From Thalassobaculaceae bacterium (GTDB taxonomy: Bacteria; Pseudomonadota; Alphaproteobacteria; Thalassobaculales; Thalassobaculaceae), in the NCBI GenBank assembly GCA_965228875.1, contig OZ245843.1, positions 2,896,616 to 2,960,615 on the forward strand: a DNA stretch of 64,000 bases, given 5' to 3'. Of this stretch, positions 1 to 64,000 are shown in pieces. Numbering within the stretch: position 1 is the stretch's first letter; each line of letters starts with the position of its first letter. The notes below the pieces were generated by a model that saw only the letters and a program-made list of their open reading frames with translations, did no database searches and was not told where the DNA came from. A program made the translations under genes and the position numbers.

Positions 1-63
1 CACGCCCTGGCGCTCGCCCTCGTGCTGGGCGGCATCGCCATCGCCGAGCGCTTCAAACGCTGA
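1..63 (+). CDS. 3' end of a membrane protein, probably a DMT/EamA-family transporter (partial)
   Basis: Frame 1 reads HALALALVLGGIAIAERFKR*, a terminal TM helix plus basic tail typical of EamA proteins; 5' part lies outside the window. Confidence 0.5.
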   Translation, partial: HALALALVLGGIAIAERFKR

Positions 64-74
64 GGGAGGCTCCC

Positions 75-1226
75 ATGCCCGCCACGCCGCAGCCGTTCAT
101 CCTGTCGATTCCCGACGCCGACCTCGACGACCTGCGGGCACGTCTCGCCCTGGCCCGGTTCCCGGACCGCACGCCGGGCGAGCCCTGGGCCTACGGCACC
201 GACCCGGATTACCTGCGCGAGTTGGTCGCCTACTGGCGCGACGCGTTCGACTGGCGCGCTGAGGAGACCGCCCTCAACGCGTTTCCGCAGTATCGGGTCG
301 AACTGGATGGCTGCCCGCTCCACTACCTTCATGTCGAGGGCCGGGGGCCGTCGCCGATCCCGCTGCTGCTGCTGCACGGCTGGCCGGGCTCGATCTACGA
401 GTTCCTGGATCTGATCCCGCTGCTGACCGACCCGGCGGCCCACGGTGCGCCCGACGCGCCGAGCTTCACGGTCATCGCCCCGTCCCTGCCGGGATACACC
501 CTGTCCTTCGCGCCCGACCAGAAACGCTTCTCCTGCGAAGCGATGGCCGCCACGGTCGCCCGCCTGATGGACGATGTGCTGGGCATCGCCTCCTACATGG
601 TTCAGGGCGGCGACTGGGGCTCCTTCGTCGGCTCGCGGGTCGCCTATGACCACCCGGACCGGGTGCGGGCGCTGCACCTGAACCTCCTGCCCCTGCGCCG
701 GGACACCGCCGCGCCCGAAAACCCGACGCCGGAGGAGACGGCCTATCTGGACGAACTCCGCCTGTTCCTCAAAGAGGAGACCGGATACCAGTGGATCCAG
801 GGCACCCGGCCGCAGACTCTGGCCTCGGCCCTCGCCGACTCGCCGTCGGGCCTCGCCGCCTGGATCGCCGAGAAGTTCCACGCCTGGACCGACAACGGCG
901 GGCGGATCGAGAACGCGGTCGGTCGCGACCGCATGCTGGCGGATATCTCGCTCTACTGGTTCACCGGCTGCATCGGATCCTCGTTCTGGCCGTACTACGC
1001 GCGCATGCACTCCCCCTGGCCGATCCCGAGCGGCGGAAAGATCACCGTTCCGACCGGTTATCTGCAATCTCCACGCGAGATACTGCGACCGCCACGCGTC
1101 GCCGCCGAACGAGTCTACAGCGATATCCGCCTGTGGACGGAGCAGGCCAAGGGCGGTCACTTCGCGGCCCTGGAAAACCCGGCGGCCCTCGCCCACGAGA
1201 TCCGCACCCTCGCATCCACGATTTGA
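75..1226 (+). CDS. epoxide hydrolase (EHN + alpha/beta hydrolase)
   Basis: N-terminal DLRARL..WAYG, HGWPGS, QGGDWG nucleophile motif, GGHFAALE; RBS GGGAGG. Confidence 0.9.
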   Translation: MPATPQPFILSIPDADLDDLRARLALARFPDRTPGEPWAYGTDPDYLRELVAYWRDAFDWRAEETALNAFPQYRVELDGCPLHYLHVEGRGPSPIPLLLLHGWPGSIYEFLDLIPLLTDPAAHGAPDAPSFTVIAPSLPGYTLSFAPDQKRFSCEAMAATVARLMDDVLGIASYMVQGGDWGSFVGSRVAYDHPDRVRALHLNLLPLRRDTAAPENPTPEETAYLDELRLFLKEETGYQWIQGTRPQTLASALADSPSGLAAWIAEKFHAWTDNGGRIENAVGRDRMLADISLYWFTGCIGSSFWPYYARMHSPWPIPSGGKITVPTGYLQSPREILRPPRVAAERVYSDIRLWTEQAKGGHFAALENPAALAHEIRTLASTI

Positions 1227-1314
1227 GCGCCTCTCACGGGTTTGTTCGCCAAACAACCTTCAATTGTTCACAAACTCCCTGCTAAGGTGTCGGCATCAAC
1301 TCGGGAGATTCGCC

Positions 1315-3423
1315 ATGAGCAGTGAAGAATTCACGAAAAAGGGCATGAAACGCCGCGACTTCCTGGCCGGTGCCGGCGCGATGGCGCTGAGCCTGCCGAT
1401 GCTGCCGCGGGCGGCCGTCGCGCAGGGGACGGGACCGGGCGTGGCGCCGGCGGGGACGCCGATCCATCGCCTCGGCATCTATCCGGCGATCGGCCTCTGC
1501 CGGGTCGGCAGCGGGAGCAACTGGTTCCACGCGCCCGAGATCCCGGGTATGCCGCCGCACGCGCCCCAGGGCTACAAGGACGGTACCGAGAAGATCAACA
1601 AGCAGGTCCAGCGGTTCCGGATCTACGCCTTCTCCAAGGAGGGGCAGGTCATCAAGGAGATCACCGCGGATGACGGCGACATCCAGTGGACCGTCCACCT
1701 GGCCAACACCAAGGCGGCCTGGTACGGCTTCAACAACCCGATGGACAACGGCGACCTAGCGCCCGGCATTCCGGGGCAGCAACGCAACCAGTATTTCACG
1801 ACGCCGGAGCAGCGCCTGCAAAACCTGGTGATCGACGGCGGCGCGACCACCGTGTCGGGGCGCGGCAACAACCGCAACGGCGACCGCGACCAGAACGCCA
1901 TGGACGGCGTGTTCTGGGGCAGCGAGACCGTCAACCTCGGCAATCTCGGCACCGACGCCTCCGGACGCCTGCTGGTGTTCCCGCCGGACGGTGTCTCGAA
2001 CTCGCCGACCAACGCCGCGATCACGAGCTTCGCCGACAACGACGGCTGGCATGACGACTGGTGCGACGGCCCGGTGACCGCCGCGGTCTCCCTCAAGGAC
2101 GGAACGGCGGTCGATCCGGACTTCGACGGGTCGGTCGATACCGCCTGGGTCGCCTGTGTCGGTCCGAACTTCGCGCCGGAGATCCCGCCGGTGTCGACCA
2201 TGTACGACGTCGTCTACGACATGAACGTCAGCCTCGGCTGGCAGACCGCTCCGGACAAGCCGTCCTTCACCAAGGACATCTATCCCACCTTCCGCCGCCT
2301 CGGCCTGATGCAGTGGCTGAGCGACGCCGCCAACCTGCGCGAAGGCTGGATGGGCGAGTACTTCGATTTCTCCGATCCCGAGTTCATCGCGGCGGCGGCG
2401 CAACAGGGCAGCAGCCTCGACAAAGCCGCCGTGCTGCGCCAGATCCGCCCACCGTTCCAGTTCTCCGACAATCCGGAGAGCGAGTACTTCGTCGAGCAGC
2501 AGCTCAAGGTGCCGTACATGCTGGGCGACGGCATCAACTACGACGGCAGCCCGTACCAGTGGTTCCAGATGGCGCACCAGCAGTACAAGTTCCTGGTGGA
2601 CTGGGCGAACGGCGACTACATCGACGACTGGAACCCCGACGCCGATCCCATTGGCTCGTTCGACGACATTCCGCTCGACCAGCAGCCCATGGCGCTGACG
2701 GAAGCCGCGCTCGAACCGCTGAGCGGCGGCGCCTTCCACCCGGGCGTGGAACTGACCTACTACCTGCGGCACAAGAACATGTACGCCCGGGCGCACGCGC
2801 CCTCCGGCACGCCGGCGAACGAGCTGCCGGAACCGTTCCGCATCGCGCTCGGCGACCGACCGACGCTGCTTCAGGATCTCGGCCGGCTGCTGACGCCGGA
2901 ACTGACGCTGACCGGCGACCCGGCCAAGGGCATCGCGCCGGCGGTGTGGAAGTGCATGCCGGGAGACATGACTCGCTGGATGGGCCTGCCGTGGCAGTGC
3001 GACGCCTTCAGCTGTCAGCAGGTGCTGATGCAGGACGACTTCCCGACCGCGGTCTGGTGGCCGGCGCTCCTGCCGATCGACGTTCTGCCGGTGGATTTCC
3101 TGCAGAATCAGGTCATCCGGGGCGAAACCAGGAACGGCCAGAAGCTTTCCAAGGAAGAGCGGATCAAGTTCTACAACCAGCGCGCCGACTGGAAACGCGG
3201 GGTCGCGGGGATCGGCTACCACGCCAACGCCAGCTACTGGGACGGCATCACCAACATGATCACCCTGTGGGAACGCATGGGCTTCGTGGTGAAGCACGAC
3301 GTGCCCCAGGACGTGGCGCAGGAGCTCGGGATCCCGACGGAGGCCTACGCGGAGACCGGGCGGGCCGACAATATGGAGTTCCGTTTCAAGTGGGTGCCGC
3401 AGGACGGCCAGTTGCCGAACTGA
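1315..3423 (+). CDS. goxA: LodA/GoxA-family CTQ-dependent amino acid oxidase (GoxA-like) with Tat signal
   Basis: IYPAIG..RVG, QVQRFRI, DNDGWHDD, GGAFHPGVE, MGLPWQCDAFSC..WWP (CTQ Cys/Trp), YHANASY; KRRDFL Tat motif; ATG 1315 follows RBS GGGAGA. Confidence 0.85.
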   Translation: MSSEEFTKKGMKRRDFLAGAGAMALSLPMLPRAAVAQGTGPGVAPAGTPIHRLGIYPAIGLCRVGSGSNWFHAPEIPGMPPHAPQGYKDGTEKINKQVQRFRIYAFSKEGQVIKEITADDGDIQWTVHLANTKAAWYGFNNPMDNGDLAPGIPGQQRNQYFTTPEQRLQNLVIDGGATTVSGRGNNRNGDRDQNAMDGVFWGSETVNLGNLGTDASGRLLVFPPDGVSNSPTNAAITSFADNDGWHDDWCDGPVTAAVSLKDGTAVDPDFDGSVDTAWVACVGPNFAPEIPPVSTMYDVVYDMNVSLGWQTAPDKPSFTKDIYPTFRRLGLMQWLSDAANLREGWMGEYFDFSDPEFIAAAAQQGSSLDKAAVLRQIRPPFQFSDNPESEYFVEQQLKVPYMLGDGINYDGSPYQWFQMAHQQYKFLVDWANGDYIDDWNPDADPIGSFDDIPLDQQPMALTEAALEPLSGGAFHPGVELTYYLRHKNMYARAHAPSGTPANELPEPFRIALGDRPTLLQDLGRLLTPELTLTGDPAKGIAPAVWKCMPGDMTRWMGLPWQCDAFSCQQVLMQDDFPTAVWWPALLPIDVLPVDFLQNQVIRGETRNGQKLSKEERIKFYNQRADWKRGVAGIGYHANASYWDGITNMITLWERMGFVVKHDVPQDVAQELGIPTEAYAETGRADNMEFRFKWVPQDGQLPN

Positions 3424-3429
3424 GGCCCC

Positions 3430-4524
3430 ATGACGAAGACCGTCGCCGTCGTCGGGTCGGGCATCGCCGGCCCGGCGGCGGTCCTTGCCCTGTCCCGTGC
3501 AGGCCTTGGCGTGCGGTGGATCGCGCCGCCGCCCGAGCCGGACACGATCCCGATCGGTGAGACCCTGGCGCCGGCGGCGAACCCGATCCTTTCCCGCCTG
3601 GGCCTCGCCGACATCGTCCGCAGCGGCGCCCACCGGCCGTCCAACACCACGCTCTCCTCTTGGGGCCGGGACCAGTTGGTCGACCGCAACGCCATCCTTC
3701 ATCTGGAGGGCCCCGGCCTTGTGCTCGACCGGCGCCGCTTCGAGGACGATCTCCGCGCGGCCGCGGCCCGGGTGGCGTCGCCCTATCCGTCGCGCCTCGC
3801 GGCGGCCGCCGGCGACGGCGCCTGGACGCTGACCCTGGAGACCGGCGAGACGCTCGAAGCCGACGCGGTCGTCGACGCTACGGGCCGGAGCGCCGCCGTT
3901 GGACGCCACTATGCCGACCGCCACCGCACCGACCGACTGGTCGCCGCCCACGCCTTCCTGAAGCAGACCGACGACACGGTCGAACCGACGCGGGCAGTCC
4001 TGATCGAGGCGGTGGAGTCAGGCTGGTGGTACGCGGCCCTGCTGCCCGACGGAACGCTCTCGGTGGCGTATTTCACCGATCCGGACCTTCTGGAGGAGAG
4101 CCCAAGCCGGGATCTTGACGGTTGGAGACGCCTGATCTCCCGGACCCGCTACATCGGGCGCTGGATCGACGATGCCGGGTTCGCGGTCGACGCGCCGCCC
4201 CGGCTCGCGAGCGCCGGCACCACCTGGCTCTCATCGCCGGCGGGGAGGGTCGAGGGGGCGCCCTGGATGGCCGTTGGCGACTGCGCCGCCGCCTTCGACC
4301 CGCTGTCCTCCCATGGCATGACCACCGCGCTCTGGGCGGGCGAGCGCGCCTGCAGCGTGCTTCCGGCCGCCCTGTCCGGCGACACCGACGCGCTCCCCGC
4401 CTACGGACGCGCGGTTCTCGACGGCGTGCAGCGGTTCCTCGAACAGCGTCGGGGCATGTACGCGCTCGAGCGACGGTTCGCGGATTCCCCCTTCTGGCAA
4501 CGTCGCACGACCGCGCCAGACTGA
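3430..4524 (+). CDS. goxB: GoxB/LodB-family flavoprotein (CTQ maturase)
   Basis: VVGSGIAG Rossmann motif, IGETL, DATGR, GWWY, GD.AAAFDPLSSHG, SPFWQRR; 6 nt downstream of goxA. Confidence 0.85.
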   Translation: MTKTVAVVGSGIAGPAAVLALSRAGLGVRWIAPPPEPDTIPIGETLAPAANPILSRLGLADIVRSGAHRPSNTTLSSWGRDQLVDRNAILHLEGPGLVLDRRRFEDDLRAAAARVASPYPSRLAAAAGDGAWTLTLETGETLEADAVVDATGRSAAVGRHYADRHRTDRLVAAHAFLKQTDDTVEPTRAVLIEAVESGWWYAALLPDGTLSVAYFTDPDLLEESPSRDLDGWRRLISRTRYIGRWIDDAGFAVDAPPRLASAGTTWLSSPAGRVEGAPWMAVGDCAAAFDPLSSHGMTTALWAGERACSVLPAALSGDTDALPAYGRAVLDGVQRFLEQRRGMYALERRFADSPFWQRRTTAPD

Positions 4525-4668
4525 GCGCGCCCCAGATTGCCGCCCTGACCGCCGCACAGATCGCTGACGGATCGACCGAGCCGAACGGGGTGTATTGCCG
4601 AACCGGCTGGGATAAGGTCGTCGGGACTTAGGTTAAATGTTCTTAACCAAACAACGCACAGGGACCGC

Positions 4669-5079
4669 ATGCGCGGCGACGCCAGTTTCGAACTCACCTT
4701 CGACCCGGACTCGTCCACCGTCGTCATCCGCATCGTGGGACCGGTCGATGGCACCCTGCACCGGAAGATTTTCGAACGGATCGACGCGGACTACGACATC
4801 GCCGCGACCTCGTTCCTCTGGGACCTGACGGACACCAGCTTCAGCCGGTTCTCCATCGACGAGATCAAGACGGTGCGCGAGGTGCGCTGCCGCTACGCCG
4901 ATGCGCGGCGGAACGTGAAATCGTGCATCCTGATCCGCCATGCCTACGACGAAACCCTGGTCCGCCTGTACGAGGAACTGAACATCAGTGTGACGCCGCG
5001 CGCTGAGGTGCTGTTCGACGAGGCCGCTGCGCGGGCCTACCTCGGTATCCAGGCGTCCTTCGACTGGCCGAAGGAGTAG
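4669..5079 (+). CDS. hypothetical protein, possibly STAS/SpoIIAA-like
   Basis: Host-like codon usage; alpha/beta pattern ending LFDEAAARAYL. Confidence 0.5.
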   Translation: MRGDASFELTFDPDSSTVVIRIVGPVDGTLHRKIFERIDADYDIAATSFLWDLTDTSFSRFSIDEIKTVREVRCRYADARRNVKSCILIRHAYDETLVRLYEELNISVTPRAEVLFDEAAARAYLGIQASFDWPKE

Positions 5080-5082
5080 CGC

Positions 5083-5463
5083 CTACTGGAACAGGAACCG
5101 GCGGTGCGCCTCGGCCATACTGCGGGCGCGCACGCGGAACTCTGCGGCCGTCCGATTGTCCACCGTCTCCAGCAGAACCCGCTCGAACAGCGTGAGCCAG
5201 CGGTCGAAGTGTTCCGGACGCAGCTCGCCGAGGGCGGCGTGCGCGCGCATGGGCATGCCGTCGTAGCGCCCGGTCATGTTGAGTACCGACGACCAGAACG
5301 CCTTCAGCTTGGCGAAATGCGCCGGCCAGTCGGCGACGTGGCGCATGAACACCGGGCCGAGGATCGCGTCCTCGCGTGCCTGACGGTAGAACGCCTCGAC
5401 CACGCGGTCGATGTCATCCTCGCTGACGCGGGCAAAGGGAGGGGCGGCGGTAGGGCTTTCCAT
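5083..5463 (-). CDS. group III truncated hemoglobin
   Basis: VEAFY..D.ILGPVF, W..H..KL..FW, Y.G.PM..H, HFDRWL.LF. Confidence 0.9.
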   Translation of the reverse strand: MESPTAAPPFARVSEDDIDRVVEAFYRQAREDAILGPVFMRHVADWPAHFAKLKAFWSSVLNMTGRYDGMPMRAHAALGELRPEHFDRWLTLFERVLLETVDNRTAAEFRVRARSMAEAHRRFLFQ

Positions 5464-5554
5464 GGGGCCAGGGTACACCGCCACCGAGACGCCGGGTAGC
5501 GCGGCCGGACGAACGCCCCTTCAGACAGCGTCGCTGCCCGAAACAGCCGGGACC

Positions 5555-6253
5555 CTACCCGCGTTTCAACGCCCGGTGTGCGCGCGACCGGAACTCACGC
5601 CGATAGAGGATCGCCACCACCCAGAGCGAGGCGGCGATCAACGCGATGGGATGCAGGAACCAGGCACAGGCCGCCAGCCCGAAATAGTAGGCGTGCATTC
5701 CGCCATTGTAGTGCCGGGCCGCCAGCGTGGTCACGCGAGCGACCACGCGCGCCCGATCGCCGGTGATCGCCGGATCGTCCGCCGCTCCGGGCTGCGGCAG
5801 CGCGCCGAGGATCACCGCCGCGTTGTTGTGCAGGCGCAGCGACCACGCCAGGCGGAAGAAGGCGTTGATGAAAACGATGATGAGCACCGCCACCATCAGT
5901 CCGAAGCGGTCGCGCGTCGTCCCGAGCAGATAGTCGAACCCGTTCAGAACCTCGACCGCGTGCTCGCTGCCGCCGATCATCGCCGCCAGGCCGCCGATCA
6001 CGAAGATCGCGGTCGAGGCGAGGAACGCGGAGTTGCCGGCGAGGGAGCGCAGGATCTGAATGTCGATGATCCGGTTGTCCCGGTGCACCGCCGCCGCCAT
6101 CCAGTCGTCGCGCCATCCCTTCATCGCCCCGGCCAGGGCGGCGCCGCGGTCGGCCGCCCGCTCGCCGAACAGCTCGTAGCCGAGCCACGCGACGACGAAC
6201 ACCGCAAGCGCGGTCAGGTCGAGCGGGGAGAGGATCTGCAGCAGCGTTGTCAT
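5555..6253 (-). CDS. DUF599-family membrane protein
   Basis: WR..WM, RDNRIID, AFLAST, AFF..AWSLR, YN.G..AYYF, LYRREFRS; start placed at MTTLLQ. Confidence 0.85.
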   Translation of the reverse strand: MTTLLQILSPLDLTALAVFVVAWLGYELFGERAADRGAALAGAMKGWRDDWMAAAVHRDNRIIDIQILRSLAGNSAFLASTAIFVIGGLAAMIGGSEHAVEVLNGFDYLLGTTRDRFGLMVAVLIIVFINAFFRLAWSLRLHNNAAVILGALPQPGAADDPAITGDRARVVARVTTLAARHYNGGMHAYYFGLAACAWFLHPIALIAASLWVVAILYRREFRSRAHRALKRG

Positions 6254-6384
6254 CGGGTTCCTCGATACCAGACTTTGCGCAAGACCGTCCCGAGCGATTT
6301 CACCCTGGGCGGCGCCGGTCGGGGCGCCTACCGTTGCCCGATGGGGCGCCAAGACCCTCGATCGACGGACACGGGAGGAGAGCC

Positions 6385-7134
6385 ATGGGAAGCCTGGACG
6401 GCAGGGTCGCGGTCGTCACCGGCGCCGGCCGGAACATCGGACGCGAGATCGCCCTGACCCTGGCCCGCGACGGCGCGGCGATTGTGGTCAACGGGCGCGG
6501 CGATCAGGCGGCGGTCGAGGGTGTGGCCGAGGAGATCCGCACGCTCGGCGGGCGCGCCTTCGGGCATCTGGCGGACGTCTCCGACGAGGCCTGCGTTTCC
6601 GCCATGGTCGAGCGCGCGGTCGCGGAGTTCGGCGGCATCGACATCGTCGTCAGCAATGCCGGCCTGCGCCGCCAGACGCCGTTCCTGGAGATGGGGCTGG
6701 CCGAGTGGCGGGAGATCCTGTCGGTCGCCCTCGACGGCGCCTTCATCCTGACCCGCGCCTGCGTGCCGCATATGCTGGGGCGCGAGGGCGGCGCCATCGT
6801 CGGCCTCAGCGGCGTGTCGACCCATGTGGGCACGCCGGAACGCTGCCACGTCTCGGCCTCGAAATCCGGGTTGGAAGGGCTGATGCGGGCGCTGGCGGTC
6901 GAACTCGGCCCGCACGGCATCACCGCCAACTGCGTCGCTCCCGGCGCCATCGACACGGTGCGGGGAGCCGCCGCCGGGCAGATGCCCAGCACCATGCGCG
7001 CCGCCGGCGTTCCGGCCGGCCGCAAGGGCACGATGGAGGAGATCGCCACCATGGTCCGGCATCTGGTCGGGCCGAACGGCCGCTTCATCACCGGCCAGAC
7101 GATCCACGTGAACGGAGGAGCGTTCCTGACATGA
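6385..7134 (+). CDS. SDR-family oxidoreductase
   Basis: TGAGRNIG, SNAG, N.VAPG, ITGQTIHVNGG; active-site YxxxK reads VSASK; RBS GGAGGAG. Confidence 0.9.
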   Translation: MGSLDGRVAVVTGAGRNIGREIALTLARDGAAIVVNGRGDQAAVEGVAEEIRTLGGRAFGHLADVSDEACVSAMVERAVAEFGGIDIVVSNAGLRRQTPFLEMGLAEWREILSVALDGAFILTRACVPHMLGREGGAIVGLSGVSTHVGTPERCHVSASKSGLEGLMRALAVELGPHGITANCVAPGAIDTVRGAAAGQMPSTMRAAGVPAGRKGTMEEIATMVRHLVGPNGRFITGQTIHVNGGAFLT

Positions 7135-7958
7135 GCAACCTGCCTTTCGAGAACGAGCCGATCTCGCCGCATATCGGGCTCGAGATCACCGGCCTCGACC
7201 TCAACGCGCTCGACGCCGACACCACCGCCGCCCTGCGCCAGGCGTTCAACGACCGCCACGTACTGGTGATCCGCGACCAGGACATGACGCCGGAGCAGCA
7301 GGTGCGTTTCGCCGAACGGATTGGCGAGCCGGACATCTACCCGCTGCTGAATGGGATCGAGGGATTTCCGATGATCACTCCGATCGTCAAGGAACCGGAC
7401 GAGCGCAACAATTTCGGCGGTCTCTGGCACAGCGACACGACCTACATGGAGACGCCGCCGATGGCGACCATGCTGCTGGCGCGCGAGATCCCGCCGGTCG
7501 GCGGCGACACGCTGTTCGCCTCCCAGGTCGCAGCCTATGAGGCGCTGTCGGACGGGATGAAGGCGATGCTGGCGCCGCTCAAAGCCATCAACAGTTCGGC
7601 CAAGGCAAATGCGACCAAGACCCGCGAGGACCGGGTGAAGGGCGACGACGCCAAGAAGGAGTTCACGTCCTGCCACCCGGTGGTCCGCACCCATCCTGAG
7701 ACCGGCAAGAAGGCGCTGTACCTGAATGTCGGCCACACGGTGCGGTTCGACGGCTTCACCGAGGAGGAGAGCGCGCCGCTGCTCGCCTACCTGCACAAGC
7801 ATCAGGCCCGCGAGGAGTTCCAGTGCCGGGTGCGCTGGCGCAAGGGAACCCTGGTGATGTGGGACAACCGGGCGGCCATGCACTACCCGGTGAACGACTA
7901 CCACGGCCATCGCCGGGAAATGCACCGAATCACGCTGAAGGGCGACAAGGTGGCGTGA
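7131..7958 (+). CDS. TauD/TfdA-family 2-oxoglutarate dioxygenase
   Basis: WHSD, GGDTLFA, HPVVRTHPETG, WDNR..HY, R.MHR; ATGA overlap with SDR. Confidence 0.92.
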   Translation: MSNLPFENEPISPHIGLEITGLDLNALDADTTAALRQAFNDRHVLVIRDQDMTPEQQVRFAERIGEPDIYPLLNGIEGFPMITPIVKEPDERNNFGGLWHSDTTYMETPPMATMLLAREIPPVGGDTLFASQVAAYEALSDGMKAMLAPLKAINSSAKANATKTREDRVKGDDAKKEFTSCHPVVRTHPETGKKALYLNVGHTVRFDGFTEEESAPLLAYLHKHQAREEFQCRVRWRKGTLVMWDNRAAMHYPVNDYHGHRREMHRITLKGDKVA

Positions 7959-7985
7959 CACCCATCGAGGGGTCGCCGCCCCTGG

Positions 7986-10331
7986 CTACAGCCGCTCCAC
8001 CTCGCAGCGCGAGCAGCGCAAGGGGATGGAGCCGCTGACCGGGTCGGAGAGCGCCGTGTCGATCGCCCCGTTGATGTTCGCCGCCAGCGGTTGCTCGGGC
8101 CCGTAGGGGCTGCCGTCCGGCCCGTCGACCCACCAACCGTGCTGACCGAAGACGCCGCCAGGCGCCAGGTCGCGGATGATGGAGACCCGCGCCACCGCCC
8201 GCCCCCGGGCCGTGCGCACCACCGCCCAGTCGCCCTGCTTCAGCCCCCGCGCCTCGGCATCCTCCTGCGCCATCTCGACGATCGGATCGGGCATTAGCCG
8301 GCGCAGCGAGGCGATGTTGCGGTGCTGGCTGTGGCAGTAGGCGACCGTCTTGGCCGAACCGAGTCGCAGCGGCCAGACCTCCTCCGGCGCGGGCAGGACG
8401 ACCGGATCGAAGACCGGCACGCCGGCCTGGCCATGGTCGTGCAGCCGCTCGCTGTAGATCTCCAGACGCCGGGTCGGAGTTGGGAAGCCGCGCGGCACCC
8501 CGTCGGCACCGGCCGCCGCATGGGCCTCCAGCACCACGCTGCCCGGCACCGTCACCCCCTCCGGCGATGCCCGGAGCTGATCCACCGACAGACCGGCTCC
8601 CGCCAGCAAATGGTCGTGCCCCGCATCGGCGCTGCCGCCGAAGAACGCGTCCGACAGCCCCAGCCGCGCGGCCAGGGCCAGCACGATGTCGGTGTCGGAG
8701 CGCGCCTCTCCCACCGGATCGATCACCGCCGGGCGAAGCTGCACCTGCCGCATCCCTTCAAGGCTGGCGTCAAAACCGGTCCTCAGCCCTTCGCGCTCCC
8801 AGGAGGTGGCGGCGGGCAGCAGGATGTCGGCATGCCGAGCGGTCGCGTTCTCGAAGAAATCCACATGGACGTGGAAGTCGAGCTCGGCCAGCGCCCGCGC
8901 CGCCAGGTCGGCGTCGGGCTGGGAGACCAGCAGGTTGGTGCCGAAGGAGACCAGCATGCGCACCGGATAGGGGTCGCGCGTCAGCATCGCCCGCCACACG
9001 TCGCGCGCGGTCACCCAGCCGTTCAGCCCCGGCCCGATCGGCCGCTCCGCCAGACCCAATGCCTTGGCCTTCTGCTCCGGCGAAATGAGATCGCCGCCGG
9101 AGATATCCGCGAATGGTGCGGCCCCGCCCGGCACGTTGCCGCCGGCTCTTCCGTAGCTGCCGGTCAGCGCGTAGAGCAGGGAAATCGCCCGGTCGGTCTG
9201 GGTCGCGGTCGGACTCTGGCCGACCCCGTTCCAGGCGTAATAGGCGACCGAGGAGGCGTCCGCGAGCAGGTCCGCCGCTCTGTGCAGGGCCTCCTGCGGC
9301 ACCCCGGTGACCTCCGCCACCCGATCGGCCGGCCAGTCGGCGGCCGTCGCGGCATAGACCTCGAACGCGCTGCGGCAGGCGACGGACCCCTCCAGCGCCG
9401 CCACCTCACGCTCGGCGCGTAGAGCGGGCTCGCCCGCGTCCAGCCATTCGCCCCGCCCGGCGTCGTAGCGCAGAAGGCCGTCCGCACCAGCGGCATACAG
9501 GACGTCCGGACTGCCGTCGGCGGCGATGTCGGCCTCGCGCAGGAAGCGGCCGGTGTCGCCGCGCACCAGCAGCGGCCCATTGCTCCAACGCGTCAGAAAC
9601 TCCCGGTCGATCCGGCCGCTTTCGATGAGAATGTTGGCGAGGCCCAGCGCCAGGGCCTGGTCGGTGCCGGGGCGCACCGCGAGCCACTGGTCGGCGCGCC
9701 GGGCGAAACCGATCGGCCGGGGATCGACCACGATCACCTTCGCCCCGCGCCGCATCGCCTTCTGGATCTCCACCGACCGCGCCAGCCAGGTCGCTGCCGG
9801 ATTGTTGCCCCAGAGCACGACGCACTCGGAGTTGGCGAAGTCCGGCGTGCCGATATCGGTGCCGTAGGTGAAGCGGCTGGCGAAGTCCTTGTGCCAGTTG
9901 CAGATCTCTGTGCCGTAGATGGTGTTCGGGCTGCCATAGGCGCGGATCAGCCGCTCGATCCACGAGATCGAGTCGGAGATATGGGTGCCGCTCGGCGTGG
10001 TGACGGAAAACGCGGTCTGCTCCGGTCCGCCCTCGCGCGCGACCGTGGCCATGCGCTCGGCGATCTCGTCCAGCGCCTCGTCCCAGGAGATCGGCTGCCA
10101 GCCCGGATCGGCTGCTCCCTTCGGCGCGGTGCGGCGCAGCGGCCGGGTGAGCCGGTCCGGATGATAGACCAGTTCCGGTGCCGCCCGCCCCTTGGGACAG
10201 AGCTTCTCGCCGCTGGGATGGCCGGGCAGCGGGTCGATGCCGGTAAGCCGACCGTCCTCGACGACGGCGACGCAGCCGCAGCGCGACCGGCACTGGGTAC
10301 AGAAGGCGGGGGTGCGGGTGATCGCGCTCAC
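7986..10331 (-). CDS. molybdopterin-dependent oxidoreductase (DMSO reductase superfamily), cytoplasmic
   Basis: CTQCRSRC..LCPKG [4Fe-4S] motif, ISWDEALD, RPGTD.AL, ADILLPA, C-terminal HSQ..HGWW; no Tat signal. Confidence 0.9.
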   Translation of the reverse strand: MSAITRTPAFCTQCRSRCGCVAVVEDGRLTGIDPLPGHPSGEKLCPKGRAAPELVYHPDRLTRPLRRTAPKGAADPGWQPISWDEALDEIAERMATVAREGGPEQTAFSVTTPSGTHISDSISWIERLIRAYGSPNTIYGTEICNWHKDFASRFTYGTDIGTPDFANSECVVLWGNNPAATWLARSVEIQKAMRRGAKVIVVDPRPIGFARRADQWLAVRPGTDQALALGLANILIESGRIDREFLTRWSNGPLLVRGDTGRFLREADIAADGSPDVLYAAGADGLLRYDAGRGEWLDAGEPALRAEREVAALEGSVACRSAFEVYAATAADWPADRVAEVTGVPQEALHRAADLLADASSVAYYAWNGVGQSPTATQTDRAISLLYALTGSYGRAGGNVPGGAAPFADISGGDLISPEQKAKALGLAERPIGPGLNGWVTARDVWRAMLTRDPYPVRMLVSFGTNLLVSQPDADLAARALAELDFHVHVDFFENATARHADILLPAATSWEREGLRTGFDASLEGMRQVQLRPAVIDPVGEARSDTDIVLALAARLGLSDAFFGGSADAGHDHLLAGAGLSVDQLRASPEGVTVPGSVVLEAHAAAGADGVPRGFPTPTRRLEIYSERLHDHGQAGVPVFDPVVLPAPEEVWPLRLGSAKTVAYCHSQHRNIASLRRLMPDPIVEMAQEDAEARGLKQGDWAVVRTARGRAVARVSIIRDLAPGGVFGQHGWWVDGPDGSPYGPEQPLAANINGAIDTALSDPVSGSIPLRCSRCEVERL

Positions 10332-10341
10332 GGGGCCTCGC

Positions 10342-10367
10342 GACGACAGGGGGAGACGACAGGGGGA
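10342..10367. repeat. 13-bp perfect tandem duplication GACGACAGGGGGA x2
   Basis: Copies at 10342-10354 and 10355-10367, just upstream of the molybdoenzyme start. Confidence 0.8.
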
Positions 10368-10444
10368 ACAGCCGCGTGAACGGCCGCGACCGTCAGCCTA
10401 GAGGAGCCCGCCGGACCGTGGAAGCCGCCGAAACGGAGCGTAAA

Positions 10445-11902
10445 TCACCCATACCCCGCCAGCATCACCGGCTGGCCGATGCCCTTGAGTTCCACGGCAC
10501 CGCGATCCTGGAAGCGGGCGTAGGTCGGCAGGTCGCGGTCGAACAGCATGGTGGAGAAGCAGGCCTCGTTGTCGCCCGCCTTGGCCGAGATCCGGGCGGC
10601 GAGCTGAACCGTCGCGCCGAAGAAGTCGTCCTCCTTCATGATCGCCTCGCCGAAATGGCCGCCGCAGCGGATCCTGTAGACCGGGGCGTCGGGGCGGTTG
10701 GCCAGGGCCTTCATCGAGTCGACCACCGCCACCGCGCAGGCGACCATGCGCTCCTTGTTGGCGAAGCTCAGCATCAGGCCGTCGCCCAGATGCTTGACCT
10801 TGCGCCCGCCGAAACGCCGGCAGAAGTCCAGGACCACCTCCTCGTGGTGGTCGATCACCGCCTGGGCGGCGGCGTCGCCGATCTTGCTGGTCATCGCGGT
10901 GCTGTCGACGATGTCGGTGAACAGGATACCGACCTTCACCGTGCCGCCGAGCCCGACCTCCAGGGTGTCGGTGATGCCGAACGCCTCCTCGAAGACGCGC
11001 TTGAGGCCGTCCAGGTCGGCCGCCTGGTAGAGCCGGAAGCATCTCGAGCCGACCCGGATCGCGTCCGGCGCGTCCTTCTCGGTGAGGTAGCGCTCCATGG
11101 TCTGCACGAAATGGCCGATGGCGTCGTGACTCTCGATGAAGAAGCGCAGCACCTGGGACACCATCGACTTGCCGCGTTCGGAGAAGATGTTGATGTCCTG
11201 CTCTATGGAGAACAGGACCCCGATGGCGAACAGGCTGATCTTGCGGGAGAACTCCAGGTCGCGCCGCGCCGCCTCCAGGGTCCCGCCGGCCCGCAGGGTC
11301 TCGAAGAACGCCTGGAATTGGCGATAGGTCGCGTCGGCGATCACCAGGTCGTCCTGCGGCGCGTCGAGTTCGTCCTCGAAGACCGGTACCTGGCCGCGCA
11401 TCCGCGTCGGCACCGCGACCGGCGGCGGAACCACCGTCGCGTCGCCGTCCTCGCCGTCGATCTGGCGGGCGCGGATCGGCACGAACAGGAAGGACAGCAG
11501 ATCGGACAGCGAGCCGCCGATCCCGAGGCGCCGCCCGGAAGGGCCGGCGGCCTTCGACGCGGCGGACCTGGCACCGCCCTGCCTGGGTGCTGGGGAAGCT
11601 ACGGCCGCGTCCGATTTCCGACCACCGGCCTTGCCGCGTGCCCTGGCCTCCGTACCGCCACGGGTTGGCAGCGGCTTCGGCGCCGGCTCCTCGAAACGCT
11701 TGAACATCAGGGTGCGACGCTTGAACGTGCCGTCGTCCCCGAGCGTCTCCTCGACCAGCTTGAGGCCGCTGCCGGGCGGATTCAGTTCGAGGCGCCGAAT
11801 CTCCGACTGCGCCTCGCCGAGTTCGCCGGGATCGAAGGACTGCAGCGTCCGCCAGCCGCCCTGCGACTGGACCTCGATCTCATAGGCGACGATCTGAGCC
11901 AT
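10445..11902 (-). CDS. class III adenylate/guanylate cyclase domain protein
   Basis: ILFTDIVDST, VKHLGDGLM, H.G....DDFFG.TVQLAARI, ELKG; unknown N-terminal domains. Confidence 0.88.
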   Translation of the reverse strand: MAQIVAYEIEVQSQGGWRTLQSFDPGELGEAQSEIRRLELNPPGSGLKLVEETLGDDGTFKRRTLMFKRFEEPAPKPLPTRGGTEARARGKAGGRKSDAAVASPAPRQGGARSAASKAAGPSGRRLGIGGSLSDLLSFLFVPIRARQIDGEDGDATVVPPPVAVPTRMRGQVPVFEDELDAPQDDLVIADATYRQFQAFFETLRAGGTLEAARRDLEFSRKISLFAIGVLFSIEQDINIFSERGKSMVSQVLRFFIESHDAIGHFVQTMERYLTEKDAPDAIRVGSRCFRLYQAADLDGLKRVFEEAFGITDTLEVGLGGTVKVGILFTDIVDSTAMTSKIGDAAAQAVIDHHEEVVLDFCRRFGGRKVKHLGDGLMLSFANKERMVACAVAVVDSMKALANRPDAPVYRIRCGGHFGEAIMKEDDFFGATVQLAARISAKAGDNEACFSTMLFDRDLPTYARFQDRGAVELKGIGQPVMLAGYG

Positions 11903-12038
11903 CGCGGCTCTCCCCCACCGGGGCCGCCCCCGACCTGATTCGGATCGGCGGAGCCGGACCCCTCACCGTGCCACCCGCGTGAACCCTCCGATAACTAGCG
12001 CCCCAGTATCTCGGATTTTGTGGGAAACACCAGACAAC

Positions 12039-12926
12039 TCAGGTGCTTTCGAACGACACCGACGCCCAGTCCTCCCACAGCTTCGCCAGCGCGGCGTAGT
12101 CCAGATCGCCCATACCCTTCGCCTCGGCGATCTCGTAGGGCGTGTGCGAGGCCAGGGTGGCGAACAGCGGCACGCCGAGGTTCTGCGCCGTCTCCAGGGC
12201 CAGCACCGAGTCCTTGCGGGCGTTGGACACCGACATGCCGGCGGAATAGTCGCCCTCGGCCATACGCTCCTGCACGCGGTGCACCAGCGGGCGCAGCAGT
12301 CCCTCCTCGCGGTTGAGGATGTCGACCATGGTCTGCACCGGCACGCCGAGCTTGGTGGACATGGCGAAGGCCTCGATCAGCACGACCATGACCGCGTGCA
12401 TGACACCATTGTTCACCACCTTGGTCCCCATGCCCGCACCGATCGGGCCAAGCTCGAAGATCCGCTCGGCCAGCAGGTCGAGGACCGGACGGGCAAGCGC
12501 GACCTCCTCCGGCGAGCCGCCGAGGAAGAAGGTGATCTTCGCCGCCGCCATGCTGGCCACGCCGCCGGCGATGGCGGCGTCGACGAACCCGACCCCCTCG
12601 GCCTGGCACCGCTTGTGACAGGCGATGGCGGTCGCCGGGGTGACGGTGCTGGTCTCGATGACGATGGTCGGGCGGTGGCCGGCGGCGAGGATCTCCTCCA
12701 CAACGGCGATCGAGGCCTCGGGCTTGGGCAGGGAGAGAATGACCCGATCGGCGCGCGCGGCGACATCGGCGGCGCTGTCGGCCAGGGTCACGCCGATCCC
12801 GGCGGCGGTTGTCCGGCGGTCCGCGCTCAGGTCGAAGCCGATCACGGTCTCGCCCTTGCCCACCAGCGCCTTGCAGACGGACGCCCCGGCGTTGCCGAGC
12901 CCGATGATGCCGATCGGTGTGCTCAT
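12039..12926 (-). CDS. NAD(P)-dependent beta-hydroxyacid dehydrogenase (3-hydroxyisobutyrate DH family)
   Basis: GIIGLGNAG, FVDAAIAGG, G.G..TKVVNN, KD..LA. Confidence 0.88.
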   Translation of the reverse strand: MSTPIGIIGLGNAGASVCKALVGKGETVIGFDLSADRRTTAAGIGVTLADSAADVAARADRVILSLPKPEASIAVVEEILAAGHRPTIVIETSTVTPATAIACHKRCQAEGVGFVDAAIAGGVASMAAAKITFFLGGSPEEVALARPVLDLLAERIFELGPIGAGMGTKVVNNGVMHAVMVVLIEAFAMSTKLGVPVQTMVDILNREEGLLRPLVHRVQERMAEGDYSAGMSVSNARKDSVLALETAQNLGVPLFATLASHTPYEIAEAKGMGDLDYAALAKLWEDWASVSFEST

Positions 12927-12949
12927 TTCTCTTTTCCCCTTGGTTGCGG

Positions 12950-13720
12950 TCAGCTTCGGTAGTCGCTGCCCATGCGGTCCAGCTTGCGTTTCCACGCCGC
13001 CAGTTCGAGTTCGCCGTAGCCGCCGAAGCGGGTGCCGACGGGCTTCTGGGCGCGGGTATGGGCGACGATGTCCGGCGCGATCGGCAGCAGTTCCGCCTGC
13101 CCGCCGGCCTGGGCGAGAACCTGCACACGGCAGGCCCGTTCCAGATTGTACATGTGGAAGAACGCCTCGGCGACGGTCTCTCCGACGGTGAGCGTGCCGT
13201 GATTGCGCAGGATCATCGCCTTGGCCGCGCCGAGATCGGCGACCAGGCGCGGCTTCTCCGCGTCGTCGAAGGCCAGCCCCTCGTAGGCGTGGTAGGCCAC
13301 GCCACCCGGCAGGAACATGCCGAACTGGGAGGCGTCGACCAGCCCCTCCTTCTGACAGGAGACCGCGACGCCGCTGTCGGTATGCAGGTGGATGACGCAA
13401 TGGGCGTCCGCCACCGCCTCGTGGACGGCGCCGTGAATTACGAAGCCGGCGTAGTTGATCGGGTGGTCGCTGTCCTCGACGATGTTTCCCGCCAGGTCGA
13501 TCTTCACCAGGTTGGACGCCGTCACCTCCTCGTACATCAGCCCGAACGGGTTGATGAGGAAATGGTCGTCCTCGCCCGGCACCCGGGCCGAGATGTGGGT
13601 GTAGATCAGGTCGTCCATGCCCCGTTCGGCAAAGATCCGATAGACGGCGGCGAGATCCTCGCGCACCTGCTGTTCCTCGACGGACCGGCGCTTGGTGGCC
13701 GGCATGGAGGTGATGCTCAT
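12950..13720 (-). CDS. class II aldolase/adducin family protein
   Basis: THISARVPG, FLINPFG, GFVIHG.VH, HLHT, LRNHG. Confidence 0.9.
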   Translation of the reverse strand: MSITSMPATKRRSVEEQQVREDLAAVYRIFAERGMDDLIYTHISARVPGEDDHFLINPFGLMYEEVTASNLVKIDLAGNIVEDSDHPINYAGFVIHGAVHEAVADAHCVIHLHTDSGVAVSCQKEGLVDASQFGMFLPGGVAYHAYEGLAFDDAEKPRLVADLGAAKAMILRNHGTLTVGETVAEAFFHMYNLERACRVQVLAQAGGQAELLPIAPDIVAHTRAQKPVGTRFGGYGELELAAWKRKLDRMGSDYRS

Positions 13721-13734
13721 CCCGCGATCCTCCC

Positions 13735-14145
13735 TCAGTTTCCGGTGAATTCGGTGATGTCGGCCTTTTCCTCGGGCGGGAAGTCGATGTGGATGTGGTT
13801 GCCGTCGGCGTCGAAGATGTTCACCTGGGTGTGGCCGAACCCGTCGCCCGGCAGCACCCCGCACTTGTAGGGCACGTTTTCGGCGCGCAGGTGGGCCAGG
13901 AACGTCTCGAGACCGGTCGCCCGCAGGGCGTAGTGTTCGAGTTGCTGGTCGCCGCGGTAATCGGCGGTCGCGTCGGTGCCGACGATGTGGACCACGGCGT
14001 CCTCGCCGGAATACATCCAGGCTCCGCCGAACGGGAAATCGGGGCGTTTGCCCACCTTCAGGTCCAGCACGCGCTCGTAGAATTCCACCAGACGGGGTAC
14101 GTCGGTCGTCCGGAGATTGACATGGTCGAGTCTTCCGATTGGCAT
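13735..14145 (-). CDS. VOC/glyoxalase family protein
   Basis: LDHVNL, FY..VL.L, GAW, EHYAL, DADGN; RBS GGAGGA. Confidence 0.88.
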   Translation of the reverse strand: MPIGRLDHVNLRTTDVPRLVEFYERVLDLKVGKRPDFPFGGAWMYSGEDAVVHIVGTDATADYRGDQQLEHYALRATGLETFLAHLRAENVPYKCGVLPGDGFGHTQVNIFDADGNHIHIDFPPEEKADITEFTGN

Positions 14146-14201
14146 GGTGTCCTCCCGCATTCGTTTTTCCGCAGCATAGCCCCGGGTCACCAGCCGACGC
14201 C

Positions 14202-15383
14202 ATGACCGACCGTCTCTCCAATACCGATCTGCGCCGCCTGTTCATCCACCAGCATGAACTGTCCGGCTCACCCGGCGGCCCGCTGACCCGCGACGGTCTG
14301 GACGGGCTGATCGACCGGCTCGGGTTCGTTCAGGTCGACACGATCTCGACCCTGGAACAGGCGCATCACCACATCCTGTTCACCCGGGCCAACGGCTACC
14401 GGAAGTCGCTGCTCAAGCACCTGCTGGAGAAGCGCCGCTCGCTGTTCGAGCACTGGACCCACGACGCCTCGATCATTCCGACCCGGTTCTATCCGTTCTG
14501 GAAGCCGCGCTTCGGGCGCTACAAGGCGCGCATGGACGCGGCGCCGCATTGGGACCAGCGCTTCGCCGGGCGGCGCGACAGCGTACTTGACGAGATGCGC
14601 CGGCGGGTCGAGAGCGAAGGCCCCCTCACCTCGCGCGACGTGACCGCCGACGACACCGAGGAGCGGGGGACCTGGTGGGGCTGGACCCCGTCGAAGACGG
14701 CGCTCGAATACCTGTGGCGTTCGGGGGAGTTCGCGGTCGCCGGCCGGCGCGGCTTCGCCAAGGTCTACGACCTGTCCCACCGGGTGATCCCGGCGGAACA
14801 CCACGACCCGGACCCGGACCACGACGCCTTCGTCGACTGGTGCGGGCGCGAGGCGATCTCCCGCCTCGCCGTCGCCACCCATGGCGAGATCGCCCGGTTC
14901 TTCGACTCGATCTCCCCGGCCGAGGCCCAGGCCTGGTGCGAGAGCGCCGGGGACGTCGTGCTGCGCCGGATCGAGATCGAGCAGGCGGACGGGTCGGTGC
15001 GCGAGGTCTGGGCCCGCCCGGACGTGCTGGAGCTGGCGAAAGAGGCGCCGGAGCCGCCGGCGCGGGTCCGCTTCCTTTCCCCCTTCGACCCGATGATCCG
15101 CGAGCGCGAGCGCACCCAGCGCCTGTTCGGCTTCGACTACCGGTTCGAGGCCTTCGTGCCGGCGAAGAAGCGGGTCTACGGCTACTACGTCCTGCCGATG
15201 CTCGAGCGCGACCGCCTGGTCGGCCGCATCGAACTCAAGGCCCACCGCGACCGCGGCGACCTCGAGGTGCGCGGCCTGTGGATGGAGCCGGGCGTGCGGG
15301 CGTCCAAGGCCCGCGACGCGAAGATCGAGGCGGAGATCGAGCGGTGGCGGGCGTTTACGGGGATGGAGCGGGTGGTTCGGTAG
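14202..15383 (+). CDS. YcaQ-like winged-helix DNA glycosylase (HTH_42)
   Basis: GFVQVD (QxD motif), LFEHWTHDAS, LSPFDP, FDYRFE.FVP..KR.YGYYVLP. Confidence 0.88.
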   Translation: MTDRLSNTDLRRLFIHQHELSGSPGGPLTRDGLDGLIDRLGFVQVDTISTLEQAHHHILFTRANGYRKSLLKHLLEKRRSLFEHWTHDASIIPTRFYPFWKPRFGRYKARMDAAPHWDQRFAGRRDSVLDEMRRRVESEGPLTSRDVTADDTEERGTWWGWTPSKTALEYLWRSGEFAVAGRRGFAKVYDLSHRVIPAEHHDPDPDHDAFVDWCGREAISRLAVATHGEIARFFDSISPAEAQAWCESAGDVVLRRIEIEQADGSVREVWARPDVLELAKEAPEPPARVRFLSPFDPMIRERERTQRLFGFDYRFEAFVPAKKRVYGYYVLPMLERDRLVGRIELKAHRDRGDLEVRGLWMEPGVRASKARDAKIEAEIERWRAFTGMERVVR

Positions 15384-15410
15384 GCCGCCGTTCCCGCCCT
15401 TCCGTGACCG

Positions 15411-16376
15411 TTACCCCACCAGATCCCGCTGCACCACACCCGTCAGACATCCGATGGCGCCGGCCGCCTTGACCAGTTCGGAGCCGTCGATGGTCACGCA
15501 CTCGATCCCGGCCTTCTCGTAGACCGCCTGCACCGTGTCGTAGCCCGCCAGCATCAGGATCTTGCGCGGGCCGAGGGTGACGATGTTCAGCGCCCGGTTC
15601 AGGGTGCCATCGCTCTCGCCGTCCGGCAGCCAGAGGATCTCGTAGCCGCGCTCCTCCAGCGCCCGCACGGCGGAGAACGGGGTGCGCCGGGGCCAGCAGA
15701 TCGCCAGGTCGCGGTCGACGATGCGCAGCATACCCATGAAGTGCATGGTGCCGAACGGCATGTCGACGGCCAGGGTCTCGACGCCGATCTCCTCCATCGA
15801 CGCGGCGATCTGGGCGGCGGCGTCCTCGTTGGTGCGCAGGCCGAGGCCGACCATCACCGTCTCCGGGTCGAGCCACATCAGGTCGGCGCCCTCGAACACG
15901 GCGTTGCCGGTCAGGGTGCGCAGGATCGGCACGCCGGCATCGGCCAGTCGACGGGCGATCCAGCGCTCCTCCCCCGCCCGCACGGTCGAGGCCGGTCGGG
16001 CCAGGATCGCGCCCTCCGGCGTCATGACGAACAGGTCGGCGCAGAACATCTGGTTCGGGGTCGGCTGGCCCGCCGGGTCGACATAGTGGACCTCGACCCC
16101 GTTGGATCGATAGGCCTCGGCCATGGCGTCGTGCTGCTCGCCGGCGCGGCCGAGATCCAGCGGCTCCAGCATCTGCACCGCGTTCGGATCCTCAAGCGCC
16201 GCCGCCAGCTCGCCGCCGGGGCGGTGCAGCAGGACCGAGCGCAGGGTGCCGAACTCGCTGTCGATGCCGCTCGCCGCCCAGAGGTCGCCGATCTCCTGAC
16301 GGTGGGTTCGGATGCGCCCCTGCCAGCCGGGTCCGCCGTAAGCCGCCGAGTTGAAGGTGTTGCCGGTCTTGTCCAC
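15411..16376 (-). CDS. amidinotransferase / dimethylarginine dimethylaminohydrolase family
   Basis: SEFG.LR.VLLH.P, R.GEE, FEGAD, RTN, G.IGCLT catalytic Cys; GTG start with GGAGGA. Confidence 0.85.
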   Translation of the reverse strand: MDKTGNTFNSAAYGGPGWQGRIRTHRQEIGDLWAASGIDSEFGTLRSVLLHRPGGELAAALEDPNAVQMLEPLDLGRAGEQHDAMAEAYRSNGVEVHYVDPAGQPTPNQMFCADLFVMTPEGAILARPASTVRAGEERWIARRLADAGVPILRTLTGNAVFEGADLMWLDPETVMVGLGLRTNEDAAAQIAASMEEIGVETLAVDMPFGTMHFMGMLRIVDRDLAICWPRRTPFSAVRALEERGYEILWLPDGESDGTLNRALNIVTLGPRKILMLAGYDTVQAVYEKAGIECVTIDGSELVKAAGAIGCLTGVVQRDLVG

Positions 16377-16454
16377 TGGTATCCTCCGCGGTCGGAATGC
16401 GTCGGGAGGATCGGCGCCCGGTCGCCGATTGTCAAAGGGCGGAATCGCGCAGGC

Positions 16455-17090
16455 TCAGCCTGCAGCAATCGACCGGCGAACCGTCGTGACGTCAATGCCA
16501 GCGTCCGTCATCTTCGCCTCGCCATCGGCCTCCACCATGCAGGCCAGGTCGGCAAGGAACGGGTCGTGGTGGCAGGGGCCGCCGAGACGGTTGAACACCA
16601 TCGGATACTCCACCGGTTCCCAGGTCTCGGTCGGGGCGAGGTTGTGCTGGATCTGCACCTCCAACCGGTCAAGGGCATGAACCAGGCGCGCCTCGGACGT
16701 GGTTCCGGCCTCCAGTTCCAGGAACAGGGCGTAGACGTGGCGGCCGGTATCGACGTCGAGCATGTCGCGGATCCGCCTGGCCGCCTCGGCCTCGCGCCGG
16801 CGCTTGGCGTCCTGGCGGGCGCTGACCTCGAAGGCCGGGATATCGCCGGTCACCGCCTCGCTCAGGTCGTGCACCACGATCATCTCGAGAACCCGCAGCA
16901 GGTCGACCGGCCGCCGGAGTTGCGGCGCGATGAGGATCGCCATCAGGGCCATCTGCCAGGAATGCTCGGCGACGCTTTCCCGACGGCCGTCAGACAGCCA
17001 GGAATGGCGCAGCTCGCGCTTGATCCGCTCGCTGAAGCCGAGGAAGTCGATGATGGTGCGGGCTGAACTGCCGGGCGCCCGGTCGGTCAT
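16455..17090 (-). CDS. HD-domain phosphohydrolase (HD_3, YfbR/HDDC2-like)
   Basis: ESVAEHSW, VHDLSE..TGDIP, EARLV.ALDRLE. Confidence 0.88.
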   Translation of the reverse strand: MTDRAPGSSARTIIDFLGFSERIKRELRHSWLSDGRRESVAEHSWQMALMAILIAPQLRRPVDLLRVLEMIVVHDLSEAVTGDIPAFEVSARQDAKRRREAEAARRIRDMLDVDTGRHVYALFLELEAGTTSEARLVHALDRLEVQIQHNLAPTETWEPVEYPMVFNRLGGPCHHDPFLADLACMVEADGEAKMTDAGIDVTTVRRSIAAG

Positions 17091-17159
17091 GCCGGCCTCC
17101 GTCGCAATCACGGTGACGGCGAACGCTACCGGTGGGGCGGGGGCGCCATCCACGTATAT

Positions 17160-17190
17160 GTTATGCGGACGCGTAAGTTATGCGGACGCG
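17160..17190. promoter_or_regulatory. candidate operator: 14-bp direct repeat GTTATGCGGACGCG x2
   Basis: Copies at 17160-17173 and 17177-17190; 17161-17176 is also an imperfect palindrome TTATGCG-GA-CGCGTAA; between XRE gene end and HD gene start. Confidence 0.5.
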
Positions 17191-17783
17191 GTGGGGCCGG
17201 CGGTGAGGTCGGTGAATCCGGCAAGAACGCTCGGCGGCATGGCCTCGCGCGTCAGGGTCGTCGCCAGACGCACGGGGTTGCCGTCGTTCAGGGTCAGACG
17301 TTCCCACAGGCAATAGCCCTGCTGGATCCGGATCGGCGTGCCGGACGGCCCCGCCTCGGTCCAGAAATAGGCGCCGGGCACCCTGCCGGCGAACCAGCCG
17401 CATGCGTCCAGCCGCGACTCCGCCGCACGGATCTCCTCGGTGGCGAAGCGGAACAGCGAACGCCCCTCCCAGGTGCCGGCGCTGGTATGCCACTCGGCCT
17501 CGCGGGCCGGCGACGCGGCAAGCAGGCGGTGGGTGATGTCGCAGACCAGGTGCACCCGCAGCGGAGACGTCTCCACCAGCCGGCGCAGACCGTGATCCGC
17601 CCCGAGTGTGCCGGTGCTGCGCAACAGCCGCATCAGCCGGCGGCGCTGATCGTCGCTCGGCTCAAGCGTCCCGTTTTCCCAGCGCGATACGGTCGCCTGG
17701 GTCACGCCGACGAGGTCGCCGACGGCCTGCTGTTTGAGACGTCGCACCGTACGGATACGCCGCAGGACGGGACCGAAGTTCAT
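17178..17783 (-). CDS. XRE-family transcriptional regulator with C-terminal PAS/MmyB-like domain
   Basis: LKQQAVGDLVGVTQATVSRWENG..EP HTH; C-terminal RLLAASPA..W..GRSL PAS-like segment. Confidence 0.85.
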   Translation of the reverse strand: MNFGPVLRRIRTVRRLKQQAVGDLVGVTQATVSRWENGTLEPSDDQRRRLMRLLRSTGTLGADHGLRRLVETSPLRVHLVCDITHRLLAASPAREAEWHTSAGTWEGRSLFRFATEEIRAAESRLDACGWFAGRVPGAYFWTEAGPSGTPIRIQQGYCLWERLTLNDGNPVRLATTLTREAMPPSVLAGFTDLTAGPTASA

Positions 17784-17870
17784 GCGCCTGTCCCCCAAGC
17801 CGAAGACCGCCCCCAAGCCGAAGGTTGCCCGCCATGGTCGGCGGTCCGCCGCCCGGCCGCAAGCGGCAGG

Positions 17871-18395
17871 TCAGCCGATGGCCACCGCGTGCATTCCGAC
17901 CAGAACGCCGCCCACCCTGCCGGATTCCAGGGTCAGCGGCAGGTCGAGGCGCTCGAACCCGTAGACCGCGCCCTTGAGGGTCCGCCGGTAGCGCGAGGCG
18001 AGCGGCATGGCCGTCCTCGTCACGGCGTCACAGTTGGTCCGGAACATCCGGCGGTAATCCGGATCGGGCAGCGCCGTCAGCGGCTGGCCGGTGATATCGA
18101 GCGCCACCAGCCCGGCGATCCGCGCGCCGACCCGACGGACGATGCACTCGCCCCCCGGCACCGGACGATCGAGCAGCAGCATCCACTCGGCAAGGTCCGG
18201 CGCTTCTGCCAGGTCCAGGTCCGCCATGGCCGGGCAGCGGCGGAAGCCTCGGATCTCGTTCCAGAACTCCAGCACATCGCGCATCTTGTCGCTGCGCAAC
18301 CAGGCGCGGACGCCGGCGATACTGAAATCGGGGGCGTACTCGATCGAGTTCGCGTCCAGATCCGGATAGAGGAAGGCGGAGTCGCTGAGCGCCAT
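17871..18395 (-). CDS. PAS-domain protein (PAS_5/DUF1457-like)
   Basis: FW..IRG...P...LD, RRVG..I.....DITG..L, FERLDLPL. Confidence 0.8.
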   Translation of the reverse strand: MALSDSAFLYPDLDANSIEYAPDFSIAGVRAWLRSDKMRDVLEFWNEIRGFRRCPAMADLDLAEAPDLAEWMLLLDRPVPGGECIVRRVGARIAGLVALDITGQPLTALPDPDYRRMFRTNCDAVTRTAMPLASRYRRTLKGAVYGFERLDLPLTLESGRVGGVLVGMHAVAIG

Positions 18396-18449
18396 GGATG
18401 GTCCCATGATGACGGGTCGGCGCAAATCGTAAGACAGATTTCCCCAGCG

Positions 18450-19631
18450 TCAATGCGACTTCGTGATGTTTCGCACACTCATCAGGACGTCCTCGGTATG
18501 TTCCCCGAGTTCCGGCGGCGGCTGGCGCAGGACGGCCGGGGTGTCCGACAGCTTCACCGGGAAGCCGGTCATGCGGATCGGCGCCCGGCCCTCGCGCTGC
18601 GACTGAAGCACCATGTCCTGGGCCAGCACCTGCGGGTCGGAGAAGACCTCGTCCAGCCCCATCACCCGTCCGGCGGGACAACCGGCCTTGTTGATCGCGT
18701 CGATCCAGTGATCGACCGGCCGGGTGCGGGTCACTGCGTTTACGCGGGCGTTCAGCGCGTCGCGGTTGGCCATGCGGTCGGCATTGGTGGCGAACGCCGG
18801 TTCCGCGAGCAGCCCCTCCAGCCCGAGCACCTTGAGGAAACGCTCGACATAGGTGTCGTTGGACGGCGCCACCGCGATCTCGCCGTCGGATGCCTCGAAC
18901 AGACCGTACGGTGCGACGATCGGATGGTTGTTGCCGGTGCGGGTGGGGTTCTGGCCGGTGGCGAAGTATTCGGCCGACAGGTAGGCCATCATCGAGATCA
19001 GCCCGCCCGTCAGGCTCGACTCCACCTGCTGGCCGCGGCCGGTCGCGTGCCGGGCCTGGAGGGCGGTGACCACGCCGAAGGCGCAGTACAGGCCGGCGAT
19101 CAGGTCGGAAACCGGCGGCGCGGCGCGGCGCGGCGGTCCGTCGGGGTCGCCGTTGACCGCCATGAACCCGCTCATCGCCTGGGCGATGAAGTCGAAGGCG
19201 GGACGGTCGACATAGGGTCCTGTCGAGCCGTAGCCGTTGACGCTGGCGCAGATCAGCCGCGGATTGATCTCGGCAAGGCGCTCGGGGCCGAATCCCATCT
19301 TCGCGAACACGCCGGGTCGGTAGTTCTCCACCACCACATCTGCCGTCTCCAGCAGCGCGGTGAGGTCGGCCTTGCCCTGGTCGGTGTACAGATCGAGCAC
19401 CACCGACTTCTTGTTTCGATTGAACTGGGCGAAATACCAGCTGTAGCCCTCGACCATCGCGCCCTGGCGGCGCACCGGATCGCCGGCTGGCGGCTCCACC
19501 TTGATGACCTCCGCCCCCATGTCGGCGAGCAAGAGGGTGCAGAACGGCCCCGCCAGAATGCGGGTCAGATCGACAACGCGGATCCCGTCGAGCGCCCCCG
19601 AGGGAGCGCCCGTAATGTCACTCTCCGACAC
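18450..19631 (-). CDS. CaiB/BaiF class III CoA-transferase
   Basis: LDGIRVVDLTRILAGPF, FNRNKKS, ENYRPG, PPPELGEHT. Confidence 0.95.
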   Translation of the reverse strand: MSESDITGAPSGALDGIRVVDLTRILAGPFCTLLLADMGAEVIKVEPPAGDPVRRQGAMVEGYSWYFAQFNRNKKSVVLDLYTDQGKADLTALLETADVVVENYRPGVFAKMGFGPERLAEINPRLICASVNGYGSTGPYVDRPAFDFIAQAMSGFMAVNGDPDGPPRRAAPPVSDLIAGLYCAFGVVTALQARHATGRGQQVESSLTGGLISMMAYLSAEYFATGQNPTRTGNNHPIVAPYGLFEASDGEIAVAPSNDTYVERFLKVLGLEGLLAEPAFATNADRMANRDALNARVNAVTRTRPVDHWIDAINKAGCPAGRVMGLDEVFSDPQVLAQDMVLQSQREGRAPIRMTGFPVKLSDTPAVLRQPPPELGEHTEDVLMSVRNITKSH

Positions 19632-19635
19632 TGAC

Positions 19636-20574
19636 TTACCCTTCGGCCGTGCGGACCGCGTCCATGTCGTGCAGGTCGAGCCGCTGGCCCGCCCGCATCA
19701 CCTGTCCCGGCAGGTCGTGGCCGACCACCTTCTCGACATCGCAGGCGATGGCCATCAGCTTGCGCAGGTCGATCCCGGTCTCGATGCCCATCTCGTGCAG
19801 CAGATAGACCAGATCCTCGGTACAGATGTTGCCGGTCGCGCCGGGCGCGAACGGACAGCCGCCGGTTCCGCCGAACGAGCTCTCGTACTTGTCGATGCCT
19901 TCGTCCAGACCGGCCATGACGTTGGCCAGGCCGATGCCGCGGGTGTTGTGGAAGTGCAGGGCGAGACTGAGCTTGGGCGCCGCCTCGCGCACGGCGGCCA
20001 GGCCTGCGCGGACCACCGGCGGGGTCGCCATGCCGGTGGTGTCGCCGAACGACATGCCGACGAAGCCCATGTCCTGGAACCGTTTGGCGATCATGGCGAG
20101 CTGGCTCGGCGGCACGTTGCCTTCGAACGGGCAGCCGAACGACGTGGCGATGGCGCCGTGCACCGGGATCCCGGCGTCTTCGGCGATGCGCGCGACCTCC
20201 TCGAAGCCCTTGAGCGACTCCTCGACGGTGCGGTTGACGTTCTTCCTGTTGTGGCTCTCGGAGGCGGAGACGAAGACCACCATCTCGTCGACCTCGCATT
20301 CGGCGGCGCGGATGGCGCCCCGGGCGTTCGGAACCAGGGTGGCGATGACCGTCCCCTTGGTGCGGTCGATGCCGGCCATGACCTCCGCCGCGTCGGCGAG
20401 CTGCGGCACCGCCTTGGGCGAAACGAAGGAGGTCGCCTCGATCCGCGGCACCCCGGCATCGATCAGCCGGTTGATGAGCGCGATCTTCTCGGCCGCCGGA
20501 ATCAGCCGCTTCTCCGCCTGCAGGCCGTCGCGGGGGCCGACATCGGTCACCTCCACCTTGCGTACCTGGGTCAT
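19636..20574 (-). CDS. hydroxymethylglutaryl-CoA lyase family
   Basis: VGPRDGLQ, SFVSPKAVPQLAD, FGCPFEG, HFHNTRG, GGCPFAPGATGN. Confidence 0.93.
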   Translation of the reverse strand: MTQVRKVEVTDVGPRDGLQAEKRLIPAAEKIALINRLIDAGVPRIEATSFVSPKAVPQLADAAEVMAGIDRTKGTVIATLVPNARGAIRAAECEVDEMVVFVSASESHNRKNVNRTVEESLKGFEEVARIAEDAGIPVHGAIATSFGCPFEGNVPPSQLAMIAKRFQDMGFVGMSFGDTTGMATPPVVRAGLAAVREAAPKLSLALHFHNTRGIGLANVMAGLDEGIDKYESSFGGTGGCPFAPGATGNICTEDLVYLLHEMGIETGIDLRKLMAIACDVEKVVGHDLPGQVMRAGQRLDLHDMDAVRTAEG

Positions 20575-20591
20575 CTCGCTTCCTCCGTCTT

Positions 20592-21578
20592 TCAAAATGT
20601 CCAGTGGGGCGGCCTGGCGCCGGCGATCGGGGAGCGGAAGGTGACCAGCCCCTCCCCCGCCAGCGAGCCGCAGTAAACCGTCTTCAGGTCGGGTCCGCCG
20701 AAGGTGACGCTGGCGATGTTCCGCAGGCGCCGTCCGGCCCCGATCATCAGGTCGTCGCGGGTGAAGGTGCCGGCGCGCCACCGGGCCATCGCACCGGCGA
20801 TCTCCGCCGCGTCGCAGTCCTCGAGCACCACGTGCTGACTCGTATCGGGCGCCACCCGGACCAGGCGGTTGCTCATGACGCTGGCGCACCAAACGCCGCC
20901 CTCGACATCGAACTCGAAGCCGTCGGGGATCACGCCGTCGATATACTCGACCACGGTGCGCCGGTGGCCGAGTTCGGCGCCCGTCAGCTCGAACCGCGAG
21001 AGACGGCGGGCCATGGTCTCGTTGACATAGAGCCACCGTCCGCTCGGATCGAGCTTGACCTCGTTGGTGTAGCCGAGTCCGTCGGCGACGATCCGGGCGG
21101 TGTCCGGGCGGTCGATCGCGTCCATCAGGATGATGAAGCCGTCGGCGACATCGCGGTGCAGCGCCCGGTCGCGCGGCACCCTCCAGGTGCTGACGGTGAT
21201 CCAGACCCGCCCCTCCTCGTCCAGATGGACGAAATTGACGGGCGGCACGCGATACCCGTCGATCTCCCGCAGCATCGGCCGGCAGGAGCCGTCGGGATAC
21301 AGCCGCCAGACGCCCCCGCTGTCGCCGAGGTTGGCGACCAGGAACGAGCCGTCGGGCGCCATCGACCAGCCGTTGGGCATGAAGTCGTCGGGGGCGCCGT
21401 CGGTCGCGATGACGGGATGGGGCGTGCCGTCGGCATCGAGCCGGGCCACGCCGCCGCCGCCCTCGGGCAGCGCATGGCTGACCCAGATCGCGCCGGCCTC
21501 GGTACAGGCGACGCATTCCGGGCGGCTCAGGCCGCGACCGAGGATCGAGACGGCATCGGGGGCGATGGTGAAGTCCAT
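20592..21578 (-). CDS. SMP-30/gluconolactonase/LRE family protein
   Basis: RPEC, PNG, L.YTNE, LYVNET, PDG...D.EG.VW, FGGPDLKT.Y. Confidence 0.88.
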   Translation of the reverse strand: MDFTIAPDAVSILGRGLSRPECVACTEAGAIWVSHALPEGGGGVARLDADGTPHPVIATDGAPDDFMPNGWSMAPDGSFLVANLGDSGGVWRLYPDGSCRPMLREIDGYRVPPVNFVHLDEEGRVWITVSTWRVPRDRALHRDVADGFIILMDAIDRPDTARIVADGLGYTNEVKLDPSGRWLYVNETMARRLSRFELTGAELGHRRTVVEYIDGVIPDGFEFDVEGGVWCASVMSNRLVRVAPDTSQHVVLEDCDAAEIAGAMARWRAGTFTRDDLMIGAGRRLRNIASVTFGGPDLKTVYCGSLAGEGLVTFRSPIAGARPPHWTF

Positions 21579-21725
21579 GACGGGCGGACTGTACTCCGCG
21601 TCGGATCGGTGGGAAAGACGGCCACGCGCAAAGCCGTTTTGCCAAGGGAGAACGATCGACCCACCCGCAAACCGGCCATCATGGCACCGACACACGAGCA
21701 CCCACAGCGAACCGAGGGCACGCCC

Positions 21726-22484
21726 ATGGACCTCCTCCTTTCCGACAAGACCGTTCTGATCACCGGCGCCACCGCCGGCATCGGACAGGCCGCGGCCAGG
21801 CTGCTGGCCCGCGAGGGCGCGACGGTGATCGCGACCGGCCGTCGCGCCGACGCCCTCGACGCCCTCGCCGACGAGATCGCCGCGACAGGCGCCGCCCGGC
21901 CCGCGACCGTCCGCGGCGACGTCGACGACGACGCGGCCTGTGCCCGGATCGCGACCGAGGCCCTGGACGCGGCGGACGGCAGGATCGACATCCTCATCAA
22001 CAACGTCGGCGCCTCGGCGCCGATGCCGGATCCCTGGGACGAGGCGCGGTGGAACGCCTCGCTGCAACTGAACTTCGCGGCGGCCCGCCAGATCTCGGCG
22101 GTGATCGTGCCGGGCATGAAGGCGCGCGAATGGGGCCGAATCGTCAATGTGACCGGCGCCATGGTCGGCCCCTCCATGAACGCCGCGGCGCCGGCCAAGG
22201 CCGCGCTCCAGTCCTGGTCGCGGACCCTGTCGATCGAACTCGCACCGTTCGGCATTACGGTGAACACCATCGCGCCCGGACGGATCAACTCCGATCAGAT
22301 CCGCAACAACCTGCACCCGACCGACGAGAGCCGGCAGGCGTTCATCGACCGCTTCATCCCGGCCGGCTATTTCGGCGAACCGGAGGACCTGGCGATCCTC
22401 ATGGTGTTCCTGGCCTCGCCGTTGGCCCGCTACATCAGCGGTGCCGCGATTCCGGTCGACGGGGCGATGCTGCGGATCGGCTAG
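21726..22484 (+). CDS. SDR-family oxidoreductase
   Basis: TGATAGIG, LINNVG, NTIAPGRI, YISGA.IPVDG; catalytic Tyr not evident (AAPAK). Confidence 0.9.
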   Translation: MDLLLSDKTVLITGATAGIGQAAARLLAREGATVIATGRRADALDALADEIAATGAARPATVRGDVDDDAACARIATEALDAADGRIDILINNVGASAPMPDPWDEARWNASLQLNFAAARQISAVIVPGMKAREWGRIVNVTGAMVGPSMNAAAPAKAALQSWSRTLSIELAPFGITVNTIAPGRINSDQIRNNLHPTDESRQAFIDRFIPAGYFGEPEDLAILMVFLASPLARYISGAAIPVDGAMLRIG

Positions 22485-22487
22485 ATC

Positions 22488-23408
22488 TCACCGGTCCGGC
22501 AGGGGAATGAATTCCTCCTCGTCGCCGGGGACGATATCGAACTTCCCGGCCTTCCAGTCGGCCTTGGCGGCGTCGATCCGGTCCCTGGACGAGTGGACGA
22601 AGTTCCACCAGATGTAGCGCGGGCCGTCCATCGGCTCGCCACCCAGCACCTGGATGCGGGCCTGGCTCGCCGCCTCGACGGTGACCGGGTCCCCCGGATG
22701 CAGCACCAGGAGTTGGCCGCACTCGAAGCGGTCGCCGGCGACCGACACCGTGCCCTCGGCCACGTAGATCGCCCGCTCCTCATGCTCCGCCGGGATCGGC
22801 AGGCGGGCGCCGGTCTGCAGGGCGACGTCGGCGTAGATCATGTCGGAAAGCGTCGTGACCGGCGAGGTCGCGCCCCAGAGCGAGCCGGCGATCACCCGCA
22901 CCGCCTTGCCCTCGGCCTCCAGTGTCGGCAGTTCGTCTTCGCTGCGGTGCTCGAAGGCCGGGGCGATCTCCTCCCGCGCCTTCGGCAGGGCAATCCACGA
23001 CTGGATGCCGAACAGCCGCGGTCCGGACGCGCGGACGGCCTCGTCGGTCCGCTCGGAATGGACGATCCCCTTGCCCGCGGTCATCAGGTTGACCTCGCCC
23101 GGCCGGATCGCCAGCGACGACCCGAGACTGTCGCGGTGATGGATTTCGCCGTCGAACAGGTAGGTCAGGGTCGCGAGGCCGATATGCGGGTGCGGCCGCA
23201 CGTTGATCCCCTCGCCGGCCGGGAACGTTGCCGGCCCCATCTGGTCCCAGAAGATGAAGGGACCGATCATCTGGCGCCTGGCGGACGGCAGCGCGCGGCG
23301 CACCTCGAAGCCGCCGAGGTCGCGGGCGCGGGGGACGATCACCAGGTCGATCGCGTTCGGGTTGTCGCCGTCCACGCAATCCGGGTCCAGGGCCTGCAGC
23401 GTGCTCAT
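22488..23408 (-). CDS. pirin family protein
   Basis: GPFIF.D, PHPHIG, HRDS.G, MTAG.GI.HSE, WWNFV. Confidence 0.95.
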
Positions 23409-23497
23409 CGCGGTCTCCACCAAAGATCGGGGCTGGTTCCACAGACTATAGTTCATAGGATGAGGAATCGAAGCCTGCCCACCGTCGGAGGTGCCGA

Positions 23498-24325
23498 ATG
23501 AATTCCGTCTTGAGCCGGGAGATCTCGGAGGAGGAGATCGAGACCTATGAGCGCGACGGCGTGGTCTGTCTGCGCGGTATCCTGGATGCCGACTGGATCG
23601 CCTACCTGCGCGATCTGCTCGAAGTCGACAAGGCCAGCCCATCGGGCATGGTCAAGAACATCAACGCCAAAGATGCGGCCGGTCAGTTCTTCGGCGACAC
23701 CTTCGTGTGGCAGCACGTGGAAGGGTTTCGCAGGGCCGTGTTCGAGAGCCCGATGGCGGCCATCGCCGCCGCCCTGACCCGGTCGACGAAGGTGAACCTG
23801 ATCTTCGACCAGATCCTCATCAAGGAGCCGGGCACGACCACGCCGACCGTCTGGCATCACGACGCCACATACTGGCCGGTCATGGGTGACAAGGTGGCGA
23901 CCCTGTGGCTGGCGCTGGACGACGCCACCGCCGAGACCGGTGCGATGGAGTTCGTCGCCGGCTCGCACCGCTGGGGCCAGCGCTTCAAGGCGGTGAGCTT
24001 CGACCCCGCCCAGACCTACGAGGAGGATCTGCCGCCGGTCCCCGACATCGAGGCCGAGCGCGATCGCCATTCCCTGATCCGCTACGAACTGGAGCCGGGC
24101 GACTGCACGGTGCACCACGGCCTGCTGCTGCACGCGGCCCCCGGCAACTCGTCGCCCACCCAGCGGCGCCGCGCCTATCTCACCCGGTGGGCGGGCGACG
24201 ATGTCGTCTATTCTCCGCGACCCAACCTGCAGAAGATGCTGCGCGATCCCGGTATCCCCGCCGGCGGGCCGCTGGACTGCGACCTCTTCCCCGTGGTCTG
24301 GCGGGCCGACGCCGCGGCGGAGTAG
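23498..24325 (+). CDS. phytanoyl-CoA dioxygenase (PhyH) family protein
   Basis: YERDG, KEPG, WHHD, WLALD, GSH.W, PGD...H....H, RRA. Confidence 0.9.
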
Positions 24326-24441
24326 TCCCAAGAGCACGTCACGATCGGATGGAAACATCCGGTCGCGTGAATGCGCTCTATCTCTCGGGACTAAGAGGGT
24401 GCTTCACGGTTCGGACCTGTTCGACCCGAACCGATCGCGTT

Positions 24442-24873
24442 CTAACCCACCCGTCGGCGCACCACGGTGACGCCGACGCTCTCGGCGTCGTGGAACACGT
24501 CGAGCTTGGAGATCGTCACCTCGGCACGCTTCGCGCGCTCGTCGGCGAGCGCGATCTCGGCCACCCGGTCGGCCAGGGTCTCGACCAGGCGCACGTGGCC
24601 GCCGCCGGCCAGGGCCCGCACCGCCTTGACGATACGCTCGTAGCAGTAGACCCGGGCATAATCCTCGCGGAAGCCGCCCTCGGGCCGGACCACCTCGACC
24701 GCCATGTCCACCCGCACACGCTGCCGCACGCCCTGCTCGTGGGCGTGGATACCGATCTGGAAATCGACAACGAGTCCGTTGATGCGCACCGTGTAGACGG
24801 CATCCACCACCTCGGTGGTGTCCGCGACACGCGGTTCGTCGATCGTGAAGGTCATCGGTCCCTCGGGTGCCAT
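24442..24873 (-). CDS. folB: dihydroneopterin aldolase
   Basis: IGIHAHE...Q.V.VD, V.CYE, H..LVETLA, KLDVF....SVGV; start could be 24855. Confidence 0.85.
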   Translation of the reverse strand: MAPEGPMTFTIDEPRVADTTEVVDAVYTVRINGLVVDFQIGIHAHEQGVRQRVRVDMAVEVVRPEGGFREDYARVYCYERIVKAVRALAGGGHVRLVETLADRVAEIALADERAKRAEVTISKLDVFHDAESVGVTVVRRRVG

Positions 24874-25056
24874 GTCCGTCGTCTCTGCCCGTCGCCATGC
24901 CCCGCCGAAGCAGGGCCGCCAATCCTGAAGTGGCGCGCACCCTAGACCGTCGGACCGGGGCTTGTCGTCCCAAACCCGCCACGCAAGGGGCAATTCCCGC
25001 CGTCTCACCTTCCCATCTTGGCGCCGACCGCCGTCAGGTCTAGGGTCTGCGCAATC

Positions 25057-25066
25057 TTGTATACAA
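25057..25066. promoter_or_regulatory. palindrome TTGTATACAA, GntR-family-type operator candidate
   Basis: Perfect 10-bp palindrome 15 nt upstream of the ATG at 25082. Confidence 0.5.
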
Positions 25067-25081
25067 ATCGGAGGAGACAGC

Positions 25082-25465
25082 ATGAGCGACAAGGCGATGT
25101 TCGAGGCCGGGCTCAAGAACCGGCGCGAGGTACTGGGCGCGGAGTATGTCGACAAGTCGATCGCGTCGGCCGACGACTTCAACATGCCGATGCAGGAGCT
25201 GGTCACCGAGTACTGCTGGGGCGAGGTGTGGGGCCGTCCGGGCCTGACCCGGCAGCAGCGCTCGATGCTGAACCTCGGCATGCTGGTGGCGCTCGGTCGC
25301 AGCCACGAGCTGCGTCTGCACATCCGCGGCGCGATCAACAACGGCCTGAGCAAGGACGACATCAAGGAGGTCTTCCTGCAGACCGCCATCTACTGTGGCG
25401 TGCCGGCGGCGATCGACGCCTTCCGCAACGCCCGCGAGGTCTTCAAGGAGATGGGGATCGACTGA
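25082..25465 (+). CDS. carboxymuconolactone decarboxylase family protein
   Basis: G...RREVLG.EYVD, YCWGEVWGRPGL, ELRLH, AIYCGVPA. Confidence 0.92.
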   Translation: MSDKAMFEAGLKNRREVLGAEYVDKSIASADDFNMPMQELVTEYCWGEVWGRPGLTRQQRSMLNLGMLVALGRSHELRLHIRGAINNGLSKDDIKEVFLQTAIYCGVPAAIDAFRNAREVFKEMGID

Positions 25466-25529
25466 TCCCCGCCACCCTTCGCCCGCAGCAGCACCCCCGC
25501 AAGAACGCCATCGAGCAATGGAGAGAAAC

Positions 25530-26441
25530 ATGTCCGACATCACCGTCGGGTGGATCGGCATCGGCAACATGGGCTGGCCGATGGCCCGGAACGCCAAGCA
25601 GGCCGGCATCGACATCGCGGTCTTCGACCTGGACCAGGAGAAGCTCGGCAAGTTCGCCGACGAGTTCGACGCCAAGCGCGCCTCCAGCTTGGCGGCGCTG
25701 TCGGAGATGTCGGACGTGATCGTCACCATCGTGCCGGACGGCAAGGTGGTGCGGCGGATCTGCTTCGGCGACGGCGACAACCTGGCCGACGGGTTCGCGC
25801 CGGGCAAGATCGTGGTCGACATGAGCTCGTCCGCGCCGATGGGGACCCGTTCGCTCGGCGACGAGCTGCATGCCAAGGGTGTCACCCTGATCGACGCGCC
25901 GGTCTCCGGCGGCGTGCTCGGCGCCGACAAAGCGACCCTGTCGATCATGGTCGGCGGCAGCGACGAGGCGGCGATCGCCAAGGTCATGCCGACGTTCGAG
26001 GCGACGGGAAAGAACATCTTCCGCTGCGGCCCGCTCGGCGCCGGCCACGCCATGAAGTGCCTGAACAACTACCTGTCGGCGGTCGGCCTGACCGCGGCGA
26101 ACGAGGCACTGCTGATCGGCCAGAAGTTCGGCCTCGACCCGTCGGCCATGGTCGACATCCTGAACGTCTCCACCGGCCGCAACTCCTCGACCGAGCGCAA
26201 GTACCACCAGTCGGTGCTGCCGCGGACCTACAACTCCGGCTTCGCCACCGCGCTGATGGCCAAGGACGTGGGCATCGCCGCCGGCCTGGCCGGCGACCAG
26301 GACATGTTCGCCCCGCTGCTGCATTCGTTGAACGACATCTGGACCAAGTACAACGAGGTCATGCCGGAAGCGAACCACGAGGCGACGATCGAGTACCTGG
26401 AGAAGATCAACGCGACCCGCCTCAAGGGTCCGAAGTCCTAA
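25530..26441 (+). CDS. NAD(P)-dependent beta-hydroxyacid dehydrogenase
   Basis: GWIGIGNMG.PMA, DAPVSGG, GAGHAMK..NN, KD..IA. Confidence 0.9.
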   Translation: MSDITVGWIGIGNMGWPMARNAKQAGIDIAVFDLDQEKLGKFADEFDAKRASSLAALSEMSDVIVTIVPDGKVVRRICFGDGDNLADGFAPGKIVVDMSSSAPMGTRSLGDELHAKGVTLIDAPVSGGVLGADKATLSIMVGGSDEAAIAKVMPTFEATGKNIFRCGPLGAGHAMKCLNNYLSAVGLTAANEALLIGQKFGLDPSAMVDILNVSTGRNSSTERKYHQSVLPRTYNSGFATALMAKDVGIAAGLAGDQDMFAPLLHSLNDIWTKYNEVMPEANHEATIEYLEKINATRLKGPKS

Positions 26442-26452
26442 GGGAGGGCGCC

Positions 26453-27661
26453 ATGGCGGGGCAGCCGCTGCAGGGCGTGCGGATCCTGGCGGTCGAGCAG
26501 TATGGTGCCGGCCCGTTCGGCACCATGTACCTGGCCAACCAGGGGGCCGAGGTCATCAAGGTCGAGAACCCGCACGACGGCGGCGACATGGCGCGCGCCG
26601 TCGGGCCCTACTTCTTCGACGGGGATGGCGCGCAGAGCCAGTTCTACCACTCGTTCAACCTGAACAAGCGCAGCGTCGGTCTCGATCTGCGCAGCGAGGA
26701 CGGGCGGCGGATCTTCCGCGAACTGGCGGCAACGGCGGATGCCGTGACCAACAACCTGCGCGGCGACGTGCCGGAGAAGCTCGGGCTTGATTACGCCAGC
26801 CTGAAGGAGGCCAACCCGCGGATCGTCTGCGCCCATCTGTCGGCCTATGGCCGCGACGGGTCGCGCAAGACCTGGCCCGGCTACGACTATCTGATGCAGG
26901 CGGAGGCCGGCTGGTTCTCGGTGACCGGCGAGCCGGGCTCGCCGCCGAGCCGGTTCGGCCTGTCGGTGGTCGATCTGATGACCGGCGTGACCATGGCCTT
27001 CGGCGTCACCTCGGCGATCCTGCAGGCACGCGAGACCGGCGAGGGCCGCGACGTCGACGTCAGCCTGTTCGACCTGGCCCTGCACACGGTGACCTACCTG
27101 TCGACCTGGTACCTGAACGCCGGCCACGTTCAGGAGCGCCTGGCCCGCTCGGCCCACCCGTCCCTGACCCCGTGTCAGACCTACCGGACCAAGGACGGCT
27201 GGATCTACCTGATGTGCAACAAGGAGAAGTTCTGGCCGGCGCTGTGCGAGAAGATCGGCCGGCCGGAGCTCGGCACCGACCCGCGGTTCGCCACCTTCAA
27301 GGACCGTTTCGCCGCGCGTCCGGCGATCCAGGAGATTCTCGACGAGGCCCTGAGCGCGAAGACGACGGCGGAATGGATGGTGGAGTTCGGCGGCAGCGTG
27401 CCCGCCTCACCGATCCTCGACATCGCCGACGCCATGGACAATCCCTTTGTCGCGGAGCGCGGCGGCATCCACGACTTCGCCCCGCCCGCCGGGCTTGAGG
27501 AGACGTTCCGTATGGTCGCCCACCCGATCCGCAATTCCGGCTCCGCCCCGCCGAAACGCCCGGGGCCTGAGCTTGGCGGCGACACCGACGCGCTGCTGAA
27601 CGAACTCGGCTACGGCCCGGCGGCGATCCGGGCCCTCAAGGATTCGGGAGCAGTGGGATGA
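26453..27661 (+). CDS. CaiB/BaiF class III CoA-transferase
   Basis: PLQGVRIL..EQYGAGPF, NLNKRS, PGYDY..QAE, GPELG. Confidence 0.93.
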   Translation: MAGQPLQGVRILAVEQYGAGPFGTMYLANQGAEVIKVENPHDGGDMARAVGPYFFDGDGAQSQFYHSFNLNKRSVGLDLRSEDGRRIFRELAATADAVTNNLRGDVPEKLGLDYASLKEANPRIVCAHLSAYGRDGSRKTWPGYDYLMQAEAGWFSVTGEPGSPPSRFGLSVVDLMTGVTMAFGVTSAILQARETGEGRDVDVSLFDLALHTVTYLSTWYLNAGHVQERLARSAHPSLTPCQTYRTKDGWIYLMCNKEKFWPALCEKIGRPELGTDPRFATFKDRFAARPAIQEILDEALSAKTTAEWMVEFGGSVPASPILDIADAMDNPFVAERGGIHDFAPPAGLEETFRMVAHPIRNSGSAPPKRPGPELGGDTDALLNELGYGPAAIRALKDSGAVG

Positions 27662-28563
27662 GCACCAGACTCGCGTTCATCGGTTTCGGCGAGGCCGGAC
27701 CGCAGATCGCCGCCGGAATGCTCGGCGCGGGCGCCGGCTCCGTCGCCGCCTACGACATCCTGGTCGCGGACCCCGCCGCGCGCGACGGCTGGACGGCCAG
27801 GGCCGAAGCCGTGCCGGCCAGACCCTGCGCCACGCCGGCCGAAGCGGTGGCCGACGCCGACATGATCCTCTCCACCGTAACCTCCGAGCGGGCGCTCGAG
27901 GCGGCGGAGGCTGCCGCCCCGCACCTGCGCCAGGGACAGCTCTATCTCGACCTGAACTCCTGCTCGCCGGGCAAGAAGGTCAAGGCGGCCAAGGCGGTCG
28001 AGGCCACGTCCGCCGCCCGCTATGTCGACGTGGCGGTGATGGACACGGTGCCGGGGCGCGGCCACAAGGTGCCGATGCTGCTGGCCGGCGGGGCGGCGGA
28101 AGCGGCGGCCGAGACCCTGCGCGCCTTCGGGATGACCGTCGAGGTCGTCGGCGACACGGTCGGCCAAGCCTCGACCATCAAGATGGCGCGTTCGGTGTTC
28201 ATGAAGGGGATCGAAGCGATCCTGTGCGAGAGCCTCGTCGCCGCCGACCGGGCCGGCGTCGCCGACCGGGTGCTGGGCTCGATCCAGAAGACCTTCCCCG
28301 GTCTCGACTGGCGCCAGCTCGCCACCTACCACATGGGCCGCATGGCGGTGCACGGCCGCCGCCGGGCGATCGAGATGGACAGCGTCGCCGACACCCTGAC
28401 CGATCTCGGCCTGGACCCGTTCACCGCCAAAGGCACCCGCGACCGCCAGATGTGGGTCGCCGACCTCGGCCTGCGCGACCGGTTCATCGAGAAGGAGCCG
28501 GAGACGCTGGAGGAGTTCCTGGAGGCGGTCGCCGCGCGCACCGCTGCAGCCGCTTCCCACTAG
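27658..28563 (+). CDS. NAD(P)-dependent oxidoreductase with DUF1932-type C-terminus
   Basis: FIGFGEAG, DLNSCSP..K, KM.RSVFMKG.EA, HG.RRA.EM; ATGA overlap. Confidence 0.85.
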   Translation: MSTRLAFIGFGEAGPQIAAGMLGAGAGSVAAYDILVADPAARDGWTARAEAVPARPCATPAEAVADADMILSTVTSERALEAAEAAAPHLRQGQLYLDLNSCSPGKKVKAAKAVEATSAARYVDVAVMDTVPGRGHKVPMLLAGGAAEAAAETLRAFGMTVEVVGDTVGQASTIKMARSVFMKGIEAILCESLVAADRAGVADRVLGSIQKTFPGLDWRQLATYHMGRMAVHGRRRAIEMDSVADTLTDLGLDPFTAKGTRDRQMWVADLGLRDRFIEKEPETLEEFLEAVAARTAAAASH

Positions 28564-28698
28564 ACAAGAAATCTCTTGGTATTACATGGTGCGGTGTGGC
28601 CGGGGAGGACGCGGCCTCAATCTGTATGACGCACCGCGCACCGGCCCCCGGCGGGAAGCAAACCCGCCGGCCGACAGTTTCACGAGAGGAGAGCCGCA

Positions 28699-29307
28699 AT
28701 GGCCTTTGAACTTCCCGATCTGCCGTATCCCCATGACGCCCTGGCTCCGGTCATGTCCAAGGAGACGCTGGAGTTCCACCACGACAAGCACCACAACGCC
28801 TATGTCGTGAACGGCAACAACCTGCTGAAAGACAGCGGCCTCGAGGGCAAGTCGCTCGAGGAGGTGGTCAAGGCTTCCTACAACGGCGGCCAGGGCGGCG
28901 GTCTGTTCAACAACGCCTCCCAGCACTGGAACCACATCGAGTTCTGGAAGTGGATGAAGCCGAACGGCGGCGGCGCCATCCCGGGCGAGCTCGAGAAGAA
29001 GATCGTCGAGGATTTCGGCAGCGTCGACGCCATGAAGGACGCCTTCGTGCAGGCCGGCGTCACCCAGTTCGGCTCCGGCTGGTGCTGGCTTATCCTGGGC
29101 AATGACGGCAAGCTGGCCGTCACCAAGACGGCGAACGGCGTGAACCCGCTGGCCACCGGCGAGGGCACCGCCCTGCTCGGCTGCGACGTGTGGGAGCACT
29201 CCTACTACATCGACTACCGCAACGCCCGTCCGGACTACGTCAAGGCGTTCGTCAACGACCTGGTCAACTGGGAGCGCGTGGCCGAGCTGTTCGGCGCGGC
29301 GTCCTGA
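28699..29307 (+). CDS. sodB: Fe/Mn superoxide dismutase (Fe-type features)
   Basis: HHDKHH, FNNASQHWNH, QFGSGW, DVWEHSYYIDYRN. Confidence 0.95.
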   Translation: MAFELPDLPYPHDALAPVMSKETLEFHHDKHHNAYVVNGNNLLKDSGLEGKSLEEVVKASYNGGQGGGLFNNASQHWNHIEFWKWMKPNGGGAIPGELEKKIVEDFGSVDAMKDAFVQAGVTQFGSGWCWLILGNDGKLAVTKTANGVNPLATGEGTALLGCDVWEHSYYIDYRNARPDYVKAFVNDLVNWERVAELFGAAS

Positions 29308-29379
29308 GCACACGCAAGACACGGTCGATGATTTGAACTTTTTGAAATCATCGAGTCACCGACCGAACCCATGACTGCG

Positions 29380-29422
29380 AGGCCGGCACCAAAGACAACG
29401 TCCAGGTGCCGGCCTTTTGTTT
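29380..29422 (+). terminator. intrinsic terminator downstream of sodB
   Basis: Stem AGGCCGGCACC/GGTGCCGGCCT followed by T-rich run; a second 10-bp inverted repeat lies at 29325-29354. Confidence 0.7.
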
Positions 29423-29579
29423 CTCGGCGCGCATATCCACCATTCAACTCAACGCTGCCACTAGTATTCCCGGATTCTTCACAACCATTGACAAATGTGA
29501 ATTTTCTCACGCGAATCGGTCTTGTTTGCATTCGCGACCGCATGCGAGAGTTTCCTCGATTTGATCTGTCCAAGGAAAA

Positions 29580-31001
29580 ATGGACATGGGCGCTGACGAC
29601 GGGACCAGCGTCGGCGAAGGGTTCTGGGTAACCCCTGCCGGTTGCGACACTCGCCACTCCGACGGTTCGGGCGGCGAGGCGGCGATCATCTTCACCATGC
29701 TGCATCACTTCGGATGGATCGATGTCGGCCTTCAGCCGCACAAGGCGGTCGTTCGGCTGAACCCGTCCACCGTCGAGACGCCGGCGCTGGAGGCCCTGAT
29801 CCCCGCGCTGGAGGAACGCGCTCCGGAACGCAAGATCGAGCTGGTGCTCGTGGATTGCGACGCGCAGCCGGTCGACCTCGCCTTTCTCGATTCCTCCGAC
29901 GCCAACGCCTATGTCGAATCCGTGATCCGCAAGCGCGCGGTCGGCGACGAGACCGGGCAATCGTACTGGGGCGAGGAGGCGTTCCCGCTGCCGCTGCCCC
30001 AACCGCTGTCGGATGCCATCCACTTTCCGCCCACCGCACCGGCGCTGCGCCGGGTGGAGGAGCGCGACCATATCGACGAGGAGCGCTTCGCCAGGTCGCT
30101 GGCCAAGGCGGAGTGGCTCGCCCCGCTGAACACCGCCGACTCCCTCTTCGAGCGCCGTCTGACGGACCAGACACCGGAGATGGTCACCTTCGCGCTCCGA
30201 ACGCTCGGCTGGGTGGGTATCGGACGGAACTGGCGGCTGCACGGCCAGCCGCTGCGCAGCACCGTGCCCGAGATCGTCGCTCTCGATCCCGCCGCCATCC
30301 GCCGGGAAGCCCTTCACCAGTTGGTGGCGCTGAGCGACGCGTGGACGCCGCTGTCCGGCGAGGTGACGCTGGCGTGGTGGGACGGCAGTACCTGGATCCG
30401 TCAGCGCGGTGTGGCCGCGGAGATGGCCGACCGGTTGAGGACCCTCTGCCGGATCGCCGCCAACGACGAGCCGCTGTCCCTGGTCGAGAGCGTCGAGGTG
30501 CCGATTCACCAGCTGCTGGCGTCCGGATCCCGCTGGAGCGCGTCCCATCCCTTCGCCGTCACCCTGAAACGCTGGCAGGACGAACAGACCAATGCCGGCG
30601 CCGGCGATGCGATCCTGCGCGACCTGGAGCGGATGGGCCTGTTCCAGGAACGCACGAAACTGCTGGTCATCGACGAGAACGAGGACATGCGGATCGCCCG
30701 CTATGCCCCTGGAACGGTGCAGGTGTGGGACGAGCGGGTCCACCGCTCGATGGAAGGGTCGCGCCTGATCGACGTGCCGGACCGGGGGCTCGGCCTTCGG
30801 GTCCAGCGCGACTTGCAGACGGTGCGTCGCCGCCGTCAGCCGGCCCTCCACCGCTGCAGCGGTGTCGTGCAGGGCAGCGACGGGATGCAGGCGGTCCAGT
30901 GGTCGCGCCTGACCGTGCCGCTGTTCACGCGGGTCGACGGCCGCGAGCGGGTGCGGGCGCTGCTCTCGACCTGCGCGCTGGAGCATGCCGTACCGATCTG
31001 A
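29580..31001 (+). CDS. hypothetical protein: duplicated N-terminal unknown domain plus C-terminal PAS-like domain
   Basis: Two copies of W..P..(F/L)GW(I/V)..P....AL..L; C-terminus G..L.DVPD...G....RL.VPL resembles PAS_5. Confidence 0.7.
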   Translation: MDMGADDGTSVGEGFWVTPAGCDTRHSDGSGGEAAIIFTMLHHFGWIDVGLQPHKAVVRLNPSTVETPALEALIPALEERAPERKIELVLVDCDAQPVDLAFLDSSDANAYVESVIRKRAVGDETGQSYWGEEAFPLPLPQPLSDAIHFPPTAPALRRVEERDHIDEERFARSLAKAEWLAPLNTADSLFERRLTDQTPEMVTFALRTLGWVGIGRNWRLHGQPLRSTVPEIVALDPAAIRREALHQLVALSDAWTPLSGEVTLAWWDGSTWIRQRGVAAEMADRLRTLCRIAANDEPLSLVESVEVPIHQLLASGSRWSASHPFAVTLKRWQDEQTNAGAGDAILRDLERMGLFQERTKLLVIDENEDMRIARYAPGTVQVWDERVHRSMEGSRLIDVPDRGLGLRVQRDLQTVRRRRQPALHRCSGVVQGSDGMQAVQWSRLTVPLFTRVDGRERVRALLSTCALEHAVPI

Positions 31002-31022
31002 GGCGCGCCCTACCCGGCCCCC

Positions 31023-31811
31023 CTACCCGAGCGACTGGCGGGACGACGCCTCGACGACCAGCGGCACCGCCTCCGGCGCGTCGACGAAATCGCGCACATC
31101 GTCCACTACCGCCCGCCGGGTGCGTCCGAGCAACCACATCCTCGACCGCTCCGGCTTATGGGGCCGCAACCAGCGCACACCGCCATGGGCCTCGTCGAAG
31201 CGGTACTTGGTGGCGTTCTTGGCATAGACCTCGTCCTCGGCGATCGAGATCATCGGCGCGGCGTCCCATCGTGACAGGGCCAGGGCGCAGCCGGCGGTCG
31301 TGACCAGCTCCGCCAGGGCCGTCCGCCCGCGCCAGGCCGGTGCCAGCCAGAGACCTCCGATATACGTGCACCGCCCCCGGACGCTCGTGGCATAGCCATC
31401 GGCCTCCTCGCCGAGGACCAGGCGCTCGCCGGATGGCATGTCGCGGATCGGCTGCCCGTAGAACAGGTACAGGGTCGACAGCCAGTCGCCGAGGGATCGG
31501 GCGCCCAGTTCGAACAGTCTGGCCGCGAACGTCGCGACCCGCTGACCGGCCCCGTCCTCCACGCTCATCCAGATCGCCTGTCCGGGACCGATCGGCACCG
31601 CCGCCGGGTTGAAGACGTTCGGCATGAATTTTCCGGTTTCTCGGCATACCCGGTCGAACGCGGACATGTCGTCGTCAACCGCAATGGCGAGACCGTGACG
31701 TTTCAGGAGCGCGTTCAACCGCAGGAAGTACGCGCCGAGAAGCTCGACCTCCGGCGCCACAATGGTGTCGACGTTAGTCAGAAGCCGCCTTGCATACGGG
31801 ATTGTATTCAT
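31023..31811 (-). CDS. hypothetical protein, GNAT/acyltransferase-like fold
   Basis: VATFAARL strand and YIGGLWLAPAWRG..LA resembling GNAT motif A. Confidence 0.65.
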   Translation of the reverse strand: MNTIPYARRLLTNVDTIVAPEVELLGAYFLRLNALLKRHGLAIAVDDDMSAFDRVCRETGKFMPNVFNPAAVPIGPGQAIWMSVEDGAGQRVATFAARLFELGARSLGDWLSTLYLFYGQPIRDMPSGERLVLGEEADGYATSVRGRCTYIGGLWLAPAWRGRTALAELVTTAGCALALSRWDAAPMISIAEDEVYAKNATKYRFDEAHGGVRWLRPHKPERSRMWLLGRTRRAVVDDVRDFVDAPEAVPLVVEASSRQSLG

Positions 31812-31973
31812 CGGTCCCCACCTGTCCCTTAAAGCCAGAATTGAGGATCAAGAATTACAAGAATATAGGGAATATTCCGCGATGGGGTCCGGCGACTCGT
31901 CGCGCGATCGCGAGTCGCATCGCGCGCGCCGCCGGCCTATAGAGAGCGTGTGAAAACGAATCGGTTTCCGCGA

Positions 31974-32519
31974 ATGCCCTCCACCCCGATCCCTGCCGCA
32001 GACGCGGCGCCACGACCGGCCGCGTTCCTCGACCGCGACGGCGTGCTGAACGTGGACACCGGATACGCCCACCGTCCCGACCAGATCCGCTGGGTCGACG
32101 GCGCCGCCGCCGCGGTCGCGCGGCTAAACAACGCCGGGTATCGGGTGTTCGTCGTCACCAACCAGTCCGGGATCGCCCGTGGCCTGTACGGCACGGAGGA
32201 TGTGGAGGCGCTGCACCGCTGGATGGGGGCGACCCTGCTGGGCTCGGGAGCCCGCATCGACGACTGGCGCTACTGCCCCTACCACCCCGAGCACCAGGCC
32301 GAGCGGTTCGCCGACAAGGCGACCTGGCGCAAACCGCATCCGGGGATGCTGCTCGATCTCATGGCCGCGTGGCCGGTCGACCGCGAGGCCTCGTTCATGA
32401 TCGGCGACCGGGACAGCGACATGGTCGCGGCGCGGGCAGCCGGAGTCGCGGGCCATCTGTTCGCCGGCGGCGATCTCGACGCCTTCGTCGCGGCCCTGCT
32501 GCCCCAGAAAGCGGACTAG
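31974..32519 (+). CDS. gmhB: D-glycero-D-manno-heptose 1,7-bisphosphate phosphatase-like HAD hydrolase
   Basis: [37 protein letters not shown]. Confidence 0.9.
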
Positions 32520-32523
32520 GCCC

Positions 32524-33975
32524 ATGGCACGGATCCATCCCGTCCTGCTGTCGGGCGGCGCCGGTACCCGGCTGTGGCCGTTGTCCCGCTCGGCCTATCC
32601 CAAGCAGTTCCTGTCCCTGCTGGGGGACCGCTCCCTGCTGCAGACCACCGCGCTTAGGGTATCGGACCCCGACCTGTTCGAGCCGCCGGTGGTGATCGCC
32701 AATGCGGATCACCGTTTCGTGGTGGCCGAGCAGCTCCGGGCCGCCGGTATCGCCCCGGCGACCATCATGCTGGAGCCGGAGGGCCGGAACTCCGCCCCCG
32801 CCGCCCTCGCCGCCGCCCGTTACCTGCGCGATCGGGATCCCCAGGCGGTGCTGCTGCTGCTCGCCGCGGACCATGCCATGGCCGAGCCCGCAGCCTTCCT
32901 CGACGCGGCGCGGGCCGCCCTGCCGGCGGCAGAAGCAGGGCGCATCGTGACGTTCGGCATCGAGCCCGACCGACCGGAGACCGCCTACGGCTACATCCTC
33001 GCCGGCGGCGAGCCGGATGCCGGCGGCGTGCGACCGGTCGACCGGTTCGTGGAGAAACCGGATGCCGCCACCGCCGAGAGCTACCTCGCCGACGGCCGGT
33101 ATCTCTGGAATTCGGGCAACTTCCTCGCCGCCGCCGAGACGCTGGAACGCGAGGCCGAACGGTTCGTTCCGGACCTGCTGGCCACCGTCGGCGCCGCGGT
33201 CGCCGACGCGCGACTCGACCTGGACTTCCTGCGCCTGGACGCCGGGACCTTTTCCCGGGCGCTGTCGGTGTCCATCGATTACGCGATCATGGAGCGCACC
33301 GGCTCAGCATCGGTCATCGCCTGCGATCCGGGTTGGAGCGACATCGGGTCGTTCGACGCGCTCGCCGAGGCGCTCGGCCGCGACGGGCAGGGCAACGCCA
33401 TCGCCGGCCCGGTCTTCCACCTGGACAGTCGCGACACCCTGGCGATTTCCACCGGTCCGCTCGTCGCCACGCTCGGCCTCGACAACGCTGTGGTCGTCGC
33501 CTCCGACGACGCGGTGCTGGTGGCGTCCGCCGACCGGGCCCAGCAGGTGCGCGCCGTGGTCGAGCGTCTGCGCGAGGCCGGCCGCGACGAGGCGGACGGT
33601 CATGCCGACGTCCACCGCCCCTGGGGATCCTACCGCAACCTGGACGTCGGTCCGGGTTTCCTGGTCAAGCAGATCCACATCAGGCCCGGGGGTCGGCTGT
33701 CGCTCCAGACCCATGCCCACCGGGCCGAGCACTGGACCGTGACCGCGGGCGCCGTGCGGGTCACGCTCGGACCGACGCGCGACGCCCTCGAAACGGTGGA
33801 TCTCGGCGCCCACCGCTCGATCGACATTCCGCGCGGGTGGGTGCATCGGATGGAGAACGTCACCGACACCCCGGCCCAGGTCATCGAAGTGCAGTCCGGA
33901 GACCTGCTGTCGGAGGACGACATCGAACGGCTCGACGATGTCTACGGCCGCGGCGGTTCGGCGTCTGTCGAGTGA
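32524..33975 (+). CDS. manC: mannose-1-phosphate guanylyltransferase / mannose-6-phosphate isomerase
   Basis: LSGGAGTRLWPLSR..PKQF, FVEKPD, WNSG, SIDYAIME, RPWG, LSLQ.H.HRAEHW cupin. Confidence 0.93.
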   Translation: MARIHPVLLSGGAGTRLWPLSRSAYPKQFLSLLGDRSLLQTTALRVSDPDLFEPPVVIANADHRFVVAEQLRAAGIAPATIMLEPEGRNSAPAALAAARYLRDRDPQAVLLLLAADHAMAEPAAFLDAARAALPAAEAGRIVTFGIEPDRPETAYGYILAGGEPDAGGVRPVDRFVEKPDAATAESYLADGRYLWNSGNFLAAAETLEREAERFVPDLLATVGAAVADARLDLDFLRLDAGTFSRALSVSIDYAIMERTGSASVIACDPGWSDIGSFDALAEALGRDGQGNAIAGPVFHLDSRDTLAISTGPLVATLGLDNAVVVASDDAVLVASADRAQQVRAVVERLREAGRDEADGHADVHRPWGSYRNLDVGPGFLVKQIHIRPGGRLSLQTHAHRAEHWTVTAGAVRVTLGPTRDALETVDLGAHRSIDIPRGWVHRMENVTDTPAQVIEVQSGDLLSEDDIERLDDVYGRGGSASVE

Positions 33976-34093
33976 ATCCGACTCAGCCTAGAAGGCTCAG
34001 ACGCTCAGGAAAATTTAATTTAAAAATTTAGACAACGCCGGCATATTGGGGGCGTCATCTCGTCTGCCTCCACAATATGCTGTGTGTTCCGCC

Positions 34094-34408
34094 ATGCGCC
34101 TTCCCGCGCCTGCCGTTCTTGGATTCCTCGCTCTCGGCATCGTTTCGATGTCCCAGCCCGCGGTCGCATCGAGCCACGGGCCGGCCTATTACGAGGCCCT
34201 GATGCGCTACTGCTACGGCGGCGGGCTGTCGGACCGGCTGGGGCGCGACCCGGACAGCCGCTCCGTCATCGGCGTCGGCAGCAAACGGGCCGCCCTCTCC
34301 GACCTGCGCGAGGCGATGCAGCGCGGCGAGCGGGCGGTAACGGCACTCTGCGCCGCCGGCTATTACCGGGCGGTCGGCGCCGGCTACCTGCGGGTCGTGC
34401 GCCGCTGA
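34094..34408 (+). CDS. small exported hypothetical protein
   Basis: Signal-peptide-like N-terminus, two Cys, host-like codon usage. Confidence 0.55.
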   Translation: MRLPAPAVLGFLALGIVSMSQPAVASSHGPAYYEALMRYCYGGGLSDRLGRDPDSRSVIGVGSKRAALSDLREAMQRGERAVTALCAAGYYRAVGAGYLRVVRR

Positions 34409-34605
34409 TACGCGTCCGTGTCCGAAATACAGAATCAAACCACACGCAGGGAGCGATCAGCTCCAACGACCATGGAGGGGGTTGGGCTCTAAAGGGGCAC
34501 CATCGCGACAACCAGATTTTGAAAAAATTCGCCCTTCATTGGTTCTTAATTTCTTTCTTCGTCAATTGCTTCAACTGAGTAACCTTCCATGGATGAGCAT
34601 TCACG

Positions 34606-36843
34606 ATGGCGATCGATCAATCGACGCCGACAACCACGCAGATCACTGCGTCGGGTCGTCGGGGCAAACTGAGTTTTCGGAACCTCAGGACCAAGACCAA
34701 GGTTCTGATCGGGGTCACAATCCCTCTGCTCTTTCTCATCGCGATGGGCGCCACCGCACTCTTCAACATCGACAGAATGCAGAACACCAGCAGGTGGGTG
34801 GATCATACCCGTGCGGTGTTGGGCAAAGCTGCGGACATCGTCGCGGCGGCGGTCGATATGGAGACCGGCATGCGTGGGTTCCTCCTCGCCGGCCGGGAAG
34901 AGTTCCTCGACCCGTATAAGGAGGGCGAGAAGGCGGTCTACGCGCAGATCAAGGACCTTCAGCAGACCGTCGACGACAATCCCCGCCAGGTAGCACGCCT
35001 CGCTGAGGCGGCAGAGGTGGTGCGCGAGTGGCAGGACAACGTCACGGAGATGCAGATTCAGCTTCGCCGGGACATCGGCGATGCTGAAACGATGAACGAC
35101 ATGGCGAAACTCGTCGCCGAAGCGCGCGGCAAAACCTTCTTCGACAAATTCCGGGGTCTGATAGCCACCTTCGCCGACCGGGAGCGGGCGCTCTTGGCCA
35201 AGCGGCGCGACACCTTCCTGTCAGCGTTGTCCGGCGGCGAAGCCACCGCACAGGAGACCCGGGAGGCACTGCGCTGGGTTGAGCACACCTATTCCGTAAT
35301 CTCGACCTCCCAGGACATCCTGGCCGCCGCCGCCGACATGGAGACCGGTATGCGCGGTTTCTTGCTCGCGGGGCGTGACGAGTTCCTGGACCCGTTCAAC
35401 GCAGGATCCACGCGTTTCGAATCGCTTGTCAGCGAGCTTCGCCAAACCGTAAGCGACAATCCGGCCCAGGTCGCGCTTCTCGACGAGATTGCCGCCACGA
35501 TCGGTGACTGGGTAACCCAAGTCGTGAACCCGATGATCGATCTCCGCCGACAGATCGGCGACTCGGCGACCATGGACGACATGGCAGACCTGGTCGGAGA
35601 GGCTCGCGGCAAGGCGTATTTTGACAGGTTTCGCGAGATCATGGCCGAGTTCGCAGCCGAGGAGCGGGCGTTGATGGAACAGCGATCGGCGGCCAACGCG
35701 GACACGGTCGATCAGAGTTTCCTCGTGATCATCGGAGCGACCGTAGGCGCCGTCGTCATCGGTCTGGCCATGGCCTGGATGATTGGAGGCTCAATCGGTG
35801 GGCCGATCGGCCGGATGACAGGTGCCATGGCGAAGCTCGCCGAAGGCGACACGACGGTGACAATCGACGGTACCGATCGAGGAGACGAGGTCGGTGCGAT
35901 GGCGCGGGCGACTCTGGTCTTCAAAGAGAACGCCATTGAGGCCGAGCGGCTCCGCCAGGAGAACGAGATCCGCGAGCGGCAGGCGGCGGAGGAAAAGCGC
36001 GAGGCGATGCGCCTCCTGGCCGAGACCTTCAAGTCCAGCGTCGGGACGGTGATCGACAATGTGTCGTCCGCCGCATCCGAACTTCAGGACACGGCGAGGT
36101 CCATGTCGACGACGGCGGAACAGACCAACTCCCTGGCGATTTCTGTCGCCAGCGCGTCGGAGGAAGCATCGGCCAATGTCCAGACGGTCGCCTCGGCCAG
36201 CGAGGAACTGTCCGCATCGATTGGCGAGATCACCCGCCAGATCGGCGAATCGAATACGATCTCGCGGCAAGCGGTCGAAACCGCCGAGGCGACCAACGGC
36301 AAGGTCGCCGAACTGGACGAGGGTGCCACGAAGATCGGCAACATCGTCAGCCTGATCCAGGACATCGCGGAGCAGACCAACCTGCTGGCCCTGAACGCGA
36401 CAATCGAGGCCGCCCGGGCCGGCGACGCCGGCAAGGGCTTCGCCGTCGTCGCCTCCGAGGTGAAGAATCTCGCCAATCAGACCGCCAAAGCGACAGAGGA
36501 GATCGCTGGACAAGTCGCGGCAATGCAGGGGTCGACAAGCCAGACCGTCTCCGCGATCGACGAGATTACCGGAGTGATCCGCCAGATCAGCGAGAACGCG
36601 GGCGGCATCGCCTCCGCCGTCGAACAGCAGAATGCATCGACGCAGGAGATCTCCCGGAATGTCCAGGAGGCGGCGGCCGGCACCAACGACGTGTCGACGA
36701 CAATCTCCGATGTACGGAGCGGCGCGGAAAGCACCGGTGTCGCAGCCAGTCAGGTGCTGGCCCGCTCCCAGGCACTCGCCGATCAGTCTCAATTGCTTCG
36801 CGCCGAGGTCGACAAATTCCTTGCGGGACTGCAGACCGCCTGA
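34606..36843 (+). CDS. methyl-accepting chemotaxis protein with two tandem CHASE3 domains and HAMP
   Basis: Two [18 protein letters not shown] motifs 160 aa apart, TM-HAMP (RGDEVG.MA), [20 protein letters not shown]. Confidence 0.95.
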
Positions 36844-36859
36844 CCGTCCTCAGCATGAC

Positions 36860-36894
36860 TTCCGCCCCGGGCCCGACAGGATCTCGGGGCGGAA
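36860..36894. terminator. hairpin between convergent MCP and livF (likely terminator)
   Basis: TTCCGCCCCG / CGGGGCGGAA inverted repeat. Confidence 0.6.
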
Positions 36895-36895
36895 A

Positions 36896-37597
36896 CTACA
36901 CTTCCAGCCATTCCCGCCGGACCTCGCCGTCCGCGGCGAACTCCCCCGGCGTTCCCTCGAACACCAGATGGCCGTGCCCCATCACCAGGAGCCGGTGGGA
37001 GATCTTCAGCGCGATCGTCAGTTTCTGCTCGACCAGCAGGATCGACACCCCGCGTCGGGCGATCTCCTCCAGAAGGCCGGCGACGCGCTCCACCATCTGC
37101 GGGCTCAACCCCTCGGTCGGCTCGTCCACCATGACCAGATCCGGATCACCCATCAGCGTGCGGCACATGGTCAGCATCTGCTGCTCGCCGCCGGACAGGG
37201 CGCCTGCGACCACGTCGGCCCGTTCGCGCAGGTTGGGGAACAGGTCGAACATGTCCTCCATCGACCAGCGGTCCTCGGGCCGCGGCCGGCTCGCCTTCAT
37301 GCCGAGAACCAGGTTCTGACGCACCGTAAGGGTCGGAAAGATGTCCCGGTTCTCGGGCACGTATCCGATGCCGAGATGAGCGACCTGGTGCGGTTTCATC
37401 CCGGCGATCTCTTCGCCGCGCAGGCGGATGGAGCCGACCGGCGGAACCTCGCCCATGATCGCCTTGCAGGTGGTACTGCGCCCGACGCCGTTGCGGCCGA
37501 GCAGGCTGACGATCTCGCCCTCGCCGACGTCGAAGGTGACGCCCTGGAGGATATGGCTCTTGCCGTAATAGGCGTGGAGGTCACGAACCTGAAGCAT
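36896..37597 (-). CDS. branched-chain amino acid-type ABC transporter ATP-binding protein (LivF-like)
   Basis: GRNGVGRST, LSGGEQQM, DEPTEGL, VEQ. Confidence 0.93.
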   Translation of the reverse strand: MLQVRDLHAYYGKSHILQGVTFDVGEGEIVSLLGRNGVGRSTTCKAIMGEVPPVGSIRLRGEEIAGMKPHQVAHLGIGYVPENRDIFPTLTVRQNLVLGMKASRPRPEDRWSMEDMFDLFPNLRERADVVAGALSGGEQQMLTMCRTLMGDPDLVMVDEPTEGLSPQMVERVAGLLEEIARRGVSILLVEQKLTIALKISHRLLVMGHGHLVFEGTPGEFAADGEVRREWLEV

Positions 37598-38388
37598 CAG
37601 CGCGCCTCCCCGCCGGCACCGTCGACCGTGCCGAGATAGGCCTCCTGCACCGCCCTGCTCGAGCGGACCTCCTCGGGCGTGCCGGTGGCGATGATCTCAC
37701 CGTAGACCAGCACGGAGATCCGATCGGCCAGGCCGAACACCACGCCCATGTCGTGCTCGACCATGACGAGGGTGCGCCCCTCCGTCACCCGGCGGATCAG
37801 GGCGACCACCGCCTCGGTCTCGCTGTGGCTCATGCCGGCGGTCGGTTCGTCGAGCATGATGACGTCGGCGCCACCGGCGATGGTGATGCCGATCTCCAGC
37901 GCCCGCTGCTCGGCATAGGCCAGGACCCCGGCCGGCAGGTCGCAGCGGTCCAGCATGCCGATCTCCTCCAGGATCTGCGCCGCCCGTTCGTTCAGCGCCC
38001 GTTCGGTATCGACCAGGCGCCAGAAGCTGTTGCGGTGGTCCATCGCCCAGAGCAGGCCGCAGCGGACGTTCTCGAACACGCTGAGGCGCGGGAAGATGTT
38101 GGTGATCTGGAACGACCGGCTGAGGCCGAGCCGGTTGATCTCGTAGGGCTGCAGGTCGGTAACGTCGCGCCCGTTCAGCAGGATCCGCCCGGCGGATTTC
38201 GAGTATTTGCCGCTGATCAGGTGGAACAGGGTCGACTTGCCGGCCCCGTTCGGACCGATGATGGCGTGCCGCTCGCCGGCCCGGATGTCCAGGTCGATGC
38301 CACGGATGATCTCCGTCGGCCCGAAGCTCTTGCGCACCCTCCGAATCCGCAGGGCCGGCTCGGCCGGCGTCATCGCCGCCGCCGTCAC
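37597..38388 (-). CDS. ABC transporter ATP-binding protein (LivG-like)
   Basis: GPNGAGKST, RSFQ, LDEPTAG, VEHDM; GTG overlaps permease stop (alternative ATG 38373). Confidence 0.93.
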   Translation of the reverse strand: MTAAAMTPAEPALRIRRVRKSFGPTEIIRGIDLDIRAGERHAIIGPNGAGKSTLFHLISGKYSKSAGRILLNGRDVTDLQPYEINRLGLSRSFQITNIFPRLSVFENVRCGLLWAMDHRNSFWRLVDTERALNERAAQILEEIGMLDRCDLPAGVLAYAEQRALEIGITIAGGADVIMLDEPTAGMSHSETEAVVALIRRVTEGRTLVMVEHDMGVVFGLADRISVLVYGEIIATGTPEEVRSSRAVQEAYLGTVDGAGGEAR

Positions 38389-39698
38389 GGCGCGTCTCCC
38401 ATCGTGCCGGTCGCTTTCAGGAACGCGTCGCGAAGGCCGGGCGCCAGCCGGAACATGCCGTAGGCGCCGGCGGCCGCCAGGACGACCGCCACGGCCCAGG
38501 GCGACACCGTCGTCACGTCGAACGTCAGGCCGAACACGTGCGCCTCGCTCTCGCCGACGACGCTCCGGTTGGCCTCGTGGCCCATCTCGAGCAGCAGGAC
38601 CGCCCCGGCCAGGAACGCCGCCAGCGGGACCATCGCCGTGGCGTACGGCATGGCCAGCAGGTGCAGGCGACGGGTCGTCAGGGCCGGCCCGTGCATCATG
38701 ATGAGCCCCGTCAGGCCGCGCGGGGCGTACATCACCGTCAGCACGAACAGAATGCCGACGTAGAGCTGCCAGAGCTCGGTATGGTTCGACAGCACGGTCT
38801 GAAGCAGGGTGAGCAGGATGGCGCCGACAATCGGGCCGATGAAGAAGCCGACACCGCCGATGAAGGCCATCAGCAGCACCCAGCCGGACGTCACCAGGTT
38901 GAGGTTCTCCTCGGTCAGGATCTCGTAGTTGATGGCGAACAGGCCGCCGGCCATGCCGGCAAAGAAGCCCGAGGCGCAGAACGAGACGAAACGGACGTAG
39001 CGCATGCTGTAGCCGACGAACTCGGCGCGCTCCTCGTTGTCGCGCACGGCGTTGGCCATGCGGCCGGCAGGGGTACGGGAGAACAGGTACATGAACAGGG
39101 CCGCGACCAGCACGACCGCCACGGTCAGGTAGTAGACCTCGACCTCGCTCAGGAACTCGTAGCCGAACACCGGCGGCCCCATGGTGCGGTCGCCGCTGAC
39201 CCCCTCCTCGCCGCCGAAGAAGGCCACGAAGATGATCGAGCAGGCCGCGACCAACTCGCCGACCCCAAGCGAGATCATCGCGAACACCGTGCCCGCGCGG
39301 CGGGTCGAGAAGCTGCCGATAACCACCGCGAAGACCAGCCCGAACAGGCCGCCGACAACCGGCAGCAGCGGCAGCGGCAGCCACCACCCGTCGTATTCGA
39401 CGTAGTTCATCACATGGACCGACAGGAAGCCGCCGAGACCGAAATACACGGCATGGCCGAAGGACAGCATCCCGCCCTGGCCGAGCAGCATGTTGTAGCT
39501 CAGCGCGAAGACGATCGAGATGCCCATCTGGTTCATGATCGTGACCGCCACCGCCGACGGGAACAGCAGCGGCATCACCATCAGGACGGCGGCCGCCCCG
39601 CCCCAGAGCGGCAGCGTGCGGGAGAACGCGCCACGGCGCATCTGCTCCTCGGCCACCCGCTTCCAGGCGGGCTCCGCCGTGGTGGGTGTACGGCTCAT
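38385..39698 (-). CDS. branched-chain amino acid-type ABC permease (LivM-like)
   Basis: LLGQGGMLSFGHA, FAMI.L, AVRDN..RA. Confidence 0.93.
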   Translation of the reverse strand: MSRTPTTAEPAWKRVAEEQMRRGAFSRTLPLWGGAAAVLMVMPLLFPSAVAVTIMNQMGISIVFALSYNMLLGQGGMLSFGHAVYFGLGGFLSVHVMNYVEYDGWWLPLPLLPVVGGLFGLVFAVVIGSFSTRRAGTVFAMISLGVGELVAACSIIFVAFFGGEEGVSGDRTMGPPVFGYEFLSEVEVYYLTVAVVLVAALFMYLFSRTPAGRMANAVRDNEERAEFVGYSMRYVRFVSFCASGFFAGMAGGLFAINYEILTEENLNLVTSGWVLLMAFIGGVGFFIGPIVGAILLTLLQTVLSNHTELWQLYVGILFVLTVMYAPRGLTGLIMMHGPALTTRRLHLLAMPYATAMVPLAAFLAGAVLLLEMGHEANRSVVGESEAHVFGLTFDVTTVSPWAVAVVLAAAGAYGMFRLAPGLRDAFLKATGTMGDAP

Positions 39699-40645
39699 GT
39701 CTCGCGCTTCCCCATCAGCCCGGTCGGCCGGAAGATCAGGATCAGGATCAGCAGGATGTAGGGCAGAATGGGCGCCACCTGCGGCAGCGACAGGCTCCAC
39801 AGGTCGCGTAGCACATGGTCGGCGTCGAAGCTCACGCCCAGGATGTCGAGGAGGTCGGTCACCGACCAGTCGAGGGCGATGGCGAAGGTCTGCAGCCAGC
39901 CGATCAGCAGGGAGGCGACGAACGCGCCCGGCAGCGAGCCGAGACCGCCGACCACGATAACCACGAAGACGATCGAGCCGAGCACGAAGGCCATGCCCGG
40001 AAACGTGCCGAGCGCCGGCCCGGCGATCACGCCGGCGAGCCCGGCCAGGGCCGAGCCGACGCCGAACACGCCCATGAAGACCAGCGGCACGTTGTGGCCG
40101 AGGTTGGAGACGGTGTGCGGATGGGTGATCGCCGCCTGGATGATCAGCCCGACCCGCGAGCGGCTGAGAACGGTGAACAGGCCGATGAAGATGGCCACCG
40201 AGATGGCGATCATGAAGGCCTTGTAGGCGGGGAAGTTCTGGCCGAACAGCGTGAAGAGCGGGAACTGCAGGAGGTCCGGCTCGGTGTAGTCCTTTGTCGC
40301 CTTCCCCCAGAAGAACTGCACGATCTCCTCGATGAGGAATGCGAGGCCGAAGGTGAAGATCAGCTCGGCGACATGGCCGTGGCGGTGCACGTGACGTAGG
40401 CCATAGCGCTCGACCAGGGCACCGGCGACACCGACCAGCAGCGGCGCGACGATCAGCCCCGTCCAGAACCCGAGATAGGTGGAGATCGTGTAGGCGAAAT
40501 AGGCGCCCAGCATGTAGAAACTGGCATGGGCGAAGTTGAGCACGCCCATCATGCTGAAGATCAGCGTGAGTCCGCTCGACAGCATGAACAGCAGCAGTCC
40601 CGTGACCAGGCCGTTCAGCAGGGAGAAGATCACCAGTTCGGTCAT
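39695..40645 (-). CDS. branched-chain amino acid-type ABC permease (LivH-like)
   Basis: GLTLIFSMMGVLNFAH, VGGLGSLPGA, RPTGL.G. Confidence 0.93.
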   Translation of the reverse strand: MTELVIFSLLNGLVTGLLLFMLSSGLTLIFSMMGVLNFAHASFYMLGAYFAYTISTYLGFWTGLIVAPLLVGVAGALVERYGLRHVHRHGHVAELIFTFGLAFLIEEIVQFFWGKATKDYTEPDLLQFPLFTLFGQNFPAYKAFMIAISVAIFIGLFTVLSRSRVGLIIQAAITHPHTVSNLGHNVPLVFMGVFGVGSALAGLAGVIAGPALGTFPGMAFVLGSIVFVVIVVGGLGSLPGAFVASLLIGWLQTFAIALDWSVTDLLDILGVSFDADHVLRDLWSLSLPQVAPILPYILLILILIFRPTGLMGKRET

Positions 40646-40731
40646 TGGCTCATCCCGTCATCGGCGTGAACGGGCACCGGCAGCGCTGTCCGCGGGCGGA
40701 GGCGATGCCGGTGCCGTCAGGGGGGCCGGGA

Positions 40732-41982
40732 TCAGGTCTTGGGCCGCTTCATCTTGCAGCTGGTCGGGCTGTCCTTGCCGGCCATGGTCACCGTCGACTC
40801 GTCGACCAGACCGAAGCCGGAATTGTCGGCATCGATGACAACGCCCTCGTCGGTGTGAACCGAGATGTGCACGTCCTGGATCGCCTGGTGATCGGACGGG
40901 CGCATCCACACCTTGCCCCCCATGATCGTCTCGTACTCCATCCCCTCGAGGGCGAGGGCGACCTGAACCGGGTCGGTCGATCCGGCCTTGTCGATCGCCG
41001 CCTTCAGCATGGCGACCACGTTGAAGATCCGCGCCTGGTTGATGTCGTTCTCCGGGTACTTGGCCTTGAACGCGTCGTTCAGCGCCTTGAACTCGGGGGT
41101 CGGCGGATTGAGCGTGCCCTCGCGCACCGTTCGGATGATGTTCTTGCCGAGCGGACCGAACGTCGCCGTGATCCCGTCATGGGCGGCGTAGTAGGTGTAG
41201 ATCGGCGAACTGACCCCGGACTCGATGATCGCCTTGCCGAGACCGACCATGTCCGCGCCCCAGTTGCCGGTGATGACCGCATCGGCGCCGGAGGCCTTGA
41301 TCTTGGTGGCATAGGGCGTGAAGTCCTTGACCTTGCCGATCGGGTGCAGCTCGTTGCCGACCACCTCGATGTCCGGTCGTTTCTCGCCGAGGAACTTCAC
41401 CGCGGCCGCCGCCACGGCCTTACCGAAGCTGTAGTCCTGGCCGATGATGTAGACCTTCTTGACGTCCTGGTTCCGCGCGATCACGTCGGTCAGCGCGTCC
41501 ATCTTGATGTCGGCATTGGCATCGAAACGGAAGTGCCAGAAATTGCACTTGTCGTTGGTCAGCGCCGGATCCACCGCCGAGTAGTTCAGGAACAGGACCC
41601 GCTGGTCGGGATTGCGCCTGTTGTGCTTCTCGATCGCGTCGGTCAGCGCGTTCGCCACGCCCGAGGAGTTGCCCTGGGCGACGAACTGGATTCCATCGCT
41701 GATCGCCCGCTTGAGCTGGATCAGGCTCTCTTTGGGACTGATCTTGTTGTCGAGCGGCACGATCTCGAACGTGCGCCCCCCGAGCACGCCCCCCTTCTCG
41801 TTCACCAGGGCCTCGGCGGCGAACTCGAACGACCGCAGGCCCGATTCGCCGGTCGTGGCGAACGGGCCGGACAGCGGGTCGATGAAGGCGATCTTGATGG
41901 GCTCGGCGGCCTGCGCGCCGGCCGACGCCGCCAACGCGATACCGATCGTGGCGGCCAGCGCCGCCCTACGGGTAAACGACAT
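40732..41982 (-). CDS. ABC transporter substrate-binding protein (LivK-like)
   Basis: Signal peptide, IKIAFIDPLSG, QGNSS, CNFWHFRFD, ITGNWG. Confidence 0.93.
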   Translation of the reverse strand: MSFTRRAALAATIGIALAASAGAQAAEPIKIAFIDPLSGPFATTGESGLRSFEFAAEALVNEKGGVLGGRTFEIVPLDNKISPKESLIQLKRAISDGIQFVAQGNSSGVANALTDAIEKHNRRNPDQRVLFLNYSAVDPALTNDKCNFWHFRFDANADIKMDALTDVIARNQDVKKVYIIGQDYSFGKAVAAAAVKFLGEKRPDIEVVGNELHPIGKVKDFTPYATKIKASGADAVITGNWGADMVGLGKAIIESGVSSPIYTYYAAHDGITATFGPLGKNIIRTVREGTLNPPTPEFKALNDAFKAKYPENDINQARIFNVVAMLKAAIDKAGSTDPVQVALALEGMEYETIMGGKVWMRPSDHQAIQDVHISVHTDEGVVIDADNSGFGLVDESTVTMAGKDSPTSCKMKRPKT

Positions 41983-42183
41983 GCTTTCCTCCCTCTCGGC
42001 CGTCCGGCTCCCACTTTTCAGGTGCGGGAGTCCGCCGACGTTTAAAGCATGACGAGAGGGTTCCGGAGGGTCAAGCGCGACGGCCGGGATCGCCGCCGAG
42101 GCCCGATTCGCACCTAACGGACGCGACCACGGTCGGGCATTCGCACAACCGTTCGGGAGTTATTCAAAGGTGTCGGGAAGGAA

Positions 42184-42288
42184 ATGGCGCGCCTCGACGG
42201 AGAAAGTTCGAAAGAACTCTTCAACACGCTGGCGGACTGGACGCACATAATCCGCCACGAACTGCCGCCGGTCGATCCGCGCCCTTAG
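42184..42288 (+). other. candidate attL: TGGCGCGCC core (antisense of a tRNA-Arg-type 3' end) with a 34-codon integrase-like C-terminal tail
   Basis: Reverse complement GGCGCGCCA is a CCA-ending tRNA terminus; frame reads MARLDGESSKELFNTLADWTHIIRHELPPVDPRP*. Confidence 0.6.
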
Positions 42289-42308
42289 ACTCCTGACAGT
42301 CTTTCTCC

Positions 42309-42349
42309 CAAAGCACCGCGGCGGTTCCGCCCAGGTGCTTTGTTTTTTT
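42309..42349 (+). terminator. intrinsic terminator after the integrase-like tail
   Basis: CAAAGCACC/GGTGCTTTG stem with inner GGCGG/CCGCC, then T7. Confidence 0.75.
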
Positions 42350-42417
42350 CAGGGATGATGGTTTCGTCAACCGGCGGCACTGCGGCAGCCGGAATTGATT
42401 TCACTGTCCGCTTTGCC

Positions 42418-42801
42418 ATGACTGATAAAACGCCGAAGACGATACCATTCTCTATACGCCTGACCCCGGCAGAACGCGCCGACCTGGAGCGCCGTGCGGG
42501 AAAGCAGGCGCTCGGCGACTACATCCGCGAACGACTGTTCGGAACGGCGAGCCGCCCGAACCAGATTGCCATCTCCGCCAAACCCCGCGCCGTGACCGCC
42601 GAGAGAGAGATGCTCGCGGCCGTGCTCGCTCGCCTCGGTCAGTCCGACCTCGCCCGCAGCATGGCAGCGCTCGCCCGATCCGCAAATATCGGCGCACTCC
42701 CGGTGTCCCCCGAGATCGAAGCCACCCTCGGGCAGGCTTGCCAGCATATCGCAGCAATGAAATCCGCCCTGATGGCCGCTCTCGGCATCAAGGAGGGGTG
42801 A
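42418..42801 (+). CDS. MobC-like ribbon-helix-helix relaxosome accessory protein
   Basis: PFSIRLT..ERA.LE..AG...LGDYIR; directly upstream of relaxase; ends LM.ALG. Confidence 0.75.
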   Translation: MTDKTPKTIPFSIRLTPAERADLERRAGKQALGDYIRERLFGTASRPNQIAISAKPRAVTAEREMLAAVLARLGQSDLARSMAALARSANIGALPVSPEIEATLGQACQHIAAMKSALMAALGIKEG

Positions 42802-42802
42802 C

Positions 42803-44212
42803 GTGATCCTCAAGGCCTCGCAACGGGGCGGTGGCAAGCAGCTCGCGCTTCATCTTCTCAACGCCATCGACAACGAGCACGTCGAGTTGCACGACCTGCG
42901 CGGCTTCGTCAGCGACGATCTGGTCGGCGCAATGAAAGAGGCGCATGCCGTCAGCCTGGGAACGCGATGCAGACAGTTTCTGTTCTCGGTATCGCTCAAT
43001 CCGCCGCCGAACGAAAACGTCTCGCCGGAAATGTTCGAGGACGCCCTGACGCGGATCGAGGCGAAGACCGGTTTGACCGGTCAGCCCCGCGCGGTCGTGT
43101 TCCACGAGAAGGAGGGTCGCAGGCACTGCCACGCCGTGTACTCGCGCATCGACGCCAACAGCATGACGGCGATCAACCTGCCTCACTTCAAGCTGAAGCT
43201 CCGGGACATCTCCAAACAGCTGTACCTGGAGAACGATTGGCGGTTGCCTGCCGGTCTCGTGGACAGCCAAGCCAGATCGCCGCTCAACTACACGCTGGCC
43301 GAGCATCAGCAGGCGAAGCGCATGAGTCGCGACGCGCGCGACCTCAAGGCAATGGCTCAGGAATGCTGGGCTGCATCGGATTCCGCCGCGGCTTTCGCGC
43401 ATGCGCTCAGAGAACGCGGCCTCACCCTGGCCCAGGGCGACCGGCGGGGCCATGTCGCCGTGACCCACGACGGCGAGGTGCTGGCGCTTGCCCGCTTGCT
43501 CGGCAGGAAAACGAAGGAGGTGCGTGCCCGCCTCGGAGAACCGGGCGCACTCCCCAGCGTGGATCAGGCGAAAGCCGACGCCGCCAAGGGCATGAGTGCC
43601 GCCTTTGCCCGGCACATCGCCGAGGCAAAGGATCAACACCGGCAGGCCATGTTGCCGCTGGATGCCCGCCGCCAAACGATGACGCACGCGCACCGGGCCG
43701 AGCGCCATATGCTCGATGCGGGCCAGAAGCATCGCTGGGAGGCCGAAACACTTGAGCGTTCCGGACGCCTCAACAAGGGGCTCCGCGGCCTGTGGGACAG
43801 GCTGACCGGCCGCCAAGGCGAAACCCAGCGTCGGAACATCGCCGAAGCCGCGACGGCGCTCCAACGTGACCGGCAGCAGCGTCAGGAACTCATCGCGGCG
43901 CAATTGGCCGAGCGGCGCGAGTTGCAGCAAGAGATCGCGGCCAAGCGGGCGGAGCAGGCAGTTCTGCTGCGCGAGCTGCGGGCCGAACGTGCGCCGTACC
44001 GGAACAAGCCGGAGCGGGACGGCCATCAGCATGGTTCGGCAGGCGAGAACGCCGAGCGACAGCGCCAGTCTCCGGCACCCGCACACTCTCCGGCGCTCAG
44101 GCCAATTTTCGCGGATATGGCTAAAGCGAATATCCCGAGGAAAGGACTGGAAGAGCGCCTGGAGCAGGTTCGCTCGGCCACGCCGCGGCTAGACCGGCAC
44201 TTGGAGCGATAG
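42803..44212 (+). CDS. relaxase (MobA/VirD2-like HUH endonuclease)
   Basis: VFHEKEGRRHCHAVYSRID three-His motif, SLNPP, LAQGDRRG, coiled-coil C-terminus; RBS AGGAGG. Confidence 0.88.
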   Translation: MILKASQRGGGKQLALHLLNAIDNEHVELHDLRGFVSDDLVGAMKEAHAVSLGTRCRQFLFSVSLNPPPNENVSPEMFEDALTRIEAKTGLTGQPRAVVFHEKEGRRHCHAVYSRIDANSMTAINLPHFKLKLRDISKQLYLENDWRLPAGLVDSQARSPLNYTLAEHQQAKRMSRDARDLKAMAQECWAASDSAAAFAHALRERGLTLAQGDRRGHVAVTHDGEVLALARLLGRKTKEVRARLGEPGALPSVDQAKADAAKGMSAAFARHIAEAKDQHRQAMLPLDARRQTMTHAHRAERHMLDAGQKHRWEAETLERSGRLNKGLRGLWDRLTGRQGETQRRNIAEAATALQRDRQQRQELIAAQLAERRELQQEIAAKRAEQAVLLRELRAERAPYRNKPERDGHQHGSAGENAERQRQSPAPAHSPALRPIFADMAKANIPRKGLEERLEQVRSATPRLDRHLER

Positions 44213-44334
44213 CAGTTTTCTCCGTTGCACTCGCCGAATCACCCAGATACCCCAAAATTTAGCCACCATAAAATCTAACTTGTATTTTCAGTATCCCTAA
44301 AATGATACTTATGAGCCCCGCAAATCAGTAAATA

Positions 44335-44781
44335 CTATCTGCTTTCTATTATTCTATTAAAATCCGAAATTATTTTATCACCCAATGTTTGCCCATCAGT
44401 TGCGGGTCTAACATGATAAATGTATCGTCTTTCACCGTTATAATATATATGCATTTCCGCATTAAGCCCGTTCCCGTCATTGTCGTCCGCTTCGATTATA
44501 GATACGTCATGGGGTGTCGCTCTCTCGTAGTACTCTGCGATTTGGTACGCAAATTTCGCTAGCTCATCACCACCACCATAAATCACTATGGCAAATCGCC
44601 CATTAGCAGATGAATTTACAGCGAGCAAATTAACTTGCTCCACTGTCTTGCTTTTATAAACATCGTGGCCAATTCTGCCATCACCGGCCACTGCAAGTGG
44701 CGCAACGGTCGCTGCCGCAGCAAAACCCATCATGGTCACGACGACGACCTGGCCTCTTAAGTTACATCTAAATCTTGCCAT
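44335..44781 (-). CDS. small exported hypothetical protein (AT-rich)
   Basis: Hydrophobic Ala-rich N-terminus ending AVA; open ~148 codons in low-GC DNA; start uncertain. Confidence 0.6.
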   Translation of the reverse strand: MARFRCNLRGQVVVVTMMGFAAAATVAPLAVAGDGRIGHDVYKSKTVEQVNLLAVNSSANGRFAIVIYGGGDELAKFAYQIAEYYERATPHDVSIIEADDNDGNGLNAEMHIYYNGERRYIYHVRPATDGQTLGDKIISDFNRIIESR

Positions 44782-44892
44782 TGGCTGTTCCAGACTTCTG
44801 TTTACAAGTGATCGCGCGAAGCGTGCATCAGACAATTGAATGCTACCCGAATCTTCGATGTCCTGGCCTTGAACGCGGCTCCGATAGTCGCG

Positions 44893-45348
44893 CTATCGTC
44901 CAAAATGCCGCGCCACCTCGGGGCGCGCAATCCGGAACGCCAGGTCGAGCAGCCGCAGCCGATCCAGCACGCGTAGTTGCGGTGCTTGGCGCGGAGAGTC
45001 GTCGGCGAAACGGATGAAGCCCGACAGCCAGCGGAAGCTGCCGTCATTGTTGAACGCATCGTCGATGTCCGTGTCGGACACCTCGAAGGGCTGTCCGTCC
45101 GCACCGACGATCTCGCCGCGATGGGCGTAGATGGTATCGGCGATCCAGTCAGGCATCTCCCGGCGCGAGATTTGGAGTTCGGCTTGCAGCGCCTTGGTCG
45201 CCATGGCCAGGCGCGCGAAGTACGAGCGCCGCCGGAGTTCCCGGTCGCTCGCCACGACGATGCGCCGCCACTTCCCGGTTTCGCCCGCAGATCGGTCGCA
45301 AGGGTTACAGACTACACGATTACATTTCGCACACAGGGGCATGGGCAT
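44893..45348 (-). CDS. hypothetical protein with N-terminal CxxC-x4-CxxC
   Basis: CAKCNRVVCNPC; RBS AAGGAG (start 45348 or 45342). Confidence 0.6.
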   Translation of the reverse strand: MPMPLCAKCNRVVCNPCDRSAGETGKWRRIVVASDRELRRRSYFARLAMATKALQAELQISRREMPDWIADTIYAHRGEIVGADGQPFEVSDTDIDDAFNNDGSFRWLSGFIRFADDSPRQAPQLRVLDRLRLLDLAFRIARPEVARHFGR

Positions 45349-45508
45349 TCTCCTTTTCTTTTGATTGCACACGGGTTGATCGGACAAAGTCCTGACCAAT
45401 CCCGTGTCCGCATCTCGAAAAGGAGGAGCGATATGGGGATTTCTGAAGACTAGACGATTCACAAGCCTGCGTAAAACGACCTAGGGAAGACAACGCGGGC
45501 CAAACCCC

Positions 45509-46243
45509 ATGCAAGCCTCTGATCCGGCACGTCAAATGCGGCGTGCTGATTCAAAATCTCGACCCCGGAAATCCGCCACCGGGAACCGATATCACCGGCG
45601 GGCGAAGGCATCCGAGTACACCACGCTCAAGATCCTGAGGGGCTTTGCAGAGGGCCGCACCGTGCAGAACCTGGCGCCCGGAATGCACGTCTCCGAGAAA
45701 ACCCTGCGGAACATCTATATGCGCCTGCGGCGAAAGCTGATGCGGGCGACCCTGCTGCATCCCCTGTCGTTCGGCGGGACCGGGCAGTTCCTCTACCGCG
45801 GCGGCGGGCTCAGCCCGAGCGGCAGCGCGATCCTCGCCTCGGTCCGCGAAAGCCGCCCCTATCGGCGGCATATGCGCATTCACGCGCCCCGCCTCGCCGA
45901 TCCCGCCGACGAGATGCACTACCTGTTCGAAGTCACCGCGCGGGTGTTCTGCCACATCGCCATGACCAAGACCCCGGAGATGCTGTACCCGCCGGATACG
46001 GTCGCCGCCCTTCGCTCGATGCGGGACATAGGTACGTGGATCGGGGCAAACCGTGCTGCGCTCGACGGGCGCGAGCGGTACCGCGACCTGCTGGCGCGTG
46101 CCGACGTTCTGGCATCACAAGTCGAAGCGCTGGCCGAGACCGACGCGCTGCTCAGCTTGCGAGACAGGTCGAGAGAGCACGCTTACGCTGAGAGCGTCCT
46201 CTACACCGACCTCAAGCGCTACCTGCCGACCGATCCGCTCTGA
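45509..46243 (+). CDS. HTH DNA-binding protein with IS1595-transposase-like N-terminus, no DDE domain
   Basis: NRYHRRAKASE....ILR.F....T...LA....VS...L..IY.RLR; remainder helical. Confidence 0.6.
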   Translation: MQASDPARQMRRADSKSRPRKSATGNRYHRRAKASEYTTLKILRGFAEGRTVQNLAPGMHVSEKTLRNIYMRLRRKLMRATLLHPLSFGGTGQFLYRGGGLSPSGSAILASVRESRPYRRHMRIHAPRLADPADEMHYLFEVTARVFCHIAMTKTPEMLYPPDTVAALRSMRDIGTWIGANRAALDGRERYRDLLARADVLASQVEALAETDALLSLRDRSREHAYAESVLYTDLKRYLPTDPL

Positions 46244-46371
46244 CCGGCACGCGGGTCGCATCCGCGGACGCACATTCGCCCGGGCATCCTCCCGTTCCGC
46301 CTTGCCAACCCCTCTACGGAAGACGGGTGACCTGCGGGTCACACCGTCCACCCCCAAGAGGAGATGCGCCC

Positions 46372-46647
46372 ATGGCCGAGCGGAAATCCTTCTTCGTCAA
46401 AGTCGGCTGGTGGTTCGCAGCCGTCCTCGCGGGTGTGGCGGCATTCGCAGGAACCGGCCCGGCCTACCACGCCACCGTCGACATGGTCTTCGACTTCGCC
46501 CTCGACCAGTACGGCGATCTCGTCGCCGTACTGGTCGTCTGGCTGTGGTGGGTCGTCGTCGCCGTCTTCCTGTTCCTGAGCGCCCTGCTGGCCATCGTCC
46601 TCAGCTTCGTAACCGCAGTGTTCGTGGTCGGACGGTGGCTCCAGTGA
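46372..46647 (+). CDS. small membrane protein (2-3 TM)
   Basis: 91 aa, strongly hydrophobic, RBS GAGGAG. Confidence 0.75.
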   Translation: MAERKSFFVKVGWWFAAVLAGVAAFAGTGPAYHATVDMVFDFALDQYGDLVAVLVVWLWWVVVAVFLFLSALLAIVLSFVTAVFVVGRWLQ

Positions 46648-46676
46648 TCCCCAAACCCTCGGAAGGAGGCACCCGC

Positions 46677-46904
46677 ATGTCGCGCACGCCGGAAACCATC
46701 GTCAACAAGACGGCCGTCACCATCCGCAACACCGTGATCAGTGCCGGTGTTCTCGCCTGGCTGATCGCCTGGGGCTCGTTCCTGAACGAGGACCAGAACG
46801 GCCAGGGCATCGTCTGCATCCTGATCGGCCTCGGCCTGTTCTGGCTCGCGGCCAAGATCAAGACGCATCACAGCAAGCGCGGTGAAGTCGGCATCTACGA
46901 CTGA
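46677..46904 (+). CDS. small membrane protein (2 TM)
   Basis: 75 aa, two hydrophobic helices, RBS AAGGAGG. Confidence 0.75.
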   Translation: MSRTPETIVNKTAVTIRNTVISAGVLAWLIAWGSFLNEDQNGQGIVCILIGLGLFWLAAKIKTHHSKRGEVGIYD

Positions 46905-46922
46905 CGCTACGGCAATTCCAGG

Positions 46923-46957
46923 GCGGCGGGGGCTTCGGCTCCCGCCGCTTCTCGTTT
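46923..46957 (+). terminator. hairpin with UUCG loop and T-rich tail upstream of virD4
   Basis: GCGGCGGGGGC-TTCG-GCTCCCGCCGC then TTCTCGTTT. Confidence 0.55.
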
Positions 46958-46970
46958 GAGGAGGTGAATC

Positions 46971-48593
46971 ATGGATCGATACGACGACGCCTTCCGGGAG
47001 GGACTCCGATACGGCAGCGCCGCATGGGCCGATGAGAGCGATTTGCGGAGAGCGGGTCTATTCGGGAAGCGCGGTCCTCAGATCGGCTACTGGCGGCACA
47101 GGCCAATCCGCATCGACGGCGACGCCCCGATGATCCTGTTCGGTGGGGCCGGTTCCGGGAAAATGCGTGACATACTGGCGTATGTTCTGTGCAACTCACC
47201 AGGCCAGCGGACGCTAGTGCTCGACCCCCGCGGCGAGGGTGCGGCGATCTCCCTGAACATCCATGCGCCGCATGGGGACGACGCCTATTGCTGGAACCCG
47301 ACGCGGTTCCCCTTCCTGCCCCACAATCAGTGCGATCCTCTCGACATCCTCAAGCCCGGCCGTCCGACCTTCCACGCCGACGTCAAGTTCGTTGCCGAAG
47401 CGCTGATCGCGATCAGCGGCTCCAGCAAAGAGGGATATTTCGAGAAGCGCGGGCGCGACTGGATTGGTGCGCTGATGGTCGACGAAGCCGAGGCCAAGGG
47501 CGGCGTCTCCCTTCCTGCCCTCAAGCGCGCCGTCGACAGCATCGATTCGGACTCCAATGTCTGGGCCGATCGCCTGAAGCGGATGCTGGCTTCGCCGCAC
47601 GACTATGTGCGCCGCACTGCGGGCGAAATGCTGACCAAGCAGCAGGACAGCCCGCGCGAGTTCGGCGCGACCATGGGCACTATCTACGGTGCGCTCGGGT
47701 TTCTGGACGACCCGGCGCTCGTGGCCTCGCTGGAGAACCCGGACTTCTCGCTCTCGGCACTGACCGATCCGCAGCGTCCGGCGAAGGTCTTCCTCAACGT
47801 CCCGGCCGAGTACCTCTCGATGTGGGCTCCGCTGATCCGGCTCTTCTTCACCGTCACCATGCTCTACAAGTCGCGCGCGCCCTCCGCGCCGCGCGTCATG
47901 CTGCTGGTCGACGAGGCGGGGCAGCTCGGACGCTTCGAGACGCTGCTGCGCGCCTTCACGTTCGGCCGAGGTGGAGGGATCAGGGCCTACGCGGTATTCC
48001 AGGACATAGGTCAGGTCGATCGCAACTACGGTTCGGCAGCGCGGCCGGGCTTCATCGGTTCCGCCCAGACCCGCCAGTTCTTCGGCGTGCGGGACTACGA
48101 GACCGCGCAGCTGGTTTCGAACATGCTCGGCACCGAGACGCTGGAATATGACGACGCGCTGCGCCAGGAGCAGGCACGGCGGCACAAGGAAGCGGCATTC
48201 CGTTCGATCTTCACCGACGATGCCGATCCCTTCGAAGCAGCCCGTGACTACGCCCACTACGCCCGCGAGCAGGCGAACCGCACCAAGCAGTCGCGCCGCC
48301 TGATGACGCCTGAGGAGGTCATGGCCTTGCCGGAGGACCGGCAGATTCTGTTCATCTCGGGCAAGGACCTGAACCCGATCCTTGCCTGGAAGTACCCGTA
48401 CTACACCCGCAGGGAGATGGCGGGCTTGTACCTGAACAACCCGTATCACCCGCCGATGGACAGGGTGCCCGTGCGCGGCTGGTTCGGCACGCGCTGGCGC
48501 GACATTGTCACCGGCCCGGTGCCGGAAAGGTACGCGGGTTTCCCCCAACACCGGGACGGAATGCGGCGATACGTGAAGGGGTACGAACTCTGA
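46971..48593 (+). CDS. virD4: type IV coupling protein (VirD4/TraG family) lacking N-terminal TM anchor
   Basis: YGSAAWA, Walker A GGAGSGKM, VLDPRGE, Walker B LLVDEAGQLG, FQDIGQ...YG, TA..VS..LG, R.LMTP.EV. Confidence 0.9.
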   Translation: MDRYDDAFREGLRYGSAAWADESDLRRAGLFGKRGPQIGYWRHRPIRIDGDAPMILFGGAGSGKMRDILAYVLCNSPGQRTLVLDPRGEGAAISLNIHAPHGDDAYCWNPTRFPFLPHNQCDPLDILKPGRPTFHADVKFVAEALIAISGSSKEGYFEKRGRDWIGALMVDEAEAKGGVSLPALKRAVDSIDSDSNVWADRLKRMLASPHDYVRRTAGEMLTKQQDSPREFGATMGTIYGALGFLDDPALVASLENPDFSLSALTDPQRPAKVFLNVPAEYLSMWAPLIRLFFTVTMLYKSRAPSAPRVMLLVDEAGQLGRFETLLRAFTFGRGGGIRAYAVFQDIGQVDRNYGSAARPGFIGSAQTRQFFGVRDYETAQLVSNMLGTETLEYDDALRQEQARRHKEAAFRSIFTDDADPFEAARDYAHYAREQANRTKQSRRLMTPEEVMALPEDRQILFISGKDLNPILAWKYPYYTRREMAGLYLNNPYHPPMDRVPVRGWFGTRWRDIVTGPVPERYAGFPQHRDGMRRYVKGYEL

Positions 48594-48615
48594 CCCCCGA
48601 ACGGAGGACCAGGCT

Positions 48616-48921
48616 ATGACGGACAACACCAACGACCAGAAGACCAATTCGTCCGGTTCGAAGAGCAAGCCCGCCCAGGACTTGTTCTTCGAGTCCACCG
48701 ATCCCAACACGTCCAACTACCCCGTTCGGATCGGTGCGCTGTTCGCGCATCGCGACGGCAAGGGCCACTCCATCGACGACAACGGCGTCCTTGGTTTGAA
48801 GGGCCGCCTGTTCACCCGGGACAGCAGCGAACGTCTCGAAAGGCTCCGGGGCAACAAGGAAGAGGCCCGCGACGGCAAGAATGCCGATCGCGGTGCAGAG
48901 CACGGCGAGACCGAGCGATGA
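48616..48921 (+). CDS. small hypothetical protein, possible ssDNA-binding fold
   Basis: RIGALFAHRDGKG.SI..GRL motif; RBS GGAGG. Confidence 0.6.
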   Translation: MTDNTNDQKTNSSGSKSKPAQDLFFESTDPNTSNYPVRIGALFAHRDGKGHSIDDNGVLGLKGRLFTRDSSERLERLRGNKEEARDGKNADRGAEHGETER

Positions 48922-49196
48922 GCGCGCTTACCGACCTCTACAACGGCCTCAAGGCTGCACGGGAGGAGAAGCTCTCGGACATCACCACGAAGGTGGAGCG
49001 GGACAATCTCGTGGGGGACCGGCGGAACGATCCGCCGGTCCCGGAGCACAATTATCCGGCTCCGGATTGGGTGCTGAACCCCGACGATCCGAACCGTCAG
49101 GCGATGCGTCGCCGTGAGCAGCGCATCAACGAGTTGAACGAGCGGTTGGGTAGGGCATCGGCCAGGCTGGAGCAGGATTTCGATCGCAGCCGGTGA
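48918..49196 (+). CDS. small hypothetical protein
   Basis: ATGA overlap with upstream ORF; C-terminal coiled coil. Confidence 0.65.
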   Translation: MSALTDLYNGLKAAREEKLSDITTKVERDNLVGDRRNDPPVPEHNYPAPDWVLNPDDPNRQAMRRREQRINELNERLGRASARLEQDFDRSR

Positions 49197-49235
49197 AATT
49201 TGCAGTGCGCAAATCTTTTATGATACTTTACTAAT

Positions 49236-49613
49236 ATGATCGAATATCTGATTGAACGTGAGCGTGAGGAAAACTTCCGTACATCGACCCGAACGTTGTC
49301 CTTCCCCGACGGCGAGACCCGCCGGATCGAGGCGTACCGCCTCGTATGGACGTGGTTTGACCGTGCTGTCGCCTACGAGTTCGGACCTTCCGAAGAAGAC
49401 ATCCTGACCATGACGCTGCGCTGCGCGGACATGGAGCGCCGCGCCCCCGACGCTGCCTTGGGCCGTGTCCTGGGCTATCTCATCCAGCGGGACGAGGCCG
49501 GCGGAATGGATTACACCGACGACAACCTACAGCTCATGCTTGCCAAACGCGGTGTGCGGCGGTTTCATGAACGGAGAAAGTGTAGATCACCCAAGGGACG
49601 CACAAAACCCTAG
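49236..49613 (+). CDS. hypothetical protein, weak ribbon-helix-helix (RHH_4)-like pattern
   Basis: TRTLSF.DG..RRI....LVW..F strand-strand-helix pattern; AT-rich upstream region. Confidence 0.55.
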   Translation: MIEYLIEREREENFRTSTRTLSFPDGETRRIEAYRLVWTWFDRAVAYEFGPSEEDILTMTLRCADMERRAPDAALGRVLGYLIQRDEAGGMDYTDDNLQLMLAKRGVRRFHERRKCRSPKGRTKP

Positions 49614-52009
49614 TTGACAGGCTCATTGTCAGGCGAATATTTTGCGACACACCGATTGATATCACCCATGAACGCGATATGCCAGATCCTATATTTATTA
49701 TATACTGTTCCTAGAAAGACAAGATCTGGGCTTTCTCTATACGATTCGATGATTGATTCTTCAAGATCGGAAACGATACGATCAAGAGCACCCCTAATAT
49801 TCTTGAAACACACGTCAACATCCTGGCTTGTAATTTCATCTAATGCGCCACGCAAAGTACGGAAAGAATATAAAATGTCAGGAATTCTGCCGTCATTGTA
49901 AGATGTGTTAGCACTTTCCGCAGAAGTAACGATAGATTTCAAAATGAACTTCGGATCGTCAAATGCCACTCCATATTCATAAAGTAACAAGCCGTAGTCA
50001 ATCTGACGCGAAGCGGCGGAAACGTTATCAACATCATCAAATATCGACAAAGCCTCTTCATACTGATTCAGAGCTTCTCGAATATAATTTGTGTTCTTAC
50101 TTTTCTTGTAAAGAGCTCGCTTTATCAAAGACAGACTAAACAGCATACCAGCATATGAATATGGTTGATTGTTTTTAAATTTGATTATCTGATGTTCATA
50201 CCATTTTACGTTTTCTTCTATATTCAATATTTCAGATTCCAATCCTATGTCAAAAACATACCCAATCAATGCTCCAAATGAACCGGAAATCTCTTCCGAA
50301 TCTCTTCTCCTTTCCATCTCACTCCATACGGCCAATATGTCCCGGGTTGCTTGATCGTTTAATGTCGAATCTTCTGTTTGCAACGCGAGATTAAGTCGTG
50401 CCCTAGCATACTGAAACTGCGCTATAATCCTATTGTTAGATTCTTTGGGCATTAGTGATACAACGTCCCCAAGTGTGTCAACCGCCTCCTTCATTCTTTC
50501 CGTATTCTGCAAACGCCCGGTATATGTAATGTTTGACCTTGTTCCGCGAGTTTGCAGAAATTCAGCTAGAGAAAGCTTTTGTTGAGTACAGTCATTTATC
50601 GACGGAGAAGTCTCACAAAATTTAACGGCTTCGCGCATCACGGAGGTTCCCGCGATAATATATTCATTGTCACCAGTACCATTTCCAAACAGGACTTTTG
50701 ACTTCGCAATCATGTGAAGCCGCGCCACTCTCTCATTGTCCTTGAGAACATAGCGAGTATGACTCACCATACCCTCTAGAAGTTCTATCGCTTTAAGTAA
50801 ATTTTTAAATGAGCCAGCGCCAGTTGCACTGTCAATCAGAGAGGCCGCGGCTCTAAAAGTATAATATTTCTCTGATTCATGATTTTTCGCTATCGAAAAG
50901 TATCTAGCTGCTTCTAAAAAATCCTGATAGGCAGAAAAATCATCGAAATTGATACTCTTCGTAGAAGCAGATTTTGCAAATACCTCCGCTAAAGTCTGAC
51001 TTAAAGTTGAGTGGCTTTGCGTCAGGACTTTTGTAGACTCGTCATATTTTTCGGACGCCTCGGCGAACCGGCCTTCTGCTGACAAATTTTCAGCAACTAC
51101 AAGAAGTTTCCCACCCACTCCTAGATCCGAAACATCCACCACTTTCATCGAAGCCTGATAGTTTTCGGCAAAGATAGAAAGAAAACCCGGAACTTCTTCG
51201 ATACTGATACTCTTATTTGCTCCAATTTTTACTAATTGATGGATGATGGCATCTCTTGGAATTCTAAGATACTTCTCCATATGGTTAATCTTGGCGCCGT
51301 TCTCCTGAGATATTACGAGAACTCTACTAAGATAATCGATTTGCCCTTGATATTTACGTTGAATTTCTTCCTGAATGGTGATCGTCGATCTGCGTTCGCT
51401 GTTTTCGATATGCCAGATCAAGCCAATTACTACAAATATCGATACCGCCACAGCACCATAGATATATACTTTGTGCTTCCGAACTAGTAATTTAATTGCT
51501 CTAATTATGAAATGCGTTGAAGGTTCTCTTATCTCGTTTAAATCAATTGTCGATTGGACCTTCCTCCCTTCCTTGTCAAAAATGGGCAAGGCAGAGAAAC
51601 TTGGCTCCGGCTCTGCGCCAACATAATTATGGAATGGAACTCCAAAGTGATTGTATAGTTTCTTCGCTTCCGCGGGATGATAATATGTCAACCAGGCTAG
51701 GTATCCGGGAAGATGATCCCATTTCTCCCCAATTTTTAGAGCATTGAAGAACCGATTAGCGTGATAGAGTCGCTGTTTATCTTCTGTCACACGTGGCTCT
51801 AGCTGTTCACCAATCGATTTCGCAAACGCGTCAACCTTGTTGTAGAGCTGTAGTCTATTCAAATTGTCGTGTTTGTGACACAGCGTGATTGTCTCCAGAA
51901 TCTTAGCCACATCGTAGGACTTAGGCCCGGTCGCGCACGCGCTCCTAATACGTTTAGCGTCCTCGGCAAATCGACGGTTCTCTGAAGTTACAGACACGTC
52001 GCAACGCAC
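49610..52009 (-). CDS. low-GC protein with one TM helix and TPR-like alpha-solenoid
   Basis: 799 codons open in AT-rich DNA; TM VYIYGAVAVSIFVVIGLIW; TPR-like GRFAEASEKYDE, IREALNQYEEAL; start uncertain. Confidence 0.75.
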   Translation of the reverse strand: MRCDVSVTSENRRFAEDAKRIRSACATGPKSYDVAKILETITLCHKHDNLNRLQLYNKVDAFAKSIGEQLEPRVTEDKQRLYHANRFFNALKIGEKWDHLPGYLAWLTYYHPAEAKKLYNHFGVPFHNYVGAEPEPSFSALPIFDKEGRKVQSTIDLNEIREPSTHFIIRAIKLLVRKHKVYIYGAVAVSIFVVIGLIWHIENSERRSTITIQEEIQRKYQGQIDYLSRVLVISQENGAKINHMEKYLRIPRDAIIHQLVKIGANKSISIEEVPGFLSIFAENYQASMKVVDVSDLGVGGKLLVVAENLSAEGRFAEASEKYDESTKVLTQSHSTLSQTLAEVFAKSASTKSINFDDFSAYQDFLEAARYFSIAKNHESEKYYTFRAAASLIDSATGAGSFKNLLKAIELLEGMVSHTRYVLKDNERVARLHMIAKSKVLFGNGTGDNEYIIAGTSVMREAVKFCETSPSINDCTQQKLSLAEFLQTRGTRSNITYTGRLQNTERMKEAVDTLGDVVSLMPKESNNRIIAQFQYARARLNLALQTEDSTLNDQATRDILAVWSEMERRRDSEEISGSFGALIGYVFDIGLESEILNIEENVKWYEHQIIKFKNNQPYSYAGMLFSLSLIKRALYKKSKNTNYIREALNQYEEALSIFDDVDNVSAASRQIDYGLLLYEYGVAFDDPKFILKSIVTSAESANTSYNDGRIPDILYSFRTLRGALDEITSQDVDVCFKNIRGALDRIVSDLEESIIESYRESPDLVFLGTVYNKYRIWHIAFMGDINRCVAKYSPDNEPVN

Positions 52010-52042
52010 CTTGGCTGAGTCCAGCGATGGACCAATCCATTC

Positions 52043-52726
52043 TCAGAGTCCGGCCTCGGGGTGAGTGACAATAGAAGTCTGCGCCGGCGTCGGAGGGTCG
52101 AGCGGGAGACCGTTGCGGTAGAACGCCCAGGCTTCGATTTCACCAGTATCGGCGTTGCGGCGAACTTTGGCCGGGCCTTCATCTCTATGAAGCTCCCCGT
52201 CCCGGTGCCAAGCCTCGAACAGTGCAACGCCGTTCTCGGAGTCTCGTTCAATTTCTGCCGGTCCGTCCGTTCTGTGCAGTTCACCGTTAACGTACCAATC
52301 CTCGCTCACCCTCACTCCGGTTCCATCGTCTCGGACGATTGAGGCGGGTCCATCAGCGCGATGCAGTTCTCCGCCCTTGTACCAGCGTTCCTCGATATCA
52401 ATGCCGCCTTCGCTCTTGATCAGCTGCGCGGGGCCATCCTGACGATCGAGTTCGCCGTTGCGATACCATAGCCTGATAGTCCACGGATGATTGTGATACA
52501 CGATGGCCGGGCTGTCATCCCGGTGACGCTGCCCGTCCTTCCACCATTCCTCAATAAGCAGTTGCCCATCTTCGGCGTCATAGATCGACACCGCCGGACG
52601 ATCGCCGGAGCGGTGACGGTCGGGCGTACCCTGCTTCGTCCACGTCTCGACCAGTATCGGTCTGTCTGCGACGAACTCAACTTCGTGATCGTCAAGACGC
52701 TCAACTGTTACATCATAACACTCCAT
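52043..52726 (-). CDS. HRxDGPA-repeat protein (MORN-variant-like beta-hairpin repeats)
   Basis: Six repeats W...G..(H/D)R.(D/E)(G/S/R)PA plus a final FYRNG. Confidence 0.8.
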   Translation of the reverse strand: MECYDVTVERLDDHEVEFVADRPILVETWTKQGTPDRHRSGDRPAVSIYDAEDGQLLIEEWWKDGQRHRDDSPAIVYHNHPWTIRLWYRNGELDRQDGPAQLIKSEGGIDIEERWYKGGELHRADGPASIVRDDGTGVRVSEDWYVNGELHRTDGPAEIERDSENGVALFEAWHRDGELHRDEGPAKVRRNADTGEIEAWAFYRNGLPLDPPTPAQTSIVTHPEAGL

Positions 52727-52940
52727 ATCAAATGACTTTCGGTATAAATAGTTCAAATATAAAGTGAATATACATCAAATATTATGAAAATGCAATCTTT
52801 AAGAATAAAACGCCAGAGCCAAACACTCCAAAGCCATCCAAACGACATCCAAACTGGGAAAACCGGCAGATCAACAGACACTTAGCGGTGTCGACGTTCT
52901 GGCGAGACCGGTCTCGCTCCCCTAGCCAAGGAGCGGGAAA

Positions 52941-53366
52941 ATGGCTGGAGAAAAGTGTGTTGGCGCGGTCATCCGCATCAGGCCTGTGAGGGTCATCAAG
53001 CAGCCTGCGTTCAATCAGCAGCTTGCGGAATTCTACGTCGATCTCGGCTTGTCCGGGGACGACACGGTCGATTGGGTTCTGGGGCGCTGCTACCCCCACC
53101 TCCGGCCTGCGCAAGTGCAACACGTGCCGGTGATCGACCGCGATGGTTCGATCGTCGACTTCGACCGGGTCTTCATCGAGGAGATGTTCTCAGCTGACCC
53201 GCGCCGGTACGTCAACGCCTATAAGCTGCGGGCAGTGCCGCCTCTCTCGAAGCAGAGGCTTCACGCCACCTGCGTCTCCCGTGTGACCTTCATGGATGTC
53301 GCGAGGCAGACGGAGATGCTTCTCCGAGGTGCCTCCGGCGACATGAACGGTCGGCAGAACGACTGA
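52941..53366 (+). CDS. hypothetical protein
   Basis: 141 aa, RBS AAGGAG, divergent from the repeat-protein gene. Confidence 0.6.
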   Translation: MAGEKCVGAVIRIRPVRVIKQPAFNQQLAEFYVDLGLSGDDTVDWVLGRCYPHLRPAQVQHVPVIDRDGSIVDFDRVFIEEMFSADPRRYVNAYKLRAVPPLSKQRLHATCVSRVTFMDVARQTEMLLRGASGDMNGRQND

Positions 53367-53372
53367 ACACCG

Positions 53373-53410
53373 GCCCGGCCGCGGCTCGTCCGCGGTCGGG
53401 CTTCCTTCTT
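53373..53410 (+). terminator. terminator-like hairpin at start of a structured 220-nt intergenic region
   Basis: GCCCGGCCGCGG-CTCGT-CCGCGGTCGGGC then TTCCTTCTT. Confidence 0.55.
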
Positions 53411-53585
53411 CACGGTGTTCGTCGAACCGACGGTCATGACCGGAAACCGGCCCTGGCTCCGATCTTCCGCCCAGGGTTAGGTCTCGGTCCCACCCGTTCG
53501 CTGCCAGACGGACACCTAGCTTCGGCACAGAATCCCGGGCGCAGCCAACGCGCCGCCTGGGGTCTCCTGAAGTAGGAGTCATCTC

Positions 53586-55757
53586 ATGGCTGGAAGGTTT
53601 CTAAACGATTGGCAGCAGGGCCGTTTCAAGTCGATTGCGCGCGCCCTTGTCGTTCTCGCCATCATCTCAACGGTCTTCACGGGTTTTGGCGCTGTAGATC
53701 TCCTCGTTCGAGGCGACTGGTGGGATTACCTCCTCGCAGCGGCGCTCGCCGCAGCCTCCGGCATCATGATCTGGGCTATCTGGCTCGTGATCTTGCGCAC
53801 CGCTGTCGAAGAGACCTCCGTCCTCGGTCGGATCGGGAGCTTCGTGAAGACCTTGATCGCTACGCCGGCCATCCTCACGGCCTCGACCTGGCTGATGACC
53901 GCCGGCTTCGCCAACGATTCGGACAAGGTGCACATGCTCCATGCCCTGGCGATTGCCGAGGGCTACACCGAGGCCGTCAGCAAACCTGCAGTTGCCGCTG
54001 GTCGGCTTGCACCGCAGGTGAGCAGGGTGGCCGCCGACCTCGGCCGCTTGAGCGAGCTAGAGTTCCGGGACGGCGTGTCGACGGGCATTCCCGGCCCCGG
54101 GGCCGTGGTCAGCGCCCTCGACTTGAGTTCGAAGCAGCTGTTCGACCTGGCCAGGGAAGTGGAGGCGGCATTGTCTAATGCCGCGGCTCTTCGGGCGGAG
54201 GCTTCCGACCTGATCGGCAAAATGCGGGCGGTCGCAAACTCCTCAGCTTCGGCCGACCAGCGCTGGCAGGAGTTTGGTGCGCACGAGAGCGCGTGGCGCG
54301 CCACTGTTGCCCGGATCGGAGCCAAGCATCTGCTGCATTCCGTGGTGAACGGCCTCGAGGCTGCCAGCCGCGACTTCGGCACCGTGGTCGCGCTGTCGCA
54401 GAACAAGTCGATCGCCGCCAAACAGGAAGCGGCGATCACGAAGTACCGGGTGCTGATCACCCAGCAGGCTGGGCCGATCATCGCCCAGGCCCGCAGCCTG
54501 ATGGCCGTCACTCTTCCCGATGCCCCCGTGGTCGAGCGGATCGGAGCCGCGGTCGCGGTGGTGACCTATTGGCAGCACAACGTCGCATACTGGCTGCTTG
54601 GCATCGGCATCGACCTCGGTGTGCCGATGATCCTGCTGATTTCGATCCACGTTGCTACGGCGACAACCACCCCGCGGGAACGTTGGATCGCCCGGGTACG
54701 CGGAGTGACGACCGAGGAAAGGGCTGCGGCTCGGGCATCTGATTTCGGTCTGGAGCGCTTGGAGATTGACCACCAGACGAGCCACTACATCAATGACGCT
54801 CTTATTGGCCGGGAGCCAGAGGCGGAGCAGGTTCGCGAACTGACGAACACCGAGCCCTCCGATCATGCCCACCGTTACCGGACGGGCCGGATCGTGCTCG
54901 CGCTCGTGGCGCTCGCCATCACGGCGGCGCTAACTACCGGCGCCATCGTCTACGCCATCGGTGGGGGCTCGATCACGATCCCCGGCCTGACGGCTCCGCC
55001 GCCTGCGCAGTACGAGGTGGAGCCGGGCTGCACCTTGATGCCCAACGGCATTGCGGTGTGCGAGCCGGACGCCGCCCGTCTGACCGCCCCGAGCGACCTT
55101 TCGCTCGGGGCCGGGGACGGCGGCATTCTCGCGGCGCAGAAGAAGTCATGCGTCGAGAAGATCCTCCCGCCGCGCCCGGAGGCCGTGGCCATGGTCGACT
55201 TGATCGTCGAAAGCGTCGGTCTCGTCCGCAACTTCGATGTGCATGCGGGCGTATTCAACGACACCTGCCTCGCCGTGGCGGGGGTCGTCAACGGTAAGCG
55301 CGTCATCGTGTACGACGACGAGCGCTTCCACTGGGAGGATGGTCGTGCACGGTGGTCCGACGTGGGTATCGTAGCGCACGAAATAGCCCATCTCCTCCTC
55401 AGCCACTGGATGGACGGCGGGTCGCGCCCGCCGACCGAATTGGAGGCCGATCAGTTCAGCGGCTACTCCCAGGGGCAACTCGGAGCCAGCCTGACGCAAG
55501 CTCTCTCCTGGACGCTGCTGGTCGGCGAGGCCGGTGGTTCGACGCATCCACCCCGAGCCGCCCGCATCAAGGCGGTCGCTCTCGGTTGGGGCAAAGCTGC
55601 AATCCAGATGACTTCCGCTACTTTAAGCAGCACCTGGATCGGAGATGAATTCCGGATGGCAGGCCAGACCTGCCGTCTGGCCCGCCTTGCAGGCGGCCGC
55701 CATTCCTCCGCTCGGATCGCCTGCGAGCAGACAGGGCGGTGGATCTGGCACGACTGA
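53586..55757 (+). CDS. multi-TM/coiled-coil membrane protein fused to an M48-like zinc metallopeptidase
   Basis: Several TM helices and helical domain, then AHEIAH, ELEADQFSG, STHP....R. Confidence 0.75.
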   Translation: MAGRFLNDWQQGRFKSIARALVVLAIISTVFTGFGAVDLLVRGDWWDYLLAAALAAASGIMIWAIWLVILRTAVEETSVLGRIGSFVKTLIATPAILTASTWLMTAGFANDSDKVHMLHALAIAEGYTEAVSKPAVAAGRLAPQVSRVAADLGRLSELEFRDGVSTGIPGPGAVVSALDLSSKQLFDLAREVEAALSNAAALRAEASDLIGKMRAVANSSASADQRWQEFGAHESAWRATVARIGAKHLLHSVVNGLEAASRDFGTVVALSQNKSIAAKQEAAITKYRVLITQQAGPIIAQARSLMAVTLPDAPVVERIGAAVAVVTYWQHNVAYWLLGIGIDLGVPMILLISIHVATATTTPRERWIARVRGVTTEERAAARASDFGLERLEIDHQTSHYINDALIGREPEAEQVRELTNTEPSDHAHRYRTGRIVLALVALAITAALTTGAIVYAIGGGSITIPGLTAPPPAQYEVEPGCTLMPNGIAVCEPDAARLTAPSDLSLGAGDGGILAAQKKSCVEKILPPRPEAVAMVDLIVESVGLVRNFDVHAGVFNDTCLAVAGVVNGKRVIVYDDERFHWEDGRARWSDVGIVAHEIAHLLLSHWMDGGSRPPTELEADQFSGYSQGQLGASLTQALSWTLLVGEAGGSTHPPRAARIKAVALGWGKAAIQMTSATLSSTWIGDEFRMAGQTCRLARLAGGRHSSARIACEQTGRWIWHD

Positions 55758-55766
55758 TTGCTCAGG

Positions 55767-57740
55767 CTATGCGCCGCCGCGATCCGGCAACCCCGCCCAA
55801 CGCTCCATAGCCCATTCCACATGATCCTGCCGCGCCGTGTTGCCGGTGCCGTTGATCCAGTTCGAGATCATCGGCGCGCTGAGCCCGTCTGGCGCATCCG
55901 TCGCGCCCCGCAGCAGATCGGCCTGCATGATACCCGTACGCCCGCGCTCGCGCTTTAGCGTTTCGCGGATGTCCTCCGTGATCGGCACCCGTTCCGGCGC
56001 TTCGGCGGTGATGGACTCCCAAACAGCAATCGCGAACTCCAGATGCTCGGGCTTGGCTGCCTTCACGCTGCCGTTGAGCCATGCCGTCACGGTCGTATGT
56101 TTGAAGCCCATTGGGATATCGAGCCCCGAGCGCTTCGCCTGGTTGACCAGCGCCGTTCCGCCCATCCCGGTTCGCTCTTTGAGGGAGCGGAGCTTCTGCA
56201 CGATCTCCTCGTTCAGTACGATCCGGCCATGCCGGATCTCGTAGCGGGTAGTGCCGAGCGTAGAGGCGTCCGGTCGCGGCATATCCGGCAGGCCACGCCA
56301 CCGCGCGAGGACCACCTCATAATGCGACCTTCTTGCCGACGCGATTGTCCCCGATAGCCAGCCATACACCGCAGGCGCAGGGGGCGAATCCGGCGAACCC
56401 TCTAAGCTGCGAACCAGCCCCAGAACATCGACGCCGGTGCGGCGACGCTCAGCTTCCAGTGCCGCGACATGCTCACCGGTCAGTTCCAGCCGATCTCGCC
56501 CGGTCTCGACCACAGTTTGCAGAGCCGAGATCGTGAACTCGAAGTGGTCTCGCCGCGCCAGGGCCACAGCCCCCGAAAGCCACGACTGAATCACATCGGA
56601 GGTCAACCCGCGCGGAACATTGCCCGGACAGGCCCGTAAGGCGGCCTGCGGCCCCATGCCGATGCTGGTCAGAAGTTCTGCGATCCGCTGAATATCGCCC
56701 TGCGTCAGCGTTATGAAATCGAACTGCTCATACGCTTCCCACGCCGCGCGCACCCAATCGAGATGCGAGCGGAGCGCTGATTTGGTGCGGCCCGAGAGCC
56801 AGAACCGGATCATGTCTACCGTTAGGCCGCACGGTACGCCCTGCGCACCGCGGAGTAGCCTTTCTGGCGATACGCCAGTCCGCTCGTTCAAGGTACAGAG
56901 CTGCGCCCGCAACTCCGCAGAAATCTCAACTTTCTCTATGTCGTGGCAGCGCCGTATCACGTAATCAAGGTGGTCCGTCGGAATGGTCTTGGTTCTGTCT
57001 GCCAGCCATGAACTCACGCTGCGCGGACCGAGACCGGCGGGAACATTCGGCGCGTCGATAAAAATCCTGCTCGGCAACAGTCCGTTCTCGAAAAACCTGT
57101 TTAACACGGGCAGATAGGCATCGCGCTTTATAGATTTCGTGTTGTCCTTGTCATGGTCAGTCGGAACTGCATGCCCGGTAAGATGCCGTAGCTTCCGAAA
57201 GCTGCGCACGGAGTTCAGCTTATCCAAAGCCTTCCTGCACAAAGCGCTCGGAGGCGTCGCCTCCGAGCCGAATAGATGGGCGGATAGAGCGTCGTACTCC
57301 GCCTCAGGGAGCCGACGGACGAGATCATGAACAAAGTCGTGAGCGAAATCGGCAGGAACCATGCGGGCGAATGCGACTTCACCCAGAACGATGTCAACCT
57401 GCTCCGGCGTCAGCATTCGTTCAGGCACGTCTTCAGCGGGGGTCTTCTTCCTCCGCGTGCCGTAACCGTCATCATAGCTGTCTCGAAAGCGGTACGGGCG
57501 GTCGATGAATTCGTCGGGAAACAGGTCTTCAAGAGCGCAATCAAACGCGGACGATATGGCGGCTGCGTCGTATTTGACGACGCCGTTCTTGTCGACCGGG
57601 CGGCGTTCTAGGATGGCGTAGCTTTGAACATTGCGATAATGCAGCCCGGTATGCCGCGCCAGCTCGGCTATGGTCGCAAACTGCGACTGAGAGAGAATGT
57701 GTTCGAATTTTTCGTTTCGGGTCGGGGGCATCTCTATCAT
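55767..57740 (-). CDS. multi-HTH protein: N-terminal XRE HTH, degenerate sigma70-r4-like segment, six tandem HTH-like repeats
   Basis: TIAELARHTGL..LEDLFP; conserved W at aa 245/314/387/461/554/628, each with H at +12. Confidence 0.8.
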   Translation of the reverse strand: MIEMPPTRNEKFEHILSQSQFATIAELARHTGLHYRNVQSYAILERRPVDKNGVVKYDAAAISSAFDCALEDLFPDEFIDRPYRFRDSYDDGYGTRRKKTPAEDVPERMLTPEQVDIVLGEVAFARMVPADFAHDFVHDLVRRLPEAEYDALSAHLFGSEATPPSALCRKALDKLNSVRSFRKLRHLTGHAVPTDHDKDNTKSIKRDAYLPVLNRFFENGLLPSRIFIDAPNVPAGLGPRSVSSWLADRTKTIPTDHLDYVIRRCHDIEKVEISAELRAQLCTLNERTGVSPERLLRGAQGVPCGLTVDMIRFWLSGRTKSALRSHLDWVRAAWEAYEQFDFITLTQGDIQRIAELLTSIGMGPQAALRACPGNVPRGLTSDVIQSWLSGAVALARRDHFEFTISALQTVVETGRDRLELTGEHVAALEAERRRTGVDVLGLVRSLEGSPDSPPAPAVYGWLSGTIASARRSHYEVVLARWRGLPDMPRPDASTLGTTRYEIRHGRIVLNEEIVQKLRSLKERTGMGGTALVNQAKRSGLDIPMGFKHTTVTAWLNGSVKAAKPEHLEFAIAVWESITAEAPERVPITEDIRETLKRERGRTGIMQADLLRGATDAPDGLSAPMISNWINGTGNTARQDHVEWAMERWAGLPDRGGA

Positions 57741-57902
57741 TCAAGTATGATTCCAATAGATTGGATTTTACTAAAATACATTCAAATATTCAAGTTTATT
57801 AAACACTTAGCTGCTATTCTAATACTCAAATGGATCTAATTAACCATTTATTATGTAAAATACAATAAAATACTTAAAAAGAATAGTTATTCAGGGGCAA
57901 TT

Positions 57903-59213
57903 ATGGGGTTCACCCGCAAAGAAGTAGAAGAAAAGCGTGATGCTATACCGACGCTCTATCGGGCCGACCGGGGCACTGGTGCCTCACTGTCCGATGCCAT
58001 GCGCCGCACAGAGATTGAGTATGCCGTCGCCGACGCACGAGATGCTGAGGCCGACAAGATCGCCTTCATCGAGGCAGAGGGCGCGATCGCAATGGCGCAG
58101 GCTGGCGCCGGAAGCCGGAAAATCGAGACACTTCAGGATCTTCGCGACCTCGCAGTAACGCTTGAGGCGATGGATACCGACGACGAACGCCGCAATGCTC
58201 TGGCGGGCATCGTGTCCGGGCGCATGATCGCCAACTATTTCGCCTTCCTCGACAAGCGCCGTGCCGAAGCGCAGGCCAACGAACGCAAATCCAGACAGGA
58301 AGCGCACTATATGGCGCTGCTCTACGCGCAGATCGCGGAGTTGGACTTCCAGATCGGGCAGTTGGAAGACGCCTTGGACTACCTGGCTCGCACGGGCGAT
58401 GTCGAAGGCACCATGGAGAAGCCTGGCGTACAAGACGCCGTCGCAAAATGGGAGCAGCGAACAGGCCGCAAATTCGATCCAAACAGCCCCGAGGGAAAGC
58501 AAATCCTTGAAGACATCATCAGGGAGGACTTGCGCGAGAAGCGGCAGCAGAAGGCAGAGGCCGAGCGCGAAGCAGGGATAGTGAACGCTGGAATCGATCA
58601 GGAGCGGGAGACAAAAGCCAGAACTGATGCCACTTATGCTGCACAGGCAGAAACACGCTCAGGACGGGACGGCCTCATCACTGATGCGCAGTACCATGAG
58701 CGGGAAAGAACATTAAATAGTGCTGTACAAGCTGCTTCGAAGGTTGGGGAACTGGAGCATCGTCTCCTGACGCTTACGGACTTAGAGCAATTTAAAGGAA
58801 CACCAAACTATACTAGCAAGATCGACGATTTCGTCGCATCGGCTGATCAGGCAACAGTCTCTGACATATACAATGATAGCAACAGTGACCCAGATATTCG
58901 CACACGCATTGGGTTGCATTACCTGAGAAAAGAAATTGCCGATATGGAAGAATTCAAAGGAACGCCGGATTATCCCGCTTACATCCAAGCTCTAATTGCG
59001 GACGCGCCAGAAAGTGTGCGTGAAGCGATGCGCAATGAGGCTGATTTGGATGAAACGGTCGCGACAGCTCTGTACGAGTCATTCTCCGACACATTGGACA
59101 AACCGGAAAGCGGCGAAACGCCTGTCGTCACCGCAGCGGCTCAGCCCGAAGCTGATGACGAACCCGCATCACCGAGTGTTCCACGGCAGCCGAACCAACC
59201 AAGTCCGGTATAG
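57903..59213 (+). CDS. acidic coiled-coil hypothetical protein with two 54-aa C-terminal repeats
   Basis: LEQFKGTPNY and MEEFKGTPDY 162 nt apart; Pro-rich tail. Confidence 0.75.
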   Translation: MGFTRKEVEEKRDAIPTLYRADRGTGASLSDAMRRTEIEYAVADARDAEADKIAFIEAEGAIAMAQAGAGSRKIETLQDLRDLAVTLEAMDTDDERRNALAGIVSGRMIANYFAFLDKRRAEAQANERKSRQEAHYMALLYAQIAELDFQIGQLEDALDYLARTGDVEGTMEKPGVQDAVAKWEQRTGRKFDPNSPEGKQILEDIIREDLREKRQQKAEAEREAGIVNAGIDQERETKARTDATYAAQAETRSGRDGLITDAQYHERERTLNSAVQAASKVGELEHRLLTLTDLEQFKGTPNYTSKIDDFVASADQATVSDIYNDSNSDPDIRTRIGLHYLRKEIADMEEFKGTPDYPAYIQALIADAPESVREAMRNEADLDETVATALYESFSDTLDKPESGETPVVTAAAQPEADDEPASPSVPRQPNQPSPV

Positions 59214-59594
59214 TCAGGATTTTTCTAAGCACCAATCAAGCGCCGCTGCGCCAGCGCTCCCGATCTCGGTAAAGCGAAATGACTTCTCTCCCACTTCAAC
59301 CCCGAGCCGCTTGGGAATCCCACGCTCCGTGGTGACGTTTGTTGTACAACCATTCTTTTCCAGAATGCCCGCCAGCCCATCGGCTGCGGACAGACTGAAT
59401 CCCGGCCCGACCCGGAGTGTCACGTGTTTGCCCGCAGGTTGCGTTGCCTGAGGCCGAATGGCGGCATCATACCGCTTCACGTCCTGCGCACTCGCAGCAC
59501 CGCCAAGCGATGCCAGAGTGACACTCGCGCCGATCACGGCGGCGGCGATCTTGCCTCTTGATCCTTCGAATGCTTTGCCCAATGCGGTAATCAT
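59214..59594 (-). CDS. small exported hypothetical protein
   Basis: Signal peptide ending ASA-QD, two Cys; start placed at MITALG. Confidence 0.65.
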   Translation of the reverse strand: MITALGKAFEGSRGKIAAAVIGASVTLASLGGAASAQDVKRYDAAIRPQATQPAGKHVTLRVGPGFSLSAADGLAGILEKNGCTTNVTTERGIPKRLGVEVGEKSFRFTEIGSAGAAALDWCLEKS

Positions 59595-59919
59595 TTTCTG
59601 TATTCTCAAAACAATATTATAAATGGAATCCGAAATATGATGCTTTATACCCCAAATGTTGGTAAAAGTCAAAATATTTGAAATATCGTTTCGGATTGTC
59701 GGGCCAGTTTGGCAATTATCGTGAACCGATACGCTTGGTATGGCGACGCTGGTTATTGCACAGCGCGGAAAGCGGAGCTCTGACATAATCGATCAATTTT
59801 GTCGAAAGGAGACATTGGTATGACGAAGATGATTTTCAACTTGCAGATTGGCAGGATTCCGCCATATTTCGGGGTCAAGGCATCGCCGCGCATGACCGCA
59901 CCGTCCAGCGCGCGGCTGC

Positions 59920-59943
59920 GGACGGAAAGGATCGTTTCTGTCC
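59920..59943. other. candidate serine-recombinase crossover (res/inv) site
   Basis: GGACGGAAAGG-AT-CGTTTCTGTCC: 11-bp inverted arms (9/11 match) around a 2-bp core, 43 nt upstream of the resolvase. Confidence 0.45.
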
Positions 59944-59986
59944 CCTCGGTCCTATGGGGGCTTAAGCCCCGCAAAGGCGGTGCCTC

Positions 59987-60586
59987 ATGAGCTTCTGGCC
60001 GCAAATCGAATGTACGGGCCGCCGTTTCGGCTATGCCCGCGTCTCCACCAAAGACCAGAAACTGCGGATGCAGATCGACGCGTTGAAAGCCGTGGAGTGC
60101 GTGCGCATCTACCGCGATCACGGCGTCTCGGGCGCGAAGGGCTCTCGCCCCGGTTTGGACCGGATGCTACGGAGCCTGCGCCCCGGCGATTCCGTGGTGG
60201 TGCTCAAGCTCGACCGATTGGGCCGTTCCGTCCAGCACCTGGCCGACCTGCTGGTGCGGTTTCAGCGTGAGGGTGTGCATTTCGTGTCCCTCTCCGAGGG
60301 CATCAACACGACCACCCCAGGTGGCAAGCTGGTGTTTCACATCTTCAGTGCGGTGGCCGAGTTCCAGCGCGACATCATCGTCGAGAACACGAACGCAGGG
60401 CTGGAGGCGGCAAGGCGCAGCGGCAAGCGCCTCGGGCGCAAGCCGAAGCTCACCGTCGACGATGTGGCCGAGATTCACCGGAGCGTGTTGCAGGGGGCGG
60501 CGAGCATCGACGAAGCGGCAACGCTGTTCGGCATTCACCCCCGCACCATCGAGCGGGCGTTGGGTCGTTGTGGGTTCGATGCATGA
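59987..60586 (+). CDS. small serine recombinase (resolvase/invertase)
   Basis: GYARVST.DQ, D.G.SG, RPGL, LDRLGRS, AEF.R..I.E.T..GL..AR..G...GR.P, C-terminal HTH. Confidence 0.95.
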   Translation: MSFWPQIECTGRRFGYARVSTKDQKLRMQIDALKAVECVRIYRDHGVSGAKGSRPGLDRMLRSLRPGDSVVVLKLDRLGRSVQHLADLLVRFQREGVHFVSLSEGINTTTPGGKLVFHIFSAVAEFQRDIIVENTNAGLEAARRSGKRLGRKPKLTVDDVAEIHRSVLQGAASIDEAATLFGIHPRTIERALGRCGFDA

Positions 60587-60677
60587 TCCGTAACCGCGCA
60601 TCACCACCGGCCCAACTGAACCGTCCGAGCCGGGCTTCGAACCCCTCGATCAGTCCATGCTTACGTCAGTATGCGCT

Positions 60678-60848
60678 GCGCGCAAGCTGTGTGTGTAATA
60701 CACACCCGCTTTTTCTCGCGGTAACAAATTACCGCTCGGCAAGGGGACCCGCTGGCGCGTCCCCGTTGCATCCCCCCGGCCTGTGGCGTCTGGCGACGCC
60801 ATCGAAACGTTCCGGCGTTTCACCTCGGCAAACGATCCGCGCCGTTTG
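60678..60848. other. oriT-like region: nic-like motif plus six consecutive inverted repeats
   Basis: Minus strand CAGCTTG|C next to GTGTGTA-A-TACACAC; further hairpins at 60718-35, 60743-64, 60784-801, 60804-21, 60829-48. Confidence 0.5.
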
Positions 60849-61171
60849 ATCACGCGACCCAATTGGCGCGCCCGGGGCATCGAGCCCGCAGCCGCGCCAG
60901 CGAACCGTATCGCCGGGAAACGTATCTTCGGTTCAGAGGTAGACCTGTAGCCTCACCACCTCTGACACAAGCCGGAAGCGCTCCAGCGAATCGGCGGATT
61001 TCCGCGTTACTAGGCCGCAAAATTCCTCTCACCTCACGCAACCCGCAAGTGACATGCACCCTATGTGGTGTTTTCCCTCCCACACCGTTACTATATAGGG
61101 TCAAAACGACGCGTTGCGCTAGACGCCCAGTGCGTGTAAATTAGCTAAAACACTAAATTGAAAGAATACCT

Positions 61172-62476
61172 ATGAACTTCATTGACTTATTTGCCGGACT
61201 TGGGGGGTTCCATCAAGCATTATCTAGTCGTGGTGCAAATTGTGTCTTTGCGTCGGAACTTAATCCCACTCTCGCTCGAATATATCAAGCAAACTTTGGC
61301 ATTCAGCCTGCTGGCGACATCAGAGCTGTCGACTTAAATGCTATCCCAGATCACGATGTTCTCTGCGCGGGGTTCCCCTGCCAACCTTTCTCGAAAGCTG
61401 GCGACCAAAAAGGTCTGGAGTGTCCGCAGTGGGGGAACTTATTCGACTATGTTGTTAGCATTTTATCAATAAAACAACCGCGGTTCTTTATAATTGAGAA
61501 CGTACCCAATCTGATTCAGCATAATTCCGGCGAAACTTGGTCGATAATTTGCAGACAGCTTTGCGATCTCGGCTACGATATTAGTTTCCAGAAGCTATCA
61601 CCACACATGTTCGGGATACCGCAGAAGCGCGAGCGAGCATTCATCGTTGGTGATCGAGCAGGATTAGGGGGCTTCCGCTGGCCCATTCCGACGGTTCTTC
61701 CGCCAACGACCATACATTCTGTTCTCGACGACGACCCGGCCGACGCACACGCCCTCAATGCCGACCACCTCCACTATCTGGAGATGTGGCAGCAGTTCGT
61801 CGCGGCATTCCCTAGCGATGAACACCTGCCGACATTCCCGATTTGGGCAATGGAGTTCGGCGCGACATACCCGCTCTATGGGCCTACGCCTCACGCCCGT
61901 GGATATGAAGGAATAAGCGAGTTCAAAGGGGCGTTCGGAACACCGCTGCGTAATCTCTCGCCCGCGGAGACCAAAGACGCTTTACCTGGATACGCTCAAA
62001 CGACCCTGGCCGAGTTTCCGGATTGGAAAATCGAATTCATTATGAAGAACCGCGCCTTCTACAAGCAATATAAGGCAGTCATTGATCCTTGGGTTTGTCA
62101 AATTAAGACATTTCCTCCCAGTTTTCAAAAACTGGAATGGAACTGCAAAGGGGGAGAGCGTGACATCTGGAAGCATATCATCCAGTTCCGAGCCAGTGGA
62201 ATTCGTGTGAAGAAGGCCGATACGGCTCCCTCACTTATTGCCATGACGACAAGCCAGGTTCCAATTATCGCTTGGCTAAAGCGCTATATGACCCCAAGGG
62301 AATGTAGTCGTCTTCAAAGCATGGGCAATCTACAGGTTCTACCCACCACAAAAAACGACGCTTACAAAGCCTTCGGCAACGCCGTTAATGTCGACGTCGT
62401 ACGCAACATATTTGACGCTTTGACCGACCGTTCCACCGACGACCTATCATCCCTGACGGCAGTGGCGGCTGAGTAA
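61172..62476 (+). CDS. DNA (cytosine-5)-methyltransferase
   Basis: DLFAGLGG, GDI, GFPCQPFS, ENV, PQKRER, TPREC.RLQ, FGNAV; long variable region. Confidence 0.95.
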   Translation: MNFIDLFAGLGGFHQALSSRGANCVFASELNPTLARIYQANFGIQPAGDIRAVDLNAIPDHDVLCAGFPCQPFSKAGDQKGLECPQWGNLFDYVVSILSIKQPRFFIIENVPNLIQHNSGETWSIICRQLCDLGYDISFQKLSPHMFGIPQKRERAFIVGDRAGLGGFRWPIPTVLPPTTIHSVLDDDPADAHALNADHLHYLEMWQQFVAAFPSDEHLPTFPIWAMEFGATYPLYGPTPHARGYEGISEFKGAFGTPLRNLSPAETKDALPGYAQTTLAEFPDWKIEFIMKNRAFYKQYKAVIDPWVCQIKTFPPSFQKLEWNCKGGERDIWKHIIQFRASGIRVKKADTAPSLIAMTTSQVPIIAWLKRYMTPRECSRLQSMGNLQVLPTTKNDAYKAFGNAVNVDVVRNIFDALTDRSTDDLSSLTAVAAE

Positions 62477-64000
62477 TGGCACAACTTCGTTCGGTCAATA
62501 TACGTCCTGGCGTCAATGTTCTCTCAGTTCTGCCGCATCTCAATTACAAGGCGTGGTATGCACTTGCCGAATTCGTCGATAACGCTATTCAAAGCAGTCT
62601 CGACAAAAAACGCGAGCTGGCGGTAGCGGACGGCTCCAACTATAAACTGCGCGTCGACATTCGATTTGACGCTCACGAGAACACGATCACGATCACTGAC
62701 AACGCAGCAGGGATCGCCGAGTCTGACTATCAACGTGCGTTTCGCCCGGCTGAGATACCACCGGACGCTTCCGGTCTTTCTGAATTCGGCATGGGAATGA
62801 AGAGCGCCGCGTGCTGGTTTGCCCCTAATTGGAGCGTACGAACGACAGCTCTCGGTGAGAATATCGAGCGCACAGTGATCTTCGATATTGAGCAGATTGT
62901 CGAAGATCGTGTTGAAGAATTACATGTCATATCAACCCAGATCTCCGCCAGTCAACATCACACCGAAATTCGACTTGACAATATCCGGCGCTTTCCACGT
63001 GGGCGCACTCTGCAGAAGATCAAAGATCACCTCTCTAGCATTTACCGCGTCTTCCTGCGCGACGGCACGCTAACGCTCACTGTCGACGGCGAACCGCTCG
63101 CCTATCAGGAGCCCGGTATCCTTGTAGCGCCGAGCTATCGCGACCCCGACGGACCGAACATCACCTGGAGGAGGGAGATCAACATCCCGCTCGGGGAGGG
63201 AAAAAGCGTGACGGGATTCGTTGCCATTCGGGAGCCCGCAAGTACGAAGCTGGCCGGTTTTGCGCTGTTTCGCCGGAAGCGCCTGATCATGGGCAGCTAC
63301 GATGAGACCTACCGTCCAGAAGACATCTTCGGCCGCTCCACCACATACGCGTATCAACGTCTCTTCGGGGAAATTCACCTGAAGGGATTTCAGGTCAGTC
63401 ACACCAAAGATGGGATCAAGTGGGAGGAGAGCGAGGAGGCGTTTCTCCAGGAACTCCGAAAAATTCTCTCCGACGATGCCATGCCCCTCATGCAACAGGT
63501 CCGAGAGCATCGAAGCAAGAAGGACGTCAAGGCCACTCGGAAGGATGCGGCAGCAGCGCTCATCTCAATGGCCAATCGTCTGAACCAACGCACCTTAGCG
63601 GTCGACACGCAACCCGCGGCCAACGATCCGACCCCAACACAGCCGGACACTGTCAGAGCGCTGGGTGAGCCGCCGCTACCTTCCTTGTCTGAGAGCGAGC
63701 ACGAGCGTGTTCAGTTCCGGATGCACTTCCGAAGCGAGGACTGGATCATCTCAATCGAACTCTCATACGCCGACAACGGCGCGGACTGGCTCGATATCCG
63801 CAGTCGTCCTTCGATTGCGGATCCAGAACCTCGAGAGATCACGATCCGGGTCGCGATGCTGCACCCGTTCATGGCGCAGTTTCCCACTATGGATTCGGAG
63901 GGGTTCACCGCGGTGCTCGACATTGCAGCGGCGATGGCACTTGCAGAGGTTATCATGGCGGAGGCAGCTGACCGAACCCCGTCAGCTATACGCCGTCTAA
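62476..64000 (+). CDS. GHKL/MORC-family ATPase (partial, runs off window; absent from ORF track)
   Basis: TAATG overlap with methylase; 508 codons with no stop; ALAEFVDNAIQS, ITDNAAGI, EFGMGMKSA, HTEI, then FALFRRKRLI..RLFGEIHL..SHTKD. Confidence 0.92.
   Translation, partial: MAQLRSVNIRPGVNVLSVLPHLNYKAWYALAEFVDNAIQSSLDKKRELAVADGSNYKLRVDIRFDAHENTITITDNAAGIAESDYQRAFRPAEIPPDASGLSEFGMGMKSAACWFAPNWSVRTTALGENIERTVIFDIEQIVEDRVEELHVISTQISASQHHTEIRLDNIRRFPRGRTLQKIKDHLSSIYRVFLRDGTLTLTVDGEPLAYQEPGILVAPSYRDPDGPNITWRREINIPLGEGKSVTGFVAIREPASTKLAGFALFRRKRLIMGSYDETYRPEDIFGRSTTYAYQRLFGEIHLKGFQVSHTKDGIKWEESEEAFLQELRKILSDDAMPLMQQVREHRSKKDVKATRKDAAAALISMANRLNQRTLAVDTQPAANDPTPTQPDTVRALGEPPLPSLSESEHERVQFRMHFRSEDWIISIELSYADNGADWLDIRSRPSIADPEPREITIRVAMLHPFMAQFPTMDSEGFTAVLDIAAAMALAEVIMAEAADRTPSAIRRL

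Follow-up and report, generated by a model that had tools for sequence, protein, structure and literature searches.

A putative attL in a Thalassobaculaceae genome that carries the displaced 3′ end of a large serine recombinase gene

The window analysed here is a stretch of 64,000 nucleotides from a Thalassobaculaceae bacterium (positions 2896616-2960615 of the genome contig); the locus that continues to its right is called L001. Within the window, a 34-codon frame that begins with ATG (MARLDGESSKELFNTLADW..., P0002) occupies positions 42184-42288 of the plus strand and is followed by a hairpin with a run of T residues. The sole gene to the left of this frame resembles livK, lies on the minus strand and points away from it, so that the orphan frame and the terminator stand without a gene of their own. 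Indeed, no complete plus-strand gene was found upstream of the orphan frame in the window, as had been claimed from the sequence at the outset. The 9-bp sequence TGGCGCGCC, read directly at 42185-42193, lies at the very beginning of the frame, which takes its first base from the host, its first three codons from this 9-bp core, and its other 31 codons from what we refer to as the tail. The features of the region are as follows.

40732..41982, minus strand: host livK-like periplasmic binding protein gene, the left flank of the insertion site (Pfam Peripla_BP_6, E 1.2e-70)
41983..42184, no strand: host intergenic DNA, formerly the tRNA-Arg trailer, and B arm of attL (aligns with the empty sites of relatives)
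42185..42193, no strand: attL core TGGCGCGCC (codon phase 1 in the integrase and tail frames)
42184..42288, plus strand: 34-codon segment that putatively encodes the displaced C-terminus of the integrase (homologous tails in 16 other genomes)
42194..42213, no strand: predicted attP P′ half-site (TTCGAA box at 42207-42212, which is tail codons 8-10)
42217..42252, plus strand: tail codons 12-23, LFNTLADWTHII, a predicted amphipathic helix with conservation at the protein level (pN/pS 0.46 in frame)
42309..42349, plus strand: intrinsic-terminator-like hairpin (42309-42342) followed by seven T (42343-42349), from folding
42194..64000, no strand: element body within the window (runs on to L001 6759, equivalent to window position 70759)
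42340..42801, plus strand: NikA/MobC-like relaxosome accessory gene (Pfam NikA-like, E 2.9e-4, under the curated cut-off)
42803..44212, plus strand: relaxase (Pfam Relaxase PF03432, E 3.4e-13; weak NCBIfam MobP match)
46971..48593, plus strand: type IV coupling protein (Pfam T4SS-DNA_transf, E 1.3e-44)

Taken one at a time, neither the 9-mer nor the open frame nor the hairpin stands out or exceeds chance, and their significance comes from comparative evidence. For example, TGGCGCGCC occurs 5 times in the window against an expectation of 3.5, a count reached by 30 of 100 shuffles, and simple arithmetic from base composition puts the chance of an open stretch of 31 codons at the G+C content of the window at about 0.45.

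The counterpart of the orphan frame lies beyond the right edge of the window. In a search of the whole genome, the Pfam Recombinase model gave a single match, a 522-codon open frame (match at 2966411-2966677, plus strand), and ARAGORN placed a tRNA-Arg(ACG) gene at 2967375-2967451 on the minus strand. The integrase encoded there, P0001, has 516 amino acids (L001 5247-6797, plus strand) and carries the Pfam domains Resolvase, Recombinase and Zn_ribbon_recom in that order. Its gene reads through a second core about 6.8 kb right of the window, and its final 38 bases lie inside the tRNA gene (L001 6760-6836, minus strand) in antisense orientation. This second copy of TGGCGCGCC, at L001 6760-6768, is the 3′ end of tRNA-Arg(ACG) and represents the attR core; read in antisense, it comprises the last five acceptor-stem bases, the discriminator base and CCA. 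In both the integrase gene and the orphan frame the core stands in codon phase 1, giving the shared codons xTG GCG CGC, past which the chromosomal gene continues with 9 codons of antisense tRNA and the orphan frame with 31 codons. By count, the rejoined gene would encode 538 amino acids, as compared to 516 for the chromosomal form. The original prediction had placed attP inside the 3′ end of the integrase gene, with the tail swapped by integration, and had pointed to the DNA right of the window for a plus-strand large serine recombinase running into the core of a minus-strand tRNA-Arg gene; that gene is there, and the common codon phase bears out the proposed swap. A genome-wide short-word BLAST search for a longer direct repeat of 41991-42420 found none, the best matches elsewhere spanning 15-24 bases; a 9-bp core is below the reach of such a search and was located instead by way of the integrase and the tRNA.

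With one copy of the core counted, the DNA between the two junctions measures 28,575 bp, and its G+C content falls to 40-55% in parts of 44-63 kb, as compared to 62-72% in the host DNA left of the junction. An integration module, a relaxase and a coupling protein are all present, while no type IV secretion family was matched among the 32 ORFs scanned with Pfam, several of which have no family. The true start of the NikA/MobC-like gene is probably the ATG at 42419. Other genes of the element within the window encode a small resolvase, a cytosine methyltransferase and a histidine-kinase-type ATPase (HATPase_c_3), and those in L001 include Z1, DUF4420 and ArdA-like genes, a cargo that is restriction-modification-like. 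The small resolvase (59987-60586) is the only one found and lies about 9 kb from the integrase. Directly upstream of the integrase is a 141-aa ORF (L001 4794-5219) that matched no Pfam or PHROG family; an ORF of 110-140 aa is conserved in this position in at least 14 loci and is a candidate, no more, for a recombination directionality factor. The sequence evidence supports reading the left junction as the attL of a probable integrative mobilizable element of about 28.6 kb inserted in the 3′ end of tRNA-Arg(ACG).

Relatives provide the corresponding empty site. The livK flank is 82-89% identical in ten loci from relatives, and in seven of these a tRNA-Arg(ACG) gene directly follows the flank with no element in between; at the livK flank of the other three no tRNA was found. 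The host sequence at 41983-42184 aligns to the purine-rich sequence that precedes TGGCGCGCC in these empty sites, and the empty junction reads as purine-rich flank, (A/G/T)TGGCGCGCC and CGGGAAGATTCGAAC, a sequence composed of the left side of attL and the right side of attR. Independently, a contig from the aquatic metagenome run X3 matches 41566-42193 with one differing letter and then continues with CGGGAAGATTCGAACTCC, the antisense of the tRNA. Therefore, host identity ends exactly at the end of the core, in line with the initial claim that an antisense tRNA-Arg 3′ end sits at the transition from host to island. Contigs from run X1 span attL, and none has a loose end at the core; since contigs drop rare variants, they are uninformative on excision. 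The original prediction was to be abandoned if the right boundary lacked an integrase and tRNA with this core, or if relatives lacked a tRNA next to livK; the former are present, and the latter adjoins livK directly in seven of the ten loci.

The domain content of P0001 is that of a large serine recombinase. A resolvase-type catalytic domain spans residues 6-154 (PF00239, E 6.5e-24), and S13 of its RVS motif is invariant in an alignment of 106 sequences. The Recombinase domain (PF07508) is marginal, scoring 19.3 bits in the protein scan against a cut-off of 21.1 bits and 22.8 bits in the genome search, and a precomputed list shows it in many homologues. A zinc beta-ribbon follows at residues 287-344 (PF13408, E 5.6e-9). 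In the AlphaFold2 model of P0121, a homologue described below whose residue numbers minus 6 give those of P0001, two long helices (357-405 and 409-435) come after the ribbon and would form the coiled coil. Resolvase domain, marginal recombinase domain, zinc ribbon and predicted coiled coil together identify P0001 as a large serine recombinase. Its match to the NCBIfam CcrB model covers the N-terminal domain only and reaches 43.8 bits against a cut-off of 900 bits, and its identity to phage integrases such as TP901-1 is 22-25%.

To survey the family, we searched 401 genomes sampled from the class for the integrase and for the tail. A family member was present in 25 of the 401, and in 27 of the 30 loci returned the 3′ end of the integrase gene meets the start of a tRNA gene on the opposite strand. 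The target tRNAs comprise four Arg anticodons as well as Val, Phe, Glu, Ser, Leu, Thr, Tyr and Ala. A tail profile built from two sequences gave 18 matches at E < 1e-3, in 16 genomes besides this one. Thirteen of these 16 have the integrase, and two more have integrase remnants 4-6 kb from the tail. In 10 other genomes, 11 integrase copies have the tail 4-38 kb upstream, on their own strand and contig, a count that includes two weak matches (E 0.06-0.08). Phase continuity between attL and attR holds in all nine pairs (eight other copies and this genome's own), in eight within the longest shared block and in the ninth, G218, whose core has a mismatch, by inspection of TGGCGC. Core length is 9 bp in this element and 6-10 bp among the eight others for which both ends are available, and a NikA-like gene and relaxase homologues follow the tail in 14 of the 16 other tail loci. 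By these sequence comparisons, the integrase family has its attP within the last part of the integrase gene.

Proteins tell the same story from the other side of the junction. P0001 has more than 2900 homologues at E <= 1e-20, and we considered the best 120, P0001 included, of which the other 119 are 55-68% identical to it. Among these 119, 101 end in codons of the antisense T-loop (FEP, FEL and similar, often then SIQLSYG), 7 stop within 5 residues of the core, 9 have other or unplaced ends, and 2 are tail-like. The attP-form proteins counted are P0121 and the partial P0099. Of the tail-like proteins, P0121 ends in ...MAHLEGETSNALFEELANWNHQLQ..., a clear homologue of the frame in the window that is here contiguous with an integrase, and so the early observation that the tail resembles those of large serine recombinases holds, as it does for the tails of the 16 other genomes. 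P0121 and P0061, which has an antisense-tRNA end, are 91% identical over residues 1-513 and split right after the core-coded MAH. Furthermore, a metagenome contig (L080) carries a tail of the P0121 lineage behind unrelated sequence, as in an attL. When the tail region of P0121 served as query in a word-indexed protein search, P0121 alone was returned, and an 18-row tail profile used on the same word index returned, among longer proteins, 11 of 108-263 aa and no full-length integrase. In a plasmid collection, tblastn with P0121 gave no match at E 1e-50, and P0001 found in plasmid and phage collections only serine recombinases of 22-27% identity and C-terminal fragments, with no member of the family.

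The same loci allow the hairpin downstream of the tail to be placed in context. It folds at -22 kcal/mol (z -2.72), and one of 200 shuffles folds as well. A simple consensus terminator scan of 41900-42900 called no site, as compared to 1.2 expected, owing to an internal loop in the stem. A hairpin of this kind with a T-run is absent from all 16 related tail loci: in 10 there is no T-run within 110 bases, and the remaining 6 have only weak structures (0 to -12 kcal/mol). In the relatives a mob gene closely follows the tail. The terminator is thus real in this element and no part of the family design; the clean terminator noted at the outset stands for this element, with its hairpin and seven T residues. 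In the excised circle, hairpin and T-run would here end the integrase transcript; in the circular form of most relatives, integrase transcription could run on into the mob genes.

Seventeen tails could be aligned without gaps over 23 codons, giving the consensus M-A-[RH]-L-[ED]-G-E-[ST]-S-N-x-L-F-[ED]-x-L-x-[ED]-W-x-x-x-L. Past codon 23 there is a variable stretch, often ended by proline, so that the second half of the tail is variable. To ask where the conserved part may sit, the integrase (alignment A4, 106 rows) was modelled in complex with the tail, which was supplied as its own chain (alignment A2, 18 rows). The model scored 0.73, as compared to 0.00 for the best of three controls; among solved complexes 116 of 157 attained this mark, as did 2 of 215 mismatched pairs, counts that are rough because our own alignments were used. 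Runs agreed in at least 84% of contacts, with a partner pLDDT of at least 68. Confident contacts join L12, F13, L16, W19 and I23 of the tail to integrase residues 364-371, 440-448, 459-469 and 489-494, among which W365, L448 and L469 are invariant and F441, E442, A444, F447 and P491 nearly so. On the AlphaFold2 model of P0121, the contacted residues map to the lower part of the first long helix and to short helices after the second. In that model the tail itself forms a helix at 522-535 with pLDDT 34-49; the alignment used (A6) was without tail rows, and the model therefore gives no confirmation of the placement of the helix. The complex model supports, rather than demonstrates, binding of the tail to the integrase near the base of the coiled coil. 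Since the tail is covalently joined beside residues 489-494, the docked tail may be merely the last helix of the fold rather than a regulator.

These observations suggest the following account. The element would have inserted in the 3′ end of tRNA-Arg(ACG) by means of its own large serine recombinase, using an attP whose P arm is coding, whose core mimics the CCA and acceptor end of the tRNA, and whose P′ arm is formed by about the first ten codons of the tail. As the sequence shows, integration parts the gene from its last 31 codons, leaving a 516-aa chromosomal protein that ends in 9 antisense-tRNA residues, while the 31 tail codons, together with the terminator in this element, remain at attL, at a distance of 28.6 kb. 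The 538-aa protein would be restored by excision or at a tandem junction, and in it the helix of the tail would pack in a conserved hydrophobic groove between the first coiled-coil helix, in its lower part, and the helices after the coiled coil. Because this groove is near the base of the coiled coil, the free and integrated enzymes would differ where synapsis and directionality of serine integrases are controlled. Excision of the element and production of either isoform are putative. We hold this account as a whole, from the attL and the attP within the integrase gene to the displaced and selected tail, its predicted docking in the groove and the differing isoforms, with good confidence.

The attachment sites themselves speak to the strongest competing explanation, in which the tail is conserved merely as attP DNA, its peptide is meaningless read-through and the isoforms are equivalent. 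Codons 1-3 are a mimic of the tRNA, and the attL core at 42185-42193 holds the crossover; the identity blocks of nine elements intersect at core positions 2-5, which would locate the exchange there if the crossover position is conserved. Measured from the T of TGG, the start of TTCGAA, the antisense T-loop box, lies at 17 bp in the tRNA arm and at 22 bp in the tail arm. According to Rutherford et al., the zinc-ribbon-domain motif of a serine integrase is shifted 5 bp toward the centre in attB as compared to attP (PMC3783163). The 5-bp offset of TTCGAA between P′ and B′, the side assessed here, matches this attP/attB model. It would appear that the enzymes read the near-universal T-loop box plus the CCA end, which would explain their spread over many isoacceptors and would account for the first ten codons of the tail as P′ DNA. 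Indeed, codons 6-10 (GGA GAA AST TCG AAC) are conserved as DNA across the 17 elements with few synonymous changes and coincide with the expected P′ zinc-ribbon-domain motif, precisely as a DNA-only reading would have it, and the arbitrary antisense-tRNA ends tolerated by integrated forms, like the low confidence of AlphaFold2 for the tail, also sit well with it. However, conservation reaches codon 23, about 66 bp from the core, whereas a minimal attP is described as about 40-50 bp in total (PMC3783163). Over codons 12-23, moreover, pS is 0.73 and pN 0.34, a pN/pS of 0.46 in frame as compared to 0.79 and 1.77 in the other two frames, values computed from all pairs of 17 related, non-independent sequences and thus descriptive rather than a test. 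Synonymous sites in this stretch are near saturation while Leu, Phe and Trp are kept, a pattern the other frames lack: leucine is written with CTN in some tails and TTR in others at codons 12, 16 and 23, and the TGG of Trp19 is retained in 15 of the 17 tails. Together with predicted contacts that fall on residues invariant in the family, this makes conservation as DNA alone an unlikely explanation of the tail, and the sequence comparisons give good support to translation of the tail and to its selection as protein, with a predicted amphipathic helix, LFxxLxxWxxxL, at codons 12-23.

In another reading, the orphan frame would be expressed from attL in the integrated state as a free 34-residue peptide that acts in trans, for example by filling the groove left vacant in the chromosomal integrase. 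The junction creates an ATG after purine-rich host sequence, the tail frames start with ATG in 11 of 17 cases and with GTG or TTG in 5 of 17, and the docking model treated the tail as a chain of its own. Yet the first base of the frame and everything upstream of it are host DNA never selected for such a role, the first codon being CAA in one element; no sigma-70-like promoter was found in 41900-42900, and the neighbouring host gene points away. We consider a free peptide very improbable. That an unrelated short frame and a stray hairpin merely happen to lie beside a GC-rich 9-mer, each of them individually unremarkable, has a negligible chance of being correct, being refuted by the second in-phase core at the integrase/tRNA junction, the empty sites of relatives, the conservation of the tail, the X3 metagenome contig and the comparison of P0121 with P0061.

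Returning to the account in which integration exchanges a selected tail, the consequences for the enzyme can be stated with less assurance. The tailed form is most likely the fully competent integrating enzyme and the tail-less form an altered one, whether attenuated, less stable or dependent on a partner, a situation reminiscent of Mx8 IntP/IntX. It is a more doubtful, though tenable, proposition that recombination edits the enzyme through the conserved C-terminal helix so that the two forms differ in intrinsic directionality or lifetime. Such a cis-encoded switch might replace or join a separate directionality factor, and the orphan peptide or the product of the upstream ORF might complement in trans. 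For the directionality or stability switch put forward at the outset, conservation of the tail as protein and its predicted docking provide indirect support. Because antisense-tRNA ends vary freely in length and arbitrary chromosomal C-termini are tolerated, the tail could be dispensable for excision or even for activity.

In the literature searched, we found no account of an alphaproteobacterial tRNA-targeting family of this kind, of its conserved tail or of a docking site for it; the supplements of TIGER/Islander and of Durrant et al. may list members. The layout as such, and the idea that it affects the isoforms of the enzyme, are already in print, one serine integrase included. The family nonetheless bears on several questions. 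Serine integrases are prized for genome engineering for their directionality, which is thought to be set by a separate factor on the coiled coil, and in the natural family described here, a conserved helix predicted to lie near that coiled coil would be added or removed by the reaction, giving two isoforms that are easily made and compared. The family shows tRNA 3′ ends as targets of serine integrases, and recognition of the T-loop box plus CCA, which could explain movement among isoacceptors, suggests a route to retargeting. For annotation, it accounts for ragged integrase C-termini that overlap tRNA genes and for short orphan frames at the far ends of islands.

Comparable arrangements occur in several known systems. 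In the integration-dependent immunity of mycobacteriophages, attP lies in the 3′ end of a gene, and integration changes the C-terminus and the stability of the protein; the affected gene there encodes the repressor rather than the integrase, and recombination is catalysed by a tyrosine integrase. SSV integrases are archaeal tyrosine recombinases, and their split removes a large part of the gene, not a short tail. Like the present gene, that of the SSV-type enzymes extends across attP and is partitioned by integration in a tRNA gene (PMC4383910). According to the same paper, on Islander (2015), targeting of tRNA genes was not known for integrases of the serine family (PMC4383910). With the canonical serine integrases, such as those of LI/A118, phiC31, Bxb1 and SPbeta, the present enzymes share the domain order, the short att sites and a small identity core, and also a motif 5 bp nearer the centre in attB than in attP (PMC3783163). 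The canonical attP, however, lies outside the integrase gene, and a separate directionality protein acts on the coiled coil, whereas here attP would lie inside the gene and a C-terminal helix would be physically swapped.

Closest among serine recombinases is DsiB, the integrase of about 540 aa described by McMurdie et al. (2011) from ssrA islands of Dehalococcoides, whose 3′ end always overlaps attL and whose gene, those authors proposed, may be fully functional on the circularized element only (PMC3146451). In both cases the 3′ end of a serine recombinase gene overlaps the att site and runs antisense into the target RNA gene (PMC3146451). DsiB differs in its tmRNA target, in being CcrB-like and in having an adjacent small partner, DsiA (PMC3146451), whereas the target here is tRNA-Arg; the portion of that paper drawn on here reports for DsiB no conserved tail, codon analysis or docking site (PMC3146451). 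The upstream neighbour of the present integrase is, in contrast to DsiA, the 141-aa ORF without a family match.

In mechanism, a close parallel is found in Myxococcus phage Mx8, which targets a tRNA-Asp gene. According to a review, the integrase gene acquires a new 3′ end when Mx8 integrates, and the specificity of the enzyme changes (PMC6070905); moreover, the Mx8 integrase gene, like those of SSV, extends across attP (PMC4383910). The likeness to the IntP and IntX forms of Mx8 therefore consists in an attP within the integrase coding sequence and in an integration event that rewrites its 3′ end (PMC6070905, PMC4383910). The Mx8 integrase is a phage tyrosine recombinase, whereas the present enzyme, a large serine recombinase, belongs to a mobilizable island and has a 9-bp core and serine-integrase-type half-sites. 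On this evidence, the present integrase would work in the manner of the Mx8 IntP/IntX type while being no member of that protein family.

The integrase gene, which encodes a large serine recombinase, and the tRNA-Arg gene are convergent and overlap by 38 bp at 6760-6797 of L001, the genome locus adjoining the window on its right. The original trailer and terminator of the tRNA-Arg now lie at attL, 28.6 kb away, and because of this displacement read-through from the tRNA gene is possible. Judging from the sequence, such read-through could yield an RNA antisense to the 3′ end of the integrase gene in the integrated state. The attL seen in the window recurs in the assembly of run X2, which comes from another sample of this species. 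A 1237-base contig from this assembly shares window positions 42248-42277 and then departs (GATCAACACC...), with the point of divergence falling within the last codons of the tail, the displaced C-terminal codons of the integrase. This contig could represent a variant, or else another element related to the first.

Five further features of the element, in window or L001 coordinates, are as follows.

Window 49610-52756: low-G+C block (G+C 40-44%)
Window 59987-60586: resolvase/invertase of 199 aa with an HTH domain, inside the element
Window 61172-63999 and L001 40-3218: cargo operon of restriction-modification-like genes
L001 3412-4110: ArdA-like antirestriction gene, after the cargo operon
L001 4794-5219, plus strand: ORF of 141 aa, directly upstream of the integrase gene

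The cargo operon is a restriction-modification-like defence module, comprising a C-5 cytosine methyltransferase, an HATPase_c_3 protein, a Z1-domain helicase-like protein and a DUF4420 PD-(D/E)XK protein. The low-G+C block, which is probably cargo acquired later within the element, carries two minus-strand ORFs (799 aa and 237 aa) that found no match in Pfam or PADLOC. Some 9 kb separate the resolvase/invertase from the large integrase; it may be cargo, serve in resolution or act as a partner. The 141-aa ORF, whose real start is probably further inside the frame, is a candidate for the role of directionality factor or regulator. It has no family match in Pfam or PHROG scans; its conserved core reads ...Y..L....L(T/S)E.Q..E(L/F)L..LW.I...FVDLGFGVHP, and homologues immediately precede the integrase at 14 or more loci of the family.

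Three other genomes of the same class contain copies of this type of element that are very small or decayed.

G103:C1:192445-197952
G287:C1:2158201-2163421
G328:C43:11359-17422

In these copies the tail lies 4-6 kb from the integrase or what is left of it, and in G287 and G328 the integrase is reduced to a fragment. Among relatives with homologous tails (L045-L068), most carry a NikA-like mob gene no more than approximately 50-100 bases past the tail stop codon, and have no terminator between that stop codon and the mob gene. Given this close, terminator-free spacing, the integrase and mob genes of most relatives could be co-transcribed across attP, an arrangement predicted to exist only in the circular form.
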